The notes: generated from the letters alone by a model not told the origin. DNA of 64,000 bases from an uncultured Acidobacteriota bacterium (GCA_963838135.1 CAWIPV010000008.1:693464-757463), one strand, 5' to 3'. Shown: positions 1-64,000, numbered from the stretch's first letter. Translations and numbers: made by a program.

Positions 1-1051
1 GCCTGGAGTTCGAGAATCTCGGCGATCATGGAGTCTTCGCCGCAGCGCCGGAAGAGGTTGTACAGGGTCTGCAGAGCCTCCGGATCGGTGCGTACCCGTG
101 AGACTGGCGCCATGTAGATGCGCCATCACATCTTCTTTGTCCTGCGCGAGGACTTGAATCGAAAACTCGTTGTAAAGGGTGAGCGCCTGGAGCGTTTCAT
201 TCGCCTTATAGAGACGCGCCGCGACCTTCACCACGCCATCGGCATCCTGGTGGACCGAAACCAGTTTGCGGCAGATGGGAATGGCGTTGTCGAGTTTATC
301 CAACTTCAGGTAGGCCGCCAGGAGATTGCGTAGCCCCTCGTGCCGCGAGTCCAGATCGGGGATTGCTTCGTAGAGTTCGGCCGCTCTTTCGGCATCTCCC
401 AACTCAAGCGTGACCTGGGCACGGAGCTCCTGGGCGCGAAGATTGTCCCGGTCCAGCGCGATGAGGCGGTCCAGAATCTTCTGCGCCGGATCAAGCGCGT
501 GGCGCTCGACCAGCGTGGAGGCCGCCTGCGAAAGCATCTCCTTGGCTTCTTTCTTCTGGCCTCCCTGAGTCATCAGGTCGGCGGTGCGGGTGATCACCTG
601 CACGTTTTCCGGATCGAATAGGACAAGCTGCTTGAGCAGCCGCAGAGTTTCCTTGGACTGGCCCTTGCGGGTGTAGGCCTCGGCGGCCTGAAGCAGCATG
701 GAGCGTGCGTCGCTGACCAGGCCCTGCTTGCGGTAAAGCTCGGCAAGCTTTTCCATGGCCGCCAGGCCATTGGGGTCGAGCTTGGTAATCTTCTTGTACA
801 TCGCGATGGACTTCGGCAGGAAGCCGTCGGCGGCATAGGATTCGCCGATGGTGCGAAAGCGTTCGATCGCCTTCTCATTCTGTCCGAGCCGGGCATAGAT
901 ATCGCCAACGGTATTGAGGATGGCCAGATCGTTCGGTTCGACTTGCAGAATCTTTTCGTATTCGGCGATGGCGTTCGGCAGCTTGTTCTGCTGCAAATAG
1001 CTTCTCGGCTTTGGCACGCGATTTTTCTTTATTAAAACCGAATCCGAACAT
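1..1051 (-). CDS. TPR-repeat protein; the 3' end runs off the window and the reading frame is interrupted twice (pseudogene or indel errors)
   Basis: Manual minus-strand translation gives TPR-like helices (YLQQNKLPNAIAEYEKILQVEPNDLAILNTVGDIYARLGQNEKAIERF...AIAMYKKITKLDPNG...AELYRKQG). ATG at 1051 has GGAG 7 nt upstream. There is no stop before position 1. It is absent from the ORF track because it is partial and frame-broken. Confidence 0.6.
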
Positions 1052-1492
1052 GATTGCACTCCGATGCGCCTGCGTCCGGCCCAAAGACTGCGGCCGTGAA
1101 CTTTGTACGCAGGGATCACCACTGTATTTGGCTTACGGTAACACAGCTTCGGCGGTGCCTGAAACCATCCAGAGGCCCCCCGATCACAGTTTAGTGGACA
1201 TGTCCTTATGAGGGCGCCAAGGAAAACCGGGAATTTTCAGAGCAATTGGAAGCACCTGAGGCTGTTGTCAGGGTTAGGGTTTCCGCCGGTATGAAATTTT
1301 CATCCCGGCGGGAACTCAATCTGCGGCTGCCTAGCCGTTAATGACCGTCGTTACCGGCGCAGCCATCCACAGCTATCACGACGGCGCAGCGTTTCGACCC
1401 GCAATCGGATGAACTCACAAAATTACATCGCCCATACTTTCAGTTACTTAAGTTTATTTTTGATTTGCAGGATACACTTTGCCGAAACAGAG

Positions 1493-1501
1493 TGATACAA
1501 T
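1493..1501 (+). promoter_or_regulatory. Candidate extended -10 promoter element for cspA
   Basis: TGATACAAT fits TGnTAnAAT and lies about 150 nt upstream of the csp start. No convincing -35 was found. Confidence 0.3.
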
Positions 1502-1647
1502 GTTCGCGCTTTTGATTTGGAAGGACGCAAGCGGTGGAGGCGCCCTGAGAGCGAGAAAACAAGCGCTGCTCTGGAACACGTATCTGCAGACGAAATCCCT
1601 CCGATTCACTCAGCCTGATTTCAATTCAAGAAGGAACACGTAACACC

Positions 1648-1848
1648 ATGGAACAAGGAATCGTTAAGTGGTTCAATGACGCGAAGGGCTTTGGTTTCAT
1701 CAGCCGCCAGAATGGCGAAGACGTTTTCGTTCACTTCTCGGCTATCCAGACAAACGGCTTCCGCAGTCTTAAGGAAGGCCAGGCCGTGCAATTCAACGTC
1801 GTCAAAGGACCCAAAGGCTGGCAGGCAGAGAACGTGACGGCAGTGTAG
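1648..1848 (+). CDS. cspA: Cold-shock protein (CspA family)
   Basis: 66 aa with RNP1-like KGFGFI and RNP2-like VFVHFS motifs, preceded by a long leader. Confidence 0.95.
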
Positions 1849-1875
1849 TTTTCGCTCCAAAAAAGTTCGCTTGGA

Positions 1876-1906
1876 AAGGGCAGCCACTCGGTTGCCCTTT
1901 TCTTCG
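1876..1906 (+). terminator. Rho-independent terminator after cspA
   Basis: aagggca-N10-tgccctt hairpin followed by a T-rich ttcttc tail. Confidence 0.6.
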
Positions 1907-2039
1907 TGCCACGCAAGTACATGCCCTTGGTACTCTTGCGCCGCATCTGTAATCTACGTAGCATGGTTTTCCTAATCCCTGCTTGCGATAGTGTGCATCC
2001 GTAGCGCAATGTTGGGTTGCAATCCGCCCCCGTGCGGCG

Positions 2040-3011
2040 TTGGAGACTGACTTGAATAAGAGCGTGTTGAAGCAGTTTACGGATGTGAATCGTGAGCTCT
2101 GGCTTGTACTATCTTTGTTTGTCATCGCCGCGCTCTGTAATTTTCTTCTCGCCAATCGCGGCATGTTGCTCAGCTTTTACACTTTCCCGACACTGTTCTC
2201 CGCCTACCACTATGGACGGCGTCACGCCACGCTGACTGCCTTGGCCAGCGTCTTGCTCGTCGTACTGATCACGTTCCTGAATCCAAATCTGTTTGGACAT
2301 AGCACCGAGATGATCAGCTCGCAGAAGTGGTATGACATCGCGGTGTGGGGTGGGTCGCTGATTCTTACAGGCTTTGCGATGGGCACCCTGTATGACCGCA
2401 ACGCTCAACGAATGCGCGAATTGCGCGACACCTATCACGGCGTGCTGATGATTCTGCGGCACTTCATCTCCAAAGATACCTATACCCAGAACCACTCCTA
2501 TCGCGTCTCGATTTACGCCGCTCGCATCGCCACTGAGATGGGGTTCAGCGACGAACGCGTGGAGGACGTGCGCGCCGCAGCCCTGCTGCACGATATCGGC
2601 AAACTGGATATCAGCCGCGAAATCCTCCACAAAGCCTCAAACCTGACCTCGACCGAATACGACCACATGCGCGAGCACGTGACCCGTGGCGTGACCTTGC
2701 TGGAGCCAGTCGGCGGCTCATTGCGCCGGGTGCTGCCGATCATCCTGTCTCACCACGACCGCTTCGATGGGAACGGCAGCTACAACGACCGCTCGGGAGA
2801 TGATATCCCGCTGGAAGCCCGCATCCTCTCGGTGGCTGACGCCTACGATGCCATCACCAGCGATCGCCCGTACCGCAAGGGAAGTTCAACCTACGAGGCG
2901 CGTGAGATTCTGGAGCGTGGCGCTGGCCGTGAGTTTGATCCCGACGTCGTTTCCGCGTTTTTGCGCGCCTTCCACAAACAGCAGATGGAGATTCCCGACC
3001 TGGTGCTCTGA
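2040..3011 (+). CDS. Membrane-anchored HD-GYP-like (HD superfamily) phosphohydrolase
   Basis: N-terminal hydrophobic helices are followed by LHDIGK...HHDRFDGNGSY...ADAYDAITSDRPYR. The TTG start comes from the ORF track. Confidence 0.8.
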   Translation: METDLNKSVLKQFTDVNRELWLVLSLFVIAALCNFLLANRGMLLSFYTFPTLFSAYHYGRRHATLTALASVLLVVLITFLNPNLFGHSTEMISSQKWYDIAVWGGSLILTGFAMGTLYDRNAQRMRELRDTYHGVLMILRHFISKDTYTQNHSYRVSIYAARIATEMGFSDERVEDVRAAALLHDIGKLDISREILHKASNLTSTEYDHMREHVTRGVTLLEPVGGSLRRVLPIILSHHDRFDGNGSYNDRSGDDIPLEARILSVADAYDAITSDRPYRKGSSTYEAREILERGAGREFDPDVVSAFLRAFHKQQMEIPDLVL

Positions 3012-3336
3012 CGCGAATGCACTGGCTGAATTCGTTGCTCAATCCCCACGCAGCGGAGGCCGGTGAAATTGCGGTGACGCTCCGCGTCATCCCGGCCGCG
3101 GAACGAAATGCGGATGCCCACCGCACTGGTGCGCCAAGAGCCTCCGCGCAGCGCCAAAAGCAAGGACCCCTCTGGCCATACTTTTCGATTTTTCGGCTGC
3201 AGCTAGTCTCGGCGCTACCCCGCCCGCAGGGCGAAAATCAGAAATATGTTGACAATAATGGCGAATGAAGGAAGATAGAAAATCCGGCCAGAACACGTCT
3301 GCGGGTGGACCGGAGCTGTTTTTAGGAGTTCCACGA

Positions 3337-5316
3337 ATGCCGAACCACAGTATTGTCCTCGTCGAAAAAGCGTGGAGCCAATATGTCGAAAGCGGCAAAA
3401 TCGATCTAGCGATACTCAGGCCAGAGGTGGCCAGTTCGTGGCAGCGAAGCCGTAACCTCAAGGTCGATCCCTTCCGGGAGTCCGTGGGCACCGTCAACCA
3501 ACTGGAACTCCGCGAGCGCCTCTACGCCAAGCAGCGCCTTATGAAGGCGGCGCGTCCGTTCATGGAGAACCTCTACAATTTTGTCCGGGCTTCAGGATTC
3601 CAGGTGATTCTCACCGATGAGTTCGGCTTCCTTCTGGACGTGCTCGGCGATACCGAAATCGTTTCACAAACCCGGCAGGTGCATCTTTGCCCTGGCGGCG
3701 ATTGGAGTGAAGCAAGCAAGGGAACCAACGCCATCGGCACCGCCATTGCCGAGCGCAAGCCCGTCCAGATCCACGCCCGGGAACACTTTTCCCAGCATCT
3801 TCATTTCCTCACCTGCTCGGCCGCACCGATTTTCGACGCCGACGGCACCATGCTTGGAGTTCTCGACATAACCGGTGATCATCGCTTTGCCAACTCCCAC
3901 ACCCTCGGAATGGTCGTGGCGGGGGTCAACGCGATCGAAAACCAGCTTTCTCTGCAACGCACCACGCAAAAACTGTACCTGGCTTACCGCTATTCCAACG
4001 CCATGCTGGAAAGCATGTCGGACGGCCTTATCTCCATCGACAACCATGGCATCATTACCGCGATCAATGCCAAGGCTGCGGAAATCTTCGGCATCACCCC
4101 AGGGTCGGCAAAGGGACGCTATGTGGCTCAGGTCTACAAGAGCCCGCCACTTCTGCAACTGCTGTCCGACGGCATCGAATACCAGAACAAAGAAGTAATC
4201 ATCGAGCGCACGGGGAGAAAAATCCATAGCTCCGGCTCCCTCATCCGCGACGATAGTGGCGCCGTCATCGGCGCGGTTGCCGTGTTCCGCGAGAATGTCG
4301 GCCGCCTCTGGCAGCCGTCTCGCCGTCCAGCCCTGCCGCCTCAGCGCTACACCTTTGACGACATCATCGGGCAAAGCTCCGCCATCACGGAACTGAAGGA
4401 ATGGGCTCGCCTGGCAGCCGGCAGTCCTTCCACCGTTCTCATCAAAGGCGAAAGCGGCACCGGCAAAGAACTTTTTGCCCAGGCGATTCACAATGCCAGT
4501 TCCAGGAGGGATCGCCCGTTTGTCGCCATTAACAGCGCCGCCCTGCCCGAGCCGCTGGTTGAGAGTGAACTGTTCGGCCATGACGAAGGTGCTTTCACCG
4601 GCTCCAGAAAAGGTGGACAAGCGGGTAGGTTCGAAATCGCCGAAGGCGGCACCGTCTTCCTCGACGAAATCGGCGACATGCCCCTCGGCGTCCAGGCAAA
4701 GTTGCTGCGCGTGATTCAGGAGAAGAAAGTGGTACGCGTCGGCTCCGCCCAGGAAAGGCATGTAGACATTCGAATCATTGCCGCCACGCACAAGGATTTA
4801 CATGCCGAAGTGTTGCGCGGTACGTTCCGGCAGGATTTGTATTACCGGTTGAACGTGCTGGAAATTCGGGTGCCAGCTCTGCGCGAAAGGCTGGATGACA
4901 TCCCCGCCCTGACCGCGCATTTGACCCAGAAACTTGCCGCAAACCTGAATCGAAGTGGGATTCGAACCGACGAGAATTTCCTCAATACGCTCCAGACCCA
5001 CACCTGGCCGGGCAATGTCAGGGAACTTGAGAATACGCTGGAACGAGCCATCGTGCGGGTAGGAGACGATGGGATTTTGAAGGCTGAAATTCTCGATTTC
5101 CCGGAAAAAGAACAGCCCGACGCGCCGCTGCCCGCGGCAAGCAAGAGCGGGCGCAAGGCCCCTGCGGAAATCAAATCCTTACGCGATACCGAAAAGGATC
5201 TCATCGCCGAAGCCCTGACCATTTACGAAGGAAACATTCGGAAAGCTTCCGCCAAACTCGGCATCGGCCGCAACACTTTCTACCGGAAGATGAAAGAGTA
5301 CGGAATTACCGGCTGA
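3337..5316 (+). CDS. Sigma-54-dependent Fis-family transcriptional activator (AcoR-like: GAF/PAS, AAA+, HTH)
   Basis: GESGTGKE Walker A, GAFTGS motif, and C-terminal HTH (ASAKLGIGRNTFYRKMKEYGI). ATG 3337 has AGGAG 8 nt upstream. The ORF-track start at 3265 is the alternative. Confidence 0.85.
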   Translation: MPNHSIVLVEKAWSQYVESGKIDLAILRPEVASSWQRSRNLKVDPFRESVGTVNQLELRERLYAKQRLMKAARPFMENLYNFVRASGFQVILTDEFGFLLDVLGDTEIVSQTRQVHLCPGGDWSEASKGTNAIGTAIAERKPVQIHAREHFSQHLHFLTCSAAPIFDADGTMLGVLDITGDHRFANSHTLGMVVAGVNAIENQLSLQRTTQKLYLAYRYSNAMLESMSDGLISIDNHGIITAINAKAAEIFGITPGSAKGRYVAQVYKSPPLLQLLSDGIEYQNKEVIIERTGRKIHSSGSLIRDDSGAVIGAVAVFRENVGRLWQPSRRPALPPQRYTFDDIIGQSSAITELKEWARLAAGSPSTVLIKGESGTGKELFAQAIHNASSRRDRPFVAINSAALPEPLVESELFGHDEGAFTGSRKGGQAGRFEIAEGGTVFLDEIGDMPLGVQAKLLRVIQEKKVVRVGSAQERHVDIRIIAATHKDLHAEVLRGTFRQDLYYRLNVLEIRVPALRERLDDIPALTAHLTQKLAANLNRSGIRTDENFLNTLQTHTWPGNVRELENTLERAIVRVGDDGILKAEILDFPEKEQPDAPLPAASKSGRKAPAEIKSLRDTEKDLIAEALTIYEGNIRKASAKLGIGRNTFYRKMKEYGITG

Positions 5317-5389
5317 CCCGAGTTCCACATTCTCTCGGCGCAACCCCTCTGGTCATCCTGAATCCGGACCTCCGCGCATCCACGGCCGG

Positions 5390-7342
5390 CTACGCTTCAA
5401 GCATGACGCGATTGTTTGAGATCACGCGTACATCAACCTCTTCCCCGGCGGTAAACGATGTTCGCTCCGCATCAAGTATGGCGACCCCGTCGGCTCGAAT
5501 CAGTGTCTTCAGCATGCCGGTCATCTGTTTGCCTGAACTAAACGCCAGCAGTGATGTACCGCGGGATTCCAGCCGAACTCGCAGAAGCTTAACCGGACCG
5601 TTTTTCTTGGATACGTCTTCCTGCAGGATGGCGCGAACCAAGGGCCGCAACACGCGCCTGTATCCCATCGTCTTCAAGATTGCCGGCCTCACCAGCTCGT
5701 CGAACATAATCATCGATGCGACGGGATTCCCCGGCAGGCAAAAGACCAATCGGCCCTCTTTCACTCCGAACGTAGTCGGCGCGCCGGGTCTGACATCAAC
5801 CCCGTAGAACACCTGTGACATTCCCAGTTCGCCCAGTACCTCTCGCACCAGATCACGGTCGCCCACCGATACCCCGGCGGAGGTGATGAAAATATCGGCC
5901 TGAAGACCGATCGTCATCTTGGCGACGTGAGCTGCGCGCGTATCCTGCGCTATGCCCAGTCGTTCCACGATTGCGCCACACTCTTTAACGCAAGCCGCCA
6001 GCGACACTCCGTTGCTATCGACGACCTTGCCTGGTACCACCGGTTCTCCCAGCCCAACCAACTCGTCCCCCGTAGAGAGAATTGCGACCCGCGGTCGGCG
6101 AAAAACCGTCACTCGGCTCATGCCAAACGAGGCCATCATGTTGATCTCTGGCGCACGAATCACTGCGCCCGTCGGAATGACGACCTCGCCACGGCGCACA
6201 TCGTCTCCCGCAAAGCGAATATGCTGATGCCTCCGGACCGGCGCTGTGATCGTCACCCACTCCTCGCGGCCTTCGGCCTGCTCGAAAGGAACAATCGCAT
6301 CGCATCCAGCAGGTATCCGCCCGCCGGTCATAATCCTGACCGCGCGGCCTGGCTCCACTCGGACGTCTGACGACCCGCCTGCCGCAATGAATCCCACCAC
6401 CTGCAGTCTCACCGCTCCCGTGCAGTCGGCCACCCGTACCGCAAACCCATCCATGGCCGAGTTATCGCACAGCGGCATCTCCCACGGGGCCACAATGCCT
6501 TCCGCGGTCACCAACCCCAGCGAGTCGACCAACTCCACCGATTCCGTGCCCAACGTCTTGCTGTGATCGAGAATCAACCGCCGCGCTTCTTCAAACGTTG
6601 GCATCGCACTCTCCCCCCACGCACTCTCCCCCCACGCACTCTCCCCCACGCGGCGCGGCGAAGCGCAGTCTGAATGCGGCTCAGCAGTCCCGTCGACCCT
6701 TCCATCTTCCAAGTGAATCACTCTCCCCCCCAACCTCGCGCCCAGGCGTTCGTCGTGACTCGACATCACGATCGTCATGCCCTGAGCTGCAAGCGAGGCA
6801 ATCAGCGACTCCAGAATCTCGGCGCTCCCGCGATCGACGTGGGCGATCGGTTCATCCAAAAGCAGCACCTCGCCCTTGCACGCCAACGCTCGGGCCAGTG
6901 CCACTCTCCTGCTCTCGCCTCCAGACAATTGCCTGGCGTTCCTCGACTCGAATCCCGTGAGCCCAACCATCGCCAGCGATTCCTTCACCAGGCTCTGCAC
7001 GCGATCCTTGCTGACACCTCTTGCTGCCGGTCCAAATGCCACATTCGCTGCCACGGTACCTGCGAACAGATAAGGATGCTGATGAAGCAATGTGACTCGT
7101 TTGCGCAATACCGCGCACTCTTGCGCTTCCCACTTCACGGCCATGCCATCGAAGAAAACCTGTCCTCGATCCGGCTTTGTCAGAAACGCCATGAGCTTCA
7201 ACAGAGTGCTCTTGCCGGATCCGTTCGGCCCCGTTAGGAGATGAAGCCGTCCAGCCTCAAACGTCAGATCATCCACGGTCACTCCGGGCTCATTGCCATA
7301 AAGCACCTGAACGGATGAAAGTTGGTACTTGACGCTGTTCAT
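5390..7342 (-). CDS. Apparent fusion of a tungstate/molybdate ABC transporter ATPase (TupC-like) to molybdopterin molybdenum/tungsten-transferase MoeA
   Basis: ATG 7342 overlaps the tupB stop (ATGA). Walker A GPNGSGKST, LSGGESRR and LLLDEP motifs are present. There is no stop codon before a complete MoeA (MPTFEEARRLI...PGNPVAS...). The 260 aa upstream in the 911-aa ORF are out-of-frame overlap with tupB. Confidence 0.75.
   Translation of the reverse strand: MNSVKYQLSSVQVLYGNEPGVTVDDLTFEAGRLHLLTGPNGSGKSTLLKLMAFLTKPDRGQVFFDGMAVKWEAQECAVLRKRVTLLHQHPYLFAGTVAANVAFGPAARGVSKDRVQSLVKESLAMVGLTGFESRNARQLSGGESRRVALARALACKGEVLLLDEPIAHVDRGSAEILESLIASLAAQGMTIVMSSHDERLGARLGGRVIHLEDGRVDGTAEPHSDCASPRRVGESAWGESAWGESAMPTFEEARRLILDHSKTLGTESVELVDSLGLVTAEGIVAPWEMPLCDNSAMDGFAVRVADCTGAVRLQVVGFIAAGGSSDVRVEPGRAVRIMTGGRIPAGCDAIVPFEQAEGREEWVTITAPVRRHQHIRFAGDDVRRGEVVIPTGAVIRAPEINMMASFGMSRVTVFRRPRVAILSTGDELVGLGEPVVPGKVVDSNGVSLAACVKECGAIVERLGIAQDTRAAHVAKMTIGLQADIFITSAGVSVGDRDLVREVLGELGMSQVFYGVDVRPGAPTTFGVKEGRLVFCLPGNPVASMIMFDELVRPAILKTMGYRRVLRPLVRAILQEDVSKKNGPVKLLRVRLESRGTSLLAFSSGKQMTGMLKTLIRADGVAILDAERTSFTAGEEVDVRVISNNRVMLEA
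6605..6649. repeat. 15-bp x3 direct tandem repeat at the ATPase/MoeA junction
   Basis: cgcactctcccccca repeated on the plus strand. It encodes GESAW-GESAW-GESA in frame, and each unit carries GGAGAG on the coding strand. The last copy lies 4-6 nt before the MoeA ATG at 6604. Confidence 0.9.
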
Positions 7343-8034
7343 GCCCGTTGGCTCTCTTGCGCGACGGTCAGGAAAACATTGATCGCAAATGACACCGCCA
7401 TGAGAATAACCCCAAGTGCCAGGCCAAATGCAAATTCGCCCTTGCTTGTCTCCAGTGCGATGGCCGTGGTCATCGTGCGCGTAAAGAAACGGATATTTCC
7501 CCCCAGCATCATCGCCACTCCGACCTCCGAGATCACTCTCCCGAAGCCGGCAATAATGGCAGCCATGATTCCGAATCGGACTTCGTGCGCCAACTGCACC
7601 ATGCTCTGCACAGAACTGGCCCCAAGCGTGAGCGCCGTAGGAAGGATTCTCGCATCCGCGCCCTGCATCGCGCTCACCGTGTAGTTGGCCACAATCGGAA
7701 TCGCCAGAATCGTTTGGCCGATGACGATGGCTCGCGGCGTAAACAGCAGTCCCAGAAATCCAAGTGGTCCCTGCCTGCTCAGCAAACCATAAGCCAACAA
7801 ACCAATCACCACCGTAGGCATGGCCATCAGGCTGTTCAGAACGACCCGCACCGCCCGTTTCATTGGAAACTTGCCCAACGCAACCGCGATCCCAATCGGT
7901 ATTCCAATCACGGAAGCAAACAGCACGGACCAGATTGCCACGCTGAGGGATGTCTCTACCGCCGACATCACGTCCCTGTCCCCGGAGAGGATGAGGGCAA
8001 TCGCCGTTCGCAGCGATTCCGCGATCGAGCCCAC
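7339..8034 (-). CDS. tupB: ABC transporter permease (TupB-like)
   Basis: 231 aa polytopic membrane protein in an operon between the binding protein and the ATPase. Confidence 0.8.
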   Translation of the reverse strand: MGSIAESLRTAIALILSGDRDVMSAVETSLSVAIWSVLFASVIGIPIGIAVALGKFPMKRAVRVVLNSLMAMPTVVIGLLAYGLLSRQGPLGFLGLLFTPRAIVIGQTILAIPIVANYTVSAMQGADARILPTALTLGASSVQSMVQLAHEVRFGIMAAIIAGFGRVISEVGVAMMLGGNIRFFTRTMTTAIALETSKGEFAFGLALGVILMAVSFAINVFLTVAQESQRA

Positions 8035-8037
8035 TTG

Positions 8038-8916
8038 CTACTTCCCCTTGAAAGTGAAAAACACCGGCGAGCCCTGCACCGTGTAGTTGGCGATGACACG
8101 CTGTCCCTCGGCCCCCGTCACCCACTCGATAAACTTCATGGCAAGGTCGTAATTCACGTGCGGGAATTTCTTCGGGTTCACCGCAATCACCCCATAGGGA
8201 TTGAAGAGTCCCTTGGAGCCCGTCAATGCCGTAACTTGCTCCACGGTAAACTGCGTCATCGGCTGGCCTTTCTTTATCAGGTTCCGGCTGCCATCGAAGA
8301 GAATTGCCAAGTCTGTCTTGCCGTGATGGAACGCGTTATAAGTCCCGCGATCCGCCAGCGTATAGCCGCGCAACTCGGTCGCCATGTTGATGACCTCACC
8401 CATGCCCTGCCCTGCCGACCGGTACCACTGCCCCGCAGGCGTGATTCCCGTCGCAGCCCAGATTTCCTTTTCCTTCTGATGAGTGCCTGACTCGTCTCCA
8501 CGCGAGATGAAGACGGAGTGAGTTGCGGCGATTCGCTGGAACGCGTCTGCCGCCATCTTGCTTCGTTCAATGCCTGCGGGATCGTTTGCCGGGCCGATGA
8601 TGACGAAGTCGTTATACATTACATCGCGGCGATTCACCCCAAAGCCGTCAGCAATGAACTTGTCTTCCATCGCACGCGCATGAACCAGTACGACGTCAAC
8701 GTCCCCCATCTCGCCCAACTTCAGCGCCTTCCCCGTACCCACGGCGATCACATCGACCTTGCACTTGCATTCGCTTTCAAATGGAGGCAGCAGGACGTTC
8801 AACAACCCTGAATTCTCGGTCGAAGTTGTCGTGGACATCTTGAGCCGATCCTGTGCTGGAGCCGCAGAACACACCAATGCCACCAGCAGGGCGACCAGGC
8901 CGAATCTACATTTCAC
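8038..8916 (-). CDS. tupA: Periplasmic tungstate/oxyanion-binding protein (TupA-like)
   Basis: Signal peptide followed by the MSTTTSTENSGLL motif (the TTTS signature of TupA-type binders). Position is consistent with the operon. Confidence 0.7.
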   Translation of the reverse strand: MKCRFGLVALLVALVCSAAPAQDRLKMSTTTSTENSGLLNVLLPPFESECKCKVDVIAVGTGKALKLGEMGDVDVVLVHARAMEDKFIADGFGVNRRDVMYNDFVIIGPANDPAGIERSKMAADAFQRIAATHSVFISRGDESGTHQKEKEIWAATGITPAGQWYRSAGQGMGEVINMATELRGYTLADRGTYNAFHHGKTDLAILFDGSRNLIKKGQPMTQFTVEQVTALTGSKGLFNPYGVIAVNPKKFPHVNYDLAMKFIEWVTGAEGQRVIANYTVQGSPVFFTFKGK

Positions 8917-8954
8917 GCCAGATCCTCCAGTGGACCAGCTTTCACAACCAATTC

Positions 8955-9989
8955 TCAGTTGCCGATGTACTTCGCATACAGGCTGCGGGCGACACCGACA
9001 TCGGTTGTCCCCTTCACGATTGCGCGCCCATCCGGAAATACCGTCAGATCAAAATTCTCAATCTGCGCTCTCAGCGCAAACTCGTTGGCTCTCACCGCAC
9101 CCACGGATTCAAGACGGATTGCCAATTCTTTCAAGTCCAGATGGCGCGCCCGGTCATGGATCTGCACCGCGTTTCGCCCGCACAAGCTGATCGGCGCCCG
9201 CTGTTTTCCCGTCAGATAGCTGAACTCCCTGCGTCCGCACGCGGGACAGTCCGGGTTGGCTTTTGGTTGCGATGCCTGATGGATTTCGCCCGCCCAAATA
9301 TCAACGATGGTGACTTTTCCCGACAATTGGTCCTGATGCCCACTCAGAATGATGAGTGCATCCGCCACCTGCAGCGCCGCAATCGTGGCCGTAATCGGAC
9401 CCAGCACGCCGGCGGTTTCGCAGGTCGCCTGCGCACCGCTGGGCGGCACCGGCAACATGCATCGCAAGCAGCACGTCACGCCCGGCACAATCGCCATCTT
9501 CATTCCGTAGCTGCCCACCGCTCCGCCGTAGATCCAAGGCACCCCATGGCTGAGGGCAAAGTCATTGATCAGGTATCGCGTTTCGAAGTTGTCGGTTCCA
9601 TCCATCACTAGTTGCACGTCGCCGAGCAGGTCATCGGCAGTCGTCGCGGTCAGATCGCTGACCGCCGGCTCGACCACGATCGACGAGTTGACTTCCTTCA
9701 GGCGCTTAGCCGCAGCCTCGGCTTTCGGCAGGGCATCCTCGGCGTCCTTCTCGTCGAACAACATCTGGCGCTGCAGGTTGCTCCACTCGACGTAGTCGCG
9801 ATCGATCACGCGGATAAATCCCACTCCCGCCCGTGCCAGCAACTCCGCTTGTGCGCTGCCCAGAGCGCCGCATCCCACAATCGCAATCCGGGATTGCGAG
9901 AGACGGCTCTGCCCTTCCGCGCCAATTCCGCCAAAACGGATCTGACGCGAGTAGCGGTCGCCATCGGATGGAGCCACAACTTTATTCAT
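8955..9989 (-). CDS. moeB: ThiF/MoeB-family adenylyltransferase (E1-like)
   Basis: RYSRQI...IVGCGALG nucleotide-binding motif and CxxC pairs (CCLRC, CPAC). ATG 9989 is preferred over the ORF-track start at 10079. Confidence 0.8.
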   Translation of the reverse strand: MNKVVAPSDGDRYSRQIRFGGIGAEGQSRLSQSRIAIVGCGALGSAQAELLARAGVGFIRVIDRDYVEWSNLQRQMLFDEKDAEDALPKAEAAAKRLKEVNSSIVVEPAVSDLTATTADDLLGDVQLVMDGTDNFETRYLINDFALSHGVPWIYGGAVGSYGMKMAIVPGVTCCLRCMLPVPPSGAQATCETAGVLGPITATIAALQVADALIILSGHQDQLSGKVTIVDIWAGEIHQASQPKANPDCPACGRREFSYLTGKQRAPISLCGRNAVQIHDRARHLDLKELAIRLESVGAVRANEFALRAQIENFDLTVFPDGRAIVKGTTDVGVARSLYAKYIGN

Positions 9990-10171
9990 CACTTTTCCTT
10001 GTAGGCCATCAGTGGCCTCGCTCCGCAACACTGCGCTCCCTGCCAGTATATTCGCAAAGCTCAACAGGCGCACCTGCACTCAAAGCGGCCAGCCGCAAAC
10101 CATATTTGCATCGCACTTACCACGAATTGCACGCTATCCTGATGCTGGCTTGCAATGTGGGTTCCGGAAAT

Positions 10172-11437
10172 ATGCCGCAACATACGCTTCGAGATATTCG
10201 ACAGGAAGGCTTTGCTGACCGCGTCCCAGTAGAGGAGGCGATCCAGTGGATCGATCGCCATTCCCCTTGCGGTTCAACGCTCGATGACTCCGAACCGCTC
10301 CTCCTCGAAGATGCTGTTGGCCGCATTCTCGCCCAGCCTTTTGTCGCTCCCGCCGATAAGCCGCCGGTCGACACAGCCGTTGAAAATGGTTACGCCTTAC
10401 GCTCGGCCGAAACCGTCGGCGCAGGCGGCTACAATCCTCTGCCCTTTCACATCCGGGCAGGCAACCAAGCCCTGGACCTGCTTTCCACTACTCTCATCTC
10501 TTCCGGTACACCCCTCCCGCCCGGCGCGGATGCAGTTGCTCCCTTCGACCTCGTGCGCGTTGCAAGCGATATCGCCGAGTTGATTGGAAGCGTTGCGCAA
10601 GGAACAGGCGTAAACCTTCAAGGCCACGAGATACGAAACGCCACCACGCTGATTGAACCCTCCCGGCCGCTGCGGCCCTCCGACCTCGGATTGATCGCAG
10701 GATTTGGCATCGCGCAGGTGCGCGTCCTCCGGCGTCCCCTGGTGCGAATCATCCTGGCCGGATGTAAGCCATCCCAAGCAAACGCTCCCGGCGCAAATGG
10801 TCCCGATTCAAATCGATTCATGCTGCGCGCTCTGGTCGCTCGCGATGGCGGCGTGATCGAGCTATGTGAATACGGAATCGCCGAACGCGACGCCCTTGCC
10901 GGCCTCATCGCGCGTCCCGGAGCGGATGTCGTCCTGGTCTGTGGCCGTACCGGTACGGGACCCGACGACGTGGCGCCACTGGCCTTAGCCGACGCCGGTA
11001 CTCTCTCCATTCACGGCATTGCCCTGCGCCCCGCAGCCTCGACCGGCATGGGTTCGGCCGGAGATGTTCCAGTGATCCTGTTACCGGGCAACCCCTTGGC
11101 CTGTCTGTGCGCCTACGATCTGTTTGCCGGACGCCTGATCCGGAGGCTCGGCGGGCGCTCCCCGCACTTGCCCTATCCTGTTCGCCGTGCCATCGTCGGA
11201 CGTAAGATTGTCTCGTCCATCGGCGACCTCGAACTTTGCCGGGTGCGCTGGATCCCCGGAACTGCCGGGAAAGCTGCCGGGGAAGCGATTCCGCTCAACT
11301 CGGCCGATTCCGGCGGACTCGCGTCCGTTGCCCGTGCCGACGGCTTCATTTTGGTTCCCGCTGCCCTTGAGGGATATGCGCCCGGAACTTCCATCGATGT
11401 GTATCTGTATGACGGGCCGGAGAGCGTAGAAGCATGA
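10172..11437 (+). CDS. MoeA-family molybdopterin metal-transferase paralog (second copy)
   Basis: MoeA-like N-terminus (ENGYALRS), central MoCF-binding region and LPGNPLA motif. ATG 10172 is preferred because the upstream part of the ORF overlaps moeB on the opposite strand. Confidence 0.7.
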   Translation: MPQHTLRDIRQEGFADRVPVEEAIQWIDRHSPCGSTLDDSEPLLLEDAVGRILAQPFVAPADKPPVDTAVENGYALRSAETVGAGGYNPLPFHIRAGNQALDLLSTTLISSGTPLPPGADAVAPFDLVRVASDIAELIGSVAQGTGVNLQGHEIRNATTLIEPSRPLRPSDLGLIAGFGIAQVRVLRRPLVRIILAGCKPSQANAPGANGPDSNRFMLRALVARDGGVIELCEYGIAERDALAGLIARPGADVVLVCGRTGTGPDDVAPLALADAGTLSIHGIALRPAASTGMGSAGDVPVILLPGNPLACLCAYDLFAGRLIRRLGGRSPHLPYPVRRAIVGRKIVSSIGDLELCRVRWIPGTAGKAAGEAIPLNSADSGGLASVARADGFILVPAALEGYAPGTSIDVYLYDGPESVEA

Positions 11438-13410
11438 CAGTCCATCACTCCAACTCGGCTCTGCTTAACGCGGCGAAGCAACATCAATTCCTCGAAGTCA
11501 TTGATCGCGATGAGGCCGAGGCGCGCTTCCGTCAACATCTCAAGCTATCGCCGATCGGAGAAGAATGCGTCCCCGTGGCAAAGTCCCTGGGACGTGTTTT
11601 ATCGCGTGACATCGTCTCCCAAGTCGATGTGCCGGGCTTCGATCGATCGCGGGTCGATGGTTTCGCGGTGCGCTCGGCCGACACCGCCAATGCCTCCGAC
11701 GAAGCACCGCGCACCTTGAGATTGAATTCTGAAATTCTCACTCCCGGCGTAACTCCCGCCACCGATGTTACAGAGGGTTCGGCGACCATCGTAGCCACCG
11801 GCGGCATGATCCCGCGCGGCGCCGACGCCGTCATCATGGTCGAGTACACCGAGGCGTGCGAGCAACTTGGCCAGATAGTAGTGGATGTCCATAAATCCGT
11901 CTCCTCCGGCGCATTCATCGCCGCCGCCGGTGGCGACATCGCACAGGGAGAAACCGTTCTCCGGGCGGGGCAGCTTTTAACCTCCCGTGAGATCGGATGT
12001 CTGGCGGCAATTGGCCTCGGCGAAGTGCATGTCTGGCGCAAGCCAACCGTGGCCATCTTTTCCACCGGCGACGAACTCGTCGTCCCCGGAGAACCACGCC
12101 GTCTCGGCGGCGTTTACGACTCCAACAGCGCGATCTTTACCGCCGCCGTCGAAGAGGCTGGAGGCACTCCCGTACCCTTGGGCATCGCCCGCGATAACGA
12201 GAACGAAATCTCCATCCTCCTGCAACGGGCCTTGCAGTGCGACATCGTGCTGCTCTCCGGCGGAACCTCCAAAGGCGCTGGCGATCTCGCCTACCATGTC
12301 GTCAGCAAACTCGATCGTCCCGGCATCGTTGTCCACGGAGTTGCGCTCAAGCCCGGCAAGCCCCTCTGCCTCGCCGTCCGCGATGGCAAGCCCGTCGTCA
12401 TCCTCCCCGGCTTTCCCACCTCGGCCATCTTCACCTTCCATGAGTTTGTAGCCCCCGTGATCCGAGCCTTTGCCGGACTTCCGCCGGAACGTCCCGAAAC
12501 CGTGAGCTCGATTCTCCCCGCGCGCGTCACCTCTGACCGTGGGCGCACCGAATACGTCATGGTCTCTCTGGTCCGCGCTCTGGACGGAAATCTCGTGGCC
12601 TATCCGACAAACAAAGGATCGGGGTCCGTCACAGCCTTCAGCCAAGCCGATGGCTTCTTTGCCATCGGATCGCAGTCCGAAACCGTTCCGGCGGGCACAA
12701 AAGTTGATGTCACTCTGATCGGCGCCCATCACAAACTGGCCGACCTCGTCATCATCGGAAGCCACTGCGTGGGCCTCGACCTACTGATCGGACGAGTCAT
12801 CGGCGAAGGTTTCTCGGTCCGAAGTCTCAACGTCGGCAGCAGCGGAGGCCTCAGCGCGGCCCAGCGCGGCGAGTGTGATCTCGCCGGCATTCATCTGATG
12901 GACCCCTTGACTGGCGAATACAACCGTCCTTTCCTCACCCCTGATCTGGAACTTGTTTCCGGCTACATGCGGCAGCAAGGAATTGTCTTTCGCCCCGGAG
13001 ATCCCCGTTTTGAAGGGCTGACGGCAGAGCAAGCCGCAGCAGCCGCAGCCGTGGACCCTGGGTGCCTGTTCATCAACCGCAACCCAGGAAGCGGCACGCG
13101 TATCCTCATCGACCAGCTCTTGAAAGCCGCACAGCCATCGGGGTACGCCAATCAGGCAAAGACGCACACCGCCGTGGCCGTAGCCGTCGCCCAGGCCCGC
13201 GCCGACTGGGGAGTGGCCATCCGCACCGTTGCCCGGCAATACGAACTTGGCTTCCTGCCGCTGCAGGCAGAGCACTATGACTTCGTAATCCCCAAGAGCC
13301 GTTCTCTGCGCCCCCCGGTGCTTCGCTTCATTTCTCTGCTTCGCGACCCGGCGCTTCGCGCAGCTCTCCTCCAACTCGGCTTCGAGTTGGAGGATGTCAC
13401 CGCAATTTAA
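11434..13410 (+). CDS. MoeA fused to a C-terminal periplasmic-binding-protein-like (oxyanion-binding) domain (third MoeA)
   Basis: 658 aa. MoeA core (VDGFAVRS, STGDELV, LPGFPTSA) followed by about 230 aa of PBP-like domain. It overlaps the upstream gene by 4 bp. Confidence 0.8.
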   Translation: MTVHHSNSALLNAAKQHQFLEVIDRDEAEARFRQHLKLSPIGEECVPVAKSLGRVLSRDIVSQVDVPGFDRSRVDGFAVRSADTANASDEAPRTLRLNSEILTPGVTPATDVTEGSATIVATGGMIPRGADAVIMVEYTEACEQLGQIVVDVHKSVSSGAFIAAAGGDIAQGETVLRAGQLLTSREIGCLAAIGLGEVHVWRKPTVAIFSTGDELVVPGEPRRLGGVYDSNSAIFTAAVEEAGGTPVPLGIARDNENEISILLQRALQCDIVLLSGGTSKGAGDLAYHVVSKLDRPGIVVHGVALKPGKPLCLAVRDGKPVVILPGFPTSAIFTFHEFVAPVIRAFAGLPPERPETVSSILPARVTSDRGRTEYVMVSLVRALDGNLVAYPTNKGSGSVTAFSQADGFFAIGSQSETVPAGTKVDVTLIGAHHKLADLVIIGSHCVGLDLLIGRVIGEGFSVRSLNVGSSGGLSAAQRGECDLAGIHLMDPLTGEYNRPFLTPDLELVSGYMRQQGIVFRPGDPRFEGLTAEQAAAAAAVDPGCLFINRNPGSGTRILIDQLLKAAQPSGYANQAKTHTAVAVAVAQARADWGVAIRTVARQYELGFLPLQAEHYDFVIPKSRSLRPPVLRFISLLRDPALRAALLQLGFELEDVTAI

Positions 13411-13490
13411 CGCAGTTCGTTCGCCACATCAGCAACGTCGAGTCGTCGTATTCGTGTTCAGCTCTATTTCGGAGTGACGCAATTTTGGAA

Positions 13491-13496
13491 TATAAT
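13491..13496 (+). promoter_or_regulatory. Candidate -10 box upstream of aor
   Basis: Perfect TATAAT 112 nt upstream of the aor start. The -35 is weak (TTCGGA at 17 nt spacing). Confidence 0.25.
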
Positions 13497-13607
13497 GGCC
13501 TTACTGTGGGGGAACAAAGAGGCGAATCCAGAGCACGACGCGTCTGAATGTGGGGCTTGCCTGTCTCTTTGTTCGCAGATACCTGATAGAGAGCGAGAGC
13601 GAACGAA

Positions 13608-15338
13608 ATGAAGAAGATACTTCGAATCAACATGTCGGATCTCACCGCCAAAATAGAAGAAGTACCGGCGGCCTACGCTGGAATCGGCGGTCGCGCTCTT
13701 ACCTCGACAGTCGTTGCCGCTGAAGTACCGCCCACGTGTCACCCCTTGGGCCCGAGCAATAAGCTGGTGTTTGCCCCCGGTCTCCTCACCGGAACCATGG
13801 CGGCGAACTCCGGACGCTTCTCTTGCGGCGCCAAGAGTCCGCTGACCGGCGGAATCAAGGAATGCAGCGCTGGCGGCACCTCCGGACGGCTAATCGCAAA
13901 CTTCAATTATGCCGCGATCATCGTCGAGGGCCAGCCCAGAGAAGACAAGTGGTACAAGATACACATCACCAATGATGGGGCGTCCATCGCCGAAGAATCC
14001 GAACTGATCGGCATGTGGAATTTCAATCTCATCAAAGCTCTTGAGGAACGCGTTGGCAAGAAGGCCGGCCTCATTATGTGCGGACCCGCCGGCGAGATGA
14101 AGATGAGCATCTCCAACATCTCGGTCAAGGACTCGGATGGCCATATTCGCAGCTTCGGCCGTGGCGGCTTGGGCGCGGTAATGGGATCGAAAAAGATCAA
14201 GTTCATCACCGTCGCCGACGATGGCGGCTCCAAACCCGAGATCGCCGAGCCTGAGAAGTTCAAGGCGGCCGCTAAGATCTTCGCCAAAGCGCTGCTCGAT
14301 CACCCCGTCAGCGGACAGGGTCTGCCGACTTACGGCACCGCTGTCCTGGTCAACATCCTGAATGAAGCCGGTGGGCTGCCGACCAAAAACTTCACGCAAG
14401 GACAATTCGAAGGACACGACAAGTTCTCGGGCGAAACCTTGCACGATACCATCGTAGCCCGTGGCGGCAAGCCGAAACATGGCTGTACCGCCGGATGCGT
14501 CATTCAGTGCTCGCAGGTGTACAACGACGAAAAGGGCGACTACGTGACCTCCGGCTTCGAGTACGAAACCATCTGGGGTCTGGGCGCGGACTGCTGCATT
14601 GACAATCTGGATGACATCGCTCTAACCGACCACATGATGGACGATCTCGGCGTGGACTCCATCGAAACACCTGTAATGTTTGCCGTGGCCATGGAAGCCG
14701 GCATCCTGCCTTTTGGTGATGGCAAGGGCCTACTCAACATCCTGAGGGACGAGATCGGTAAGGGTACGTCGCTTGGCCGCCTCCTTGGCGGCGGAACGGC
14801 CGCGGTGGGCAAAGCCTACGGCATGGCTCGGGTACCGGTAGTCAAGGGCCAGGCCATCCCCGCCTACGATCCGCGTTCGGTCAAGGGCATCGGCATCACT
14901 TACGCAACCACCACCATGGGTGCCGACCATACCGCCGGCTACACCATCGCAACCAACATCCTCAATGTCGGCGGACACCTCGACCCCTTGAAGAAGGAGG
15001 GCCAGGTTGAGCTGTCACGCAACTTGCAGATCGCAACTGCGGCGATTGATTCCACCGGCATGTGCATCTTCATCGCCTTCCCGGCGCTGGACATTCCAGA
15101 GTGCCTCCAGGCCCTGATCGACATGATCGGTGCCCGCTACGGAATCCCCCTGACCGGCGACGATGTGGTTGCGCTGGGTAAGCGCATCCTGAAGACCGAG
15201 CACCAGTTCAATCTCGCTGCTGGTATGAATGAGAACGATGATCGCCTGCCTGAATTCTTCAACCTCGAGCCGGTCGCCCCTCACATGGCAACTTGGGATT
15301 TCAGCCCCAAGGAGATCGACGAGTTCTGGAATTTCTAG
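13608..15338 (+). CDS. aor: Aldehyde:ferredoxin oxidoreductase-family tungstopterin enzyme
   Basis: 576 aa with an AOR N-terminal domain (GGRALTS...NKLVFAPGLLTG...SCGAKSPLTGG) and conserved C-terminal AOR domains. Confidence 0.9.
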   Translation: MKKILRINMSDLTAKIEEVPAAYAGIGGRALTSTVVAAEVPPTCHPLGPSNKLVFAPGLLTGTMAANSGRFSCGAKSPLTGGIKECSAGGTSGRLIANFNYAAIIVEGQPREDKWYKIHITNDGASIAEESELIGMWNFNLIKALEERVGKKAGLIMCGPAGEMKMSISNISVKDSDGHIRSFGRGGLGAVMGSKKIKFITVADDGGSKPEIAEPEKFKAAAKIFAKALLDHPVSGQGLPTYGTAVLVNILNEAGGLPTKNFTQGQFEGHDKFSGETLHDTIVARGGKPKHGCTAGCVIQCSQVYNDEKGDYVTSGFEYETIWGLGADCCIDNLDDIALTDHMMDDLGVDSIETPVMFAVAMEAGILPFGDGKGLLNILRDEIGKGTSLGRLLGGGTAAVGKAYGMARVPVVKGQAIPAYDPRSVKGIGITYATTTMGADHTAGYTIATNILNVGGHLDPLKKEGQVELSRNLQIATAAIDSTGMCIFIAFPALDIPECLQALIDMIGARYGIPLTGDDVVALGKRILKTEHQFNLAAGMNENDDRLPEFFNLEPVAPHMATWDFSPKEIDEFWNF

Positions 15339-15423
15339 GTGATTGCTTCGGCTGGCGTGGACTTTTCCCCTCCGCGCCAGCAACTTAACTGCGCCGGTAT
15401 GCTCCTAGCCGGATGAGATCTCT

Positions 15424-15648
15424 ATGAAGATTAACGTAAAGCTCTTCGCTAACTTTCGCACAGGCCGCTTTACTGCCGACACGCGGGATTACCCGGCCGG
15501 CACCACCGTTGTCGATATCGTCCGCTCACTGCAAATCCCAGAATCGGAAATCGGCATCATTATGGTGGACAATAAGCACGGAGAGGCTCAAGATCAGCTT
15601 CGAGAGGGAGCCAACCTTTCTCTCTTCCCGCTGGTCGGAGGAGGCTAG
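15424..15648 (+). CDS. moaD: MoaD/ThiS-family ubiquitin-like sulfur carrier
   Basis: 74 aa ending in LVGGG (C-terminal Gly-Gly), in a Moco/Wco gene context. Confidence 0.7.
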   Translation: MKINVKLFANFRTGRFTADTRDYPAGTTVVDIVRSLQIPESEIGIIMVDNKHGEAQDQLREGANLSLFPLVGGG

Positions 15649-15791
15649 CATCTAGTATTCTGAGAGAGATCGAGGTCAGGCTATCGAAAGATAGGCTCGG
15701 ATTGTGAAGCAACGCACAGCTTCCATCACTCCCGGAGTCTAACCTCAGCCTTATTCGCCACGTGCATAACCACGTTTTTGGAGGTTTCAAA

Positions 15792-15998
15792 ATGTTTGAA
15801 GGACTCATGCAGCCGATGCACCTGATCGTGATTCTAGCAATTTGCCTGCTCATTTTTGGACCGAGCAAATTGTCGGAGCTCGGCAAAGGGTTGGGCCAGG
15901 GAATCAAGAACTTCAAGGACGCCGTCAATGACAATTCCGGTAAAGATACCGGAACCAAAGACGCCGGAGTTAAGAAAGACGGCCAGCCCGTAGCGTAG
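15792..15998 (+). CDS. tatA: Twin-arginine translocase subunit TatA/E
   Basis: MFEGLMQPMHLIVILAICLLIFGPSKLSELGKGLGQGIKNFK. GGAGG lies 8 nt upstream of ATG 15792. Confidence 0.85.
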   Translation: MFEGLMQPMHLIVILAICLLIFGPSKLSELGKGLGQGIKNFKDAVNDNSGKDTGTKDAGVKKDGQPVA

Positions 15999-16001
15999 AA
16001 G

Positions 16002-16649
16002 TCAGATCAGATCTCGATATTGTTCGAGCGCAATCCGGACCAGTTGGCTGCGCGTGCGAACCCCTGTTTTGTGGAACAACTGCTGTAGCGTGGCTTTTAC
16101 GGAACTCTCAGACACCTGCAGGCGGTCGGCGATCTGTTTATTGGCTAATCCCTCAAAAACGCCGACAAGCACCTGCTGCTCACGCTTCGTAAGTGCGCGC
16201 GTGCGTGGCGACTCGTCCTCAGCTGCCGCACGGGCGGCAATCTTGCTCAGATAGCCGCTTTCGAACCAAACCTTTCCGGCGAGCACCTCTCGAATCGCGT
16301 CGACCAGCACTGCGGGAGGGTTGTGCTTGAGGAAGATGCCTGAAATGCCGCGCTTTATCAGATTAGCGGCACTGCTCTCGTCCATCCCAGCGGTTACCAG
16401 CAGAACCCGCCCCCGGTAGCCGATGCTGGCGGCAACGTTCATAAAGTCGACGCCGTCACGCTCCCCAAGATCGAAATCAAGCAGCACCAGATCGACCTGT
16501 TCGGCGAGCAGGAGTTTCTTTGCCTCGTCGATGGTAGCGCAACCGCCCACGACCCTGAAGTCTGATTCACTATCAAGAAAGCGGGCCACGCTCTCACGAA
16601 ACAGAGCGTGATCATCCACCAGCAGGATCGTTGCCAGGCGATCAGGCAT
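16002..16649 (-). CDS. NarL/FixJ-type response regulator (REC + LuxR HTH)
   Basis: ILLVDDH, LVLLDFDL acceptor region, and C-terminal LTKREQQVL...NKQIADRLQVSESSVK. Confidence 0.85.
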   Translation of the reverse strand: MPDRLATILLVDDHALFRESVARFLDSESDFRVVGGCATIDEAKKLLLAEQVDLVLLDFDLGERDGVDFMNVAASIGYRGRVLLVTAGMDESSAANLIKRGISGIFLKHNPPAVLVDAIREVLAGKVWFESGYLSKIAARAAAEDESPRTRALTKREQQVLVGVFEGLANKQIADRLQVSESSVKATLQQLFHKTGVRTRSQLVRIALEQYRDLI

Positions 16650-16787
16650 TCGCAGCCTCCCCGGCTCGACTCACTCTTTCCAGCACCGCTGAGAATTCCA
16701 TATGGAAACGATACTCTACCGGCTCTAAATTGTGAGCACCAGAGCCAAAATCCGATTCAGCAATTCGCCGTGCATGGTTGCAATCCA

Positions 16788-18176
16788 TCAGAGGTTTTTT
16801 ACTTCGTGCGCAAGCCCGGTGAGAGAGGCTTTCGCGTCTCCGTAAAGCATGCTGGTACCCGGCTTGCAGAACAGAGGGTTTTCCAGGCCGGAGAAGCCGC
16901 GCCCCTGCCCGCGCTTGAGAACGATCACTGACTTCGCCTTGTCCACCTCAAGGATGGGCATCCCGGCGATTGGACTGGTGGAGTTGTCGCGCGCGTCCGG
17001 ATTGACCACGTCATTGGCGCCCACGATAACCGCGACATCGGTCGAGGGGAACTCAGGATTGATCTGATCCATCTCGTAGAGGTCGCCGTAGGGAACATTC
17101 GCCTCGGCCAGCAACACGTTCATGTGTCCGGGCATACGTCCCGCCACCGGGTGGATGCCGTACTTCACCGTGACCCCGCGTTCTTCCAGCGCGTTGGCCA
17201 GGTCGCGCACCGCCTGCTGCGCCTGGGCCAGGGCCAGACCGTAGCCGGGTACGAAGACAACCTTGTTGGCATAGGCGAGCCGAACTGCCGCGTCGTTCAG
17301 CGAAATCTCGCGCATCTCACCGTCGGCGCCTGCACCGGCGGTGTAGCGCACCTCGCCAAAGCCGCCAAACAATACATTGGTGATCGAGCGGTTCATCGCC
17401 TTGCACATCAGGATCGACAGAATCATGCCCGAAAACCCATCCAGCGTGCCGGCGATAATCAGCACATTGTTGCCAAGCACAAAGCCGGTCGCCGCCGAGG
17501 CCAGCCCGGCATAGCTGTTCAACAGCGACATTACCACCGGCATGTCGGCCGAGCCGATCGGGATGACCAGCATCACTCCAAACAGAAATCCCAGCCCCGT
17601 CATAGCGTAGAAGACCAGCGAGGCTGAAGGATGGGCAACCGAGTAGAGAAAGCAGCCGGCCATTCCGCCGAAGAGCAACAGGTTCACAACCTGCTGCCCC
17701 TTGAACTGGACTGGCGTGCCGCGAACCACTCCCTGCAGTTTGCCCGCCGCAATCAGCGAGCCAGTCGTAGTCAGCGTGCCGAGCATCACCTCAAACCCCA
17801 GCGCGCCACGGATAAACAGTGGCATCCCTGCTCCGCCGTGCAGCATGTACTCAGCGATGCCGACCAGTGCGGCGGCAATTGCGCCTAAGGCGTGCGACAG
17901 CGCGGTTCGTTGCGGCATCGCCGTCATCGGAACCCAGATGGCCATCAGTGCGCCGATGATGGAACCGATCACCAACCCGGCCGCAATCCATGCGTAGGTG
18001 ATGATGCCGTAATGGAAGAGCGTGCCGATGATGGCGGCAAGCATTCCGGCCTCGGCCATGAACATGCCGCGCCGCGCGCTTTCCGGATGGCTCAAACCCT
18101 TCAGGCCAAAGATGAAGAGACCGGAGGCGATAAGGTAGGTGAATTCAAGTAAGTAATTGACGCCACCCGGCTCCAT
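16788..18176 (-). CDS. pntB: NAD(P) transhydrogenase subunit beta
   Basis: Polytopic N-terminus plus C-terminal NADP(H) domain (GYGLALAQAQ...HPVAGRMPGHMNVLLAEA). ATG 18176 overlaps the pntAB stop. Confidence 0.9.
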   Translation of the reverse strand: MEPGGVNYLLEFTYLIASGLFIFGLKGLSHPESARRGMFMAEAGMLAAIIGTLFHYGIITYAWIAAGLVIGSIIGALMAIWVPMTAMPQRTALSHALGAIAAALVGIAEYMLHGGAGMPLFIRGALGFEVMLGTLTTTGSLIAAGKLQGVVRGTPVQFKGQQVVNLLLFGGMAGCFLYSVAHPSASLVFYAMTGLGFLFGVMLVIPIGSADMPVVMSLLNSYAGLASAATGFVLGNNVLIIAGTLDGFSGMILSILMCKAMNRSITNVLFGGFGEVRYTAGAGADGEMREISLNDAAVRLAYANKVVFVPGYGLALAQAQQAVRDLANALEERGVTVKYGIHPVAGRMPGHMNVLLAEANVPYGDLYEMDQINPEFPSTDVAVIVGANDVVNPDARDNSTSPIAGMPILEVDKAKSVIVLKRGQGRGFSGLENPLFCKPGTSMLYGDAKASLTGLAHEVKNL

Positions 18177-18550
18177 TACTTGCTGCCTTTCTTCGCGCCC
18201 TTGCTCTTCCCACCTTCCCGTTGCTGGAACAGCTTCAACATCCGGTCGGTGATCCCGAAGCCGCCGACTACGTTCGTCGTGGCGCAAACCACGGCGATGA
18301 AGCCGAGCAGTGTTGCCAGCGAAGGCTTGGCTGCCGCTCCGCCACTGGCCAGTGCGTGCAAGTCAACCTTATGCATCCCTGCGATGACCAGCGAACCGAT
18401 CAGCGAGATACCTGAAATAGCATTGGTCGCCGACATCAGCGGCGTGTGCAGAAGCGGCGGAACCCGCGAAATTACCTGGTACCCCAGAAATGCCGCCAGC
18501 ACGAAAACATACAGTGATGCGATCAGAACCGCGGGATTGATGGACTGCAT
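18176..18550 (-). CDS. pntAB: NAD(P) transhydrogenase subunit alpha, part 2 (membrane)
   Basis: 124 aa with three or four TM helices, located between pntAA and pntB. Confidence 0.85.
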   Translation of the reverse strand: MQSINPAVLIASLYVFVLAAFLGYQVISRVPPLLHTPLMSATNAISGISLIGSLVIAGMHKVDLHALASGGAAAKPSLATLLGFIAVVCATTNVVGGFGITDRMLKLFQQREGGKSKGAKKGSK

Positions 18551-18582
18551 CCGCTTCTCCTAGTCATTACCTGACGGCGCGT

Positions 18583-19731
18583 TTACCGCACGGCGACCTT
18601 CTGGACCGAAGCCGCCGCCGCGCGTTCGTTCACAATCTCGCCGCCAAACGCGACGCAGGAGCCTGCAATGATCTCGTCGGCGCGGTCGATCTTCAACTCG
18701 CCATCCTTGAGAATCAATTGCAAAAAGTTGATCAGGTTGCGCGCGTACAACATGCTGGCATGAACTGGCACCTCCGCTACGAGGTTGCAGGGACCAAAGA
18801 TAGTGACTCCGTGATAGACGATCGTCTCGCCCGGCCGGGTAGCTTCGCAGTTCCCTCCTGCTGCCGCGGCAAGGTCGAAGATGATCGAGCCCGGCCGCAT
18901 CTCCTCCACCGCCGCAGCGGGGATCAGCAGCGGCGCACGGCGTCCCGGAACCTGTGCCGTGGTGATAATGACATCGGTGGTCTTCGCCGCCTTGGCGATG
19001 GCTTGACGGCCCAACTCCAGCGCCTCCGGGCTCAGTTCCTTGGCGTAGCCGCCCTTGTCCTCGGTCTGCAAACCACCCAGGTCAACCTCGATGAACTTGG
19101 CTCCCAGTGACTTCACCTGCTCACCGGCAGCGGCGCGCACGTCGTAGGCTTCCACCACGGCCCCCAGTCGGCGTGCCGTGGCGATGGCCTGCAATCCGGC
19201 GACCCCTGCGCCCAGCACCAGAACCTTGGCCGGAGGAATGGTTCCCGCTGCCGTCATCAGCAAGGGGAAAAGTTTGTGCAGGTGATTGGCGGCCACAATC
19301 ACCGCCTTGTATCCGGCAACCGTAGCCATCGACGAGAGCGCATCCATGCCCTGTGCGCGACTGATCCGGGGCACCAGTTCCATGCTGAACAGCGTAACCC
19401 CGCGCTTCACCGCCGCCGCCAGCGATGCCGGGTCGTCCAGGGGGCGCAGGAAGCCGATCATCACGCTCCCGCTTTTCAGCCTCTCCTGGTCTGCGGCGGG
19501 CAGTGCGTTCACCACCGGAAAAACATCTGCCGAGGCCACCAGCTGCGCACGATCGGTGGCGATGCTCGCGCCCACAGCCTGGTAATCCGCGTCGCTGGCG
19601 CCAGACTCCATTCCAGCGCCGCTTTCAACCGCAACTTCAAACCCTTTGCCGGTAAGCGTCTTCACCGCATCCGGCGTAAGCGCCACGCGAGTTTCGCCCG
19701 GCTGGGCTTCCTTCAAAACTGCGATCAGCAC
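18583..19731 (-). CDS. pntAA: NAD(P) transhydrogenase subunit alpha, part 1
   Basis: Alanine-dehydrogenase-like fold with VLVLGAGVAGLQAI Rossmann motif. GTG 19731 with GGAGG 5 nt upstream is preferred over 19752. Confidence 0.85.
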   Translation of the reverse strand: MLIAVLKEAQPGETRVALTPDAVKTLTGKGFEVAVESGAGMESGASDADYQAVGASIATDRAQLVASADVFPVVNALPAADQERLKSGSVMIGFLRPLDDPASLAAAVKRGVTLFSMELVPRISRAQGMDALSSMATVAGYKAVIVAANHLHKLFPLLMTAAGTIPPAKVLVLGAGVAGLQAIATARRLGAVVEAYDVRAAAGEQVKSLGAKFIEVDLGGLQTEDKGGYAKELSPEALELGRQAIAKAAKTTDVIITTAQVPGRRAPLLIPAAAVEEMRPGSIIFDLAAAAGGNCEATRPGETIVYHGVTIFGPCNLVAEVPVHASMLYARNLINFLQLILKDGELKIDRADEIIAGSCVAFGGEIVNERAAAASVQKVAVR

Positions 19732-20010
19732 CACTGCCTCCGCAACACTCACGCCTCCCGGCGAGTGTCAAACAGACGATGCTACAACGAACCAGGCTTT
19801 TTCGCACTCTTCGGTTCAAAGATCTTCGGCTCTTCGGGTAGGGACGGGTGGCCCATTCAAGCCTTCTTTTGGCTTGAGTGGGGCTGTCGACCCTGTTTTT
19901 GCTTCTGGGCCTGCTCTTAGGTGTAATCCGAAGCGCAGCGAGGAATCCCATCGCCACTGAAATATGCGCGAGTGCCCCATTTTCTGCCCTCAGCACAAGT
20001 CTTCCGCTGC

Positions 20011-20418
20011 TCACTCCTCGTCGTACAGCTCCGGAAACGCGCTCTGAACCAGGCTGGCGACCGCGCGAGCAGCTTCGATATTCACCAGCGGCCCCTTGTT
20101 CATCCCAGGACAGTACTTCGCGGCCTCGCGACGCTCACCGGCGTTGGCAAGTAGTTCAGGCCAGTAGGGGAAGGAACTGCATTGCAGCGGCTTCACCGCA
20201 TGTACCGAGCAGCCGTCGGCGAGCAGGAATGGACATTGTTTTTTGCGCTGCTTACGAAAACGCAACAGTGGCGCCGTGCCGCACAGATAACGCCGCTTGA
20301 ACTCCGCGCCAGCGATTCCAAGATGCTCGGCCAACCGCGCGATATCCTCCGGGGTCACATACACAAACCCCTTCGCCTCGCAGCAGCGAATGCATCCGGC
20401 CTGACACTGAAAGCGCAT
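20011..20418 (-). CDS. YkgJ-family Cys-cluster (zinc/iron-chelating) protein
   Basis: MRFQCQAGCIRCCE...CPFL...CSVH cysteine pattern. The internal ATG at 20418 is preferred. Confidence 0.65.
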   Translation of the reverse strand: MRFQCQAGCIRCCEAKGFVYVTPEDIARLAEHLGIAGAEFKRRYLCGTAPLLRFRKQRKKQCPFLLADGCSVHAVKPLQCSSFPYWPELLANAGERREAAKYCPGMNKGPLVNIEAARAVASLVQSAFPELYDEE

Positions 20419-20480
20419 TTCAGAGTGTACCGTGAATCTAAACAGAGTAGGATTGATTCCAGCTTTCAAGGAGCATTGAC

Positions 20481-20828
20481 TTGGCAAAAGTTCTCATCAT
20501 GCTGGTACGCGTACTCGGTCTGGCGGCCATCGTTCTCGGAGCGCTTCTCTGGGCCGGACGCCAGCACTATCTCGCCTCCCACATCGGCTCCGGCTTCTGC
20601 GTGGCAATGGTGGTGTTCGTGCTGGCCGTCATCGCAATGACGAAAAAAGCCGTGGTCCCAGGAATTCTCGGCGTCGTCTTCGCGGTCCTCCTGCCGGTCT
20701 TTGGATTCCTGCAGCTCCCGCTCACCTTCCACACCATGCGAGCGATTCAGGTGGTGCACATCTTTGTAGCTCTCGCAATCATCGGTGTCGCCGAGAGACT
20801 CTACGCCGCAATCCAGCGAGCCGGCTGA
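20481..20828 (+). CDS. Small integral membrane protein (four predicted TM helices)
   Basis: 115 aa, strongly hydrophobic, with no recognisable motif. Confidence 0.5.
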   Translation: MAKVLIMLVRVLGLAAIVLGALLWAGRQHYLASHIGSGFCVAMVVFVLAVIAMTKKAVVPGILGVVFAVLLPVFGFLQLPLTFHTMRAIQVVHIFVALAIIGVAERLYAAIQRAG

Positions 20829-20855
20829 GAACCAATTCGGCCCGCCACCTGCCCG

Positions 20856-21734
20856 TTACTTAGTGTGAAAGATGGCGTGGTTCAGGTCGGGCCAAAATTC
20901 CTTGATGATAAACGTCGCCCCGTCGATGCCAACATTCAGAGCCCAGCGCTGGCCGGTCTTGGTCCAGGTGCGATCCGCGCCGGGATAGTAAAGGTCGGAT
21001 ATCCCGGCGGCGGCTCCGGCTCCAACCACTTCGCTGTAGTTAAAGTTGTTTCCTCCGGAATCCGTGCGAGTCACCAGGATGCGGCTGAACGCATATCCCG
21101 CCCGCTTTGCAATCCCATTGTGTGTCGTGTGTCCATCTCCCCGCTTCGCCGACCGGCGTCCCAGCGTGTAGTAACGCGCATCCTGGCGAAGCGCCACCGG
21201 AAGCACGAAGTCCACCCAAAGGTTTTCGTCCGTCTGGTCGGCAAAACTATGCCAGTAATAGCGGCCATAGGCCGCCGCGCCGGTGTGGAACTCCGGGGTC
21301 GAGCCCTGAAGTTGCGCCACTCCCGCGAGCACTCCGACAAGGATGAATGACGAGTAGTCAAAGCTCTCTTGGCGAAACCCGGTAAACTTCTCTCTCGGGG
21401 TCTGAGCTGGCAGATGGCTGTTTACGCTAACTGAGCGAAAGTTCGGAATTACCCACAAGATGCGTTTGGTCTGCTGGCCACCCTCTTCCTCCGTCGCCGG
21501 AACCTCCGTCACCCCGGTGGTCGCCCCCTGCGCCTGCGCCAGGGCTAAATCCGGTGCATCCGGTAACCCGGCGGCGGCGGCAACAAAATTGTCAGGCGCG
21601 GCCACCACCCCGGTCGCCGGCCCAAACTCCTGACTTCCCTGCACTTGCGCCCCGGCCTGGCTGGGTTGCACAGCAAGTGTCCAGACCAAGAATGTGGCCA
21701 TTGTCATCACGCTGGAAGGACTGCGTAAACCCAT
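20856..21734 (-). CDS. Secreted conserved hypothetical; paralog of 58134..59255
   Basis: Signal peptide (MATFLVWTLAVQPSQAGAQ). Shares motifs IPNF, QDARYY, NYSEVVG..AAAGISDLYYP and KEF with the 58-kb gene. Confidence 0.6.
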   Translation of the reverse strand: MGLRSPSSVMTMATFLVWTLAVQPSQAGAQVQGSQEFGPATGVVAAPDNFVAAAAGLPDAPDLALAQAQGATTGVTEVPATEEEGGQQTKRILWVIPNFRSVSVNSHLPAQTPREKFTGFRQESFDYSSFILVGVLAGVAQLQGSTPEFHTGAAAYGRYYWHSFADQTDENLWVDFVLPVALRQDARYYTLGRRSAKRGDGHTTHNGIAKRAGYAFSRILVTRTDSGGNNFNYSEVVGAGAAAGISDLYYPGADRTWTKTGQRWALNVGIDGATFIIKEFWPDLNHAIFHTK

Positions 21735-21953
21735 ATTCGCTTGGATGATAATCCTCAGCCGTAGGCAGTTCCCTATCGCAGCCACCTCGCCGGATCGCCC
21801 TGAAAATTTTGTGCATTCGTCACACAGTAATGTGACCGCCAATACCTTTGTGAGAATTTGCTTGCACTCAGGTTTGCACAATCATTACTATCAGACTTCC
21901 CCAATTCCACGGCAGTTTACGCGCCTGTCCGCGCGTCAGAAAATAGCGAACCA

Positions 21954-22310
21954 ATGAACATAGGCGAAACTATCCGTAACTTCCGTATGCAGAAGGGTAT
22001 GTCTCAGGGAGACATCGAGAAGCGCACTGGCCTCCTGCGTTGCTACCTTTCACGTGTCGAGAATGGGCATACCGTGCCTTCGCTGGACACTCTGGCTAAA
22101 ATCGCCAATTCGCTGGAAATGCCGCTCGGCCAATTCTTTGCGGAAAGCTCCCCCGAAAATGGCGCCAACGCCAAGAATCTGCCGCAACTCAGCGAAGAAG
22201 AGGTGCGTTTTCTCTCCCAGATTCGGCGCTATTCCAGCGGTCTGAATGACAGTGACCGTAAGCTGGTGCTGGCAATGGTGAAGAAGATGGCGGTTACTAC
22301 CGGCCGCTAG
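21954..22310 (+). CDS. XRE-family helix-turn-helix transcriptional regulator
   Basis: IRNFRMQKGMSQGDIEKRTGLLRCYLSRVENGHTVPSLDTLAKIA. Confidence 0.8.
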   Translation: MNIGETIRNFRMQKGMSQGDIEKRTGLLRCYLSRVENGHTVPSLDTLAKIANSLEMPLGQFFAESSPENGANAKNLPQLSEEEVRFLSQIRRYSSGLNDSDRKLVLAMVKKMAVTTGR

Positions 22311-22383
22311 TTACTACCAGTTGCTAGTTAAGGAAGAAGCGACGGTCGGCCCATTTGCTCACTCGGCACGTGCTAGCGCCTAT

Positions 22384-23043
22384 CTAGGCAGCGCTCGGGC
22401 TCTCGGTCAAGGCAATCACCGCCAGTTCCAGCCGGTCGCGTGCGCCTGTCTTGCTGAAAATGCTTTGCAGATGCCGTTTCACCGTGTTTTCGCTGATCGT
22501 CAGTTGCAGCGCGATGTCCTTGTTTTTCATTCCCCGCGCCACCAGGTAGGCAATCTGCTTTTCGCGTTCGCTCAGCCGATGCAGGTTGGCCGTTCGCTCC
22601 TGTTGGGTCTCAACCGACATGGCCATCAAAACTCCTTGCGCCACGTCATCGCTGAATGCCAATTCGCCGTCGGCCACGGTGCGGATCGCCGCAAATAGCT
22701 TCTCCGGCGAATCCCCCTTCAGCACCAGCCCGCGAGCTCCCAGCCGAACCACCTGCACGTAGTCAGGTTGGCTGTCTGAGGCCGTCAGCACCACGCTTGC
22801 CACCTTCGTGCTGCTACGGTCGAGCTGGCGTAGTACCTCGAATCCGTCCGTTACAGGCATGAACAGATCCAGAACCAGCACGTCCGGATGCTCCCTTTCG
22901 ACCAACTCCAGGGCTTCGGTGCCATTGCTGGCCGTGCCAACCAGCTCAAAATCTCGGTGCGAACCCAGCAGCGCACCCAGAGACTCACGCAACACAGCGT
23001 GGTCATCGGCAATCGCAATTCGGATTTTCTCGCCACGAAACAT
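22384..23043 (-). CDS. NarL/FixJ-type response regulator
   Basis: IAIADDH, VLVLDLFMP, and C-terminal LSEREKQIAYLVARGMKNKDIALQLTISENTVK. Confidence 0.85.
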   Translation of the reverse strand: MFRGEKIRIAIADDHAVLRESLGALLGSHRDFELVGTASNGTEALELVEREHPDVLVLDLFMPVTDGFEVLRQLDRSSTKVASVVLTASDSQPDYVQVVRLGARGLVLKGDSPEKLFAAIRTVADGELAFSDDVAQGVLMAMSVETQQERTANLHRLSEREKQIAYLVARGMKNKDIALQLTISENTVKRHLQSIFSKTGARDRLELAVIALTESPSAA

Positions 23044-23239
23044 GGAAAGTGAGATGCGAGTTAAGGCCCTATTCGTCGTACGTCGTGGAAAACAAATTAT
23101 TTTGCCTCTGCAGCGCCTCCCCCACGTCCCGGATGGGCTACGTTCGCAATGTTAAAATTAGGTTGCGATTTCCCTTGCCTGCCGCTCGTTTCCGGTGCTA
23201 GTTTTTACAGCACCTGATTTCAGGCTTGGAGGTGCTGAA

Positions 23240-23458
23240 ATGAATGTGCCCGCACGTGAACAGCTCCTGGCCAGCAGCGACGAATTCCGCAAGCTGGCCG
23301 ATGAACATACCAACTACTCTCAGCGTCTCGAATCCCTCGCCAATAAGAAATACCCCTCCGAAGAAGACAAAATCGAAGAAATCCGCCTAAAAAAACTGAA
23401 GCTTCGCCTCAAGGATGAGATGGAATCGTTTCAGCTCCGTACCCAAAAAGTCTCCTGA
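23240..23458 (+). CDS. DUF465 (YdcH-like) small coiled-coil protein
   Basis: 72 aa. The pattern FRKLADEHTNYSQRLESL...EIRLKKLKLRLKDEM is typical of the family. GGAGG lies 7 nt upstream. Confidence 0.65.
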   Translation: MNVPAREQLLASSDEFRKLADEHTNYSQRLESLANKKYPSEEDKIEEIRLKKLKLRLKDEMESFQLRTQKVS

Positions 23459-23534
23459 GTGCATCGGCGCCCGACTGTTGGCGCACGCAACCAATCTGGG
23501 GCTCCGCGTCCAAGGAATAACCCGTCGCGCCCAC

Positions 23535-24983
23535 ATGCAGGCTGGTTATTCTTTGGAGGCGCACCTCTGGCCATACGTCGACGTGCCCGCTAGGCTTTGT
23601 GCAAGGCTCTTCCAATGGTGCCAGCCGACGTCTGGCACCATTGGCAAATGGAAGCTGCCTGCGCTCGTCTGTGCCCTAAGTGTTACCTCCATTGCATCCG
23701 CCCAGCCAGCGCCATCGCCGGCTGGGTTGGCCTGCCGATGGTCTGCCCAGCTCACCGTCGCGCGCCCGGGAGTCAGTGACAGCTATCTCGTTCCCTTTGA
23801 CCTGCTCATCGAGCGCACCCCCGCCGGCCTGCGTGCCGCGCTGCTCAACGGCGGCGACCGCATCGATTTTTCCTCCATCGATTTTTCTACCGGCGCCTCT
23901 TCTCCTAACGCACAGCAAGGCAACCAGGTCACTCTGCGCCTTGACCAGTACGACGCGACCCTCTCCGCGCGCTGTTCAGCCGGTCAGGCCCAGTGCGACG
24001 CACTCGAAGGAGAATATGTGCGTCAGAAGGCCGCATCGCTTTTGCGCTATGCCTTTCGCGCCCAGTGCCCGCCTGCGTCCGCCACTCCCGAGCCCACCTC
24101 CGCTGCCGTGCCCCAGCTTTCCCCGCAGAGTTCCAACACCTCTGACTGGCAGTTCGCCTTTACCGATTCCTCTGGCAAGCCGGACTCCGAGCCCAACGCT
24201 CCCGCTCATTTCACGCAACAGGCAAACCACGTCGAGGGCACCATTGCGCCCATCAGCGGAGACTACGGTACGCTCGCCGGAGAACTCATCGGCGACAAGT
24301 CCGGCGATGCTGTGCTCCATCTCTCGCGCTTTGATGGCATTCACGCGCTCCGTCTCGACGGCCGCCTGATTGCCCCCGGCCGAATCGAGGGTGTCTTCCA
24401 CGTTGCGCCTGGAGTCGCGCTCAACTACGTGGCAACGGCCACCGGCGCTTCCTCCGGCTTCGAAGAAGCCGAGCACCTCACCTCGGTAGCCAATCCTTCC
24501 GAGCCCTTCCGCTTCCATGGCGCGGACGCCTCCGGTGCCATCGTCACCCAGTCTGATCCGCGCTTCCGCGGCAAGGTCGTGCTCCTGGACATCTTCGGAA
24601 CCTGGTGCCCGAACTGCCACGATGAAGCTCCTGTCTTGCAGTCGCTTTACGCGCAGTTTCACTCGCGCGGTCTTCAGGTCGTCGGTCTCAGCTATGAGTA
24701 CACAGCCGACCGCGCCCGCAGCCGGCGCCTGCTCCAGATCTATCGCCGTAAGTACTCCATAGCGTTTCCGTTGTTGCTGGCCGGCACCACCGACTTCGGC
24801 CAGATCGGCAAAACGCTGCCCCAGTTGCGCAACTTCGGTGCCTACCCCACAACGATTTTTCTCGACCGCCACGGCCGTGTGCGTCTCATCCACGCCGGAT
24901 TCTCCGGCCCTGCCACCGGCCGTCTCGAAGAGGTTAAACAGAGTTTTCAGCAAACCATCGTCAAACTGCTCGACGAGCGGTAA
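23535..24983 (+). CDS. Secreted TlpA/AhpC-like thioredoxin-fold protein with a long N-terminal domain
   Basis: C-terminal [21 protein letters not shown] redox motif. The start is uncertain: a hairpin at about 23514-23553 suggests it could lie further downstream. Confidence 0.7.
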
Positions 24984-25054
24984 CCTTATCGAGCCCCCCT
25001 TCGGTCTTTCCGAATCACTCTGGCTTCCCGCTTCGCTATAATCGAGAGGTCCTC

Positions 25055-25687
25055 ATGGTACGCGACGGAATCTATTACGCGCTGGCTCTGGTTGTGGCGG
25101 CGGTCCTCATTGGTATGTGGGCCGCGCCCTTGCTTGCTCTCGTGCCGCTGTTATTGGCGGCCTTTTTCCTCTGGTTCTTTCGCGATCCCGAGCGCGCCAT
25201 TCCGTCCACCCCTGGTGCCATCGTCTCTCCCGCCGATGGCAAGGTCACGGCGGTATCCCCAATTCAGGTTGAAGGCGAGCCACGCATCAGCATCAGTATT
25301 TTCCTCAACGTCTTCAACGTGCACGTCAATCGCTCGCCTGCTGCCGGTGTCATTACCGCCGTCGATTACCGTCGCGGCAAGTATTTGAATGCCATGAATC
25401 CGGCCTCGGCCGAACTCAATGAGCAGAACATCTGCACCCTTCGAACCGAGGATGGCCAGCGCATCGTCTTCAAGCAGATTGCCGGACTGCTGGCGCGCCG
25501 CATCGTCTTCTCGCGCCGCGCTGGAGACCGTGTCGCTCGCGGCGAGCGCATCGGACTGATTAAATTCGGTTCGCGTTGCGACGTAATTCTGCCCGTCTCC
25601 GCCAAGGTGCTCGTCGAGGTGGGAAACATCGTAAAATGCGGCTCTTCGACGTTGGCCATTCTGCCGGCCGCGCAAGGAGAACTTTGA
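25055..25687 (+). CDS. psd: Phosphatidylserine decarboxylase (short type)
   Basis: 210 aa with a [11 protein letters not shown] self-cleavage-type motif, immediately upstream of pssA. Confidence 0.8.
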
Positions 25688-26586
25688 TGCATGAGCCCAA
25701 CCGTCGCATCGGCAACGGCCATTCGCGCCGATTGCGCAAGGGCATGTACATCCTGCCGTCGCTGTTTACCACCGCAAACCTCGCCGCTGGCTTCTATGCC
25801 ATTTCGCAGGCCGCGCTCGGAGCCGCCCATGCCCAGGGCATGATCGCCGTGCCCGGTGTCGATCCCTTGCACGCCGCGGCCATCTATTTCAATCATTCCG
25901 CCATCGCCATCGGCTTTGCCGTTTTCTTTGACGGCATGGACGGAGCCATCGCCCGCCTGACCCATACCACCAGTGACTTCGGCAAGGAGTTGGATTCGCT
26001 GGCCGATATCGTCACCTTCGGCGTCGCCCCCGGAATCCTTGCCTGGATGTGGGGCTTCTTCTTTCTCCCCGCCACGCTCGATGCCGACTTCCGCGATAAG
26101 CTGATTCAGTTCGGCGGAATCCTCGCGTTCGCCTTTCTCACCGCCGGAGCCTGCCGTCTGGCGCGCTTCAATATTCAGCTCAACCCTCAGCCCAAAAATC
26201 CCGGACTTCCTGGCCGCAAGTATTTCGTCGGCATGCCCATCCCTGCCGGAGCCGGTTGCCTTGCCGCCGTCGTCCACCTGCGCCTCGGTTATCCCGTGCA
26301 GGCCTGGTGGAGCTCCATCGCCTGGATGGTCTACATCTTTTTGTGCGCCTTTCTCATGGTCAGCACCTGGCGATTCTGGAGCGCCAAGAGCATCGATATT
26401 CGCAACCGTCAGGCCTCGCGCCTCTTCGTGCTCTTCGCCCTTCTTCTGGCCGCAATCTGGTATTTCCATCGCTACCTGCTCTTTATCGTCGCCGTGTCTT
26501 ACATGATTTCAGGGGTATTCTTTAGGCTCACCTACGCCTTCCGGCGAAGCAATGCCGCGCCGCACCATGCGGTTGGAGAGTTATGA
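25687..26586 (+). CDS. pssA: CDP-diacylglycerol--serine O-phosphatidyltransferase
   Basis: CDP-alcohol phosphotransferase motif DGMDGAIARL...GKELDSLAD. The start overlaps the psd stop (TGATG). Confidence 0.85.
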   Translation: MHEPNRRIGNGHSRRLRKGMYILPSLFTTANLAAGFYAISQAALGAAHAQGMIAVPGVDPLHAAAIYFNHSAIAIGFAVFFDGMDGAIARLTHTTSDFGKELDSLADIVTFGVAPGILAWMWGFFFLPATLDADFRDKLIQFGGILAFAFLTAGACRLARFNIQLNPQPKNPGLPGRKYFVGMPIPAGAGCLAAVVHLRLGYPVQAWWSSIAWMVYIFLCAFLMVSTWRFWSAKSIDIRNRQASRLFVLFALLLAAIWYFHRYLLFIVAVSYMISGVFFRLTYAFRRSNAAPHHAVGEL

Positions 26587-27629
26587 GCCTGGCTGCACGC
26601 AAGTCCAACCTCTTCAGCGTCGCGCTCATCGGAGCCACCGCCCTCAAGGGCAAGGAAGTCCGTGATGTCCTCAGCGAGCGCAACTTTCCCGCCGTCGATA
26701 TCAAGCTTCTGGACGAGGACGACGTGCTTGGTCAACTCGATCAAGTCAACGACGAGCCCGCGTTCATTCAGAGTGTATCGCCGGAGCATCTGGAAGACGT
26801 GGACTTTGCCTTCCTCACCGCCGATGAGTCCTACATTGCCAAAACCTGGGCAACCGTGCGTGATTCCGGCTCTGACATCATCGACCTCAGCTACGCTCTG
26901 GAGAACAACACCGATGTCGTTCTCCGCGCCCCCTGGCTGGAGCGCGAACTGGGCCGCACTCATCAGGTTGGGCTGCGCTCTGTGCCCGTGGTCATTGCTC
27001 ACCCGGCAGCCGTCGTCATTGCGTTGCTGCTGGCCCGTCTGCAGAAGGCGGCTCCGCTGCAGCTTGCCTCCGCCGTCATCGGCCAGCCTGCCTCCGAATA
27101 CGGACGTCGCGGCATGGACGAACTCCACGATCAAACCGTGAATCTGCTCAGCTTCCAGCAAATGCCCAGCGCGGTCTTTGGAACCCAGGCCGCCTTCAAT
27201 CTCTTTGCTCAGCCAGTCGACGGAGTTCACCCATCCCTGCGCGAGACCGAGGCGCGCATCCTGCGTCACTTTCAGACCATCGCGCAGCAGGAGCTTTTCA
27301 CCCCAGCCGTGCTTCTCGTCCAGGTTCCCGTCTTCCACGGATACACCTTCGCCATGTTCGTGCAGACCACCGTTCCGGTCACGGCCGCCACGCTCGAGGC
27401 CGCGCTGCAAGGTCCGCACCTGACCGTCACCAGTGCGCAAGACGAATTTCCCAGCAATGTCAACGTAGCCGGCTCCTCCGAGATCCTCGCCAGCGTGCGC
27501 CCCGACGGCGCCGGTGGCAACGGCTTCTGGCTCTTTGCCGCCTGCGATAATCTTCGCGTCTCGGCGATTCAGGCCGTTGAGTGCGCCGAAGAGATGGTGC
27601 TGACTCGTCCCAGGGGCAAGCTGCAATGA
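26583..27629 (+). CDS. Asd/ArgC-like semialdehyde-dehydrogenase-fold protein; the active-site Cys appears to be missing
   Basis: N-terminal IGATALKGKE Rossmann region and C-terminal VPVFHGY. The region expected to read A-N-P-N-C reads IAHPAAV. Confidence 0.65.
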   Translation: MSLAARKSNLFSVALIGATALKGKEVRDVLSERNFPAVDIKLLDEDDVLGQLDQVNDEPAFIQSVSPEHLEDVDFAFLTADESYIAKTWATVRDSGSDIIDLSYALENNTDVVLRAPWLERELGRTHQVGLRSVPVVIAHPAAVVIALLLARLQKAAPLQLASAVIGQPASEYGRRGMDELHDQTVNLLSFQQMPSAVFGTQAAFNLFAQPVDGVHPSLRETEARILRHFQTIAQQELFTPAVLLVQVPVFHGYTFAMFVQTTVPVTAATLEAALQGPHLTVTSAQDEFPSNVNVAGSSEILASVRPDGAGGNGFWLFAACDNLRVSAIQAVECAEEMVLTRPRGKLQ

Positions 27630-28180
27630 CTTCTTTCGCCGCCCCCGGCTCGCGCCAGCTCTGCCACCGGCTTTGCCACATCGCCATCATCGGGCTCGCC
27701 CTGCTGCTCGCCTCCTGCGGCTACCACACCGTCGGCTCCGTCTCGCACCTGCCGCCCGACGTTAAGATTCTGGCCATTCCGTCGTTCCGCAATCAGACCC
27801 ACACCTATCACGTCGAAACCGGTCTCACCGACGCGGTCATCCGCGAATTCAACACCCGCACTCACTACCGCATCGTCCAGTCGGAGACCGATGCCGACGC
27901 CGTGCTGCAAGGCACCGTCGTCTCCGCCGAGGTTGCACCCGTGGCCTATGACTCAGTCACCGGACGCGCCTCCACCGGACTGGTCACCATCATGGTCAAA
28001 GTGACCTTGACCGCCCGCGACGGCAGCGTCCTCTACAGCAATCCCAACTACATCTTCCGCGATCAGTACCAGATCTCCAACGAACTCGCCAGCTTCTTCG
28101 AGGAGCAGGGGCCGGCTCTCGACCGCCTTTCGCGCGATTTCTCCCGCACCCTGGTCAGCAATATTCTGGAGGCATTCTAG
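27626..28180 (+). CDS. lptE: LptE-like outer-membrane lipoprotein
   Basis: Lipobox LLLASC, size of about 184 aa, and the conserved lptE-holA neighbourhood. Confidence 0.6.
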   Translation: MTSFAAPGSRQLCHRLCHIAIIGLALLLASCGYHTVGSVSHLPPDVKILAIPSFRNQTHTYHVETGLTDAVIREFNTRTHYRIVQSETDADAVLQGTVVSAEVAPVAYDSVTGRASTGLVTIMVKVTLTARDGSVLYSNPNYIFRDQYQISNELASFFEEQGPALDRLSRDFSRTLVSNILEAF

Positions 28181-28182
28181 CC

Positions 28183-29307
28183 TTGCGAGCCTTTGCCCCA
28201 GTCGAGCGCTTTGTCCAGGATGTCAGCTCGCGCACGCTCAAGCCCGGCTACGTCTTCGTCGGCGATGAAGCCTTTTTCCGCCGCACCTGCCGCGATGCCA
28301 TCCTCAAGCACCTGGTCCCGGAAGGCATGCGCGAGTTCAGCCTCTACGAGTTCGATCTTGAGTCGTCGTCCATCGCCGAAATTCTCGACCGCGCCCGCAC
28401 CTGTTCGCTGATGGCAAACTTCCAGGTCTTCTTCGTCCGCGGAGTCAAAGCCCTATACGGACGCGGCAAGCATGACGCCGAGTTCGCCGCCATCGCCGCC
28501 TACGTCGACAATCCCAACCCCGACGCGCTGCTCATCCTCATTGCCGATCACATCAGCATCCCCGCCGACCTGCGCCGCATGGAGATGACCGACAAGGAGC
28601 GCTACGAGCGTATCCGCGAAACCCTTGGCGAATCGCTCGCCATCATCGAATTCTCCCGTGTCGAAGAGGGTGAGGCCATCAAGTGGCTCAATGACACTGC
28701 CGCGCTCCACTCCACCAAAATCGAGCCCGACGCTGCCCGCGAACTGGTTGACTCCCTCGGCGGAGACATGATGATGATCTCCAATGAATTGGAGAAGCTT
28801 CTGCTCTACGTCGGCGAGAAAAAGCGCATCACCCTGGGCGATGTCGAAACCATGGTGCTTGCCGCCAAACAGCGCACGCTCTACGAACTCACCGACGCGC
28901 TCTCCACCCACAATCGCCCTCGCTCCCTGGAGATCCTCGACGCCATGCTCTCCACCGGAGACGGCGACGAAGCCGCCATCGGCCATCTCTACATGCTCGC
29001 CCGCACCTTCCGCCAGATGCTGGTCATCCTCGAGCGCAACGTGCGTGACACCCGCGCTCTCTACCAGGTCTTGTGGCAGGGATTCCGCATCCCGCCCTTT
29101 GCCGCCGATGACGTCATCCGTCAGGCACGCCGTTACAAGTCGCGCCGCGAACTCACCCGCGCCATCCGCCTCATCTCCCGCGCCGATGCCGCCCTGCGCA
29201 CCAATCCTCCCAGCAAACGCCTCGTCCTTGAGAACCTCGTCCTCGACCTCGCCGCCGAACCCAAACAACTCACCCCCGCCTGGCAGCAGGAAGCGCTCCT
29301 CGACTAA
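28183..29307 (+). CDS. holA: DNA polymerase III subunit delta
   Basis: 374 aa with an N-terminal YVFVGDEAFF-type motif, located after lptE. Confidence 0.7.
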   Translation: MRAFAPVERFVQDVSSRTLKPGYVFVGDEAFFRRTCRDAILKHLVPEGMREFSLYEFDLESSSIAEILDRARTCSLMANFQVFFVRGVKALYGRGKHDAEFAAIAAYVDNPNPDALLILIADHISIPADLRRMEMTDKERYERIRETLGESLAIIEFSRVEEGEAIKWLNDTAALHSTKIEPDAARELVDSLGGDMMMISNELEKLLLYVGEKKRITLGDVETMVLAAKQRTLYELTDALSTHNRPRSLEILDAMLSTGDGDEAAIGHLYMLARTFRQMLVILERNVRDTRALYQVLWQGFRIPPFAADDVIRQARRYKSRRELTRAIRLISRADAALRTNPPSKRLVLENLVLDLAAEPKQLTPAWQQEALLD

Positions 29308-29490
29308 ACTCGGCAGTTCCGTCCATCGACGGGAGAAATTCCGAAAAGAACCATTGCCCCCAAACGCAATCGTTTTTAGAGCCAACCCGCAACCAGTCAG
29401 GCAATTCCTCCGACTTCCCGCAACGATGTACTACCCGGTGACGGGGTGGGCTTCCAACGATTGACCGAAGTGCCAATCTTCACCGTGTTC

Positions 29491-29522
29491 GCAAACGAAA
29501 ACGGCAGGCCGAGGCCTGCCGT
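29491..29522 (-). terminator. Rho-independent terminator of rpsT
   Basis: acggcaggcc-gag-gcctgccgt hairpin followed on the minus strand by TTTTCGTTT. Confidence 0.7.
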
Positions 29523-29539
29523 CTCTCAATAACAAAAGT

Positions 29540-29812
29540 TTACTTGGTTGCGGTCGCAGCCTTCACCCGAGCCGAAAGGCGGCTCTTGTAACGCGATGCC
29601 GTGTTCTTGTGCAGGATGCCCTTCTGCACGCTCTTATCCAGAGCCGAAACCGTCTCCCGGAACGTCGAATCCAGCGTCGTCTTATCGCCGGAGGTCAGTG
29701 CGGTGCGCAGCAAGCGCAGCGCCGAACGCATACGCGACTTGTTGGCGCGGTTGGCCGCCGTCTTGGTTTCCGTCTGTCGTGCGCGCTTCAGCGCCGAAAC
29801 ATGATTCGCCAT
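29540..29812 (-). CDS. rpsT: 30S ribosomal protein S20
   Basis: [32 protein letters not shown]..., 90 aa and basic. Confidence 0.95.
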
Positions 29813-29996
29813 ACTTACCTATATCCTTATAGTCAAACTGGAACTTCGTCCTGAACAATTCATTCTACGGCAAATTCGCGCTTTGCCGCAACCCGCCCAC
29901 CGCCAGTGCTGCAATTGGTACAAGAGAATTGTCGTCGTATGAGATGATTACATCACGCACGATGTACGCAAATGAGCACCAAAGAAAGCAGCTCCC

Positions 29997-30146
29997 ATGT
30001 CTGGAAATATCGGTGACAAAGCCAGATTCAATCGGCTCCGGAAACAAAAGCTTCTCAAACGCCGAACCAAGGCAGCCGTACTCGCCGCCAGAATCGCCAG
30101 CGCGGCGCCCGTCGTCGAAACCAAACCGGCCCAGCCCAGCAACTAA
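29997..30146 (+). CDS. Candidate 49-aa basic small protein (below the ORF-track cutoff)
   Basis: MSGNIGDKARFNRLRKQKLLKRRTKAAVLAARIASAAPVVETKPAQPSN. A hairpin follows at 30172-30199 (gccccgc/gcggggc). The RBS is weak. Confidence 0.3.
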   Translation: MSGNIGDKARFNRLRKQKLLKRRTKAAVLAARIASAAPVVETKPAQPSN

Positions 30147-30280
30147 GTCCGCAACGTCTCGAATGCACAAAGCCCCGCACGAACTCACTCGCGCGGGGCT
30201 CTGATTTCGCGCGTCATTTTCGCGCTTGGTTCTTGTGCGATCCCCGCACCTCCGCCGCATAGCATTTATACTCAACTCTT

Positions 30281-31726
30281 ATGTTAAGAGTACGATTCGC
30301 GCCCTCGCCCACCGGCTTTCTCCACGTGGGCTCGGCGCGCACCTTCATCTTCAATTGGCTGTATGCCCGCCATAACGGCGGCACCATGGTGCTTCGCCTC
30401 GACGACACCGATGTCGAGCGCAACTCCGACGCCAGCGTCAACTCCATCTTCGACGGCCTGCGCTGGCTCGGTCTCTCCTGGGACGAGCAGTACAAGCAGT
30501 CCGAGCGCGTCGCTCTGCACCGCCAGCTTGCCGAATCTATCTTCGCCAACGGCCTTGCCTACCGCGACTTTACCCCGGCTCATGTTGGCGAAACCGATCA
30601 ATCCGGTCCGCAAGGTGCGTGGCTCTTCAATCCCGGCATGCGTGATCTTTCCCGCACCGAGAGTGACCGCCGCGCTGCCGCCGGTGAACCCTTTGCCCTC
30701 CGCTTCCGCGTCCCACGCGGTCACGACCGCGTCTTGCGTTTCGCCGACTCCGTCTACGGCGCCCAGAGTAAACTCGCCGATGAAGTCGAGGATTTCGCCC
30801 TGCTGCGCAGCGACGGCATGCCGACCTACCATCTGGCCTCCTGCGCCGATGACGCCGACCTGCGCATCAGCCACATCATTCGCGGGCAGGATCACCTCTC
30901 GAACACCTACAAACATCTGCTCATCTTTGAGGCTGCCTCCGCCTCCACCGGAGCCCCGCCTCCGCAGTTTGCGCACCTCCCGCTGCTCGTTGCTCCCGAC
31001 GGAGCCAAGCTTTCCAAGCGTCGCCACGGTCCCGTCGTCAGCGTCACCACCTATCGCGACGCCGGCTTTCTCCCCGAGGCATTCGTCAACTTCCTCTGCC
31101 TGCTCGGTTGGTCGCCCAAGGATGACCGCGAATTCCTCACCCAGTCCGAGCTGACTTCGGCCTTCACTCTGGAAGGTGTCAACCGCGCCAACGCCGTCAT
31201 CAACTTCAAAGAGGATGATCCGTTCGATCCCAAAGCCGTCTGGCTCAATGCAGAGCACATTCGCGCTCTGCCGGTCGAACAGCTTTCCGCCCGCCTGCTG
31301 CCTTTTCTTCAGCAGGCAGGGCTGTCCGCAACCCCAGAGAAGCTGCTCCAGGTCACGCCGCTGATTCGCGAGCGCATCAAATTTCTTCGCGATGTCGCTA
31401 CCGCCGCCGACTTCTTTTTCGCTGCTCAGCTTCCGCCGTATGATTGCCTTGAGCTGATTCCGCAGAAGGGCGATGCAGCTCTGGCCCGCAGGATTCTTAC
31501 CGAGGCGCGCGAGTTGCTGACGGACACGCCGTTTGATCACGCTGCCCTTGAGGCTGCCCTGCGCGCGGCCGCCGAGCGCCTGGGGCTGAAGGCTGGGCCA
31601 ATGTTTCAGCCCATCCGCGTCGCCGTTTGCGGACGCAAAAATGCGCCGCCGCTCTTTGAGACCATGGAAGTGCTCGGCCGTGAACTTTGCTTGGATCGCA
31701 TCGCCCGGGCCATTGCCAGACTGTAA
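30281..31726 (+). CDS. gltX: Glutamate--tRNA ligase
   Basis: [17 protein letters not shown] (HIGH region) and KLSKRR (KMSKS-like). Confidence 0.95.
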
Positions 31727-31788
31727 CTGCAGTTTTGAGAACGCAACTTGATTCGTTCCCTGTTTTCTACGTATAAGGAATGTAAGTC

Positions 31789-33522
31789 ATGACCACTTCG
31801 AATCCGGATAGTAAAGCTGTTGCCGCAAATCCCCCGGCTGAGCCCGCCGCCCGTCTCTCCAACTTCATTCGCGAGATCTTCCTCGAGGACTTGAAGACCA
31901 AGAAGTTCGGCGACGCCGTCATTCAGACCCGCTTTCCTCCGGAGCCAAACGGTTACCTGCACCTCGGCCACGCCAAGGCCATCTGTCTCGACTTCGATCT
32001 CGCCGACGAGTTCGGCGGCCTCACCAACCTGCGCTTTGACGACACCAACCCCGAGAAGGAAGAGCAGGAGTACGTGGACTCCATCCAACAGGATGTGCGC
32101 TGGCTCGGCTTCCAGTGGGATCGTCTCTGTTACGCATCCGACTACTTCGATCAGCTCTTCGCCTGGGCGGTGCAGTTGGTCCAGGCCGGCAAGGCATATG
32201 TCGATGACCTCACCGCCGACGAGATTCGCCAGTATCGCGGCAGCCTCACCGAGCCCGGCACAGACAGTCCCTATCGCCAGCGCAGTGTCGAGGAGAACCT
32301 CGACCTCTTCGAGCGCATGAGGCAAGGCGAGTTTCCCGACGGCACCCGTGTCCTGCGCGCCAAAATCGACATGGCCTCGCCCAACCTCAACATGCGCGAC
32401 CCGGTCATGTACCGCATCCTCCACGCCGAGCATCACCGCACCGCAGACAAGTGGTGCATCTACCCCATGTACGACTTCGCGCACGGTCAGTCGGATTCGC
32501 TCGAAAAAGTCACCCACTCCATGTGCACCCTGGAGTTCACCGACCATCAGCCGCTCTACAAGTGGTACATCGAGCAGCTTGGAATCTTTCCCTCGCAACA
32601 GATCGAGTTTGACCGCCTCAGCCTCACCTACACCTTGCTCAGCAAGCGCAAGCTGCTGCAACTGGTGCAGCAAAACCGCGTCAACGGCTGGGATGATCCG
32701 CGCATGCCCACTCTCTGCGGCATCCGCCGGCGCGGCTTCACCCCGGAGGCAATCCGCAACTTCTGCGCCGCCATCGGAGCCTCGCGCACCAACGGTTCCA
32801 CCGACATCGAAATGCTGGAGCACTTCCAGCGCGAAGACCTCAACAAACGAGTCCCGCGAGCCATGGCCGTACTGCGCCCTTTGAAGGTCGTGATCGAGAA
32901 CTATCCCGAAGGCAAGGATGAGTTTGTCGATGTGGCCAACAATCCCGAAGATCCTGCCGCCGGAGTCCGTCAGGTGCCATTCTCACGCGAGATCTACATC
33001 GAGCAGGACGACTTCCGCGAGGTTCCTCCACCCAAGTATTACCGCCTCTCGCCGGGTAAAGAAGTGCGCCTCCGCAACGCCTATTTCATCACCGCCACCA
33101 GTGTCGTCAAAAATGCCGACGGCACCATCGCCGAGGTGCGCTGCACCTACGACCCCGCCAGCCGCGGCGGCAACTCGCCCGATGGACGAAAGGTGAAATC
33201 GACGATTCACTGGGTCTCGGCCAACCACGCGATTGCCGCCGAGATTCGCATCTACGACAAACTCTTCACCAAGTCCGACCCCGGCGATTTCGAAGAGGGT
33301 GAGAGCTTCCTTGACAATCTGAATCCAGATTCGCTGGAGACCCTGCTCGACGCCGAACTCGAACCCTCGCTAGCCACTGCTCAGGTCGGCGACCGCTATC
33401 AGTTCGAGCGTGTCGGCTACTTCTGCGTCGATCCCGACTCCAAGCCCAGCCACCTTGTCTTCAACCGCACCCTGCCCCTCAAAGACACCTGGGCCAAGAT
33501 CGCCAAGAAAGCCGGAGCCTAG
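31789..33522 (+). CDS. glnS: Glutamine--tRNA ligase
   Basis: [16 protein letters not shown] and LLSKRKL motifs, 577 aa. Confidence 0.95.
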
Positions 33523-33568
33523 CCCGCCCTCCACAACGCACGCCTCACACCCGTGTCGGAGCGCAGCA

Positions 33569-33652
33569 TTCGACTTTCACGAGTGGGCACAAGTACCGTA
33601 CGATGCCGGTTCCATTCTAGTGCGGGACGGCGCGCGCCATCGACAGGCGTTC
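33569..33652 (+). pseudogene. Relic of a PLP-dependent (group II) decarboxylase
   Basis: FDFHEWAQVPYDAGSILVRDGARHRQAF resembles the D-F-H-K-W...P-x-x-C/G-x-L-L-V-R-D block, with the PLP lysine replaced by Glu. It is only about 30 codons long, squeezed between glnS and the DUF2182 gene. Confidence 0.35.
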
Positions 33653-33655
33653 GCC

Positions 33656-34513
33656 TCATCCGAGCCCGGCTGCTCCCGCAATCAGGAACAACCCTGCTCC
33701 GGCGATGATGGCTCCGATGGCTCGCGCGACGCGCTCACCGGCCGGTGCGAGGCGTTCGAGGGTCATGGCTATCGTGACGACAGCCATTGCACGAAGGTCC
33801 ATGACCCCAATGGCCAGGAGGATCGCCATGAGATTGGCACAACAGCAACCGCAGTGGAAGCCGAGGCGCAGGCCGTGTCGCCATGCGGTGCCGGAGTCGG
33901 CCGAAAACGCACAGGCTCGCCCGGGTGCTGTCCGGCAACAGGCGAGGTGACGCGCCTTCCACGCGGTGAACTGGAGGGAGCCGGCGATGAGGACGACCAC
34001 ACCGACCGCAATCGGTACGGCACGTGCCAGCGCCGGTTGCTGCATCTCTACCGCCGCCAGCGCGACGCCAAGCGGAAAAGCGGCCAATCCGAACAAGGTC
34101 CAGACGAAGAAGTAACCCACGCCCACGAGCGCGGTCAGGCGACCGAGCCGCGTCGCGCCTGTCCTGCCAACGGACTCGCGGTAGCGCCGCAGCATTGGGA
34201 CAAGCGACGGCAGCATCATCGCCGCCATCATCACGAACCACATGCCTAGGAACGACGTCGCGGCCCCGAGCCAGGTCTGTTCTGGCATCCGCATCCATGC
34301 CATCGACATCGACCAGCCGCCGGGCATCGGCATCTCGCCCATCGCCGACATGGATTTACACCGGATGATCGTTACCGCCGCGCTTGCAGCGAAGAGCAGC
34401 GTTGAGATGCCGAAAAAGGCTCGCTCGGAAGCTTGCCCGGAAACCATGCCAGCGTCGATGACGCGGGAGATGACGCGCTCGAGATTGTTGGCGAGGGATG
34501 TCGCGTGAGTCAT
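33656..34513 (-). CDS. DUF2182-family predicted metal-binding membrane protein
   Basis: MPMPGGWSMSMAWMRMPEQTW motif and multiple TM helices. Confidence 0.7.
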   Translation of the reverse strand: MTHATSLANNLERVISRVIDAGMVSGQASERAFFGISTLLFAASAAVTIIRCKSMSAMGEMPMPGGWSMSMAWMRMPEQTWLGAATSFLGMWFVMMAAMMLPSLVPMLRRYRESVGRTGATRLGRLTALVGVGYFFVWTLFGLAAFPLGVALAAVEMQQPALARAVPIAVGVVVLIAGSLQFTAWKARHLACCRTAPGRACAFSADSGTAWRHGLRLGFHCGCCCANLMAILLAIGVMDLRAMAVVTIAMTLERLAPAGERVARAIGAIIAGAGLFLIAGAAGLG

Positions 34514-34688
34514 GATGCTATGCTCCGGTTCCAGCGGCGCGCGTGGATCTTCTAAAAGCTTCGATACTCATCGTGCCGGCGCTACCCACTCCATCGGGCA
34601 GTTCGATCCGCGCCGCCAGCCACTCTTCACGTGTTCCGCTCCCGGGTGAAAAGAGCCGGCTGCTCGAAGGCGAAGTGGTCGCTCTTCA

Positions 34689-35495
34689 TTAACTCGCTTT
34701 CGCCTCTTCGTCACGCCTTCGGGAGGCGGCACCTTGAGGGTCGGTTATGATATCGACCCACTTCGGATCAGGCGAGGCCTCGGCAGCGTAGTTGTCGTGC
34801 CAGTTCCACCACTTGTACGGCGGGGTCTGAGGGTAACCCTCTGGCGAGTCCTCCCAAGCCTCCTGACGGCCGAGCGGCGTGATGTCGAGGTAGCTCCAGG
34901 TAGTCCCCATCGCCTCGTCGCCGCGGTTGTTGATGAAATATGTGCGGAATACCCGCTCGCCGTCGCGGAAGAACACGTTGTGACCGTGCCATTCATCGAC
35001 GCCGAAGTCCGCGTCGAAGCCGCCGGTGAAGGTGTACCAGGGCATCTCCCAGCCCATCCGCGCCTTCAGGCGCGCGATGTCCGCCTGCGGCGCGCGTGAG
35101 GCGTAGGCGAGGGTGGTGTCGCGGGCGTTCAGATGAGCCAGGTGGGTGACTTGATCGGCGCCCAGTGAACAGCCGCGGCAGGCGTGCTCGGGCCAGCCGA
35201 ACACCCCGGGCTCGAAGAAGGCGCGATAGACGATCAACTGACGGCGGCCCTCGAACAAATCGAGCAGGCTTACCTTGCCCTTGGGTCCTTCGAACTCGTA
35301 CTTCTTGTCCACAGCCAGCCAAGGCATCCGCCGGCGTTCGGCGGCCAGCGCGTCACGGGAGCGGGTCAAGGCCTTCTCCTTCACCATGAGCTGCTGGCGC
35401 GCAGCCTCCCACTCCTGCTGCGACACGATCGGGGGTGTGTTCATCGCGAGATGCCCGTTCCCCTGTTCCTTGTCTCTCTCTTTGCTTGTTGCCAT
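34689..35495 (-). CDS. DUF899 thioredoxin-like family protein
   Basis: VSQQEWEAARQQLMVKEKALTRSRDALAAERRRMPW N-terminal signature. The start may be the internal MNTPPIV. Confidence 0.75.
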   Translation of the reverse strand: MATSKERDKEQGNGHLAMNTPPIVSQQEWEAARQQLMVKEKALTRSRDALAAERRRMPWLAVDKKYEFEGPKGKVSLLDLFEGRRQLIVYRAFFEPGVFGWPEHACRGCSLGADQVTHLAHLNARDTTLAYASRAPQADIARLKARMGWEMPWYTFTGGFDADFGVDEWHGHNVFFRDGERVFRTYFINNRGDEAMGTTWSYLDITPLGRQEAWEDSPEGYPQTPPYKWWNWHDNYAAEASPDPKWVDIITDPQGAASRRRDEEAKAS

Positions 35496-35637
35496 TTTAT
35501 TTCTCCTTTGATTTCTGAAACAGACCGAGACAATTCGCTCTGAAATATTCTCTGAACTTGCCGATGCACACCGCTAGAATTCCAACGGTAAAGTGGATGA
35601 ATCTTGAATACGAGCCTTACCGGCAACTGGGATTGTT

Positions 35638-35824
35638 ATGTTTGAGACCGAGTTGCTTCACAGCTTCGTGGCGGTTGCAGTGCACGGAGGATTTACCAAT
35701 GCGGCTAAGCTGCCGAATTCGACGGAGCCGACAGCCAGCGCGCACTGGAGATTCCCTGTCCTCCACCTTCAACCGGTGGTTGCGGAAGGCCGAGTGGGTC
35801 TCTAAGGTGTGGCCCAAGGATTAG
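35638..35824 (+). pseudogene. Truncated and frameshifted LysR-family regulator (HTH fragment only)
   Basis: MFETELLHSFVAVAVHGGFTNAAKLPNSTEPTASAH then continues in another frame as GDSLSSTFNRW. There is no effector-binding domain. It is divergent from DUF899, as is typical for LysR regulators. Confidence 0.6.
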
Positions 35825-35912
35825 GTTGAATCGTGTATAGATTCTTTCAGGCGATCTAGGTACTCTTTGCCTTCGGTATACATTTTGATGCAGCACAGGT
35901 GCACCGCGAACC

Positions 35913-38627
35913 ATGGGACACAAAGATCACGTCGGCGAGCGCGTCTCTGGCTCCATCAGCTCTCCCCGCTCGAGTGCGAAAACGGAAGTGCCCGTGTCCA
36001 CCAGAAACCGCCGCAGGGTTTCCGTTCGATTCTGGCTTGCATCTCTCGTACTCGCCTGTGTGGTGCCGGTATGGATTGCCGCTGGATTCCTCGTCTACCA
36101 TAACTATGAGAGCAAACGAGCGCTTACCGAACAGCGCACACTTGAAACGGCCCAGGCGCTCACGCTGGACGTGGACCGTGAGCTGGCCAATATGCAGGCC
36201 AGTATGGTTGCTCTCGCCACGTCAACTGCTGTCATCACTGGCGACTTGCCTGCTTTCTATGTTGAAGCTCAGATCCTTTTGACAGTAGCTCAACCTGGGG
36301 CAGACATCATTGTGTCAGACGAAACCGGCCAGGAATTGATGAATACGTCGCACCCATTTGGCGCTCCTTTACCCAAGCGCGGCACACTGGCGGCAGTTCG
36401 GCAGGTCTTTGATACGGGCAGGCCAGCTATCGCCAATGTCTACAAAGGGGCTTCGACGGAGCGCCTTAAGGTCAGTGTGGATGTTCCAGTGTTTCGTAAG
36501 GGACAGGTGGTTTACGACTTAGCCATGGCTGTCTCCACTGATCGCTTCTCAACACTTCTCATGGAACTGCACCTCCCGCCGGAATGGGTTGGTACCATCT
36601 TTGACGGCAATCACGTTATTGTTGCTCGGACTCCTTCAGCGGAGCAGTTGCTCGACCCAACCATCGTCCCGGCGCCGAAACAGCGGATGGCGAATACTGC
36701 AGAGAGCGCCCCCCAAGTTGTCAACGTTGGGGGTATCCCGATCTTCGATTGCTTCAGCCGGTCGGAGAAATCCGGCTGGACCGTAGTAGTCGGCGTGCCG
36801 AAAGCAACCATGATGGCGGAGATATGGCGCTGGCTGGCGTTGACTATTATTGGTACAGCTTTGCTGTCGTTTGCAGGCATCGCGCTGGCTTTCGTCATGG
36901 CACGGCGCATCGCTGCCTCCATCCAGGGACTGATCGCCCCCGCCCTCGCATTAGGACTCGGCGAACCGATCGCTATCGGACGCTTAGGACTCGCTGAGAC
37001 CAGCGAAGTCGGCGAATCACTGCTCAAGGCCTCGGAGCTGATTCAACAACGGGCAGAGGAGCGCGCGCGTGCCGAGGCGGCGCGCCGTGAAGCCGACGAC
37101 CTCAAGCGATTTAACTCGGAGCTCGAACTACGCGAAGCGGCGGCCCGGGCTCGAGCTGCGGAACTGACAGTCATCATGGATACCGTGCCGGCGGCTATGT
37201 TCATTGGCCATGATCCTGATTGTCAGAGGATGACGAGCAATCGTACCGCCTCTGAACTCCTTCGATTTCAACCCTACGCCAACACTTCAAAGTCCACATC
37301 ACACAACTACCGCCTGCTAAGAGATGGAAGGGAGCTTTCTCCCGCTGAGATGCCGGTACAGTTGGCCGCCGCAAGCGGAATCGAGATCCGGGACTGCGAG
37401 TGCACGATTGCATTCGACGACGGCAGCTCGCGGATTATTTTCGGCAATGCCGTACCGCTCCTGGATGAGCAGGGCAAAACTCGAGGAGCGGTGGGCGCGT
37501 TCATCGACATCACCGAGCGCAGGCGAGCCGAAGATGCGCTGCGCCTGAACGAGGAGCGGCTTAGATTGGCCCAACAGGCGGCAAGCATGGGCGTCTTTGA
37601 CGTGGACTTGCATTCGGGCAAGCGGACATGGTCACCGCAGATGTTTCAGATTTTTGGCCGGGCCATTGACAGTCCTCAGCCTGGCGCTGAAGAATTGCTG
37701 CGCATGTGCCATCCGGATGACCGTTCGCTGGCCCAAGAGCAACTGGTTCACATGGCGGCTGGCAAGTCGTTGCATTTTGAATTCCGGATCGTTCGGCCAG
37801 ACGGCGGCGTGCGCTGGCTCGAAATCTTAGGCAAAGGGATAGTCGACAATACCGGACGGCCCATTCGCTGTGTTGGCGTCGGTCGCGATATTACTGACAG
37901 GAAGCGGGCCGAGGATTATAGGCGCTGGTCGGAAGATCAGCTCCGCGCCCTGGCCATGAGCCTGCAAACCGCCGCAGAGCGAGAGCGCCTCCGGATCGCA
38001 CGAGAGCTGCACGACCAACTAGGACAGGCGCTGACCGGCATGAAGATGGACCTCGACTGGATCGTGAGGAAGCACGGAACAGGCGGGGACGCTTGGACCC
38101 TTATGGTTCAGAACTCTATGAAGGTTGTCGATTCCACCATAGCCCTGGTGCGGAAGATCGCGACCGAACTGAGGCCCGATATGCTGGATGCACTCGGACT
38201 GCCTGCGGCAATCGAGTGGCATGCCGAAGAATTCCAGCGTCGTACAGGAATCTCGTGCGCGGTTCATGTTCCCGCAAATATCCTGGAGATTTCAGATGAC
38301 GAGAAGATCGCTGTCTTCCGCATCTACCAGGAGGCTTTAACGAATATTGCGCGCCATGCCAAGGCGAAGCATGTTCTTGTTAGTCTCGAACGACAACAAA
38401 ACGCTGCAATACTCACGGTTAACGATGACGGGGTCGGCTTCCGCGTGGACCTGCTCGAACATACACAATCCCTCGGAGTTGCAGGCATGCGCGAGCGGTC
38501 TCTTCTTTTGGGCGCTGAGTTTAGCTTGCAGAGTTCGCAGGGGAATGGCACAACAATCACGCTGCGGATTCCATTAGGAGACGCCGCCACAACGGAACAG
38601 GAAATTCATGAAGATATTGATCGTTGA
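35913..38627 (+). CDS. Sensor histidine kinase (periplasmic Cache-like domain, two PAS domains, HisKA_3, HATPase_c)
   Basis: TM helix, about 250-aa sensor, second TM helix, coiled coil, PAS repeats, ELHDQLGQALTGMKMDL H-box and NDDGVGF/GVAGMRER ATPase motifs. The exact start is uncertain. Confidence 0.85.
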   Translation: MGHKDHVGERVSGSISSPRSSAKTEVPVSTRNRRRVSVRFWLASLVLACVVPVWIAAGFLVYHNYESKRALTEQRTLETAQALTLDVDRELANMQASMVALATSTAVITGDLPAFYVEAQILLTVAQPGADIIVSDETGQELMNTSHPFGAPLPKRGTLAAVRQVFDTGRPAIANVYKGASTERLKVSVDVPVFRKGQVVYDLAMAVSTDRFSTLLMELHLPPEWVGTIFDGNHVIVARTPSAEQLLDPTIVPAPKQRMANTAESAPQVVNVGGIPIFDCFSRSEKSGWTVVVGVPKATMMAEIWRWLALTIIGTALLSFAGIALAFVMARRIAASIQGLIAPALALGLGEPIAIGRLGLAETSEVGESLLKASELIQQRAEERARAEAARREADDLKRFNSELELREAAARARAAELTVIMDTVPAAMFIGHDPDCQRMTSNRTASELLRFQPYANTSKSTSHNYRLLRDGRELSPAEMPVQLAAASGIEIRDCECTIAFDDGSSRIIFGNAVPLLDEQGKTRGAVGAFIDITERRRAEDALRLNEERLRLAQQAASMGVFDVDLHSGKRTWSPQMFQIFGRAIDSPQPGAEELLRMCHPDDRSLAQEQLVHMAAGKSLHFEFRIVRPDGGVRWLEILGKGIVDNTGRPIRCVGVGRDITDRKRAEDYRRWSEDQLRALAMSLQTAAERERLRIARELHDQLGQALTGMKMDLDWIVRKHGTGGDAWTLMVQNSMKVVDSTIALVRKIATELRPDMLDALGLPAAIEWHAEEFQRRTGISCAVHVPANILEISDDEKIAVFRIYQEALTNIARHAKAKHVLVSLERQQNAAILTVNDDGVGFRVDLLEHTQSLGVAGMRERSLLLGAEFSLQSSQGNGTTITLRIPLGDAATTEQEIHEDIDR

Positions 38628-39237
38628 CGATCACGCAGTGATTCACCATGGCCTCAGAAGGATACTTGCTGACGAGTTCCAAGGAGCTACATTCGGAGAG
38701 GCCCACCATTCGCAGGAGGCTCTTGATCTCGTGTGCCGCGAAATCTGGGACGTGGTAATCCTCGACATGGGCCTGCCGGGACGCGGCGGTCTCGATGTTC
38801 TGAAACAGATCCGGGCTGAACATCCGAAGTTGCCGGTCATTATTTTCAGCATGCATCCGGAGGAACAATTTGCAATTCGGGCGCTGAAGGCGGGAGCTTC
38901 AGGATACCTTGCCAAGGAGAGCGCTCCCGATCAAATGGTCACCGCGATCCGCAAGGTGCTCAGCGGAGGCAAGTACGTTAGCGGGGTCTTAGCAGAGAAG
39001 CTGGCAACAGACCTCGGCACTGACCTGTCGCTGCAACCCTACGAGATACTGTCGGATCGGGAATTTGAAATCCTGCGCATGATCGCTGCCGGAAAGACCA
39101 CCACCGCCATCGCGGATCAGTTATTCCTGAGTGTGAAGACGGTGAGCACCTATCGGAGTCGCATTCTTGAGAAGTTGCAATTGAAGACAGGTTCGGAGTT
39201 AATCCGCTACGCCATTGACCACGGACTCGACCGTTAG
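38608..39237 (+). CDS. NarL-type response regulator, cognate partner of the kinase
   Basis: ILIVDDH, VVILDMGLP, and LSDREFEILRMIAAGKTTTAIADQLFLSVKTV. It overlaps the kinase 3' end by 20 bp. Confidence 0.9.
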   Translation: MKILIVDDHAVIHHGLRRILADEFQGATFGEAHHSQEALDLVCREIWDVVILDMGLPGRGGLDVLKQIRAEHPKLPVIIFSMHPEEQFAIRALKAGASGYLAKESAPDQMVTAIRKVLSGGKYVSGVLAEKLATDLGTDLSLQPYEILSDREFEILRMIAAGKTTTAIADQLFLSVKTVSTYRSRILEKLQLKTGSELIRYAIDHGLDR

Positions 39238-39357
39238 CTAGCTCGGTTCGCCATGGCCTTTGTCGTAGGAATCGTCCTACAGATCCTCGCGCCGCTTTCC
39301 TACATATCTTTCAGCGCACACTGGATACCCTGCTTCCTCGGGCAGCCTTAAGATCCT

Positions 39358-39771
39358 GTGTATATGACGCATGCAATCCAAATACTGGTTGTAGATGACT
39401 CGCCAGTCATTATCGAGCGGCTGACTGTGATGCTAGGCGAGGTTCCAGGAGTCCATGTCGCAGGATGGGCTGTGGACGGCTCCAGCGCAGCTTGGGCGCT
39501 TCAACAGCAGGCGCCCGACGCTGTGGTGCTCGATCTCAAACTCGGCGAAGACAACGGACTGGACATTCTTACCCGGTTCCGTGCAGCAATGCCGATTACG
39601 AAATTCATCATGTTCACCAATTATGCTCAACCTCCGATGCGGCGTGCCTGCATGAAGGCAGGGGCAGATTACTTCTTTGATAAGTCAAGCGAATTCCGGC
39701 AACTGATCGATGTACTAACAGGCCTGGTCGCAGAGCAAGAATTGCAGGATGAACATTCCCATGAGGACTGA
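39358..39771 (+). CDS. Stand-alone receiver (CheY-like) domain protein, probably a decapitated NarL-type regulator
   Basis: ILVVDDSPV, VVLDLKLGEDNG and FFDKS. A LuxR-HTH relic follows it. Confidence 0.8.
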   Translation: MYMTHAIQILVVDDSPVIIERLTVMLGEVPGVHVAGWAVDGSSAAWALQQQAPDAVVLDLKLGEDNGLDILTRFRAAMPITKFIMFTNYAQPPMRRACMKAGADYFFDKSSEFRQLIDVLTGLVAEQELQDEHSHED

Positions 39772-39837
39772 GGACCTCCGAATCACCGCTTCCTTTGGAG
39801 GCATTCGCATGAGACAGCGCTGGAGCCACATGCGGCA

Positions 39838-39934
39838 CTGTCCGGTCCGGAATTCGAAATCGTGTGCTTGATCGCCAGCAGGAAAGACGACCACCGCTAT
39901 CGAGGGTCGATCGTCATTACGGTTTAGGCCATAA
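39838..39934 (+). pseudogene. Frameshifted relic of a LuxR-type HTH domain
   Basis: The DNA aligns by eye to 39051-39140 of the neighbouring regulator. It reads LSGPEFEIVCLIA, then shifts frame to AGKTTTAIEG (compare LSDREFEILRMIAAGKTTTAIADQ), and is then truncated. Confidence 0.6.
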
Positions 39935-39948
39935 CAGGGAGAAGGTTC

Positions 39949-40398
39949 GTGCTGAACAAGAGACACAAACTTCTAGTGGTCGATGACGAGCGAGCCATAG
40001 CTTCTCTTCGAGCCGCAATCCTTGAATCTCAAGGCTACGAGACGGCCACGGCCTTCAGCGGAGAAGAAGCGGTGCGGGTGGCCCATTCCTTTCAGCCCGA
40101 TTGCATTGTGAGTGACGTGATGATGGAAACGATGAACGGCGTGAATGCGGCGATAGAGATTTTGAATTTTCTGCCCCGGTGTAAGGTTTTGTTCATTTCT
40201 GGTAATGCTGGCTACGGAGGCTACCTAGGAAGGGCACGGGCAAATGGTTTCAATTTTGAAACTCTGGAAAAGCCAGTTACTCCGCTTGAAGTGTTGGCGA
40301 GAGTAGCAAAGGTTCTTTCAGCCTCATCCTATCCAGACCGAAAACCACCAGAATCAGGATACCAACTTGCAGCGGGAATCAGTTCAAAGGGTTTTTGA
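39949..40398 (+). CDS. Stand-alone receiver domain protein
   Basis: LLVVDDERA, CIVSDVMMETMNG and LEKP. Confidence 0.8.
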   Translation: MLNKRHKLLVVDDERAIASLRAAILESQGYETATAFSGEEAVRVAHSFQPDCIVSDVMMETMNGVNAAIEILNFLPRCKVLFISGNAGYGGYLGRARANGFNFETLEKPVTPLEVLARVAKVLSASSYPDRKPPESGYQLAAGISSKGF

Positions 40399-41039
40399 AG
40401 ATTATGCCGAATCACGCACATTACCGGACGTCATTGAACGCAATCTCGACGCCTGCCTTCGTGGTCGATGGCGACGTACAGATATTAGACCTGAACGATG
40501 CCGCGGCTCACTTCTGCGATCAAAAGCAGGAGGCGGCTTATAAGCGCCGTGGTGGCGAGGTTTTCCATTGCCTGCACTCTACTGATGTACCCGAGGGCTG
40601 CGGCAGGGGGTCCTTCTGCAAGAACTGTGTTATCCGCAACTCGGTGACAAAGTGTTTGGAAGGGCAGACAATCAGCCGCAAAGTAATGAAGCTCGAGCTC
40701 GCTTATAAACACGAAACAAAGGATATGCAAGTTCTTATAACGGCAAGCCCAATCCCGAATGGTGATAAAAAGCTGGCCATCGTAATGGTCGAAGACATCA
40801 CTGACCGCCAAAAGCCGGTGTACAACATCTCCCCCACAACCCCTTTCAAAAGTGGTCCGGTGCTGCGACAAGAGATCGACTGGCAACCCCGTCCACGGAC
40901 TCTCAAAGAGTTTCCGGAAGCGACTCAGGCCCGGCTCCGGCAATTGGACTTTAATCGAACCATCACAGTTTGCGTGGGCGACGAAGCCATGTATGTCCGG
41001 CGAATCAGACTCAATCAATTTCTGTGGTGCCACGCCTAA
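40395..41039 (+). CDS. PAS-like domain protein with a Cys/His cluster
   Basis: LNAISTPAFVVDGDVQILDLNDAA...FHCLHSTDVPEGCGRGSFCKNCVIRN...MVEDITD. It overlaps the upstream gene by 4 bp. Confidence 0.55.
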   Translation: MKIMPNHAHYRTSLNAISTPAFVVDGDVQILDLNDAAAHFCDQKQEAAYKRRGGEVFHCLHSTDVPEGCGRGSFCKNCVIRNSVTKCLEGQTISRKVMKLELAYKHETKDMQVLITASPIPNGDKKLAIVMVEDITDRQKPVYNISPTTPFKSGPVLRQEIDWQPRPRTLKEFPEATQARLRQLDFNRTITVCVGDEAMYVRRIRLNQFLWCHA

Positions 41040-41052
41040 GCGGGGACGTGCC

Positions 41053-41313
41053 ATGGTAGAAAAATGCGTCAATAGCTGGTGTCCTAGTACCCGTCATGCA
41101 GATGATGGAAAGCTGTTCCGTTTAGATATTGACCTCGGCAATAAGGCTGGTGGGAGTGAGCTTAAAACAGAGTACATATGGCTATGCGCTCGTTGCGCTC
41201 TGAAGATGCACCCCGAGGTCGAAGTTACCGGGAACACTGTCAAGCTGCGACTTTCGAAGAATGCCACGAAGCAAGTGGCGGACACCAATGCGCCGTCGGA
41301 ACGAGTGAACTAA
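41053..41313 (+). CDS. Small zinc-ribbon-like protein (C-x4-C ... GKLF ... WLC-x2-C)
   Basis: 86 aa: MVEKCVNSWCPS..DDGKLFRLD...EYIWLCARCALKM. Confidence 0.5.
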   Translation: MVEKCVNSWCPSTRHADDGKLFRLDIDLGNKAGGSELKTEYIWLCARCALKMHPEVEVTGNTVKLRLSKNATKQVADTNAPSERVN

Positions 41314-41782
41314 AACACAATTTCTGGATGAAATGCCGTGAACGCAATTCTTCCACTAGCTTTGTCGAATGTCTTCATGGCACGAGAGGCAAGTCCATCT
41401 CTTCTCTCAAGCCCATCTTTTCCCTCCTAATGTCACGAACGATTCCACCGAGCGGTCAACCGGAAATTATTCGCGAGCCATTGCGCGCACCGGCAACACA
41501 AGACATGGGCGCATGATCGCCCACTTGTATCCGCACAACCTTGCATTACGAGAAAGAATCGCAGAACGTCGTACAACCTGAATGCGAAAGAGTACGTCTG
41601 AGTTCCCCAGATAGCTCTCACCACACCGGGCGGCTTCCGCCCACCGAATTCGGGCCCCTTTTAAAAAGTTCCAATTTGATTTGTGCGATGCATCTGCTTC
41701 TGCCACGGACGCGTGCGTGCGCCCTTTTCCCTCCGGTGCTGACACTGGAGAAGACGAAGAGAGTCTCTACAGAGGATGTCCT

Positions 41783-42190
41783 ATGAAACTCGCGGTTTCG
41801 TTGTTTCTTAGTGTTTTCTTGTTGCTGCCTGCGGCGGCACAGCAGGTTCCCGCTTTCAGCGGCGATTTCCAGACCACAAACCCTACTTCGAGTGGTAACT
41901 CCGTTCAAGTCACATTTGCCTACCGGCTAGTGAATGGGACTGGAACTGCTATCACCGGTGCTACCGCGGCAATTGTCGACTCTACCAGCCCCGCGCGGTA
42001 CGGCGCTACGAGCAACATCGCCATCGCAGCCGGCGGCAACGTGGTGATCACGCAGGTTGTCACGGTGCCGCAGCGGATTGCTAATTCTTGGCAAGCGAAC
42101 AACGCCGCGACTGTGCAGGTTCAGTATGTTGACGCCAACGGCAATCCGGCAAATGCCATTGCAGTGCTGCAAGCGAGCAGCCAGTTATGA
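41783..42190 (+). CDS. Small secreted protein (beta-rich, Ig-like?) co-transcribed with giant gene A
   Basis: Signal peptide MKLAVSLFLSVFLLLPAAAQQ. Its stop overlaps the next start (ATGA). Confidence 0.55.
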   Translation: MKLAVSLFLSVFLLLPAAAQQVPAFSGDFQTTNPTSSGNSVQVTFAYRLVNGTGTAITGATAAIVDSTSPARYGATSNIAIAAGGNVVITQVVTVPQRIANSWQANNAATVQVQYVDANGNPANAIAVLQASSQL

Positions 42191-44973
42191 ACGGGGGAGA
42201 GCAGATGCATACTGGGAGAATCGCAACCCGAATAATTTTGCTGTGCACCGTTGTGCTGCTGCTAGCCACCGTCAGCGCCGCACAGAACTTTGTCTATTTT
42301 AGCGACGGAATCAGCACCGTCTATGGCTATCAGGTGAGCGCAACAGGAGTGTTGACGCCGGTACCGGGAGCCCCATTTGCCACGGGCGGCAACGGTGCTA
42401 TTGACTACTATGCCGCGAATCAGATCGCTGTTTCGAGCCAGGGATTCGTTTTTGTTTCGAACGCCGGGAGCAGAACCATTGCCTCTTTCGCTGTCAACTC
42501 AGGAACAGGAACGCTAACCGCCGTCCCTGGATCACCATTTACGTCGACCGGCACTGGTTACACCATGTCCATGGCTGTAACGCCGAACGGGAATTACCTC
42601 TTTGCTTCCAACGGGGCGTACATTGAGACCTTTGCGATCGGAAGCGATGGCGAACTGAGCGCGACGAGCACGTCTTTGGCCAGCGGCGATATAGACGGTA
42701 TTGCCATTTCGCCAAACGGTGCTTTTCTCGCGGTAACACCCGCCACGGGCGGTACCGTGTACGAGTACTCAGTCAATTCAGCCGGTGCCCTCTCGCCGGT
42801 CTCGGGCAGCCCTTTCACTGGGACGCTCATTGGTGGTTCTGGTGGCACAATCACTAATGCGGCTTGGAATTGTGCCAGCAACCTGCTGTACAACGGCGTG
42901 GCGCAAAACCCCGGGATGGAAGTGGTCGGTTGGAGCGTGGATGGTTCCGGAGTGCTGACTCCACTGCCAGGCTCGCCCTATCCGTACAGTGGGGCAAGCA
43001 ACTCCAACGTGGCCATTGTTTCCACGGATGGAGCCCACGTGTACGAAACCAGCCAGGACAGCGATCAGGTTCTGCGCTACGACGTCGCAGGCAACGGCTC
43101 CCTGACTGCTATCGGCATTTACCCTACCCTCGGGGCACCGACGACAATGGCCGTCAATTCGAGCAACAATCTTTTTGTGGCCACCGACAGTAATATCTTC
43201 GCTTCCTACATGATCAATGCGGACGGCAGCCTCACCCAGGTGCAGACACTTAGCCAGAGTTCCTCGGGCGGCGTTGCAGTTTATCCCGCAAACCCCTGCA
43301 CGGCGCCGACGCTGACTTCGATTAGCGTCAGTCCCACAACTGCCACCATCGCTTACGGCGGCAATGCGCCGTTCACTGCAACCGGCAACTATAGCAACGG
43401 CAGCACGCAGAACCTGACCAGTACGGTCACGTGGACGTCCTCCAATACCGCCGTAGCCACGGTTAGCGCATCGGGGGGAGCGTCGGCCGTAGGGGTGGGG
43501 AGCGCTAACATCAGCGCCACGCTCGGAACTGTGACCAGCAACAGCAGCACGCTGACAGTGAATCAGGCAGCGACTTCGGTCAGTTGGACGACTCCGGCCC
43601 CGATCATCTACGGCACAGCGCTCAGCGCAACGCAGTTGAACGCAACCAGCGGCGGCATCGCGGGAGCCTTCGTCTACTCGCCGGCGCTGGGCACGGTGCT
43701 CGCGGCCGGTTCGCAGACGCTTTCGGTCACCTTTACCCCGGCCAATCCCACGGACTACACCACGGTAACGACGAGCGTTTCGTTAACGGTGACTCAGGCG
43801 CTACTGACGGTGACGGCGAACAACCTGAGCCGCAACATCAATACGGCGAATCCGGCATTCACCTACACGGTGGCCGGATACGTCAATGGCAACGGCATCT
43901 CGGTGGTAACAGGCGCGGCGTCATGCAGTTCCACGGCTACGACGTCAAGCCCTGCCGGGAGCTATCCCATCACTTGCACCACTGGGACCCTTTCGGCTCA
44001 GAACTACACCTTTGGCCTCACGCCGGGAACGCTCTCCGTCCTTCCTGGTCTGGTTGAAAGTAATGTCAGCGTATCGCCGGCTTCGCCCATCACATCCGGC
44101 ACCGTCATCACGGTCAGCGACACCGCAACGAATAACAGCGTGAGCTCGACATTCGGTACGGTGCTCTACTACTTCTCCACGACCACGAGCGCCAGCGGAT
44201 CGGTCTACGCAAACCGCAGTACTGGTCTGCTAGGGGTAATGGCCAGCAGTTCGGGCACGACCAAGATCACCGTGCCGAGCCTGTCGGGCTCCTACTATCT
44301 GGTTGCATGTCTGGCAACCTGCAGTTCGACGCCGATCACCATTGTCCCGCCGCCGCCGGCAGTACTGGCGGAGAGCAACGTGAGCGTATCGCCGGCCTCG
44401 CCCATCACATCCGGCACCGTGATCACCGTCAGTGACACAGTAACTGACAGTGGGAGCGCGGGCTTCGGTACGGTGCTCTTCTACTTCTCCACGACCACTA
44501 GCCCCAGCGGAGGAGTCTATGGAAACCGGAGTACTGGTTTACTGGCAGTAGGTGCCAGCAGTTCGGGTACGACCAAGATCACCGTGCCAGGGCTGTCGGG
44601 CTCCTACTATCTGGTTGCATGTCTTACCACCTGCAGTTCGACGCCGATCACCATTGTCCCGCCGCCGCCGGCAGTCCTGGCGGAGAGCAACGTGAGCGTA
44701 TCGCCGGCCTCGCCCATCACACACGGCACCGTGATCACCGTCAGCGACACCGTAACTGACAGTGGGAGCGCAGGTGCCGGTACGGTGCTCTTCTACTTCT
44801 CCCCGACCACCAGCCCTAGCGGAGGAGTCTCTGGAAACCGGAGTACTGGTTTACTGGCAGTAGGGGCCAGCAGTTCGGGCACGACCAAGATCACCGTGCC
44901 GGGCCTGTCAGGCTCCTACTATTTGGTTGCGTGTGTTACCACCTGCAGCTCGACACCGATCACAATCAACTAA
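42187..44973 (+). CDS. Giant secreted repeat protein A: beta-propeller (lactonase-like) + Big_2 + MBG-like + 3x CARDB-like
   Basis: Signal peptide, repeated propeller blades (…SPNGxxLxV…), Big_2-like ISVSPTTATIAYGGNAPFTATGNYSNGSTQNLTSTVTWTSSN, MBG-like YGTALSATQLNAT units, and three 104-aa C-terminal repeats. Confidence 0.85.
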   Translation: MNGGEQMHTGRIATRIILLCTVVLLLATVSAAQNFVYFSDGISTVYGYQVSATGVLTPVPGAPFATGGNGAIDYYAANQIAVSSQGFVFVSNAGSRTIASFAVNSGTGTLTAVPGSPFTSTGTGYTMSMAVTPNGNYLFASNGAYIETFAIGSDGELSATSTSLASGDIDGIAISPNGAFLAVTPATGGTVYEYSVNSAGALSPVSGSPFTGTLIGGSGGTITNAAWNCASNLLYNGVAQNPGMEVVGWSVDGSGVLTPLPGSPYPYSGASNSNVAIVSTDGAHVYETSQDSDQVLRYDVAGNGSLTAIGIYPTLGAPTTMAVNSSNNLFVATDSNIFASYMINADGSLTQVQTLSQSSSGGVAVYPANPCTAPTLTSISVSPTTATIAYGGNAPFTATGNYSNGSTQNLTSTVTWTSSNTAVATVSASGGASAVGVGSANISATLGTVTSNSSTLTVNQAATSVSWTTPAPIIYGTALSATQLNATSGGIAGAFVYSPALGTVLAAGSQTLSVTFTPANPTDYTTVTTSVSLTVTQALLTVTANNLSRNINTANPAFTYTVAGYVNGNGISVVTGAASCSSTATTSSPAGSYPITCTTGTLSAQNYTFGLTPGTLSVLPGLVESNVSVSPASPITSGTVITVSDTATNNSVSSTFGTVLYYFSTTTSASGSVYANRSTGLLGVMASSSGTTKITVPSLSGSYYLVACLATCSSTPITIVPPPPAVLAESNVSVSPASPITSGTVITVSDTVTDSGSAGFGTVLFYFSTTTSPSGGVYGNRSTGLLAVGASSSGTTKITVPGLSGSYYLVACLTTCSSTPITIVPPPPAVLAESNVSVSPASPITHGTVITVSDTVTDSGSAGAGTVLFYFSPTTSPSGGVSGNRSTGLLAVGASSSGTTKITVPGLSGSYYLVACVTTCSSTPITIN
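44056..44970 (+). repeat. Three tandem 312-315-bp coding repeats (CARDB-like units)
   Basis: Units start at 44056, 44371 and 44683 (ESNVSVSPASPIT...YYLVAC.TTCSSTPITI). Units 2 and 3 are nearly identical at the DNA level. Confidence 0.9.
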
Positions 44974-44986
44974 TCGCACGGTCCAA

Positions 44987-45013
44987 GCGGCTGCCCTTTA
45001 AAAGGGCAGCCGC
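44987..45013 (+). terminator. Palindromic terminator hairpin of gene A
   Basis: gcggctgcccttt/aaagggcagccgc followed by TATTTC. The same element in inverted orientation lies at 50030-50056. Confidence 0.7.
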
Positions 45014-45184
45014 TATTTCATAGAAGGTAGACTGCATTTTGCGGTTCGTACTTGGGGCACTCTTCAAGCTTGGGCCTCAAGGTGACTTATATTTTCAGTA
45101 GTTCACGGTTGAAGAGTCTACAGCGGATTGAATTTCCATTTCCCTGGAATAAAACCAATCATCCTGAGTTATCCTCATTGTGCC

Positions 45185-45724
45185 GTGGCTGACTCCCAGA
45201 GCGATTTCGGATCTTTCGAAGAGCTGGCAATGCCGCTGTTTCCCCGCCTGTACAACTTTGCGCACTGGCTTACACAGGACCGCAGTGAAGCGGAGGATCT
45301 GGTGCAGGAAACTTGCGTGAAGGCTCTGAAGGGATTTGGTTCCTTTCGTCAGGGAACGAATTTCCGTGCTTGGATGTATAGGATTCTGAAGAATACGTTT
45401 CTCACTTCGCGTGCTGGCCTGAGCGCCGTGACGGCCTCTCTGGATGATGACGAGGACCCGGTGGCCGAACCCATTGCACACGGGACGCCGGAATCGATTC
45501 TGATCTCCAACGCGGATCGGCAGACGATTCAAGCAGCTCTGGAGGGGCTCCCGGTGCAGTACCGCGAAGTAATTCTGTTGTGCGACGTGGAAGAGATGAG
45601 TTATCAGGAGATTGCCGAGACACTGGCAATTCCGATTGGGACCGTAATGTCACGCCTTTCGCGCGGACGAAAAGCGATGCGCGAATTGCTGAACGAGGCC
45701 AGCATACGGAGGGCGGTGAAGTGA
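45185..45724 (+). CDS. ECF-type RNA polymerase sigma factor
   Basis: Region 2 (LYNFAHWLTQDRSEAEDLVQETCVKAL...FRAWMYRILKNTF) and region 4 (YREVILLCDVEEMSYQEIAETLAIPIGTVMSRLSRGR). GTG 45185 is preferred; the ORF-track TTG at 45128 is the alternative. Confidence 0.85.
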   Translation: MADSQSDFGSFEELAMPLFPRLYNFAHWLTQDRSEAEDLVQETCVKALKGFGSFRQGTNFRAWMYRILKNTFLTSRAGLSAVTASLDDDEDPVAEPIAHGTPESILISNADRQTIQAALEGLPVQYREVILLCDVEEMSYQEIAETLAIPIGTVMSRLSRGRKAMRELLNEASIRRAVK

Positions 45725-46479
45725 CTTGCGACGAATTGCACGGCAAACTGGCGCCCTACGTTGATTCCGAACTTCCTGCCGGTGAGCTGGCGGAGTTTGA
45801 GTCTCATTTGCACGGCTGTGCCACCTGCGCCGCTTACGCGCTGGGACTGCTGCAAACGAAGCGCGCGATTCGGGCGGCGGCCACGCGCTATGTGCCGTCT
45901 CCGGAGTTTCGCCTCCGCATGGAGCAAAGCATTCGCGCCAAGAACAAGCGGCAGTGGTTCGACATGCGCTTCCCCAGGCTTGCGCTGGTTGCCTTTGCCG
46001 CGGTGTTGTTGATCGCGTCGGTCACCGTGTGGGTGAATCACTCCGGGCGCGAACGTGAGCTCACTGAGATTGCAGACCTGCATGTGACCGCTCTGGCCAG
46101 TTCCAACCCGGTGGACGTGGTGTCGTCGGACAAGCATACCGTGAAGCCTTGGTTTGCCGGAAAACTACCCTTTTCATTCAATCTTCCGGAGTTGCAGAAT
46201 TCCGAGTTCACCCTGGCTGGTGGGCGCCTGGCTTATTTCGAGCGTAGCTCGGGCGCGCAATTGATCTTCAACCTGCGCAAACATCAGCTCTCTGTTTTTA
46301 TCTTTAAGGAGGAGCCGCGAGAATTTCCTTTTCACGAGGGAACGGTCACTTCCACCCGACTTACCCTCCACATGGAGAACTGGAGTGAGGGTGGCCTGCG
46401 CTACTTCGTCGTCAGTGACGCCCCCGCGTCCGACGTGCACGCGTTGAGCGAACTGCTGAGAAAAGCAGCCCGCTCGTGA
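45721..46479 (+). CDS. Anti-sigma factor (zf-HC2, single TM helix, extracytoplasmic domain)
   Basis: The GTG start overlaps the sigma stop (GTGA). CDELHGKLAPYVDSEL...HLHGCATC motif. TM helix LALVAFAAVLLIASVTVWV. Confidence 0.8.
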   Translation: MTCDELHGKLAPYVDSELPAGELAEFESHLHGCATCAAYALGLLQTKRAIRAAATRYVPSPEFRLRMEQSIRAKNKRQWFDMRFPRLALVAFAAVLLIASVTVWVNHSGRERELTEIADLHVTALASSNPVDVVSSDKHTVKPWFAGKLPFSFNLPELQNSEFTLAGGRLAYFERSSGAQLIFNLRKHQLSVFIFKEEPREFPFHEGTVTSTRLTLHMENWSEGGLRYFVVSDAPASDVHALSELLRKAARS

Positions 46480-46573
46480 ATTCGCCGCCTCTCTGAACAA
46501 ACTCAAGCAGAGAGTATGGGTAGGTACGTTCCCTATTTGCCGGTCCCTTCTTGAGAGGTATGCGGAGGCAACG

Positions 46574-47296
46574 GTGCCAACGAGAACGGAAGACCACATT
46601 CATATTGGAGCTATCGTTTTTCCAGGAATGGACCAAATTGACTTTACTGGACCCTTCGAAGTTCTTTCACGAATTCCCGACTCCACTTTCCATGTACTGT
46701 GGAAAGAGGCGATTCCGATTCGAGACGTTAAAGGACTGATCATCACGCCCGAGAGGACTTTTAGAGAGTCCCCACAACTCAATTTACTTGTCGTTCCGGG
46801 CGGTTTCGGACAGGAAGCCCTAATGGACGACGATGTCGCGCTGAAATTCATCCGGGATCAGGCCGCGGGAACCAAGTACGTCTTCTCTGTCTGCACCGGA
46901 GCCTTGGTTTGTGGGGCAGCAGGCTTACTGAAGGGTGTACGCGCCACCACACATTGGTCGGCCTTTCACCTACTTGAGTACTTTGGAGCCATTCCTGTCA
47001 ATTCGCGAGTGGTGGTTGATGGAAAACATGTCAGTGCCGCGGGTGTCACCGCCGGCATTGATGGAGCTTTAAGAGTGGCGTCACTTATGCGCAACGAGCG
47101 GATCGCTCAGCAAATTCAACTTTCAATCGAATATGCCCCGAACCCACCCTTCAACAGTGGCACTCCGCAAACCGCTCCACAGGAAGTCCTCGAGGCCGCA
47201 CAAGCCTCGGTTCGGCAGATCACAGAAGCGCGGCTGGTCACTGCGCGGCGCATCGCTTCCCGCCTGGGTATCAAGCCGTTGTCTGAAACGGTATAA
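46574..47296 (+). CDS. DJ-1/PfpI-family protein (isocyanide-hydratase-like)
   Basis: IGAIVFPGMDQIDFTGPFEVL, nucleophile elbow SVCTGALVCGAAGLL, and THW. Confidence 0.8.
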   Translation: MPTRTEDHIHIGAIVFPGMDQIDFTGPFEVLSRIPDSTFHVLWKEAIPIRDVKGLIITPERTFRESPQLNLLVVPGGFGQEALMDDDVALKFIRDQAAGTKYVFSVCTGALVCGAAGLLKGVRATTHWSAFHLLEYFGAIPVNSRVVVDGKHVSAAGVTAGIDGALRVASLMRNERIAQQIQLSIEYAPNPPFNSGTPQTAPQEVLEAAQASVRQITEARLVTARRIASRLGIKPLSETV

Positions 47297-47373
47297 ACAA
47301 ACTCTCTATCGTCTATTGTGAAGGTGCTGAGCGAGCTGCTGGGTGAAAGCAGCCCGCTTGTGAGCTGTTGAAG

Positions 47374-47823
47374 CTATCGGCTCGTGTTGTTCGAGGCATC
47401 TCTCTGCGGGGAGGAGAGCAACTTCAGGTAGCTGATGATGGCGGCGCGTTCATCGGCTTTCGGAATATGAAAATCCATGTTGTTGTCCTCGACCAGTGAG
47501 TCCGTATCTGTAAGCCATTTTTCCAATCGTTGTTCATCCCAAACAAAGTGCGCCGACTTGAGAGCCGATGAATAGTTGAAACCAGGCGCGGTACCCGCCT
47601 GCCTTCCATACACGTCTGACAGCCTCGGGCCTTCTTTGTTGCGATCGAGCGAGTGGCAGCCGGTGCAGCGCTTCTCGAACAGTTGCTTGCCCTCGTCGGC
47701 GTTTTCTGCCGCGCGGCTGATCTTGGGAAAGATAACCAGCGCGAGCAGCAACAAGGCAAGTGGAGTTCCAGCGAGGCGGGCAACCGGGTAGTCCACCTTC
47801 TTCATTGAGCGTAAGTACTTCAT
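47374..47823 (-). CDS. Membrane-anchored class I c-type cytochrome
   Basis: N-terminal TM helix, CTGCHS haem motif, and a distal Met region (NNMDF). Confidence 0.8.
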   Translation of the reverse strand: MKYLRSMKKVDYPVARLAGTPLALLLLALVIFPKISRAAENADEGKQLFEKRCTGCHSLDRNKEGPRLSDVYGRQAGTAPGFNYSSALKSAHFVWDEQRLEKWLTDTDSLVEDNNMDFHIPKADERAAIISYLKLLSSPQRDASNNTSR

Positions 47824-48335
47824 TTCGCCTCCGTTCTCTGAGTGGATACATCAGAAGAGAGTTTGTTATTTTCAGCCTCGGCCACCAGGCGTTTTCGCTC
47901 GACTTTTGTCCAGTCGACGATGAGCTTTCGCTCGGACTCAGATAGTCGCGCTTCGGGATGCAGCAGGAGGTATTGTTTCAAGGGCATCTTGCCTTGGCGA
48001 AGCTGAGTGCTCATCTTCCCCAGGAGATCGATGCGGCTGTCGATGCTGTACTTCTCCCAGGAAGAAAGGTTCATGTGTTCGCGTCCTTCATGCACGTCAT
48101 GCTCAACCAGCCACGAGGTGGGCGCAATCTTGCTGTAGAGAGGCCACCGCGTGTTGTTTGAATGGCAGTCGCCGCACTTCCGCGCGAGTAGCGTTTGAAC
48201 CTCGCCTGGAACATTCGTTTTTCCTATCACGGCGCTACCTTCGGTGTGCAGGTTTCCCCACGGGTGAATGAGTGACAAAGCGGTGACAGCCAATGCCGCG
48301 ACGGTTGCGCCAGTGGATAGTGTGCGTGCTCTCAT
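47820..48335 (-). CDS. Haem-binding-domain (Haem_bd-like) protein
   Basis: CGDCHSNNTRWPLYSKIAPTSWLVEHDVHEGREHMNLS. 4-bp overlaps on both sides. Confidence 0.7.
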   Translation of the reverse strand: MRARTLSTGATVAALAVTALSLIHPWGNLHTEGSAVIGKTNVPGEVQTLLARKCGDCHSNNTRWPLYSKIAPTSWLVEHDVHEGREHMNLSSWEKYSIDSRIDLLGKMSTQLRQGKMPLKQYLLLHPEARLSESERKLIVDWTKVERKRLVAEAENNKLSSDVSTQRTEAK

Positions 48336-49351
48336 CGCGCAGCCTCTGCCGTCGTGGCGGTCACATCCGCCAGAGTCGAGTCCACCACCGCGAGCTGATG
48401 CCTTTGGGGAACAAAGTTGACATCGGTGAGTCCAAGTACACTCTGCAGTTTGTCGGCGGGCACCTTCAGCGGACCAGGCGACGCTGCCGTACCCGGCGGC
48501 GGTTGCGGAAACGCAGTGGACATCGCTGTGTGAAATGTGACGTTACCCTCTACCTTTTGCATCACCTGGTGAATGTGTCCGTTCAGCACCGTGAGAGAGC
48601 CAAAGCGTTTCAGCAGAGAAAGTGCCTGCTCGCTATCCGACGTGGCCCAACCCCAATCCGGATAGAGCGCCCACAGCGGAATATGCGCAAAGAGCACAAT
48701 CGGCGTACTGCTTCCCAGTCGTGCAACGTCCTGCTTGAGCCAGGCAAGTTGATCGTTGCCCAGTTTACCCATTCCTTCGAGTTGAACTACGTTGACCAGG
48801 CCTACGAAGTGAACCCCCTTGTGGTCGAAGCTGTACCAGCCGTTCCCAACCGTGCCTTTACCATAGCGTTCGAGGTAGATCTTCCCGTCATCTTCGGAGG
48901 TGTCGTGCTCTCCGGGAACGTAAAAGACTTTGCTTTTGGCACCAACCAGTACCTGGTCCATGGTGTCGAACTCCGAGGCCTTCGAAGTGTGCGTAAGGTC
49001 GCCAGTATGGATCAGGAAATCCGGCATACGGGATGCCGCTCGAATCTTGTCCACCGCTTTTTGCAGTGTGCCCGTGACGTCCGGATTCGCCCCCTTGGTA
49101 AAGCCGATGTGGCTATCGCTGATCTGAATGAAGCTGAATTCTTCGTCGTGCGTTTGTGGATTTACGGCGCCAAAGGCTCTGGAAACTGGAATCCCTCCAG
49201 CAAGGCTCCAGACTATGCCGGTGCCCGCCCACGCCATGCAATGCAAAAATCCGCGACGGTCAATTCCGTCATAACTTTCCGGCATAGTCCTGGCACTCGC
49301 TTCTAGAGACTTCGTTGCCGCATCGGATTCCGAAGTTGTTTTCTTCATCAC
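48332..49351 (-). CDS. Tat-exported metallophosphoesterase
   Basis: Twin-arginine signal (IDRRGFLHCMAWAG) and MPE motifs ISDSHIG, GDLTH, GEHD and NGHIH. Confidence 0.8.
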   Translation of the reverse strand: MMKKTTSESDAATKSLEASARTMPESYDGIDRRGFLHCMAWAGTGIVWSLAGGIPVSRAFGAVNPQTHDEEFSFIQISDSHIGFTKGANPDVTGTLQKAVDKIRAASRMPDFLIHTGDLTHTSKASEFDTMDQVLVGAKSKVFYVPGEHDTSEDDGKIYLERYGKGTVGNGWYSFDHKGVHFVGLVNVVQLEGMGKLGNDQLAWLKQDVARLGSSTPIVLFAHIPLWALYPDWGWATSDSEQALSLLKRFGSLTVLNGHIHQVMQKVEGNVTFHTAMSTAFPQPPPGTAASPGPLKVPADKLQSVLGLTDVNFVPQRHQLAVVDSTLADVTATTAEAAR

Positions 49352-50029
49352 CTCTCCTTGTAGGCTTTCAAACGTACAGCTACATCAACTGAGCCCATCA
49401 CTTTTTATTCCCTGGGACGCAGAAGTTGTGCCGCCAGGTGAGAGCGACACAATTTGCTCTTCTAGAGCGGGAGATTTGCTGCTGTTTGGGTCGTATACAT
49501 TGATGAGGCCATTCCGAAATTGCAGACCAGAATGTCATTTGCGAAGGCACTAAATGTCGCAGCCGCCGAAGCGTTGCGACAGTTCACAAAGAGATACGTC
49601 CATGAACCGAATTCAATTCCCAAGATGCGGACAATGGAATTGGTTACGTCGGGGTCGGCGTGGCCTATTACGGCGGCAATGCAGTCGGCTATGAGTTTGC
49701 CCCATCGTAGATGGCCGCGAAATCGGACTCAGCGGCGGTCAGCACGAATATCAACGCCGGGCGCCAACAGCCGTCATTCCGGACGGCGGCCGGGCCACCA
49801 TAGCACTGAACCCCGAGCGTTCGGATGGCGCTTGCACCCTTCGGCTTCCAAGGGGCGCAAAAAGAATGGTGCGTCAACGATTGATGTTACCGGTCCGAGG
49901 GGAGGACGGTCGCAGGCTATGAAATGCCTGCGTGAACCCTCCCGGTCCTGACAGAGTACGAGCGCTCATGTTTGAAGGCCCTAACCATCAGTGGCTTAAA
50001 ACATCTCGCTCGGAAAATAGAAACTCCAA

Positions 50030-50056
50030 GCGGCTGCCCTTTTAAAGGGCAGCCGC
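50030..50056 (-). terminator. Palindromic terminator hairpin of gene B (copy of 44987-45013)
   Basis: The same 27-nt palindrome, followed on the minus strand by TTGGAGTTTCTATTTT. Confidence 0.7.
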
Positions 50057-51240
50057 TTGGACCGTGCGATTAGTTGATTGTGATCGGTGTCGAGCTGCAG
50101 GTGGTAACACACGCAACCAAATAGTAGGAGCCTGACAGGCCCGGCACGGTGATCTTGGTCGTGCCCGAACTGCTGGCCCCTACTGCCAGTAAACCAGTAC
50201 TCCGGTTTCCAGAGACTCCTCCGCTGGGGCTGGTGGTCGGGGAGAAGTAGAAGAGCACCGTACCGGCACCTGCGCTCCCACTGTCAGTTACGGTGTCGCT
50301 GACGGTGATCACGGTGCCGTGTGTGATGGGCGAGGCCGGCGATACGCTCACGTTGCTCTCCGCCAGGACTGCCGGCGGCGGCGGGACAATGGTGATCGGC
50401 GTCGAACTGCAGGTTGTAAGACATGCAACCAGATAGTAGGAGCCCGACAGCCCTGGCACGGTGATCTTGGTCGTACCCGAACTGCTGGCACCTACTGCCA
50501 GTAAACCAGTACTCCGGTTTCCATAGACTCCTCCGCTGGGGCTAGTGGTCGTGGAGAAGTAGAAGAGCACCGTACCGAAGCCCGCGCTCCCACTGTCAGT
50601 TACTGTGTCACTGACGGTGATCACGGTGCCGGATGTGATGGGCGAGGCCGGCGATACGCTCACGTTGCTCTCCGCCAGTACTGCCGGCGGCGGCGGGACA
50701 ATGGTGATCGGCGTCGAACTGCAGGTTGCTAGACATGCAACCAGATAGTAGGAGCCCGACAGGCTCGGCACGGTGATCTTGGTCGTGCCCGAACTGCTGG
50801 CCATTACCCCTAGCAGACCAGTACTGCGGTTTGCGTAGACCGATCCGCTGGCGCTCGTGGTCGTGGAGAAGTAGTAGAGCACCGTACCGAATGTCGAGCT
50901 CACGCTGTTATTCGTTGCGGTGTCGCTGACCGTGATGACGGTGCCGGATGTGATGGGCGAAGCCGGCGATACGCTGACATTACTTTCAACCAGACCAGGA
51001 AGGACAGAGAGCGTTCCCGGCGTGAGGCCAAAGGTGTAGTTCTGCGCCGAAAGGGTCCCAGTGGTGCAAGTGATGGGATAGCTCCCGGCAGGGCTTGACG
51101 TCGTAGCCGTGGAACTGCATGACGCCGAGCCTGTTACGACCGAGGTGCCGTCGCCATTGACGTATCCGGCCACCGTGTAGGTGAATGCCGGATTCGCCGT
51201 GTTGATATTACGGCTCAGGTTGTTCGCCGTCACCGTCAGA
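50030..51240 (-). repeat. Right arm of the 1.2-kb inverted repeat (3' end of gene B plus its terminator)
   Basis: See the left arm. The encoded 364 C-terminal residues are identical to gene A. Confidence 0.95.
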
Positions 51241-54200
51241 GACGCTGGGGTGACGGTCAGCGTGCCTGGCGTGAACGTAATAGCGTAATTGCCGGAGATC
51301 ACTCCGCCAGGAGTGACGGAATAGTTGCCCGGAGTACTGGAGGCAGTCGCCGGCGTGCTGAAGAGGAGCGTGCCGCCGAGCACCGACGCTGTATCGCCGC
51401 TCACGAATCCGGTGTAGATCGGCGTGAACGCCGGATTGGCCGCTCCGTACGTCTTCGTTGCCGCCTGCACCGCAATGTTCAGTGCGGCTGCGGTGATGGT
51501 CAATGTACCAGGGGAATTGGTTACCGTATAGTTGCCGATCGCATTGCCCGGATCGACTAGGGTTGCCGTGATCGGGTAAGTGCCGGTTGGGCTCGTCGCG
51601 CTCGCCGCGGTTCCATAGCTAGCGGTGATGTTATCTCCGTTTGCCAGTCCTGTCAGCGTACCTCCGAAGACCGGGTTGGCGGCGCCATAGATGCGTCTGG
51701 CGTTTGCAACCGTTACCGTCAGTGAGATTGGATTTACCGTTAGAGAACCGTTCACGTAGCTGATGTTGTAATTGCTTGTGGCGAACGTGCCGCCTACTGG
51801 CGCGCTGGGCATAATCGCATAAGCGCCCGCCGCCGCCGTTGCTGCCGCTCCCGTGCTGGTCAGCGTAACGCTGCCGACCGTATCACCGTTGATCAGGCCG
51901 TTGACGGCGAATGCCGTGGTACCCAACGTTGCTGTCTGCCCGTAGTTCTTGCTCTGGTTGCCGGCAGTGATGGTCAACGAAGCCGGGTTGATGGTGGCCG
52001 TAGTGGTCGCCGAAGTCGAGACCAGCTGGTAATTGCCCGCCCCGCCGCTCAGCGTGATACCTGTCGCGGTCACCGTTTGCGAAATGGCGGCTGGGGAGGC
52101 AAATGCTGCGCTGGCCGCCGAGCACGTTACCTTGTCACCCGCGATCACCACCGTCAACGAACAGCCCGTGATGGTCGCGGAGCTGGTTCCGTCGTACGGT
52201 TTGTTGGCCGCCGTCACGCTGGCAGTCACTGGAGCCGAGTTGATGGTGGCTGTAGTAGTCGCCGAGGTCGAGACCAGCTGGTAATTTGCCGATGACCCGC
52301 CGCTCAGCGTGATGCCTACCGCGGTCACCGTCTGGGGCGTCGAACTGGCGCTGGAAGAAGCAAATGCGGCACTGGCCGCCGAGCAAGTCACCTTGCTGCT
52401 GTCAGCTGCGATCACCCCCGTCAGCGAACAACTGGTGGTTGCAGTGCTGGTTCCGTCGTACGGCTTGCTGATTGCCGTCACACTGGCGGTCACTGAGGCC
52501 GCGTTGATGGTGGCCGTAGTGGTCGCCGAAGTCGAGACCAGCTGGTAATTGCCCGCGCCGCCGCTCAGCGTGATACCTGCCGCCGTCACCGTCTGCGGCG
52601 TCGAACTGGCGTTGGAAGAGGCAAATGTTGCACTGGCTGCCGAGCAAGTCACCTTGCCGTTGTCAGCAGAGAGCAAGCCCGTCAGCGAACAGCCTGTGAT
52701 GTTCGCAGTGCTGGTTCCGTCGTACGGCTTGCTGATTGCCGTCACGCTGGCAGTCACTGAGGCCGGGTTGATGGTGGCCGTAGTGGTCGCCGAAGTCGAG
52801 ACCAGCTGGTAATTGCCCGCTGCCCCGCCGTTCAGCGTGATGCCCGTTGCGGTCACCGTCTGCGGCGTCGAGTTGGCGTTGGAAGAGGCGAATGCGGCAC
52901 TGGCCGCCGCGCACGTCACTGCACCGCTGTCCCCCGCAAGCACTCCCGTCGGCGAACAACCCGTAATGGTCGCGTTGCTGGTTCCGTCATACGGCTTACT
53001 GGCTGCCGTCACGCTGGCAGTCACTTGAAACGGATTAATGGTGGCCGTAGTGGTCGCCGAAGTCGAGGCCAGTTGGTAATTGCCCATCGCCGTACCGCTC
53101 AGCGTGATGCCTGCGGCTGTCACCGTCTGGGGCGTCGAACTGGCGCTGGATGAGGCAAATGCTGCGCTGGCCGCCGAGCACGTCACCTTACCGATATCAC
53201 CTGCGAGCACTCCTGTCAGCGAACAGCCCGAGATGGTCGCGTTGCTGGTTCCGTCGTACTGTTTGTTGGCCGCCGTCACGCTGGCAGTCACCGAGGTCGG
53301 GTTGACCGTCATCGTTCCGTTCACGAAAGCGTAGGTGTAGTTGGTCAGTGTCGCAGGCAGGGTCCCCAAACTGATGCTGATGGTGTACTGCGCTGCCGGA
53401 CTTGAGGAGGTTGCTGTCGTCGAGAGCGCGGGTACCTTGGTTCCCCACAGCGTGCTAATTTGGTCGTTATTCTGTAAGCCCGAGACGGTATATGCGCCCA
53501 AAAGACTGGGAACCGTGCCGCCGTACGTCATTGACAGATTGTTGGCGGTTACGGTCAGCACCGCCTGGCTCACCACCTGCACCAGTGTGGAGGAAGTCGC
53601 CGCGAGGTAGTTTGAGTCGGTTGCAAATGTTGCCGTGATGTCGTGGCTACCCGTCGCCAGGGTGGTGGTTGTGCAAGTTGCCATGCCGCCAGTGTTAGTC
53701 ATGGCGCCGCCGCACAGTATTGTCGCCCCGGACTTGAAGGTCACTGCGCCGCCAGGCGCGGCTAGGCCGGGGGCGTTCGGCAGCGCCGTGGCCGTAAAGG
53801 TCACGCTTCCGTAAGTGCTCGGGTTCGCCGAGGCGGTGACAATGGGGGTTGCGGCCACAGCTACCTTCGCCACCGTAACGCTCACGCCGCTCGAGTTGCT
53901 GCCATTGTAGTTTGCGTCGCCGGCGTAGACTGCGGTAAAGCCGCCGCCAGATCCGGGCAATGCGGGAGTTGTAACGGCAGTACCGGTGGAGTCCAAAGAG
54001 ACGTTGGACGCGTAGAGAACACCAGCGAGCATAATATTAACCGAGCCGGTGGGGATTCCGGTTGCGGGCGATTTGGGCGCTACGGTCACGGTAAACTGCA
54101 CCAGTGTGCCGTAAGGGCTGCTGCCAGTCGGACTTGCGGTGATTTTCGTTGTGGTGTTGCCCAGATTCACAGTCTCGGTCTGCGGCACTGGAGAGAGAAG

Positions 54201-55886
54201 GCCCGCGGTATTGGATAGGGAGGAGATCACCGGCGACCCGGCCACGGTATCCGTGTAGTAGACGTCTACCGAAGAAGCTTTTGCCGCGACCGTCGCGCTT
54301 GTGACCGCACCCCCGGTGCAGCCTGACACCGCGTAGAAAGTCCCGGTGCCTGAGGTGGTAGCGAGATTCACGGTAACTGCAGAGCTAACCGCAGAGGACA
54401 CGCCCAGACTATCTTGGCTTTGGATGATGATGGCGCTAGAGCACTCTCCTGGCACCACTACCCGCGCCGCATTGGTGAACGCAAGCTGGTAAGGCGTGCC
54501 CGCGTCTGTGAATTGAATCTGCGCCTGCGATTTGCTCCCGACGGCGGTTACGGTGTAAGAGGTACCGACGTCGAGCGGGGATGGAGCATAGTTGGCGCTT
54601 ACGATATTGCCGTTGGCATCGGCGGTGACCTGCGAGGTGAGGCTGCCGTCGATCGGCGGCGTCTGCACCTGCGTCAGGGTTACGGTCTCTGCCGGTTGCC
54701 ATCCGGAGCCGGTAAGGGTCACAAGCTGACCAGGGTGGTAACCAGGAAGATCGGATTGCAACGTCGCGTAGCCGTATTGCTCGACTGCTGCGAAGCTAGA
54801 GCCGCCCGCAAGGGTCAGGATACCGGAGCCAGCAGCCACGCTTCCACCCTGGTGCGACGAAGCAGGGGCGGAATCAATCACGGTGTTGTTCCACGGCAGG
54901 AAGAGTTCGGCGCTGCTAATAGGATTCCCAGCGTTCGTACCATCTGCGACCAGTACGGCATTGTTAGCCGGAAGCAGCGACGCAACTTGCCCAGTGCGCG
55001 CAGTGGTCAACGCAACCGGCGCCACGGTATCCAAGCCCAGGATTGCGTCGATCAACTCCACCGAGGCAAGTTCGGCAACACCGTTTTGCGCGCCCTCGGG
55101 ATAGCTGCCGCCGACGATGGCGACGCGACCGTCAACCAGCGTGCTGGCAGAAGCTCCGCTGCGAGGCGTCGTGAGCGATGGTCCGCTGGTGGAAAAACCT
55201 GTCGCTGGAGCGAAGATCTCGGTAGTTGCCAGCGTCGCGCCGGAGGCATCGCTGCCACCTGCCACCAGCAAACGTCCATCGGTAAGGACGGCAATCGCCG
55301 GGTTAGAGCGGGGAGTGTTGAGGACTCCCAGGTATGTGAATTGCTTCGAAGACGGATCGTAGAGTTCCACCGCGGCCACGGCCGAGCTGCCGTTGCTACC
55401 GCCAATGATGGCAACCGTGCTGTCAGGCAGCACAAATGCTGCGTGCCCTGAACGGGCATCGTTCAAGGTACTGGTCAACAGAGTCCACGCATTTGCCGTC
55501 GGATCGAACACCTCGGCGGTATTGGTGGCTCCGGTCGCTGTGTCACCGCCGGTCACCAACACCAAGTTTCCAGCAAGTAGCGTGGCGGTGTGTCCCGAGC
55601 GTCCCACGTTCAACGCTGGCCCCGGTGTTACAGTTCCGTCCGAGTTCACAAAGTCTGTGCTGTTCAGAGTTAGTCCGCCAGCATCAAGTCCGCCGACGAC
55701 CAGTACCCGTCCATCGGAAAGCAGCACGGATGCTGCTGCGTTACGCGGAACACTCAACGGAGTCACCGCCGTCCATGTGCCGACGGAGGCCGGAGTAACG
55801 GAGGCTGCGGCAGACTGTGCGTTCAACCCGAGAGACAGCACGGCGTACAGAAGCGCGAACAAGATGGCAGCTCCACAGCGACGCAT
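50070..55886 (-). CDS. Giant secreted repeat protein B: Kelch-type beta-propeller + Ig-like + YDG/MBG-like arrays + 3x CARDB-like
   Basis: 1938 aa with a signal peptide. Six Kelch-like blades (…DGRVLVVGG…, …GNLVLVTGG…). Big_3-like units (…FTAVYAGDANYNGS…), five YDG-type repeats and several MBG-type units. GGAGG lies 6 nt upstream of the ATG. Confidence 0.9.
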   Translation of the reverse strand: MRRCGAAILFALLYAVLSLGLNAQSAAASVTPASVGTWTAVTPLSVPRNAAASVLLSDGRVLVVGGLDAGGLTLNSTDFVNSDGTVTPGPALNVGRSGHTATLLAGNLVLVTGGDTATGATNTAEVFDPTANAWTLLTSTLNDARSGHAAFVLPDSTVAIIGGSNGSSAVAAVELYDPSSKQFTYLGVLNTPRSNPAIAVLTDGRLLVAGGSDASGATLATTEIFAPATGFSTSGPSLTTPRSGASASTLVDGRVAIVGGSYPEGAQNGVAELASVELIDAILGLDTVAPVALTTARTGQVASLLPANNAVLVADGTNAGNPISSAELFLPWNNTVIDSAPASSHQGGSVAAGSGILTLAGGSSFAAVEQYGYATLQSDLPGYHPGQLVTLTGSGWQPAETVTLTQVQTPPIDGSLTSQVTADANGNIVSANYAPSPLDVGTSYTVTAVGSKSQAQIQFTDAGTPYQLAFTNAARVVVPGECSSAIIIQSQDSLGVSSAVSSAVTVNLATTSGTGTFYAVSGCTGGAVTSATVAAKASSVDVYYTDTVAGSPVISSLSNTAGLLSPVPQTETVNLGNTTTKITASPTGSSPYGTLVQFTVTVAPKSPATGIPTGSVNIMLAGVLYASNVSLDSTGTAVTTPALPGSGGGFTAVYAGDANYNGSNSSGVSVTVAKVAVAATPIVTASANPSTYGSVTFTATALPNAPGLAAPGGAVTFKSGATILCGGAMTNTGGMATCTTTTLATGSHDITATFATDSNYLAATSSTLVQVVSQAVLTVTANNLSMTYGGTVPSLLGAYTVSGLQNNDQISTLWGTKVPALSTTATSSSPAAQYTISISLGTLPATLTNYTYAFVNGTMTVNPTSVTASVTAANKQYDGTSNATISGCSLTGVLAGDIGKVTCSAASAAFASSSASSTPQTVTAAGITLSGTAMGNYQLASTSATTTATINPFQVTASVTAASKPYDGTSNATITGCSPTGVLAGDSGAVTCAAASAAFASSNANSTPQTVTATGITLNGGAAGNYQLVSTSATTTATINPASVTASVTAISKPYDGTSTANITGCSLTGLLSADNGKVTCSAASATFASSNASSTPQTVTAAGITLSGGAGNYQLVSTSATTTATINAASVTASVTAISKPYDGTSTATTSCSLTGVIAADSSKVTCSAASAAFASSSASSTPQTVTAVGITLSGGSSANYQLVSTSATTTATINSAPVTASVTAANKPYDGTSSATITGCSLTVVIAGDKVTCSAASAAFASPAAISQTVTATGITLSGGAGNYQLVSTSATTTATINPASLTITAGNQSKNYGQTATLGTTAFAVNGLINGDTVGSVTLTSTGAAATAAAGAYAIMPSAPVGGTFATSNYNISYVNGSLTVNPISLTVTVANARRIYGAANPVFGGTLTGLANGDNITASYGTAASATSPTGTYPITATLVDPGNAIGNYTVTNSPGTLTITAAALNIAVQAATKTYGAANPAFTPIYTGFVSGDTASVLGGTLLFSTPATASSTPGNYSVTPGGVISGNYAITFTPGTLTVTPASLTVTANNLSRNINTANPAFTYTVAGYVNGDGTSVVTGSASCSSTATTSSPAGSYPITCTTGTLSAQNYTFGLTPGTLSVLPGLVESNVSVSPASPITSGTVITVSDTATNNSVSSTFGTVLYYFSTTTSASGSVYANRSTGLLGVMASSSGTTKITVPSLSGSYYLVACLATCSSTPITIVPPPPAVLAESNVSVSPASPITSGTVITVSDTVTDSGSAGFGTVLFYFSTTTSPSGGVYGNRSTGLLAVGASSSGTTKITVPGLSGSYYLVACLTTCSSTPITIVPPPPAVLAESNVSVSPASPITHGTVITVSDTVTDSGSAGAGTVLFYFSPTTSPSGGVSGNRSTGLLAVGASSSGTTKITVPGLSGSYYLVACVTTCSSTPITIN
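51979..53300 (-). repeat. Five tandem 252-270-bp coding repeats (YDG-type domains) inside gene B
   Basis: VTASVTA..K.YDGTS.A.I.GCSLTG......KVTCSAASAAFASS.ASSTPQTVTA.GITLSGG..NYQLVSTSATTTATIN repeated five times. Periodic shadow ORFs at 52033, 52309, 52549, 52813 and 53080 show the same period. Confidence 0.9.
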
Positions 55887-56186
55887 AAGAATCCTCCATT
55901 TAGAGCCTTAGTTCTTGAAATTCAAGCGGGCCCACCCGCACCGATACGTCAGGCAAAACAGTCCCCCGCGCGATTGCGCTTCAGGGCCAAAAACTGTGAC
56001 TGGGACTGCTTGTCGGACGCGAGGAACGGCACGTAACCCTAAAGGTCATGTACCTACATACATCCAGAGTCTCTGATAGGTCATGGCCTTTGGCAATATT
56101 CCCGTTCTGAATTTGTACTGAACTGGGACTTGACAACAGCGGGGCTCGGACTTTTGTTACAGTTTCGTGAAAGAGTATTTTTTACC

Positions 56187-56216
56187 TTGACGTTGGCATC
56201 CATAGTTCCTCACAAT
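56187..56216 (+). promoter_or_regulatory. Candidate sigma-70 promoter of the CadC-like regulator
   Basis: TTGACG, 17-18 nt spacer, then (T)CACAAT, about 80 nt upstream of the ATG at 56298. Confidence 0.35.
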
Positions 56217-56297
56217 GCACAAGCCAAGAGGTTCCCCTCGCCGGGACACGAGTAATCGGGAACGGACACAACTACAACGACCCAAAGGACGTGATGG

Positions 56298-58013
56298 ATG
56301 CCGACTTCCGACTCAGTCTCGTTTGGGGATTTCCTTGCTGATCTGGTCAGTTGGGAGTTGTTTCGGCGCGGGCGTAAGCTTCCACTTCAGGAAAAGCCGT
56401 TTCGTGTGCTCGCCGTTCTGCTGCGCAACGCCGGTCGTGTAGTCGGCCGCGAGGAACTGATCCGGGAATTCTGGCCCGGCCCACTTGCTGCCGATGACGG
56501 ATTAAACACCGCCGTTCGCAAGATTCGCCAGGCACTGCACGATGACCCAAAACGGCCCAAATACATCGAGACGGTCGGGCATGTCGGCTACCGCTTTATC
56601 TGCCCCCTTCAAGCGCCCATGCCCAGGGACCGATCCCCAAGCCTTATCCGGATTGGACTCTTGCGGTTCAATCAAATTTCCGAGTCGGACCCGAATTCAG
56701 TTTTTGCGGACGGTCTCGCCGAGGAGATCGTCTCGAATCTAGGCCATCTCCGTCCTCATGTTTTGGTGGTCACCTTGTTGCGCTACCAGGAACTAGCGAC
56801 GGCGATACCTGTCTGCCGACGACTAGGTGTGGATTGGGTCATGACGGGGACCGTGCGTAGGCAAGGGGAACGCGTTCGCCTTACGGTCAAACTTCAGGGC
56901 GTAGGCACAGAGGAGGTCCGCTGGGCGAAGACCTTCGAACGCGATCTCGACGACGTGTTCCGGGTACAGGATTGGTTCGCGGCTTCCGTGACAAAGAGTT
57001 TGGCTGAGTCATTCGGGATTGGTGACACTGGGCAAGTGGCTGTGCAATCGGTCTCAGCAGTAAGGCAGCTTTACCTGAAGGCGCGCTTCTTCTGGAATAA
57101 GCGGACCGCTGAAAATCTGCGCACGGCAGCCGAGACGTTCCGCGAATGTATCGAAGTAGACCCGTCGTTCGCTCCGGCCTACGCTGGACTCGCCGACACT
57201 GCAATCATGCAAGCAAAGCATGGCTTTGTTTTCCCTAATGCGGCATATAGCGAGGCCAAGCAATTGGCGCTCAAGGCGCTCGAACTCGACAATTCGCTCG
57301 CCGAGGCCTATGTGCCGCTGGCCTGGAGCGACCTGGTTTGCGGCCGTAACTGGGACGGCGCCGAGCGACAATTCAAGCAGGCCATCGAACTCAATCCAAA
57401 CTACGCGTTCGCCCATAGCGGCTATGCACACCTGCTGACCGCTTTAGCGCGTTTCGACGAGGCCGAACGCGCTTTTCAGAAGGCGCTCGAACTCGATCCG
57501 CTATCGCTACCCATTAACACCCTCTTCGGTTTGATGCTCTACTACAAAGGAGACTACCAAGGCGCAATCCGCCAGTTGCAAGACACGCTCAAACTCGATT
57601 CCTACACCCCGCTTGCGCGTGGCTCATTGGCGCTGGCCTATGCAGTCACGGGCCAATGGCCGGCCGCTGTCACGCATGCGCGCACCGCAGTCGAGATCAG
57701 TGCCGCGAGTCCGCTGATGTTGGGGACGCTCGGCTATGTTTGCGCAGGTGCCGGCCTCATCGCAGAAGCCCGAGAGGTCCTGCGGCAGTTGGAGCCAATA
57801 GACTCGCAAACCTGGGTGTACCCCTACGCTTTGGTTCTCGTGCATCTCGGCTTGGGATCCTACGAAGCCGCGATCGATCAACTTGAAGCCGGGGAACGGA
57901 TACACTCAGCGTGGATCTTGTTCTCCGCCGTGAATCCGAAGTTTGCACCGCTGCACCCCTACCCCCGGTTCCGCGCACTGCTTCAGGTGCTGAAGCTGAA
58001 ACTGAAGGAATAA
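56298..58013 (+). CDS. CadC/OmpR-like winged-helix DNA-binding protein fused to a TPR domain
   Basis: FGDFLADLVSWELFRRGRKLPLQEKPFRVLAVLL...IETVGHVGYRF, then TPR repeats (AYAGLAD, AYVPLAW, AHSGYAH, ...). It is divergent from gene B. Confidence 0.8.
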   Translation: MPTSDSVSFGDFLADLVSWELFRRGRKLPLQEKPFRVLAVLLRNAGRVVGREELIREFWPGPLAADDGLNTAVRKIRQALHDDPKRPKYIETVGHVGYRFICPLQAPMPRDRSPSLIRIGLLRFNQISESDPNSVFADGLAEEIVSNLGHLRPHVLVVTLLRYQELATAIPVCRRLGVDWVMTGTVRRQGERVRLTVKLQGVGTEEVRWAKTFERDLDDVFRVQDWFAASVTKSLAESFGIGDTGQVAVQSVSAVRQLYLKARFFWNKRTAENLRTAAETFRECIEVDPSFAPAYAGLADTAIMQAKHGFVFPNAAYSEAKQLALKALELDNSLAEAYVPLAWSDLVCGRNWDGAERQFKQAIELNPNYAFAHSGYAHLLTALARFDEAERAFQKALELDPLSLPINTLFGLMLYYKGDYQGAIRQLQDTLKLDSYTPLARGSLALAYAVTGQWPAAVTHARTAVEISAASPLMLGTLGYVCAGAGLIAEAREVLRQLEPIDSQTWVYPYALVLVHLGLGSYEAAIDQLEAGERIHSAWILFSAVNPKFAPLHPYPRFRALLQVLKLKLKE

Positions 58014-58133
58014 CCATCAGCAATCGGGAATCCAGTTAAGGCGCAACTGCGAGAAGCGCAGTCCGGTCTCAAAAGAAATCGTCCGGCGGAAGGGTTGCAA
58101 TTCTCAACTCAGTCCAGGAACTCAAACGAGTCT

Positions 58134-59255
58134 CTAAGGCCGGACACCGGGCGAGGGCTGATTCCCGCGCGAGATCTTTCGAAGAACAAACTCCTGGAGC
58201 AAGGCGCTAATTGCGCCTTCGGCGGTGCCGATAAGCGCATTGTCGATAGTCACTTGGGCTCCATTTCGATTGGTCGAAGGATAGTAGACGTTCGAGATTC
58301 CCGCAGAGGCAAGGTTGCCGAGCACATTGGAATAGTTTGGCTGCCAACGCCCATTATCACCCCTGCAAATAACAACAGTTGAAATGGAATATAGCGCCCT
58401 AGATCCGATACTGCCGGTGCCCTTATAAAAATAGCGAGGATCCTGATGAAGGACCGATGGGAGGATAGCCGCGCCGATTATCGTGCTTATGAAACCGTCG
58501 GAATAAGCAGCGCCATAACGTTTTGCATAACCCTCGCTTCCTTGGCCATAGCCGCTGAAATAATCTTGCCACTGTTCAATTCCGGCAGTAACGCCAGTGA
58601 TCACAAACGCGGTCGGGTCGATCGAAGTCCTCAGTGCAAGCCGGAACTTCTGCTTGGCCGTCAATGGAGCCGCATGCCAGATATAGCTGGTGTAGAAATT
58701 GGGGAACACACCGAGCACACGTTGTTTTTCCTCAGCTTTCATCTGCTCTTCAGCGAGATCATGCTGGGAGAAAGCCACATCAACATCCGTGTTCACTGAC
58801 GCTATCTGTAGCGCAACTTGTGCCAGTTCGCAGGTCCCTCCTGGTGGCAGAACAATCTCGGAGCCCGCCCAAGACGCAAATCCCTTCGACGTGATCGTGA
58901 CTCCGAACTTTCCGGGTTCAAGGCCAGGGAAGTTAAAGTAACCGGCCCCGTCGGTGAGCAGCGTGTGTTGCACTTCGGAGGCACCGGCCTCAAGCGTAAC
59001 GCGAGCGCCCACAATGACATTTCCAGAGGAGTCAGTCACAGTTCCATGAATGCTCCCGTCAGATGGCTGGCCGTGCGCATCAGGCAATCGCTCTTGGGGA
59101 GACTGTTGTGTGCAGATCGCCGGCGCTACTGCAGCCTTTGAGGAGGAAGGAGAGGGAACCGGTTGGCTCGACACAGACTGCGCCTGTGCGCCCAGATTAA
59201 GCATCCCACCCACAAAAGTTGCCAGGATGATGATAATAAAGCGAGTGCTCTGCAT
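58134..59255 (-). CDS. Secreted carboxypeptidase-regulatory-like domain protein with a conserved C-terminal domain (paralog of 20856..21734)
   Basis: Signal peptide, GTVTDSSGNVIVGARVTL...DGAGYFNFPGLEPGKF. The C-terminus shares FPNF, QDPRYFY, NYSNVLG..ASAGISNVYYP and QEF. Confidence 0.65.
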   Translation of the reverse strand: MQSTRFIIIILATFVGGMLNLGAQAQSVSSQPVPSPSSSKAAVAPAICTQQSPQERLPDAHGQPSDGSIHGTVTDSSGNVIVGARVTLEAGASEVQHTLLTDGAGYFNFPGLEPGKFGVTITSKGFASWAGSEIVLPPGGTCELAQVALQIASVNTDVDVAFSQHDLAEEQMKAEEKQRVLGVFPNFYTSYIWHAAPLTAKQKFRLALRTSIDPTAFVITGVTAGIEQWQDYFSGYGQGSEGYAKRYGAAYSDGFISTIIGAAILPSVLHQDPRYFYKGTGSIGSRALYSISTVVICRGDNGRWQPNYSNVLGNLASAGISNVYYPSTNRNGAQVTIDNALIGTAEGAISALLQEFVLRKISRGNQPSPGVRP

Positions 59256-59644
59256 TAGCCGGCCGCCTCACGGCGATGGCGTGAGACGGCCATATTCCCG
59301 TCAAGATGCGAAACACCGTTCTCACAGTTAAACGGGCTCCTGCCGCCGCGATCGCGGAGCGCACCGCAAATGGGGCATAGATCGACGGGCTTTTCACAAC
59401 GGGCACAGAACACCCTCCCCTTTTTTACATAGAGGGCGCGCTTCGGTCTGTCGCCAGCAACGTTGCATTCACAGTGGTTGGATTTTTCTTTCACCGACTC
59501 ATCTTGGCACATCGGGTCGCGAGCCACCCCATAGCGATAGATTGGATGCACCTGTTCATCTTCGTTGAAAGATGCCCAAAATAGCGCCGTGATTGCAAAC
59601 CACCCAATCACAATGAGCACCGCTGCAATCGTGAATATCGTCAT
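59255..59644 (-). CDS. Small membrane-anchored Cys-rich protein
   Basis: N-terminal TM helix, then CQD..HCECN...CARCEKPVDLCPICG (zinc-ribbon-like). Its stop abuts the downstream start at 59255. Confidence 0.45.
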   Translation of the reverse strand: MTIFTIAAVLIVIGWFAITALFWASFNEDEQVHPIYRYGVARDPMCQDESVKEKSNHCECNVAGDRPKRALYVKKGRVFCARCEKPVDLCPICGALRDRGGRSPFNCENGVSHLDGNMAVSRHRREAAG

Positions 59645-59942
59645 AGATCACTGCGAACCAGGGCGCTAAGTAAGATGCAATGGCTACTCGGAGTTAAAAA
59701 CAAAGGCGATAGCGTCACATGCTGATACGCTGCGTACGGGCACAAACCGCCGAGACGCCCGGCGCTCACCCCGCCGTCGATTTCCTCTAGGCTCCATAGA
59801 CGTGAAATCAGAGCGCAAGGTTCAGGGAAACTGTGTAAAGATTTGGATGTTTTTCGGGCTGCTCCGAAACTTTAACGATTCTTTACACACCCACCGCACC
59901 CTCAATGTTTCCAACGTAGAGGCATAATGGGCCCGCCGAAGA

Positions 59943-62900
59943 GTGGAGGCAATCGTGAGCATTACAAGCGGAGTCCGCCACAATTCAAATTCGTGCAGTC
60001 TCTGCACGACATCGCTTCGCCGAGGCGGGGTGAGGTGCACGCGCATTCTTAGCTATTTCCGTTTCTTACTCGCCGTGCAGGTCCTCGCATTTGCAACACC
60101 ATTGTTTGCGCAAGCCAACAATGGTGTCATCCGTGGTACGGTCGTCGATCCGACGGGCGCCGTGATTCCCAAATCCACTGTCAAAATCACTTCGCCAGAC
60201 GGGCACGCCGTCACAACCGCAACTTCGGACGCTGCCGGCCTTTATCAGGCGCGCAATCTTGCGCCCGGAACTTACATCGTGAATGCGAGCGCCGAAGGTT
60301 TTGCACCGTTTGTTTCCAAAGCCATCAACCTCGAGTCCGGCCAGAGTAAACAGGTTGATATCAAGCTCCAAATTCAGGTGGAGGAGCAACAGGTAGAGGT
60401 GAACGCGGAGACCATGACGGTAGATACCGGTCCGGAAAACAACGCGAACGCCATCATCATCAAAGGCAAGGATCTGGATGCGCTCTCCGACGACCCCGAC
60501 GAACTGCAAAGTGAGTTGCAGGCGCTGGCCGGGCCGGCGGCGGGGCCGAATGGTGGGGAAATCTATATCGACGGCTTTACCGGCGGACAGATTCCGCCGA
60601 AATCCTCTATTCGTGAAATCCGCATCAATCAGAATCCGTTTTCCGCCGAGTTCGACCGCCTCGGCTACGGACGCATCGAGATATTCACCAAACCTGGCAC
60701 TGAGAAACTGCATGGGCAGATCGAGTCTCGCGGCAACGACTCGGTTTTCAACTCGCAAAATCCAATCCTGAATGCAAATCTCCGGCCCGGAGAGCCACGG
60801 CTTCAGGAACCCAGCTACTACTCTTATAGCTTCAACGCGAACGTGGGCGGTCCGATCACCAAGAACAGTTCCTACTTCCTCAGCAGCTTTGTCCGCAACA
60901 ACCAGAACGAAAGCATTGTGGACGCAGTCAATCCGGCAAACATCGACGAAACGCTCAACGAAGCGATCAGCAATCCCAGTTCCCGCATCGACATCAGCCC
61001 TCGATTCGACATTAAGCTTGGCGAGACCAACACGCTCACCATCCGCGACGAATTCTATCGCGCCGTGCGGACCAATGCCGGTCTCAGCGCTCTTACCCTG
61101 CCCGAGCAAGCCTACGACACGCACAGCTTCGAAAATACGCTGCAGGTCAGCGATAGCCTGGTGTTGAATAATCACCTCGTCGACGATATTCGCTTTCAAT
61201 ACCGCCGTATTCGCAATCAGCAACTGCCGCGCTCGACTTTGCCTGCGGTGACGTTGCAGGGGGCCTTTATCAGCGGCGGCAGCAACCCAGGCACAGCGGA
61301 GGATCATCAGGACGACTACGAACTCCAGAACTATTTTGCCGGCTCCCTGGGCAAGCACTCGTTGAATTTCGGCGCTCGCCTGCGCGCATATCGCGACGCG
61401 AACTATACGGACGCAGGCGCGAACAGTTCGTACATTTTCGATACCACGGCGAATTACCTGGCGGGCACGCCGCAGCAATTCACCGTTACCCTCATCAACA
61501 AGTACGTGGCGCGCGCAATCCTCTTCGATTCCGCCCTCTTTTATCAGGACGACTGGAAGTTGAGCCAGCGTTTCACCTTCAGCTATGGAGTACGGTGGGA
61601 GTCGCAAAACCGGATCCACGACAAGGACGACTGGGCGCCACGCGTGACGTTGGCTTATGCACTGGGCAAAACAGGCGGAAAACAGCAGCCAAAGACCGTG
61701 CTGCGCGCCGGCTACGGATGGTTCTACCAGCGATTTACGGTGCCAAACAGCTTCGGATCGACACAGGGTACGCCCTATATCATCCAGGCCATTCACAACA
61801 ACTTTGTGCCGCTTGGCTCTTCGCAGATACCGAATCAGCGTGGCCTCACCATCGACGATCCAAACTTCTTCAATCCCAATCAGCCGGTGACGAACTTCTC
61901 CGGTTCTAGCAGCGCCGCCGCGCCCACTGGTTACTCCGTCGCCCCGCACTTCCATGCCGCTAACGATATGCAGGCAGCCGTGGGCATCGATCGGCAGCTA
62001 AGCAAAGTGATGACCGGCAACGTGACCTACTTGTATAGTCGCGGCGTTCACATGTATCTGACGAACAATGTCAGCGCGGCGGAATTTTTCCCCGAGGAAA
62101 ATATCCAGTCCAATACCTACCCGGCCATCCCTGTCCCTGTGCCTGCGGAAAACAACATGCAATTTCAGTCAGGCGGCGTCTATCGGCAGAACCAGATCAT
62201 CGCTTCCATCACGGCCCGTTACTCCCGCTTCAGCATCTTCGGCTTCTACACTTATAACAACGCGAGGGGAGATACGAGCGGCGTAACCTACACGCCATCT
62301 ATTGCAGGCCATCCCGGAGCCGATTACGGACGCGCCACCTTCGACATACACAGTCGCTTAGTCGTGCTGGGAAGCTTCAACGCGCCGTGGCAGCTAACGT
62401 TCGCGCCGTTTCTATCCGTCAACTCCGGAACCCCTTACAACGTCACCACGGGCAGGGATTTGACCGGCAACAACCAATTCAACGCGCGCCCAACCTTCGC
62501 GGCTAGTTGCGGCCAGGTAAATGCCGTCTCGACGCCCTACGGCTGTCTCGATCCGAACCCGCTGGCAAGCCCAAATGGCTCGGCCGAGAAGATCATCCCG
62601 TACAATCTCGGCACGGGGCCCAGCAATGTGAGCCTCAACCTGCGCATCACCAAAGTATTCGGATTTGGACCACTGGTCAAAGGCGGTGGCGGTGACAGTG
62701 GTGGACCAAGGGGCGGCCCACGCGGTGGTGGCGGACTCGGTGGCCGCGGATTGAGCGGCAATCAAGGCGGACGTGGGAACATGAATGCAACTACGCCACA
62801 CAGATACAACTGGACCTTTGCCGTATATGGCCAGAACGTTTTTAACCATGAGAACCTTGGCCCACCAAATGGAACCGTAACATCTCCTTTCTTTGGGAGG

Positions 62901-62984
62901 TCGCAATCACTTGCAGGCGGCTTCTTTGGTCCCTCCACGGCCGGTAATCGAAGCATTTTTTTGTCAACCACGTTTACCTTTTAG
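59943..62984 (+). CDS. TonB-dependent-receptor-like outer-membrane protein with an N-terminal carboxypeptidase-regulatory-like domain
   Basis: GVIRGTVVDPTGAVIP...YQARNLAPGTYIV, plug-like region (IYIDGFTGG), long beta-barrel, Gly-rich insert, and terminal TFTF. The start is more likely GTG 60029 (signal peptide LLAVQVLAFATPLFAQA). Confidence 0.8.
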   Translation: MEAIVSITSGVRHNSNSCSLCTTSLRRGGVRCTRILSYFRFLLAVQVLAFATPLFAQANNGVIRGTVVDPTGAVIPKSTVKITSPDGHAVTTATSDAAGLYQARNLAPGTYIVNASAEGFAPFVSKAINLESGQSKQVDIKLQIQVEEQQVEVNAETMTVDTGPENNANAIIIKGKDLDALSDDPDELQSELQALAGPAAGPNGGEIYIDGFTGGQIPPKSSIREIRINQNPFSAEFDRLGYGRIEIFTKPGTEKLHGQIESRGNDSVFNSQNPILNANLRPGEPRLQEPSYYSYSFNANVGGPITKNSSYFLSSFVRNNQNESIVDAVNPANIDETLNEAISNPSSRIDISPRFDIKLGETNTLTIRDEFYRAVRTNAGLSALTLPEQAYDTHSFENTLQVSDSLVLNNHLVDDIRFQYRRIRNQQLPRSTLPAVTLQGAFISGGSNPGTAEDHQDDYELQNYFAGSLGKHSLNFGARLRAYRDANYTDAGANSSYIFDTTANYLAGTPQQFTVTLINKYVARAILFDSALFYQDDWKLSQRFTFSYGVRWESQNRIHDKDDWAPRVTLAYALGKTGGKQQPKTVLRAGYGWFYQRFTVPNSFGSTQGTPYIIQAIHNNFVPLGSSQIPNQRGLTIDDPNFFNPNQPVTNFSGSSSAAAPTGYSVAPHFHAANDMQAAVGIDRQLSKVMTGNVTYLYSRGVHMYLTNNVSAAEFFPEENIQSNTYPAIPVPVPAENNMQFQSGGVYRQNQIIASITARYSRFSIFGFYTYNNARGDTSGVTYTPSIAGHPGADYGRATFDIHSRLVVLGSFNAPWQLTFAPFLSVNSGTPYNVTTGRDLTGNNQFNARPTFAASCGQVNAVSTPYGCLDPNPLASPNGSAEKIIPYNLGTGPSNVSLNLRITKVFGFGPLVKGGGGDSGGPRGGPRGGGGLGGRGLSGNQGGRGNMNATTPHRYNWTFAVYGQNVFNHENLGPPNGTVTSPFFGRSQSLAGGFFGPSTAGNRSIFLSTTFTF

Positions 62985-63125
62985 GAACAAAACTCGCTTA
63001 GCGAATCCGGCGACCCAGGGTTAGATCAATAAAACTTCAAAACTGGACGGGAATACGTGTTACACAATTCCGTTTGATAATATCTAATCTCTTGTCGATG
63101 ACATCACCTGCGTGGAGACCACTGC

Positions 63126-63362
63126 ATGACCGAACCAACGTACGAAGAGTTAAAAGCAAAACTCGCCCAACTAGAAGCTAAGCAGCAGCGCGGAAGCACC
63201 ATGAGTTTCAAAGTGAGCGACAAAGGCGGCGTCAGCGTCTATGGACTTGGCCGCTTTCCGGTCACCCTGTATTACGAACAATGGAATAAACTCTTGGACA
63301 GAGCGCAGGACTTGCGCGAGTTTCTTGAAGCAAATAAGGAAAAGCTGAAACTGAAGGAGTAG
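63126..63362 (+). CDS. Small conserved hypothetical protein
   Basis: 78 aa with a coiled-coil N-terminus and the pattern KVSDKGGVSVYGLGRFPVTLYYEQW. No family was recognised. Confidence 0.45.
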   Translation: MTEPTYEELKAKLAQLEAKQQRGSTMSFKVSDKGGVSVYGLGRFPVTLYYEQWNKLLDRAQDLREFLEANKEKLKLKE

Positions 63363-64000
63363 TACACGAGTACCAGCGTATAGACCCTACAGGTCTAATT
63401 CGCCTGTGTTGGCGACGGAGCTAAACGGATACTGCACGGTTTCTGACTAGCCTTCGTGCCCAGCGCGAACGCATTGACAAAGCTATTGCCACGCTGGAAG
63501 CGCTGAACGGGAGCGTCGTCGTCCCAGATTAGAGAACGATCAAAGCTTCCAAACCTGCTTCGAGAAACACGACGAGTTCGCCAAGTCAGACAATATTTTG
63601 GGCTTGCATCAGAACAGGTTCGGGCATAGATTTCTTAACCAATATGTGGTCGAGGAGTGTTCGCTCCGAACCGTGTGTGCGTCTTCTGTTCGTCGTTCTC
63701 GGATTCATTCGCTGCCAGCGTTCCTCTGAGGTTCACCCCTTCAGGATTGGTCCCCGGTTTATCGTAAGCAACGGGTACTGCAAGATTGGCTTAATCGCAC
63801 GCCGATCGATCCAGCAACCGATCGAGAGATAGAAAGTGTCTGCCTCCCGAGAGGAGCACAGATATTCGGAAAATCCGCAAAACAAGAGTGCCCTTCAGCG
63901 GGATGGGAGGAACACCTCCCGCCTCCACTGATATGCGTTTTCAATCTGTTGAGCTTGGCGGCGGGTTGGCCTGTCCGGCAATTGAAGGTCACTGCAGACG

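Follow-up and report, generated by a model that had tools for sequence, protein, structure and literature searches.

The window, a stretch of 64,000 nucleotides from the chromosome of an uncultured, Terriglobia-like soil member of the Acidobacteriota, contains two neighbouring genes that are arranged convergently, tail to tail. Gene A (42187..44973, plus strand) encodes a protein of 928 aa with a signal peptide (read from the sequence), a lactonase-type 7-bladed propeller (Pfam Lactonase, 3.7e-13), a Big_2 domain (2.9e-11), an Ig-like domain and, shared with gene B, a tail of one MBG_2 domain (5.4e-16 at residues 540-617) and three CARDB-type units; the product starting at M7 equals P0003 of a public collection. 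Gene B (50070..55886, minus strand), described from its ORF and Pfam matches, encodes 1938 aa that comprise a signal peptide, a Kelch propeller, two Big_3_5, five YDG and five MBG_2 domains, and three CARDB-type units. By Pfam, four further MBG_2 domains lie upstream of the shared one in gene B, and gene A has none. These matches confirm the architectures proposed in a preliminary description of this DNA, which had given gene A a lactonase-like propeller and Big_2 and gene B a Kelch propeller with Ig and YDG arrays.

Between the two genes lies a unique 5-kb segment (45128..49351), annotated here by Pfam. Genes for an ECF sigma factor (45128-45724), a zf-HC2 anti-sigma factor (~45724-46479) and a DJ-1/PfpI protein (46574-47296) are on the plus strand, and those for a cytochrome c (47374-47823), a Haem_bd protein (47820-48335) and a CpdA-like metallophosphoesterase (48332-49351) are on the minus strand. 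This inner cluster, without the DJ-1 gene, is conserved in many Acidobacteriota, and L164, an independent contig assembled from short reads, agrees with positions 46440-47450 throughout (0 mismatches).

The inverted repeat and its hairpins

A repeat search returned one inverted repeat of 1234 nt, 98% complementary, whose arms at 43781-45014 (arm A, plus strand) and 50029-51262 (arm B, minus strand) are separated by 5014 nt; position j of arm B pairs with position 95043 - j of arm A. Compared base by base, arm A consists of a linker (43781-43803) that matches weakly, at 13 of 23 nt, and upstream of which there is no similarity; a diverged 5' edge (43804-43922, 119 nt) with 7 mismatches, of which 3 alter the protein (N/D, I/T and A/S); and a near-identical core of ~1.09 kb (43923-45014) with 5 mismatches, at 43998, 44037, 44313, 44628 and 44817, every one a synonymous third-position change. 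The core is 99.5% identical over 1092 nt, as against no detectable similarity upstream or downstream, and the upstream parts of proteins A and B have no detectable similarity in BLASTP (best E = 11). The near-perfect 1.2-kb inverted repeat, its mismatch counts and the complete upstream divergence of the two genes, all noted in the preliminary description, were thus reproduced.

The identity of the arms runs 41 nt beyond the stop codons (44971-44973 and 50070-50072) and ends at 45014 and 50029, in the hairpins that follow the two genes. The hairpin after gene B (50025..50061, minus strand) is a complete terminator with a 17-bp stem (-35.4 kcal/mol) followed by GTTTCTATTTT; the one after gene A (44986..45014, plus strand) is a truncated copy whose stem has 13 bp (-26.4 kcal/mol) and which runs into ATTTCATAG, a poor T tail. 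The earlier statement that identity extends about 40 bp past the stop, to the hairpin edge, holds for the length and, in arm A, for the edge, but the stem in arm B is 4 bp longer on each side (TCCA...TGGA) and the identity stops 4 nt inside its 3' strand. A T-rich tail with a complete hairpin is found after B only, which makes B the likely donor. The hairpin core alone has 0 expected matches (100 shuffles), and a repeat of this kind cannot have arisen by chance.

The shared MBG_2 and CARDB-type units

The high-identity block begins exactly at position 1 of the MBG_2 profile (PF18676). This domain, at 43804..44046 on the plus strand in gene A with its copy in gene B at 50997-51239, scores 59.4 bits in gene A against a cut-off of 25, above the gathering threshold, and covers profile positions 1-72 of 72. 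It is followed by three tandem CARDB-type units of 105, 104 and 99 aa (44047..44970, plus strand; copy in B at 50073-50996), on the evidence of tblastn, phmmer and alignment. Every unit ends in YYLVAC-x3-C-SSTPITI, with the cysteine motif ACLTTC, and the actual spacing is therefore C-x3-C and not the C-x2-C first given. At the DNA level units 2 and 3 of the tail are ~91% identical, and units 1 and 2 ~85%.

The assignment of the units to CARDB is based on phmmer matches to CARDB arrays and on alignment, not on a Pfam score: CARDB (PF07705) gives no Pfam match even at E <= 10, be the query either of the two proteins, the 389-aa tail or a single unit. With phmmer, the tail matches 250 representatives at E <= 1e-3 and 25 at E <= 1e-30, and P0001, which carries four CARDB domains (Pfam 4.2e-55), matches it at E = 1.7e-15. 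The tail resembles CARDB arrays in its domain order, its conserved positions (VxDT..N.G, FY.S, R, P and YY..A), its seven-strand sandwich, its position at the end of the protein and its Cys pair, which is as in the 'AC...NNC' subgroup; it differs from them in lacking 12 residues between the cysteines (ADxxxxVxExxExN) and in falling below the Pfam CARDB threshold. In alignment A1 the 12-residue gap between the conserved Cys pair is present in all three window units, and the CARDB acidic loop A-D-x4-V-x-E-x2-E-x-N-N, which follows the YY..A strand, is replaced by L-T-T. The spacing is C-x13-C or C-x15-C in 592 of the 653 units of relatives that bear a Cys pair, as against C-x3-C in the tail, a variant that no other of the 150 best representatives shows; in one protein, P0005, the spacing is C-x6-C.

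An AlphaFold2 model of unit 2 (alignment A1; pLDDT 92.3) is a seven-strand beta-sandwich, which Foldseek matches in the PDB to Fn3-like domains of GH3 enzymes and to NPC2 (TM 0.68-0.76, probability 1.00). No solved CARDB entry is among the top 50 matches listed, and the model therefore indicates the fold class only, an E-set-type or Ig-like sandwich. Judged from these sequence comparisons, the tail units are CARDB domains of the ordinary kind from which 12 loop residues are missing, and the preliminary reading of the tail as one MBG-like and three CARDB-like units was right in substance, with MBG_2 recognised by Pfam and CARDB by phmmer and alignment.

Probable direction of transfer and proposed homogenisation of the arms

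The tail is native to gene B's family. P0297, a Kelch-type homologue from another acidobacterium, is 56% identical to B over the N-terminal 780 aa (67% in the Kelch part) and has B's layout, Kelch-Big_3_5-MBG-CARDBx3; its C-terminus is MBG plus 3xCARDB, and the whole 389-aa shared segment is colinear with its last 404 aligned residues (E = 1e-33). A single full-length relative of the A type came to light, P0184 (32% identity, 94% coverage); it combines a lactonase propeller with Ig repeats and has neither MBG nor CARDB. Since P0184 is itself a truncated gene product, little weight can be put on the missing CARDB tail in the A family. Architecture, together with the 4 bp of hairpin, points to gene B as the likely donor of the tail and gene A as its recipient.

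We consider it probable that the tail of B was recently copied onto A and that the two copies were later re-homogenised by gene conversion. The copied piece would be the last 1.2 kb of B, from its final MBG_2 through the three CARDB domains with their loop deletion and the stop codon into the terminator hairpin, most of which is included; it would have been placed, inverted, at the 3' end of the convergent neighbour, gene A, with a 5' junction exactly at a domain boundary, within a short LTVT-type linker of partial sequence match, and a 3' junction inside the hairpin; the product would be an in-frame chimera that places A's propeller and Ig head on B's tail. The inverted copies, 5 kb apart, would then have recombined non-reciprocally at least once more, as the sequence pattern suggests by RecA-type gene conversion, and this later event would have made the distal 1.09 kb alike again while the 119-nt 5' edge kept its older divergence, with purifying selection still acting on both copies.

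The distribution of differences carries this reading. They are far more frequent in the edge (7/119) than in the core (5/1092; Fisher p = 3.9e-5), with pS of 0.126 in the edge and 0.017 in the core (~7-fold) and pN of 0.035 and 0, respectively, indicating at least two transfer events, i.e. gene conversion after the first copy. An all-synonymous core (5/5) would have P = 0.0015 if differences were placed at random, which shows that they are not sequencing noise, that neither copy is spurious and that purifying selection acts on both. The preliminary description had proposed a gene-conversion-like pattern with purely synonymous residual differences in the core, as opposed to an old duplication; all of this is supported, and the step between edge and core is statistically real and fits repeated non-reciprocal transfer. 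Among 185,579 species representatives no orthologue of either gene bearing this tail was detected, searches of 5.8 billion protein clusters and of 1.84 billion representatives likewise yielded none, and in 160 loci of relatives no A-like or B-like genes lie beside the conserved inner cluster.

The tufA and tufB genes of Salmonella enterica resemble the arms in that they are nearly identical over ~1.2 kb, lie inverted to each other on the same chromosome and show a dozen differences, and they are homogenised by gene conversion whose tracts are processive and are blocked, or abort, at the ends of homology (PMC5485169). Unlike the arms, which comprise a gene tail and terminator 5 kb apart, the tuf pair consists of complete essential genes that lie 762 kb from each other, and conversion between the arms is read from the sequence pattern, not measured. 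In Helicobacter pylori, the 3' segments of babA/babB and homA/homB evolve in concert while the 5' parts diverge; RecA-dependent conversion keeps the adhesin 3' segments of these pairs and of sabA/sabB alike within a genome as their 5' and middle parts diverge, and chimeric genes result (PMC3960876), as proposed for A and B. The H. pylori heads are diverged paralogues and the shared part is a beta-barrel membrane anchor, whereas the heads of A and B come from unrelated families (lactonase propeller vs Kelch) and the part they share is a soluble Ig-like array; unlike the H. pylori paralogues, A and B are adjacent, convergent and 5 kb apart, and they are known here from one genome, with no strain comparison. 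The present case would be a clear-cut yet unexceptional instance of a known process, tail copying with gene conversion.

It is unlikely that the arms stem from a single recent inverted duplication with no later conversion, in which the edge reflects a later patch from a third MBG paralogue at another place in the genome, or selection that is relaxed or positive in this stretch of the MBG domain. Of the 7 edge differences, 3 are indeed non-synonymous, B's four other MBG_2 units are possible patch donors, and at the N/D site the residue in arm B matches those other units (by eye, on the translation), so that the N of arm A looks derived; however, synonymous divergence in the edge is also ~7-fold higher, which protein-level selection fails to explain, a patch from a third copy would be gene conversion itself, and no third copy of the edge sequence exists within the window. 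Very improbable is an artefact of metagenome assembly or polishing, in which the true 3' end of A differs and was joined via B's tail, or cross-mapped reads made moderately similar tails near-identical. The contig, 1.3 Mb and metagenome-assembled, comes from one assembly only, look-ups found no independent contig with gene A or gene B, short-read contig support is limited to the inner DJ-1 region, and consensus polishing could have inflated arm identity. Against this, both junctions are in frame, the 5' junction falls at a domain boundary with similarity that is graded rather than abrupt, and the arms differ at 12 positions across 43804-45014, which indicates that they were resolved as two copies; five synonymous third positions out of five in the core are unlike read error or a chimeric consensus, and each arm is bordered by unique sequence on either side, so that the repeat is not a fold-back palindrome artefact.

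Role of the shared tail

We infer that the CARDB tail most likely serves as a structural stalk or as an adhesive array of Ig-like domains, such as is found at the end of many giant bacterial surface proteins. As previously noted, known sorting signals are absent: searches for PEP-CTERM, LPXTG, T9SS CTD and similar signals gave no family for A, B or the tail (NCBIfam E <= 1, Pfam E <= 0.1), and both proteins end ...CVTTCSSTPITIN, without a hydrophobic or basic tail. The further suggestion of an uncharacterised anchoring or export module kept identical on both proteins is not supported, because the tail is, by the comparisons above, an ordinary loop-deleted CARDB array, P0297 ends likewise, and a CARDB unit forms the C-terminal end in 70 of 142 related CARDB-array proteins. 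The findings show neither a new module for anchoring or export nor maintenance of the tail's identity by selection; recent transfer (pS 0.017) suffices for the identity of the arms, and no selection is needed.

It would be a long shot for the loop-deleted triple-CARDB tail to be a lineage-specific cassette, for example for envelope attachment or secretion competence of Sec-exported giant proteins in Terriglobia, that moved between unrelated adhesin heads and is kept uniform by conversion for docking to the same partner, in a geometry that would let the ECF-sigma/CpdA segment flip. Highly doubtful, too, is a selected arrangement in the broader sense, whether as a shared lineage-specific anchoring or export module or with the arms as a switch that inverts the ECF sigma/CpdA segment relative to read-through from A and B. 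In its favour, a signal peptide but no known sorting signal is present in both proteins, each adhesin gene at present points the same way as the inner operon next to it (A with sigma/anti-sigma, B with CpdA/Haem_bd/cyt c), the hairpin copy of A is without a T tail and core pN is 0. The inner segment would flip upon crossover between the arms, but such a crossover would leave both proteins unaltered. The ORFs scanned at 30-64 kb include no site-specific recombinase or invertase; by Pfam they encode regulators, the sigma/anti-sigma pair, redox proteins and OMPs (at 39.2-42.2 kb the ORFs were read by eye and three were run through Pfam). CARDB-array endings are, moreover, common among the relatives, and in the genome of P0297 the C-terminal CARDB array stands in a single-copy context.

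Two convergent genes that share an inverted 3' end

The sole large inverted repeat that a repeat search finds in the window has arms at 43781-45014 and 50029-51262, each of 1234 nt, 98% complementary and separated by a spacer of 5014 nt. Each arm holds the end of one of two convergent genes, gene A (an ORF at 42187-44973, + strand, 928 aa) and gene B (an ORF at 50070-55886, - strand, 1938 aa), whose products begin with a typical Sec signal peptide, as read from the sequence. By Pfam, protein A consists of a lactonase-type seven-bladed propeller, a Big_2 domain, a weak Ig-like match and one MBG_2, and protein B of a Kelch propeller, two Big_3_5, five YDG and five MBG_2 domains. Residues 1-539 of A and the first 1548 residues of B have no similarity by BLASTP (best E = 11), in agreement with the preliminary description, which had called the genes unrelated upstream of their common C-terminal module.

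An ungapped, base-by-base comparison of the arms reproduces the mismatch counts reported earlier: five differences in the core (43923-45013), each a third-position synonymous change, and seven in the edge that precedes it (43804-43922), three of them non-synonymous. In the outermost stretch, 43781-43803, 13 of 23 bases match, and beyond 43781-45014 / 50029-51262 the same comparison finds no similarity on either side. Identity extends 41 nt 3' of the stop codons (44971-44973 and 50070-50072), stopping at 45014 and 50029.

The proteins of both genes lie on one 1,297,895-bp contig (NCBI, ENA), among chromosomal genes that include GluRS/GlnRS, two-component systems and CarboxypepD_reg/OMP barrel proteins; the close relatives of the genes neighbouring A and B are all in Acidobacteriota MAGs, and the window itself comes from the metagenome-assembled genome of a Terriglobia-like member of the Acidobacteriota.

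A loop-deleted CARDB tail and its likely donor

The shared segment starts at position 1 of the MBG_2 profile (gene A residue 540, nt 43804), and after this domain come three tandem units of 105, 104 and 99 residues. None of the three reaches the Pfam CARDB score, though we assign them to CARDB by homology on comparison of sequences: the tail matches P0001, a protein with an array of four CARDB domains, at E = 1.7e-15, and an alignment of the window units with canonical CARDB units of relatives (alignment A1) has 14 invariant columns common to both. Scanned exhaustively with HMMER, 1.84 billion representatives yielded 250 matches at E <= 1e-3; the best 45, which were inspected, and likewise P0001 and a second protein, P0002, by Pfam, are giant proteins with tandem CARDB-type units. 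With the tail as query, a word-indexed search through 5.8 billion proteins returned only two CARDB matches, both distant, and a scan of genome contigs with the tail protein matched 187 patterns with no relative among them. The earlier reading of one MBG-like and three CARDB-like units thus holds, the former by Pfam and the latter by homology; its cysteine motif does not, the spacing being C-x3-C (AC-LTTC) and not C-x2-C.

In alignment A1 the window units lack 12 residues between the conserved cysteines, with AC-LTTC standing against AC-ANYNGGIAESNT-VNNC in P0297, a relative of protein B. In the relatives, 592 unit instances have this cysteine pair spaced as C-x13-C or C-x15-C, and we read the C-x3-C of the window units as the remnant of that pair. 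Among the 150 best representatives the loop is shortened in just one other protein, P0005, where it is C-x6-C; that shortening is independent, so the cysteine loop has been shortened more than once. P0005 itself has 2307 aa and 19 CARDB-type units with C-x6-C (...GACIDGTAVCKTGPSVTVT). AlphaFold2 gave a pLDDT of 33 for the 389-aa tail without an alignment; one unit redone with the 10-row alignment A1 is predicted to form a seven-strand beta-sandwich (pLDDT 92.3), and Foldseek with this model retrieves E-set-type sandwiches, namely the Fn3-like domains of GH3 enzymes and NPC2 (TM 0.68-0.76).

Several observations taken together make gene B the likely donor of the tail and gene A its recipient. 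The N-terminal 780 residues of B, used as query, retrieve P0297 (1345 aa, from a different acidobacterial MAG) with 56% identity at 97% coverage, and 67% in the Kelch part. P0297 has the layout signal peptide, Kelch, Ig/Big_3_5, three MBG and three CARDB domains, the last CARDB unit being the protein end, and the entire 389-aa tail is colinear with its C-terminus (E = 1e-33), which argues that the B family natively ends in MBG plus three CARDB units. In its genome, no other gene bearing this tail was found near the P0297 gene. Gene A has no MBG domain besides the shared one, and P0184, the sole full-length gene A relative found (32% identity), has a lactonase propeller and Ig repeats with no MBG or CARDB, which is weak evidence, the protein being truncated. 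The hairpin 3' of B pairs over 17 bp (TCCAAGCGGCTGCCCTTT / AAAGGGCAGCCGCTTGGA, -35.4 kcal/mol), and a T-rich tail comes after it; 3' of A just 13 bp can pair (-26.4 kcal/mol), TCCA is left unpaired and the tail is ATTTCATAG. The A-side stem is short by the TCCA pairing, which suggests that the copy ended 4 nt inside the 3' stem of B. A dispersed REP-like element is not an option for the hairpin, since it is present at the two arm ends alone.

The preliminary description had further proposed that the tail may be an uncharacterised surface-anchoring or export module kept identical on both proteins. It was correct that the tail has no recognised sorting signal, there being no match to a curated sorting-signal family in NCBIfam (E <= 1) or Pfam; the module itself is not borne out, as a CARDB domain is the protein end (<=35 residues past the last unit) in 70 of 142 related CARDB-array proteins, P0297 too, and recent transfer of the tail accounts for its identity on A and B. 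Most likely the tail serves as a structural or adhesive Ig-like stalk.

Gene conversion, a single copy event or an assembly artefact

The divergence between the arms is stepped, with 7 differences in 119 nt of edge and 5 in 1092 nt of core (Fisher p = 3.9e-5); synonymous divergence (pS) is 0.126 in the edge versus 0.017 in the core, and non-synonymous divergence (pN) is 0.035 versus 0. A single copy event would give uniform pS and does not fit these values. The simplest reading of the sequences is a two-step history of gene conversion between inverted repeats, in which an older transfer spanning at least 43804-45014 would have been followed by one or more later non-reciprocal transfers spanning about 43923-45014; the gene conversion suspected earlier is thus supported by the step between edge and core. 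If the core differences were random, all five would be synonymous with P = 0.0015, and so they are biological and point to purifying selection on both copies. As for exchange among the tandem units as their source, arm A looks derived at 44817 and the other four sites are uninformative. In the same tail, CARDB units 2 and 3 are ~91% and unit 1 ~85% identical in DNA, and the five YDG domains of gene B (51917-53305) form a tandem array with a period of 252-267 nt and copies 67-93% identical in DNA; these similarities suggest that homogenisation within the genes, or recent duplication of units, is at work here as well.

That the locus is an assembly artefact, or that polishing could have inflated the identity of the arms, must be weighed against this gene-conversion reading. 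The locus is known from a single assembly, and exact look-ups in the contig index gave no record for either adhesin-like gene or for the sigma factor; an independent short-read (Logan) contig of ~1 kb covers only 46440-47450, in the DJ-1 region of the spacer. Short-read run ERR10755938 is from the same population as the contig that carries the locus. Yet both arm junctions are in frame, the 5' junction falls at a domain boundary with graded similarity at the 5' edge, all four arm flanks are unique, and the arms carry 12 arm-specific differences, those of the core strictly synonymous. A fold-back artefact is rejected, given that the mirrored part is only 1.2 kb and has four unique flanks. Of the window proteins tried, the DJ-1/PfpI product alone has a match in an independent Logan assembly.

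The pattern in the arms matches the behaviour of tufA and tufB of Salmonella, 1185-nt genes in inverse orientation with 12 differing positions that are homogenised via processive conversion tracts aborting where homology ends (PMC5485169), and their alike 3' segments and differing 5' parts recall babA/babB and homA/homB of H. pylori, in which 3' segments evolve in concert and 5' parts are divergent (PMC3960876). A crossover between the arms would invert the 5 kb that they enclose and leave both proteins unaltered; no recombinase or mobile-element remnant was found beside the arms.

The case is a well-preserved one of tail grafting and conversion between two adhesin-like genes with a loop-deleted CARDB variant. 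It is also a clear instance from nature, in an uncultured phylum of soil bacteria, of domains shuffled by ectopic recombination: a whole C-terminal domain array would have been joined, together with its terminator, to an unrelated adhesin head at a domain boundary, with nested divergence as the record of later gene conversion. The mechanism is a known one and no new one is opened; the locus shows a route by which the large, variable MBG/YDG/CARDB surface-protein repertoire of Acidobacteriota can be quickly rebuilt, and it cautions annotators that two gene tails which are almost identical and only 5 kb from each other in a MAG can be genuine.

The segment between the arms and its neighbourhood

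The 5 kb between the arms encode, by Pfam, an ECF sigma factor, a zf-HC2 anti-sigma factor, DJ-1/PfpI, a cytochrome c, a Haem_bd protein and a CpdA-like metallophosphoesterase (45128-49351). With the CpdA-like gene as query, 160 loci were collected from species-representative genomes and JGI metagenomes; the five-gene cluster of CpdA, Haem_bd, cytochrome c, sigma and anti-sigma is widely conserved in them, across many Acidobacteriota, and in none of the 160 is it adjoined by the tail or by a gene resembling A or B. DJ-1 is likewise in the cluster at none of these loci, its gene (46574-47296) lying inside it in the window genome alone. Among the closest relatives (~80% protein identity), the cluster of locus L002 is flanked by housekeeping enzymes. 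We conclude that this neighbourhood is variable and that its occupation by A and B is lineage-specific.

At another locus, L082 (CpdA ~81% identical), an unrelated 1623-aa He_PIG Ig-domain protein (13421-18292 of L082) occupies the position of gene A, directly upstream of the sigma/anti-sigma pair and in the same direction; genes for large surface proteins may have settled beside this sigma factor repeatedly. Relative to the CpdA operon, the pair is placed or oriented in three different ways across the 160 loci. The CpdA-like protein has a twin-arginine-like leader, and the ~680 nt between the start of its gene and arm B (49352-50028) hold no convincing ORF and no Rfam match; across the whole window, neither Rfam nor a tRNA scan gave a match.

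On the other side, a small ORF at 41783-42190 (~135 aa from MKLAVSLF..., with a signal-peptide-like start and no match in Pfam or NCBIfam) overlaps the start of gene A by ATGA, which suggests co-transcription. Neighbouring class-I Glu/Gln-type tRNA synthetase genes lie at 30281-33522 (GluRS-like, 481 aa; GlnRS-like, 577 aa). Immediately upstream of gene A, 35913-41039 is a dense signalling block, in which a PAS/HisKA_3 histidine kinase and a LuxR-type regulator (35913-39237) are followed by two ORFs (39358-39771 and 39949-40398) which, translated and judged by eye, resemble stand-alone response-regulator receiver domains, and by a third protein beside them (block 39358-41039) with sub-threshold PAS matches.
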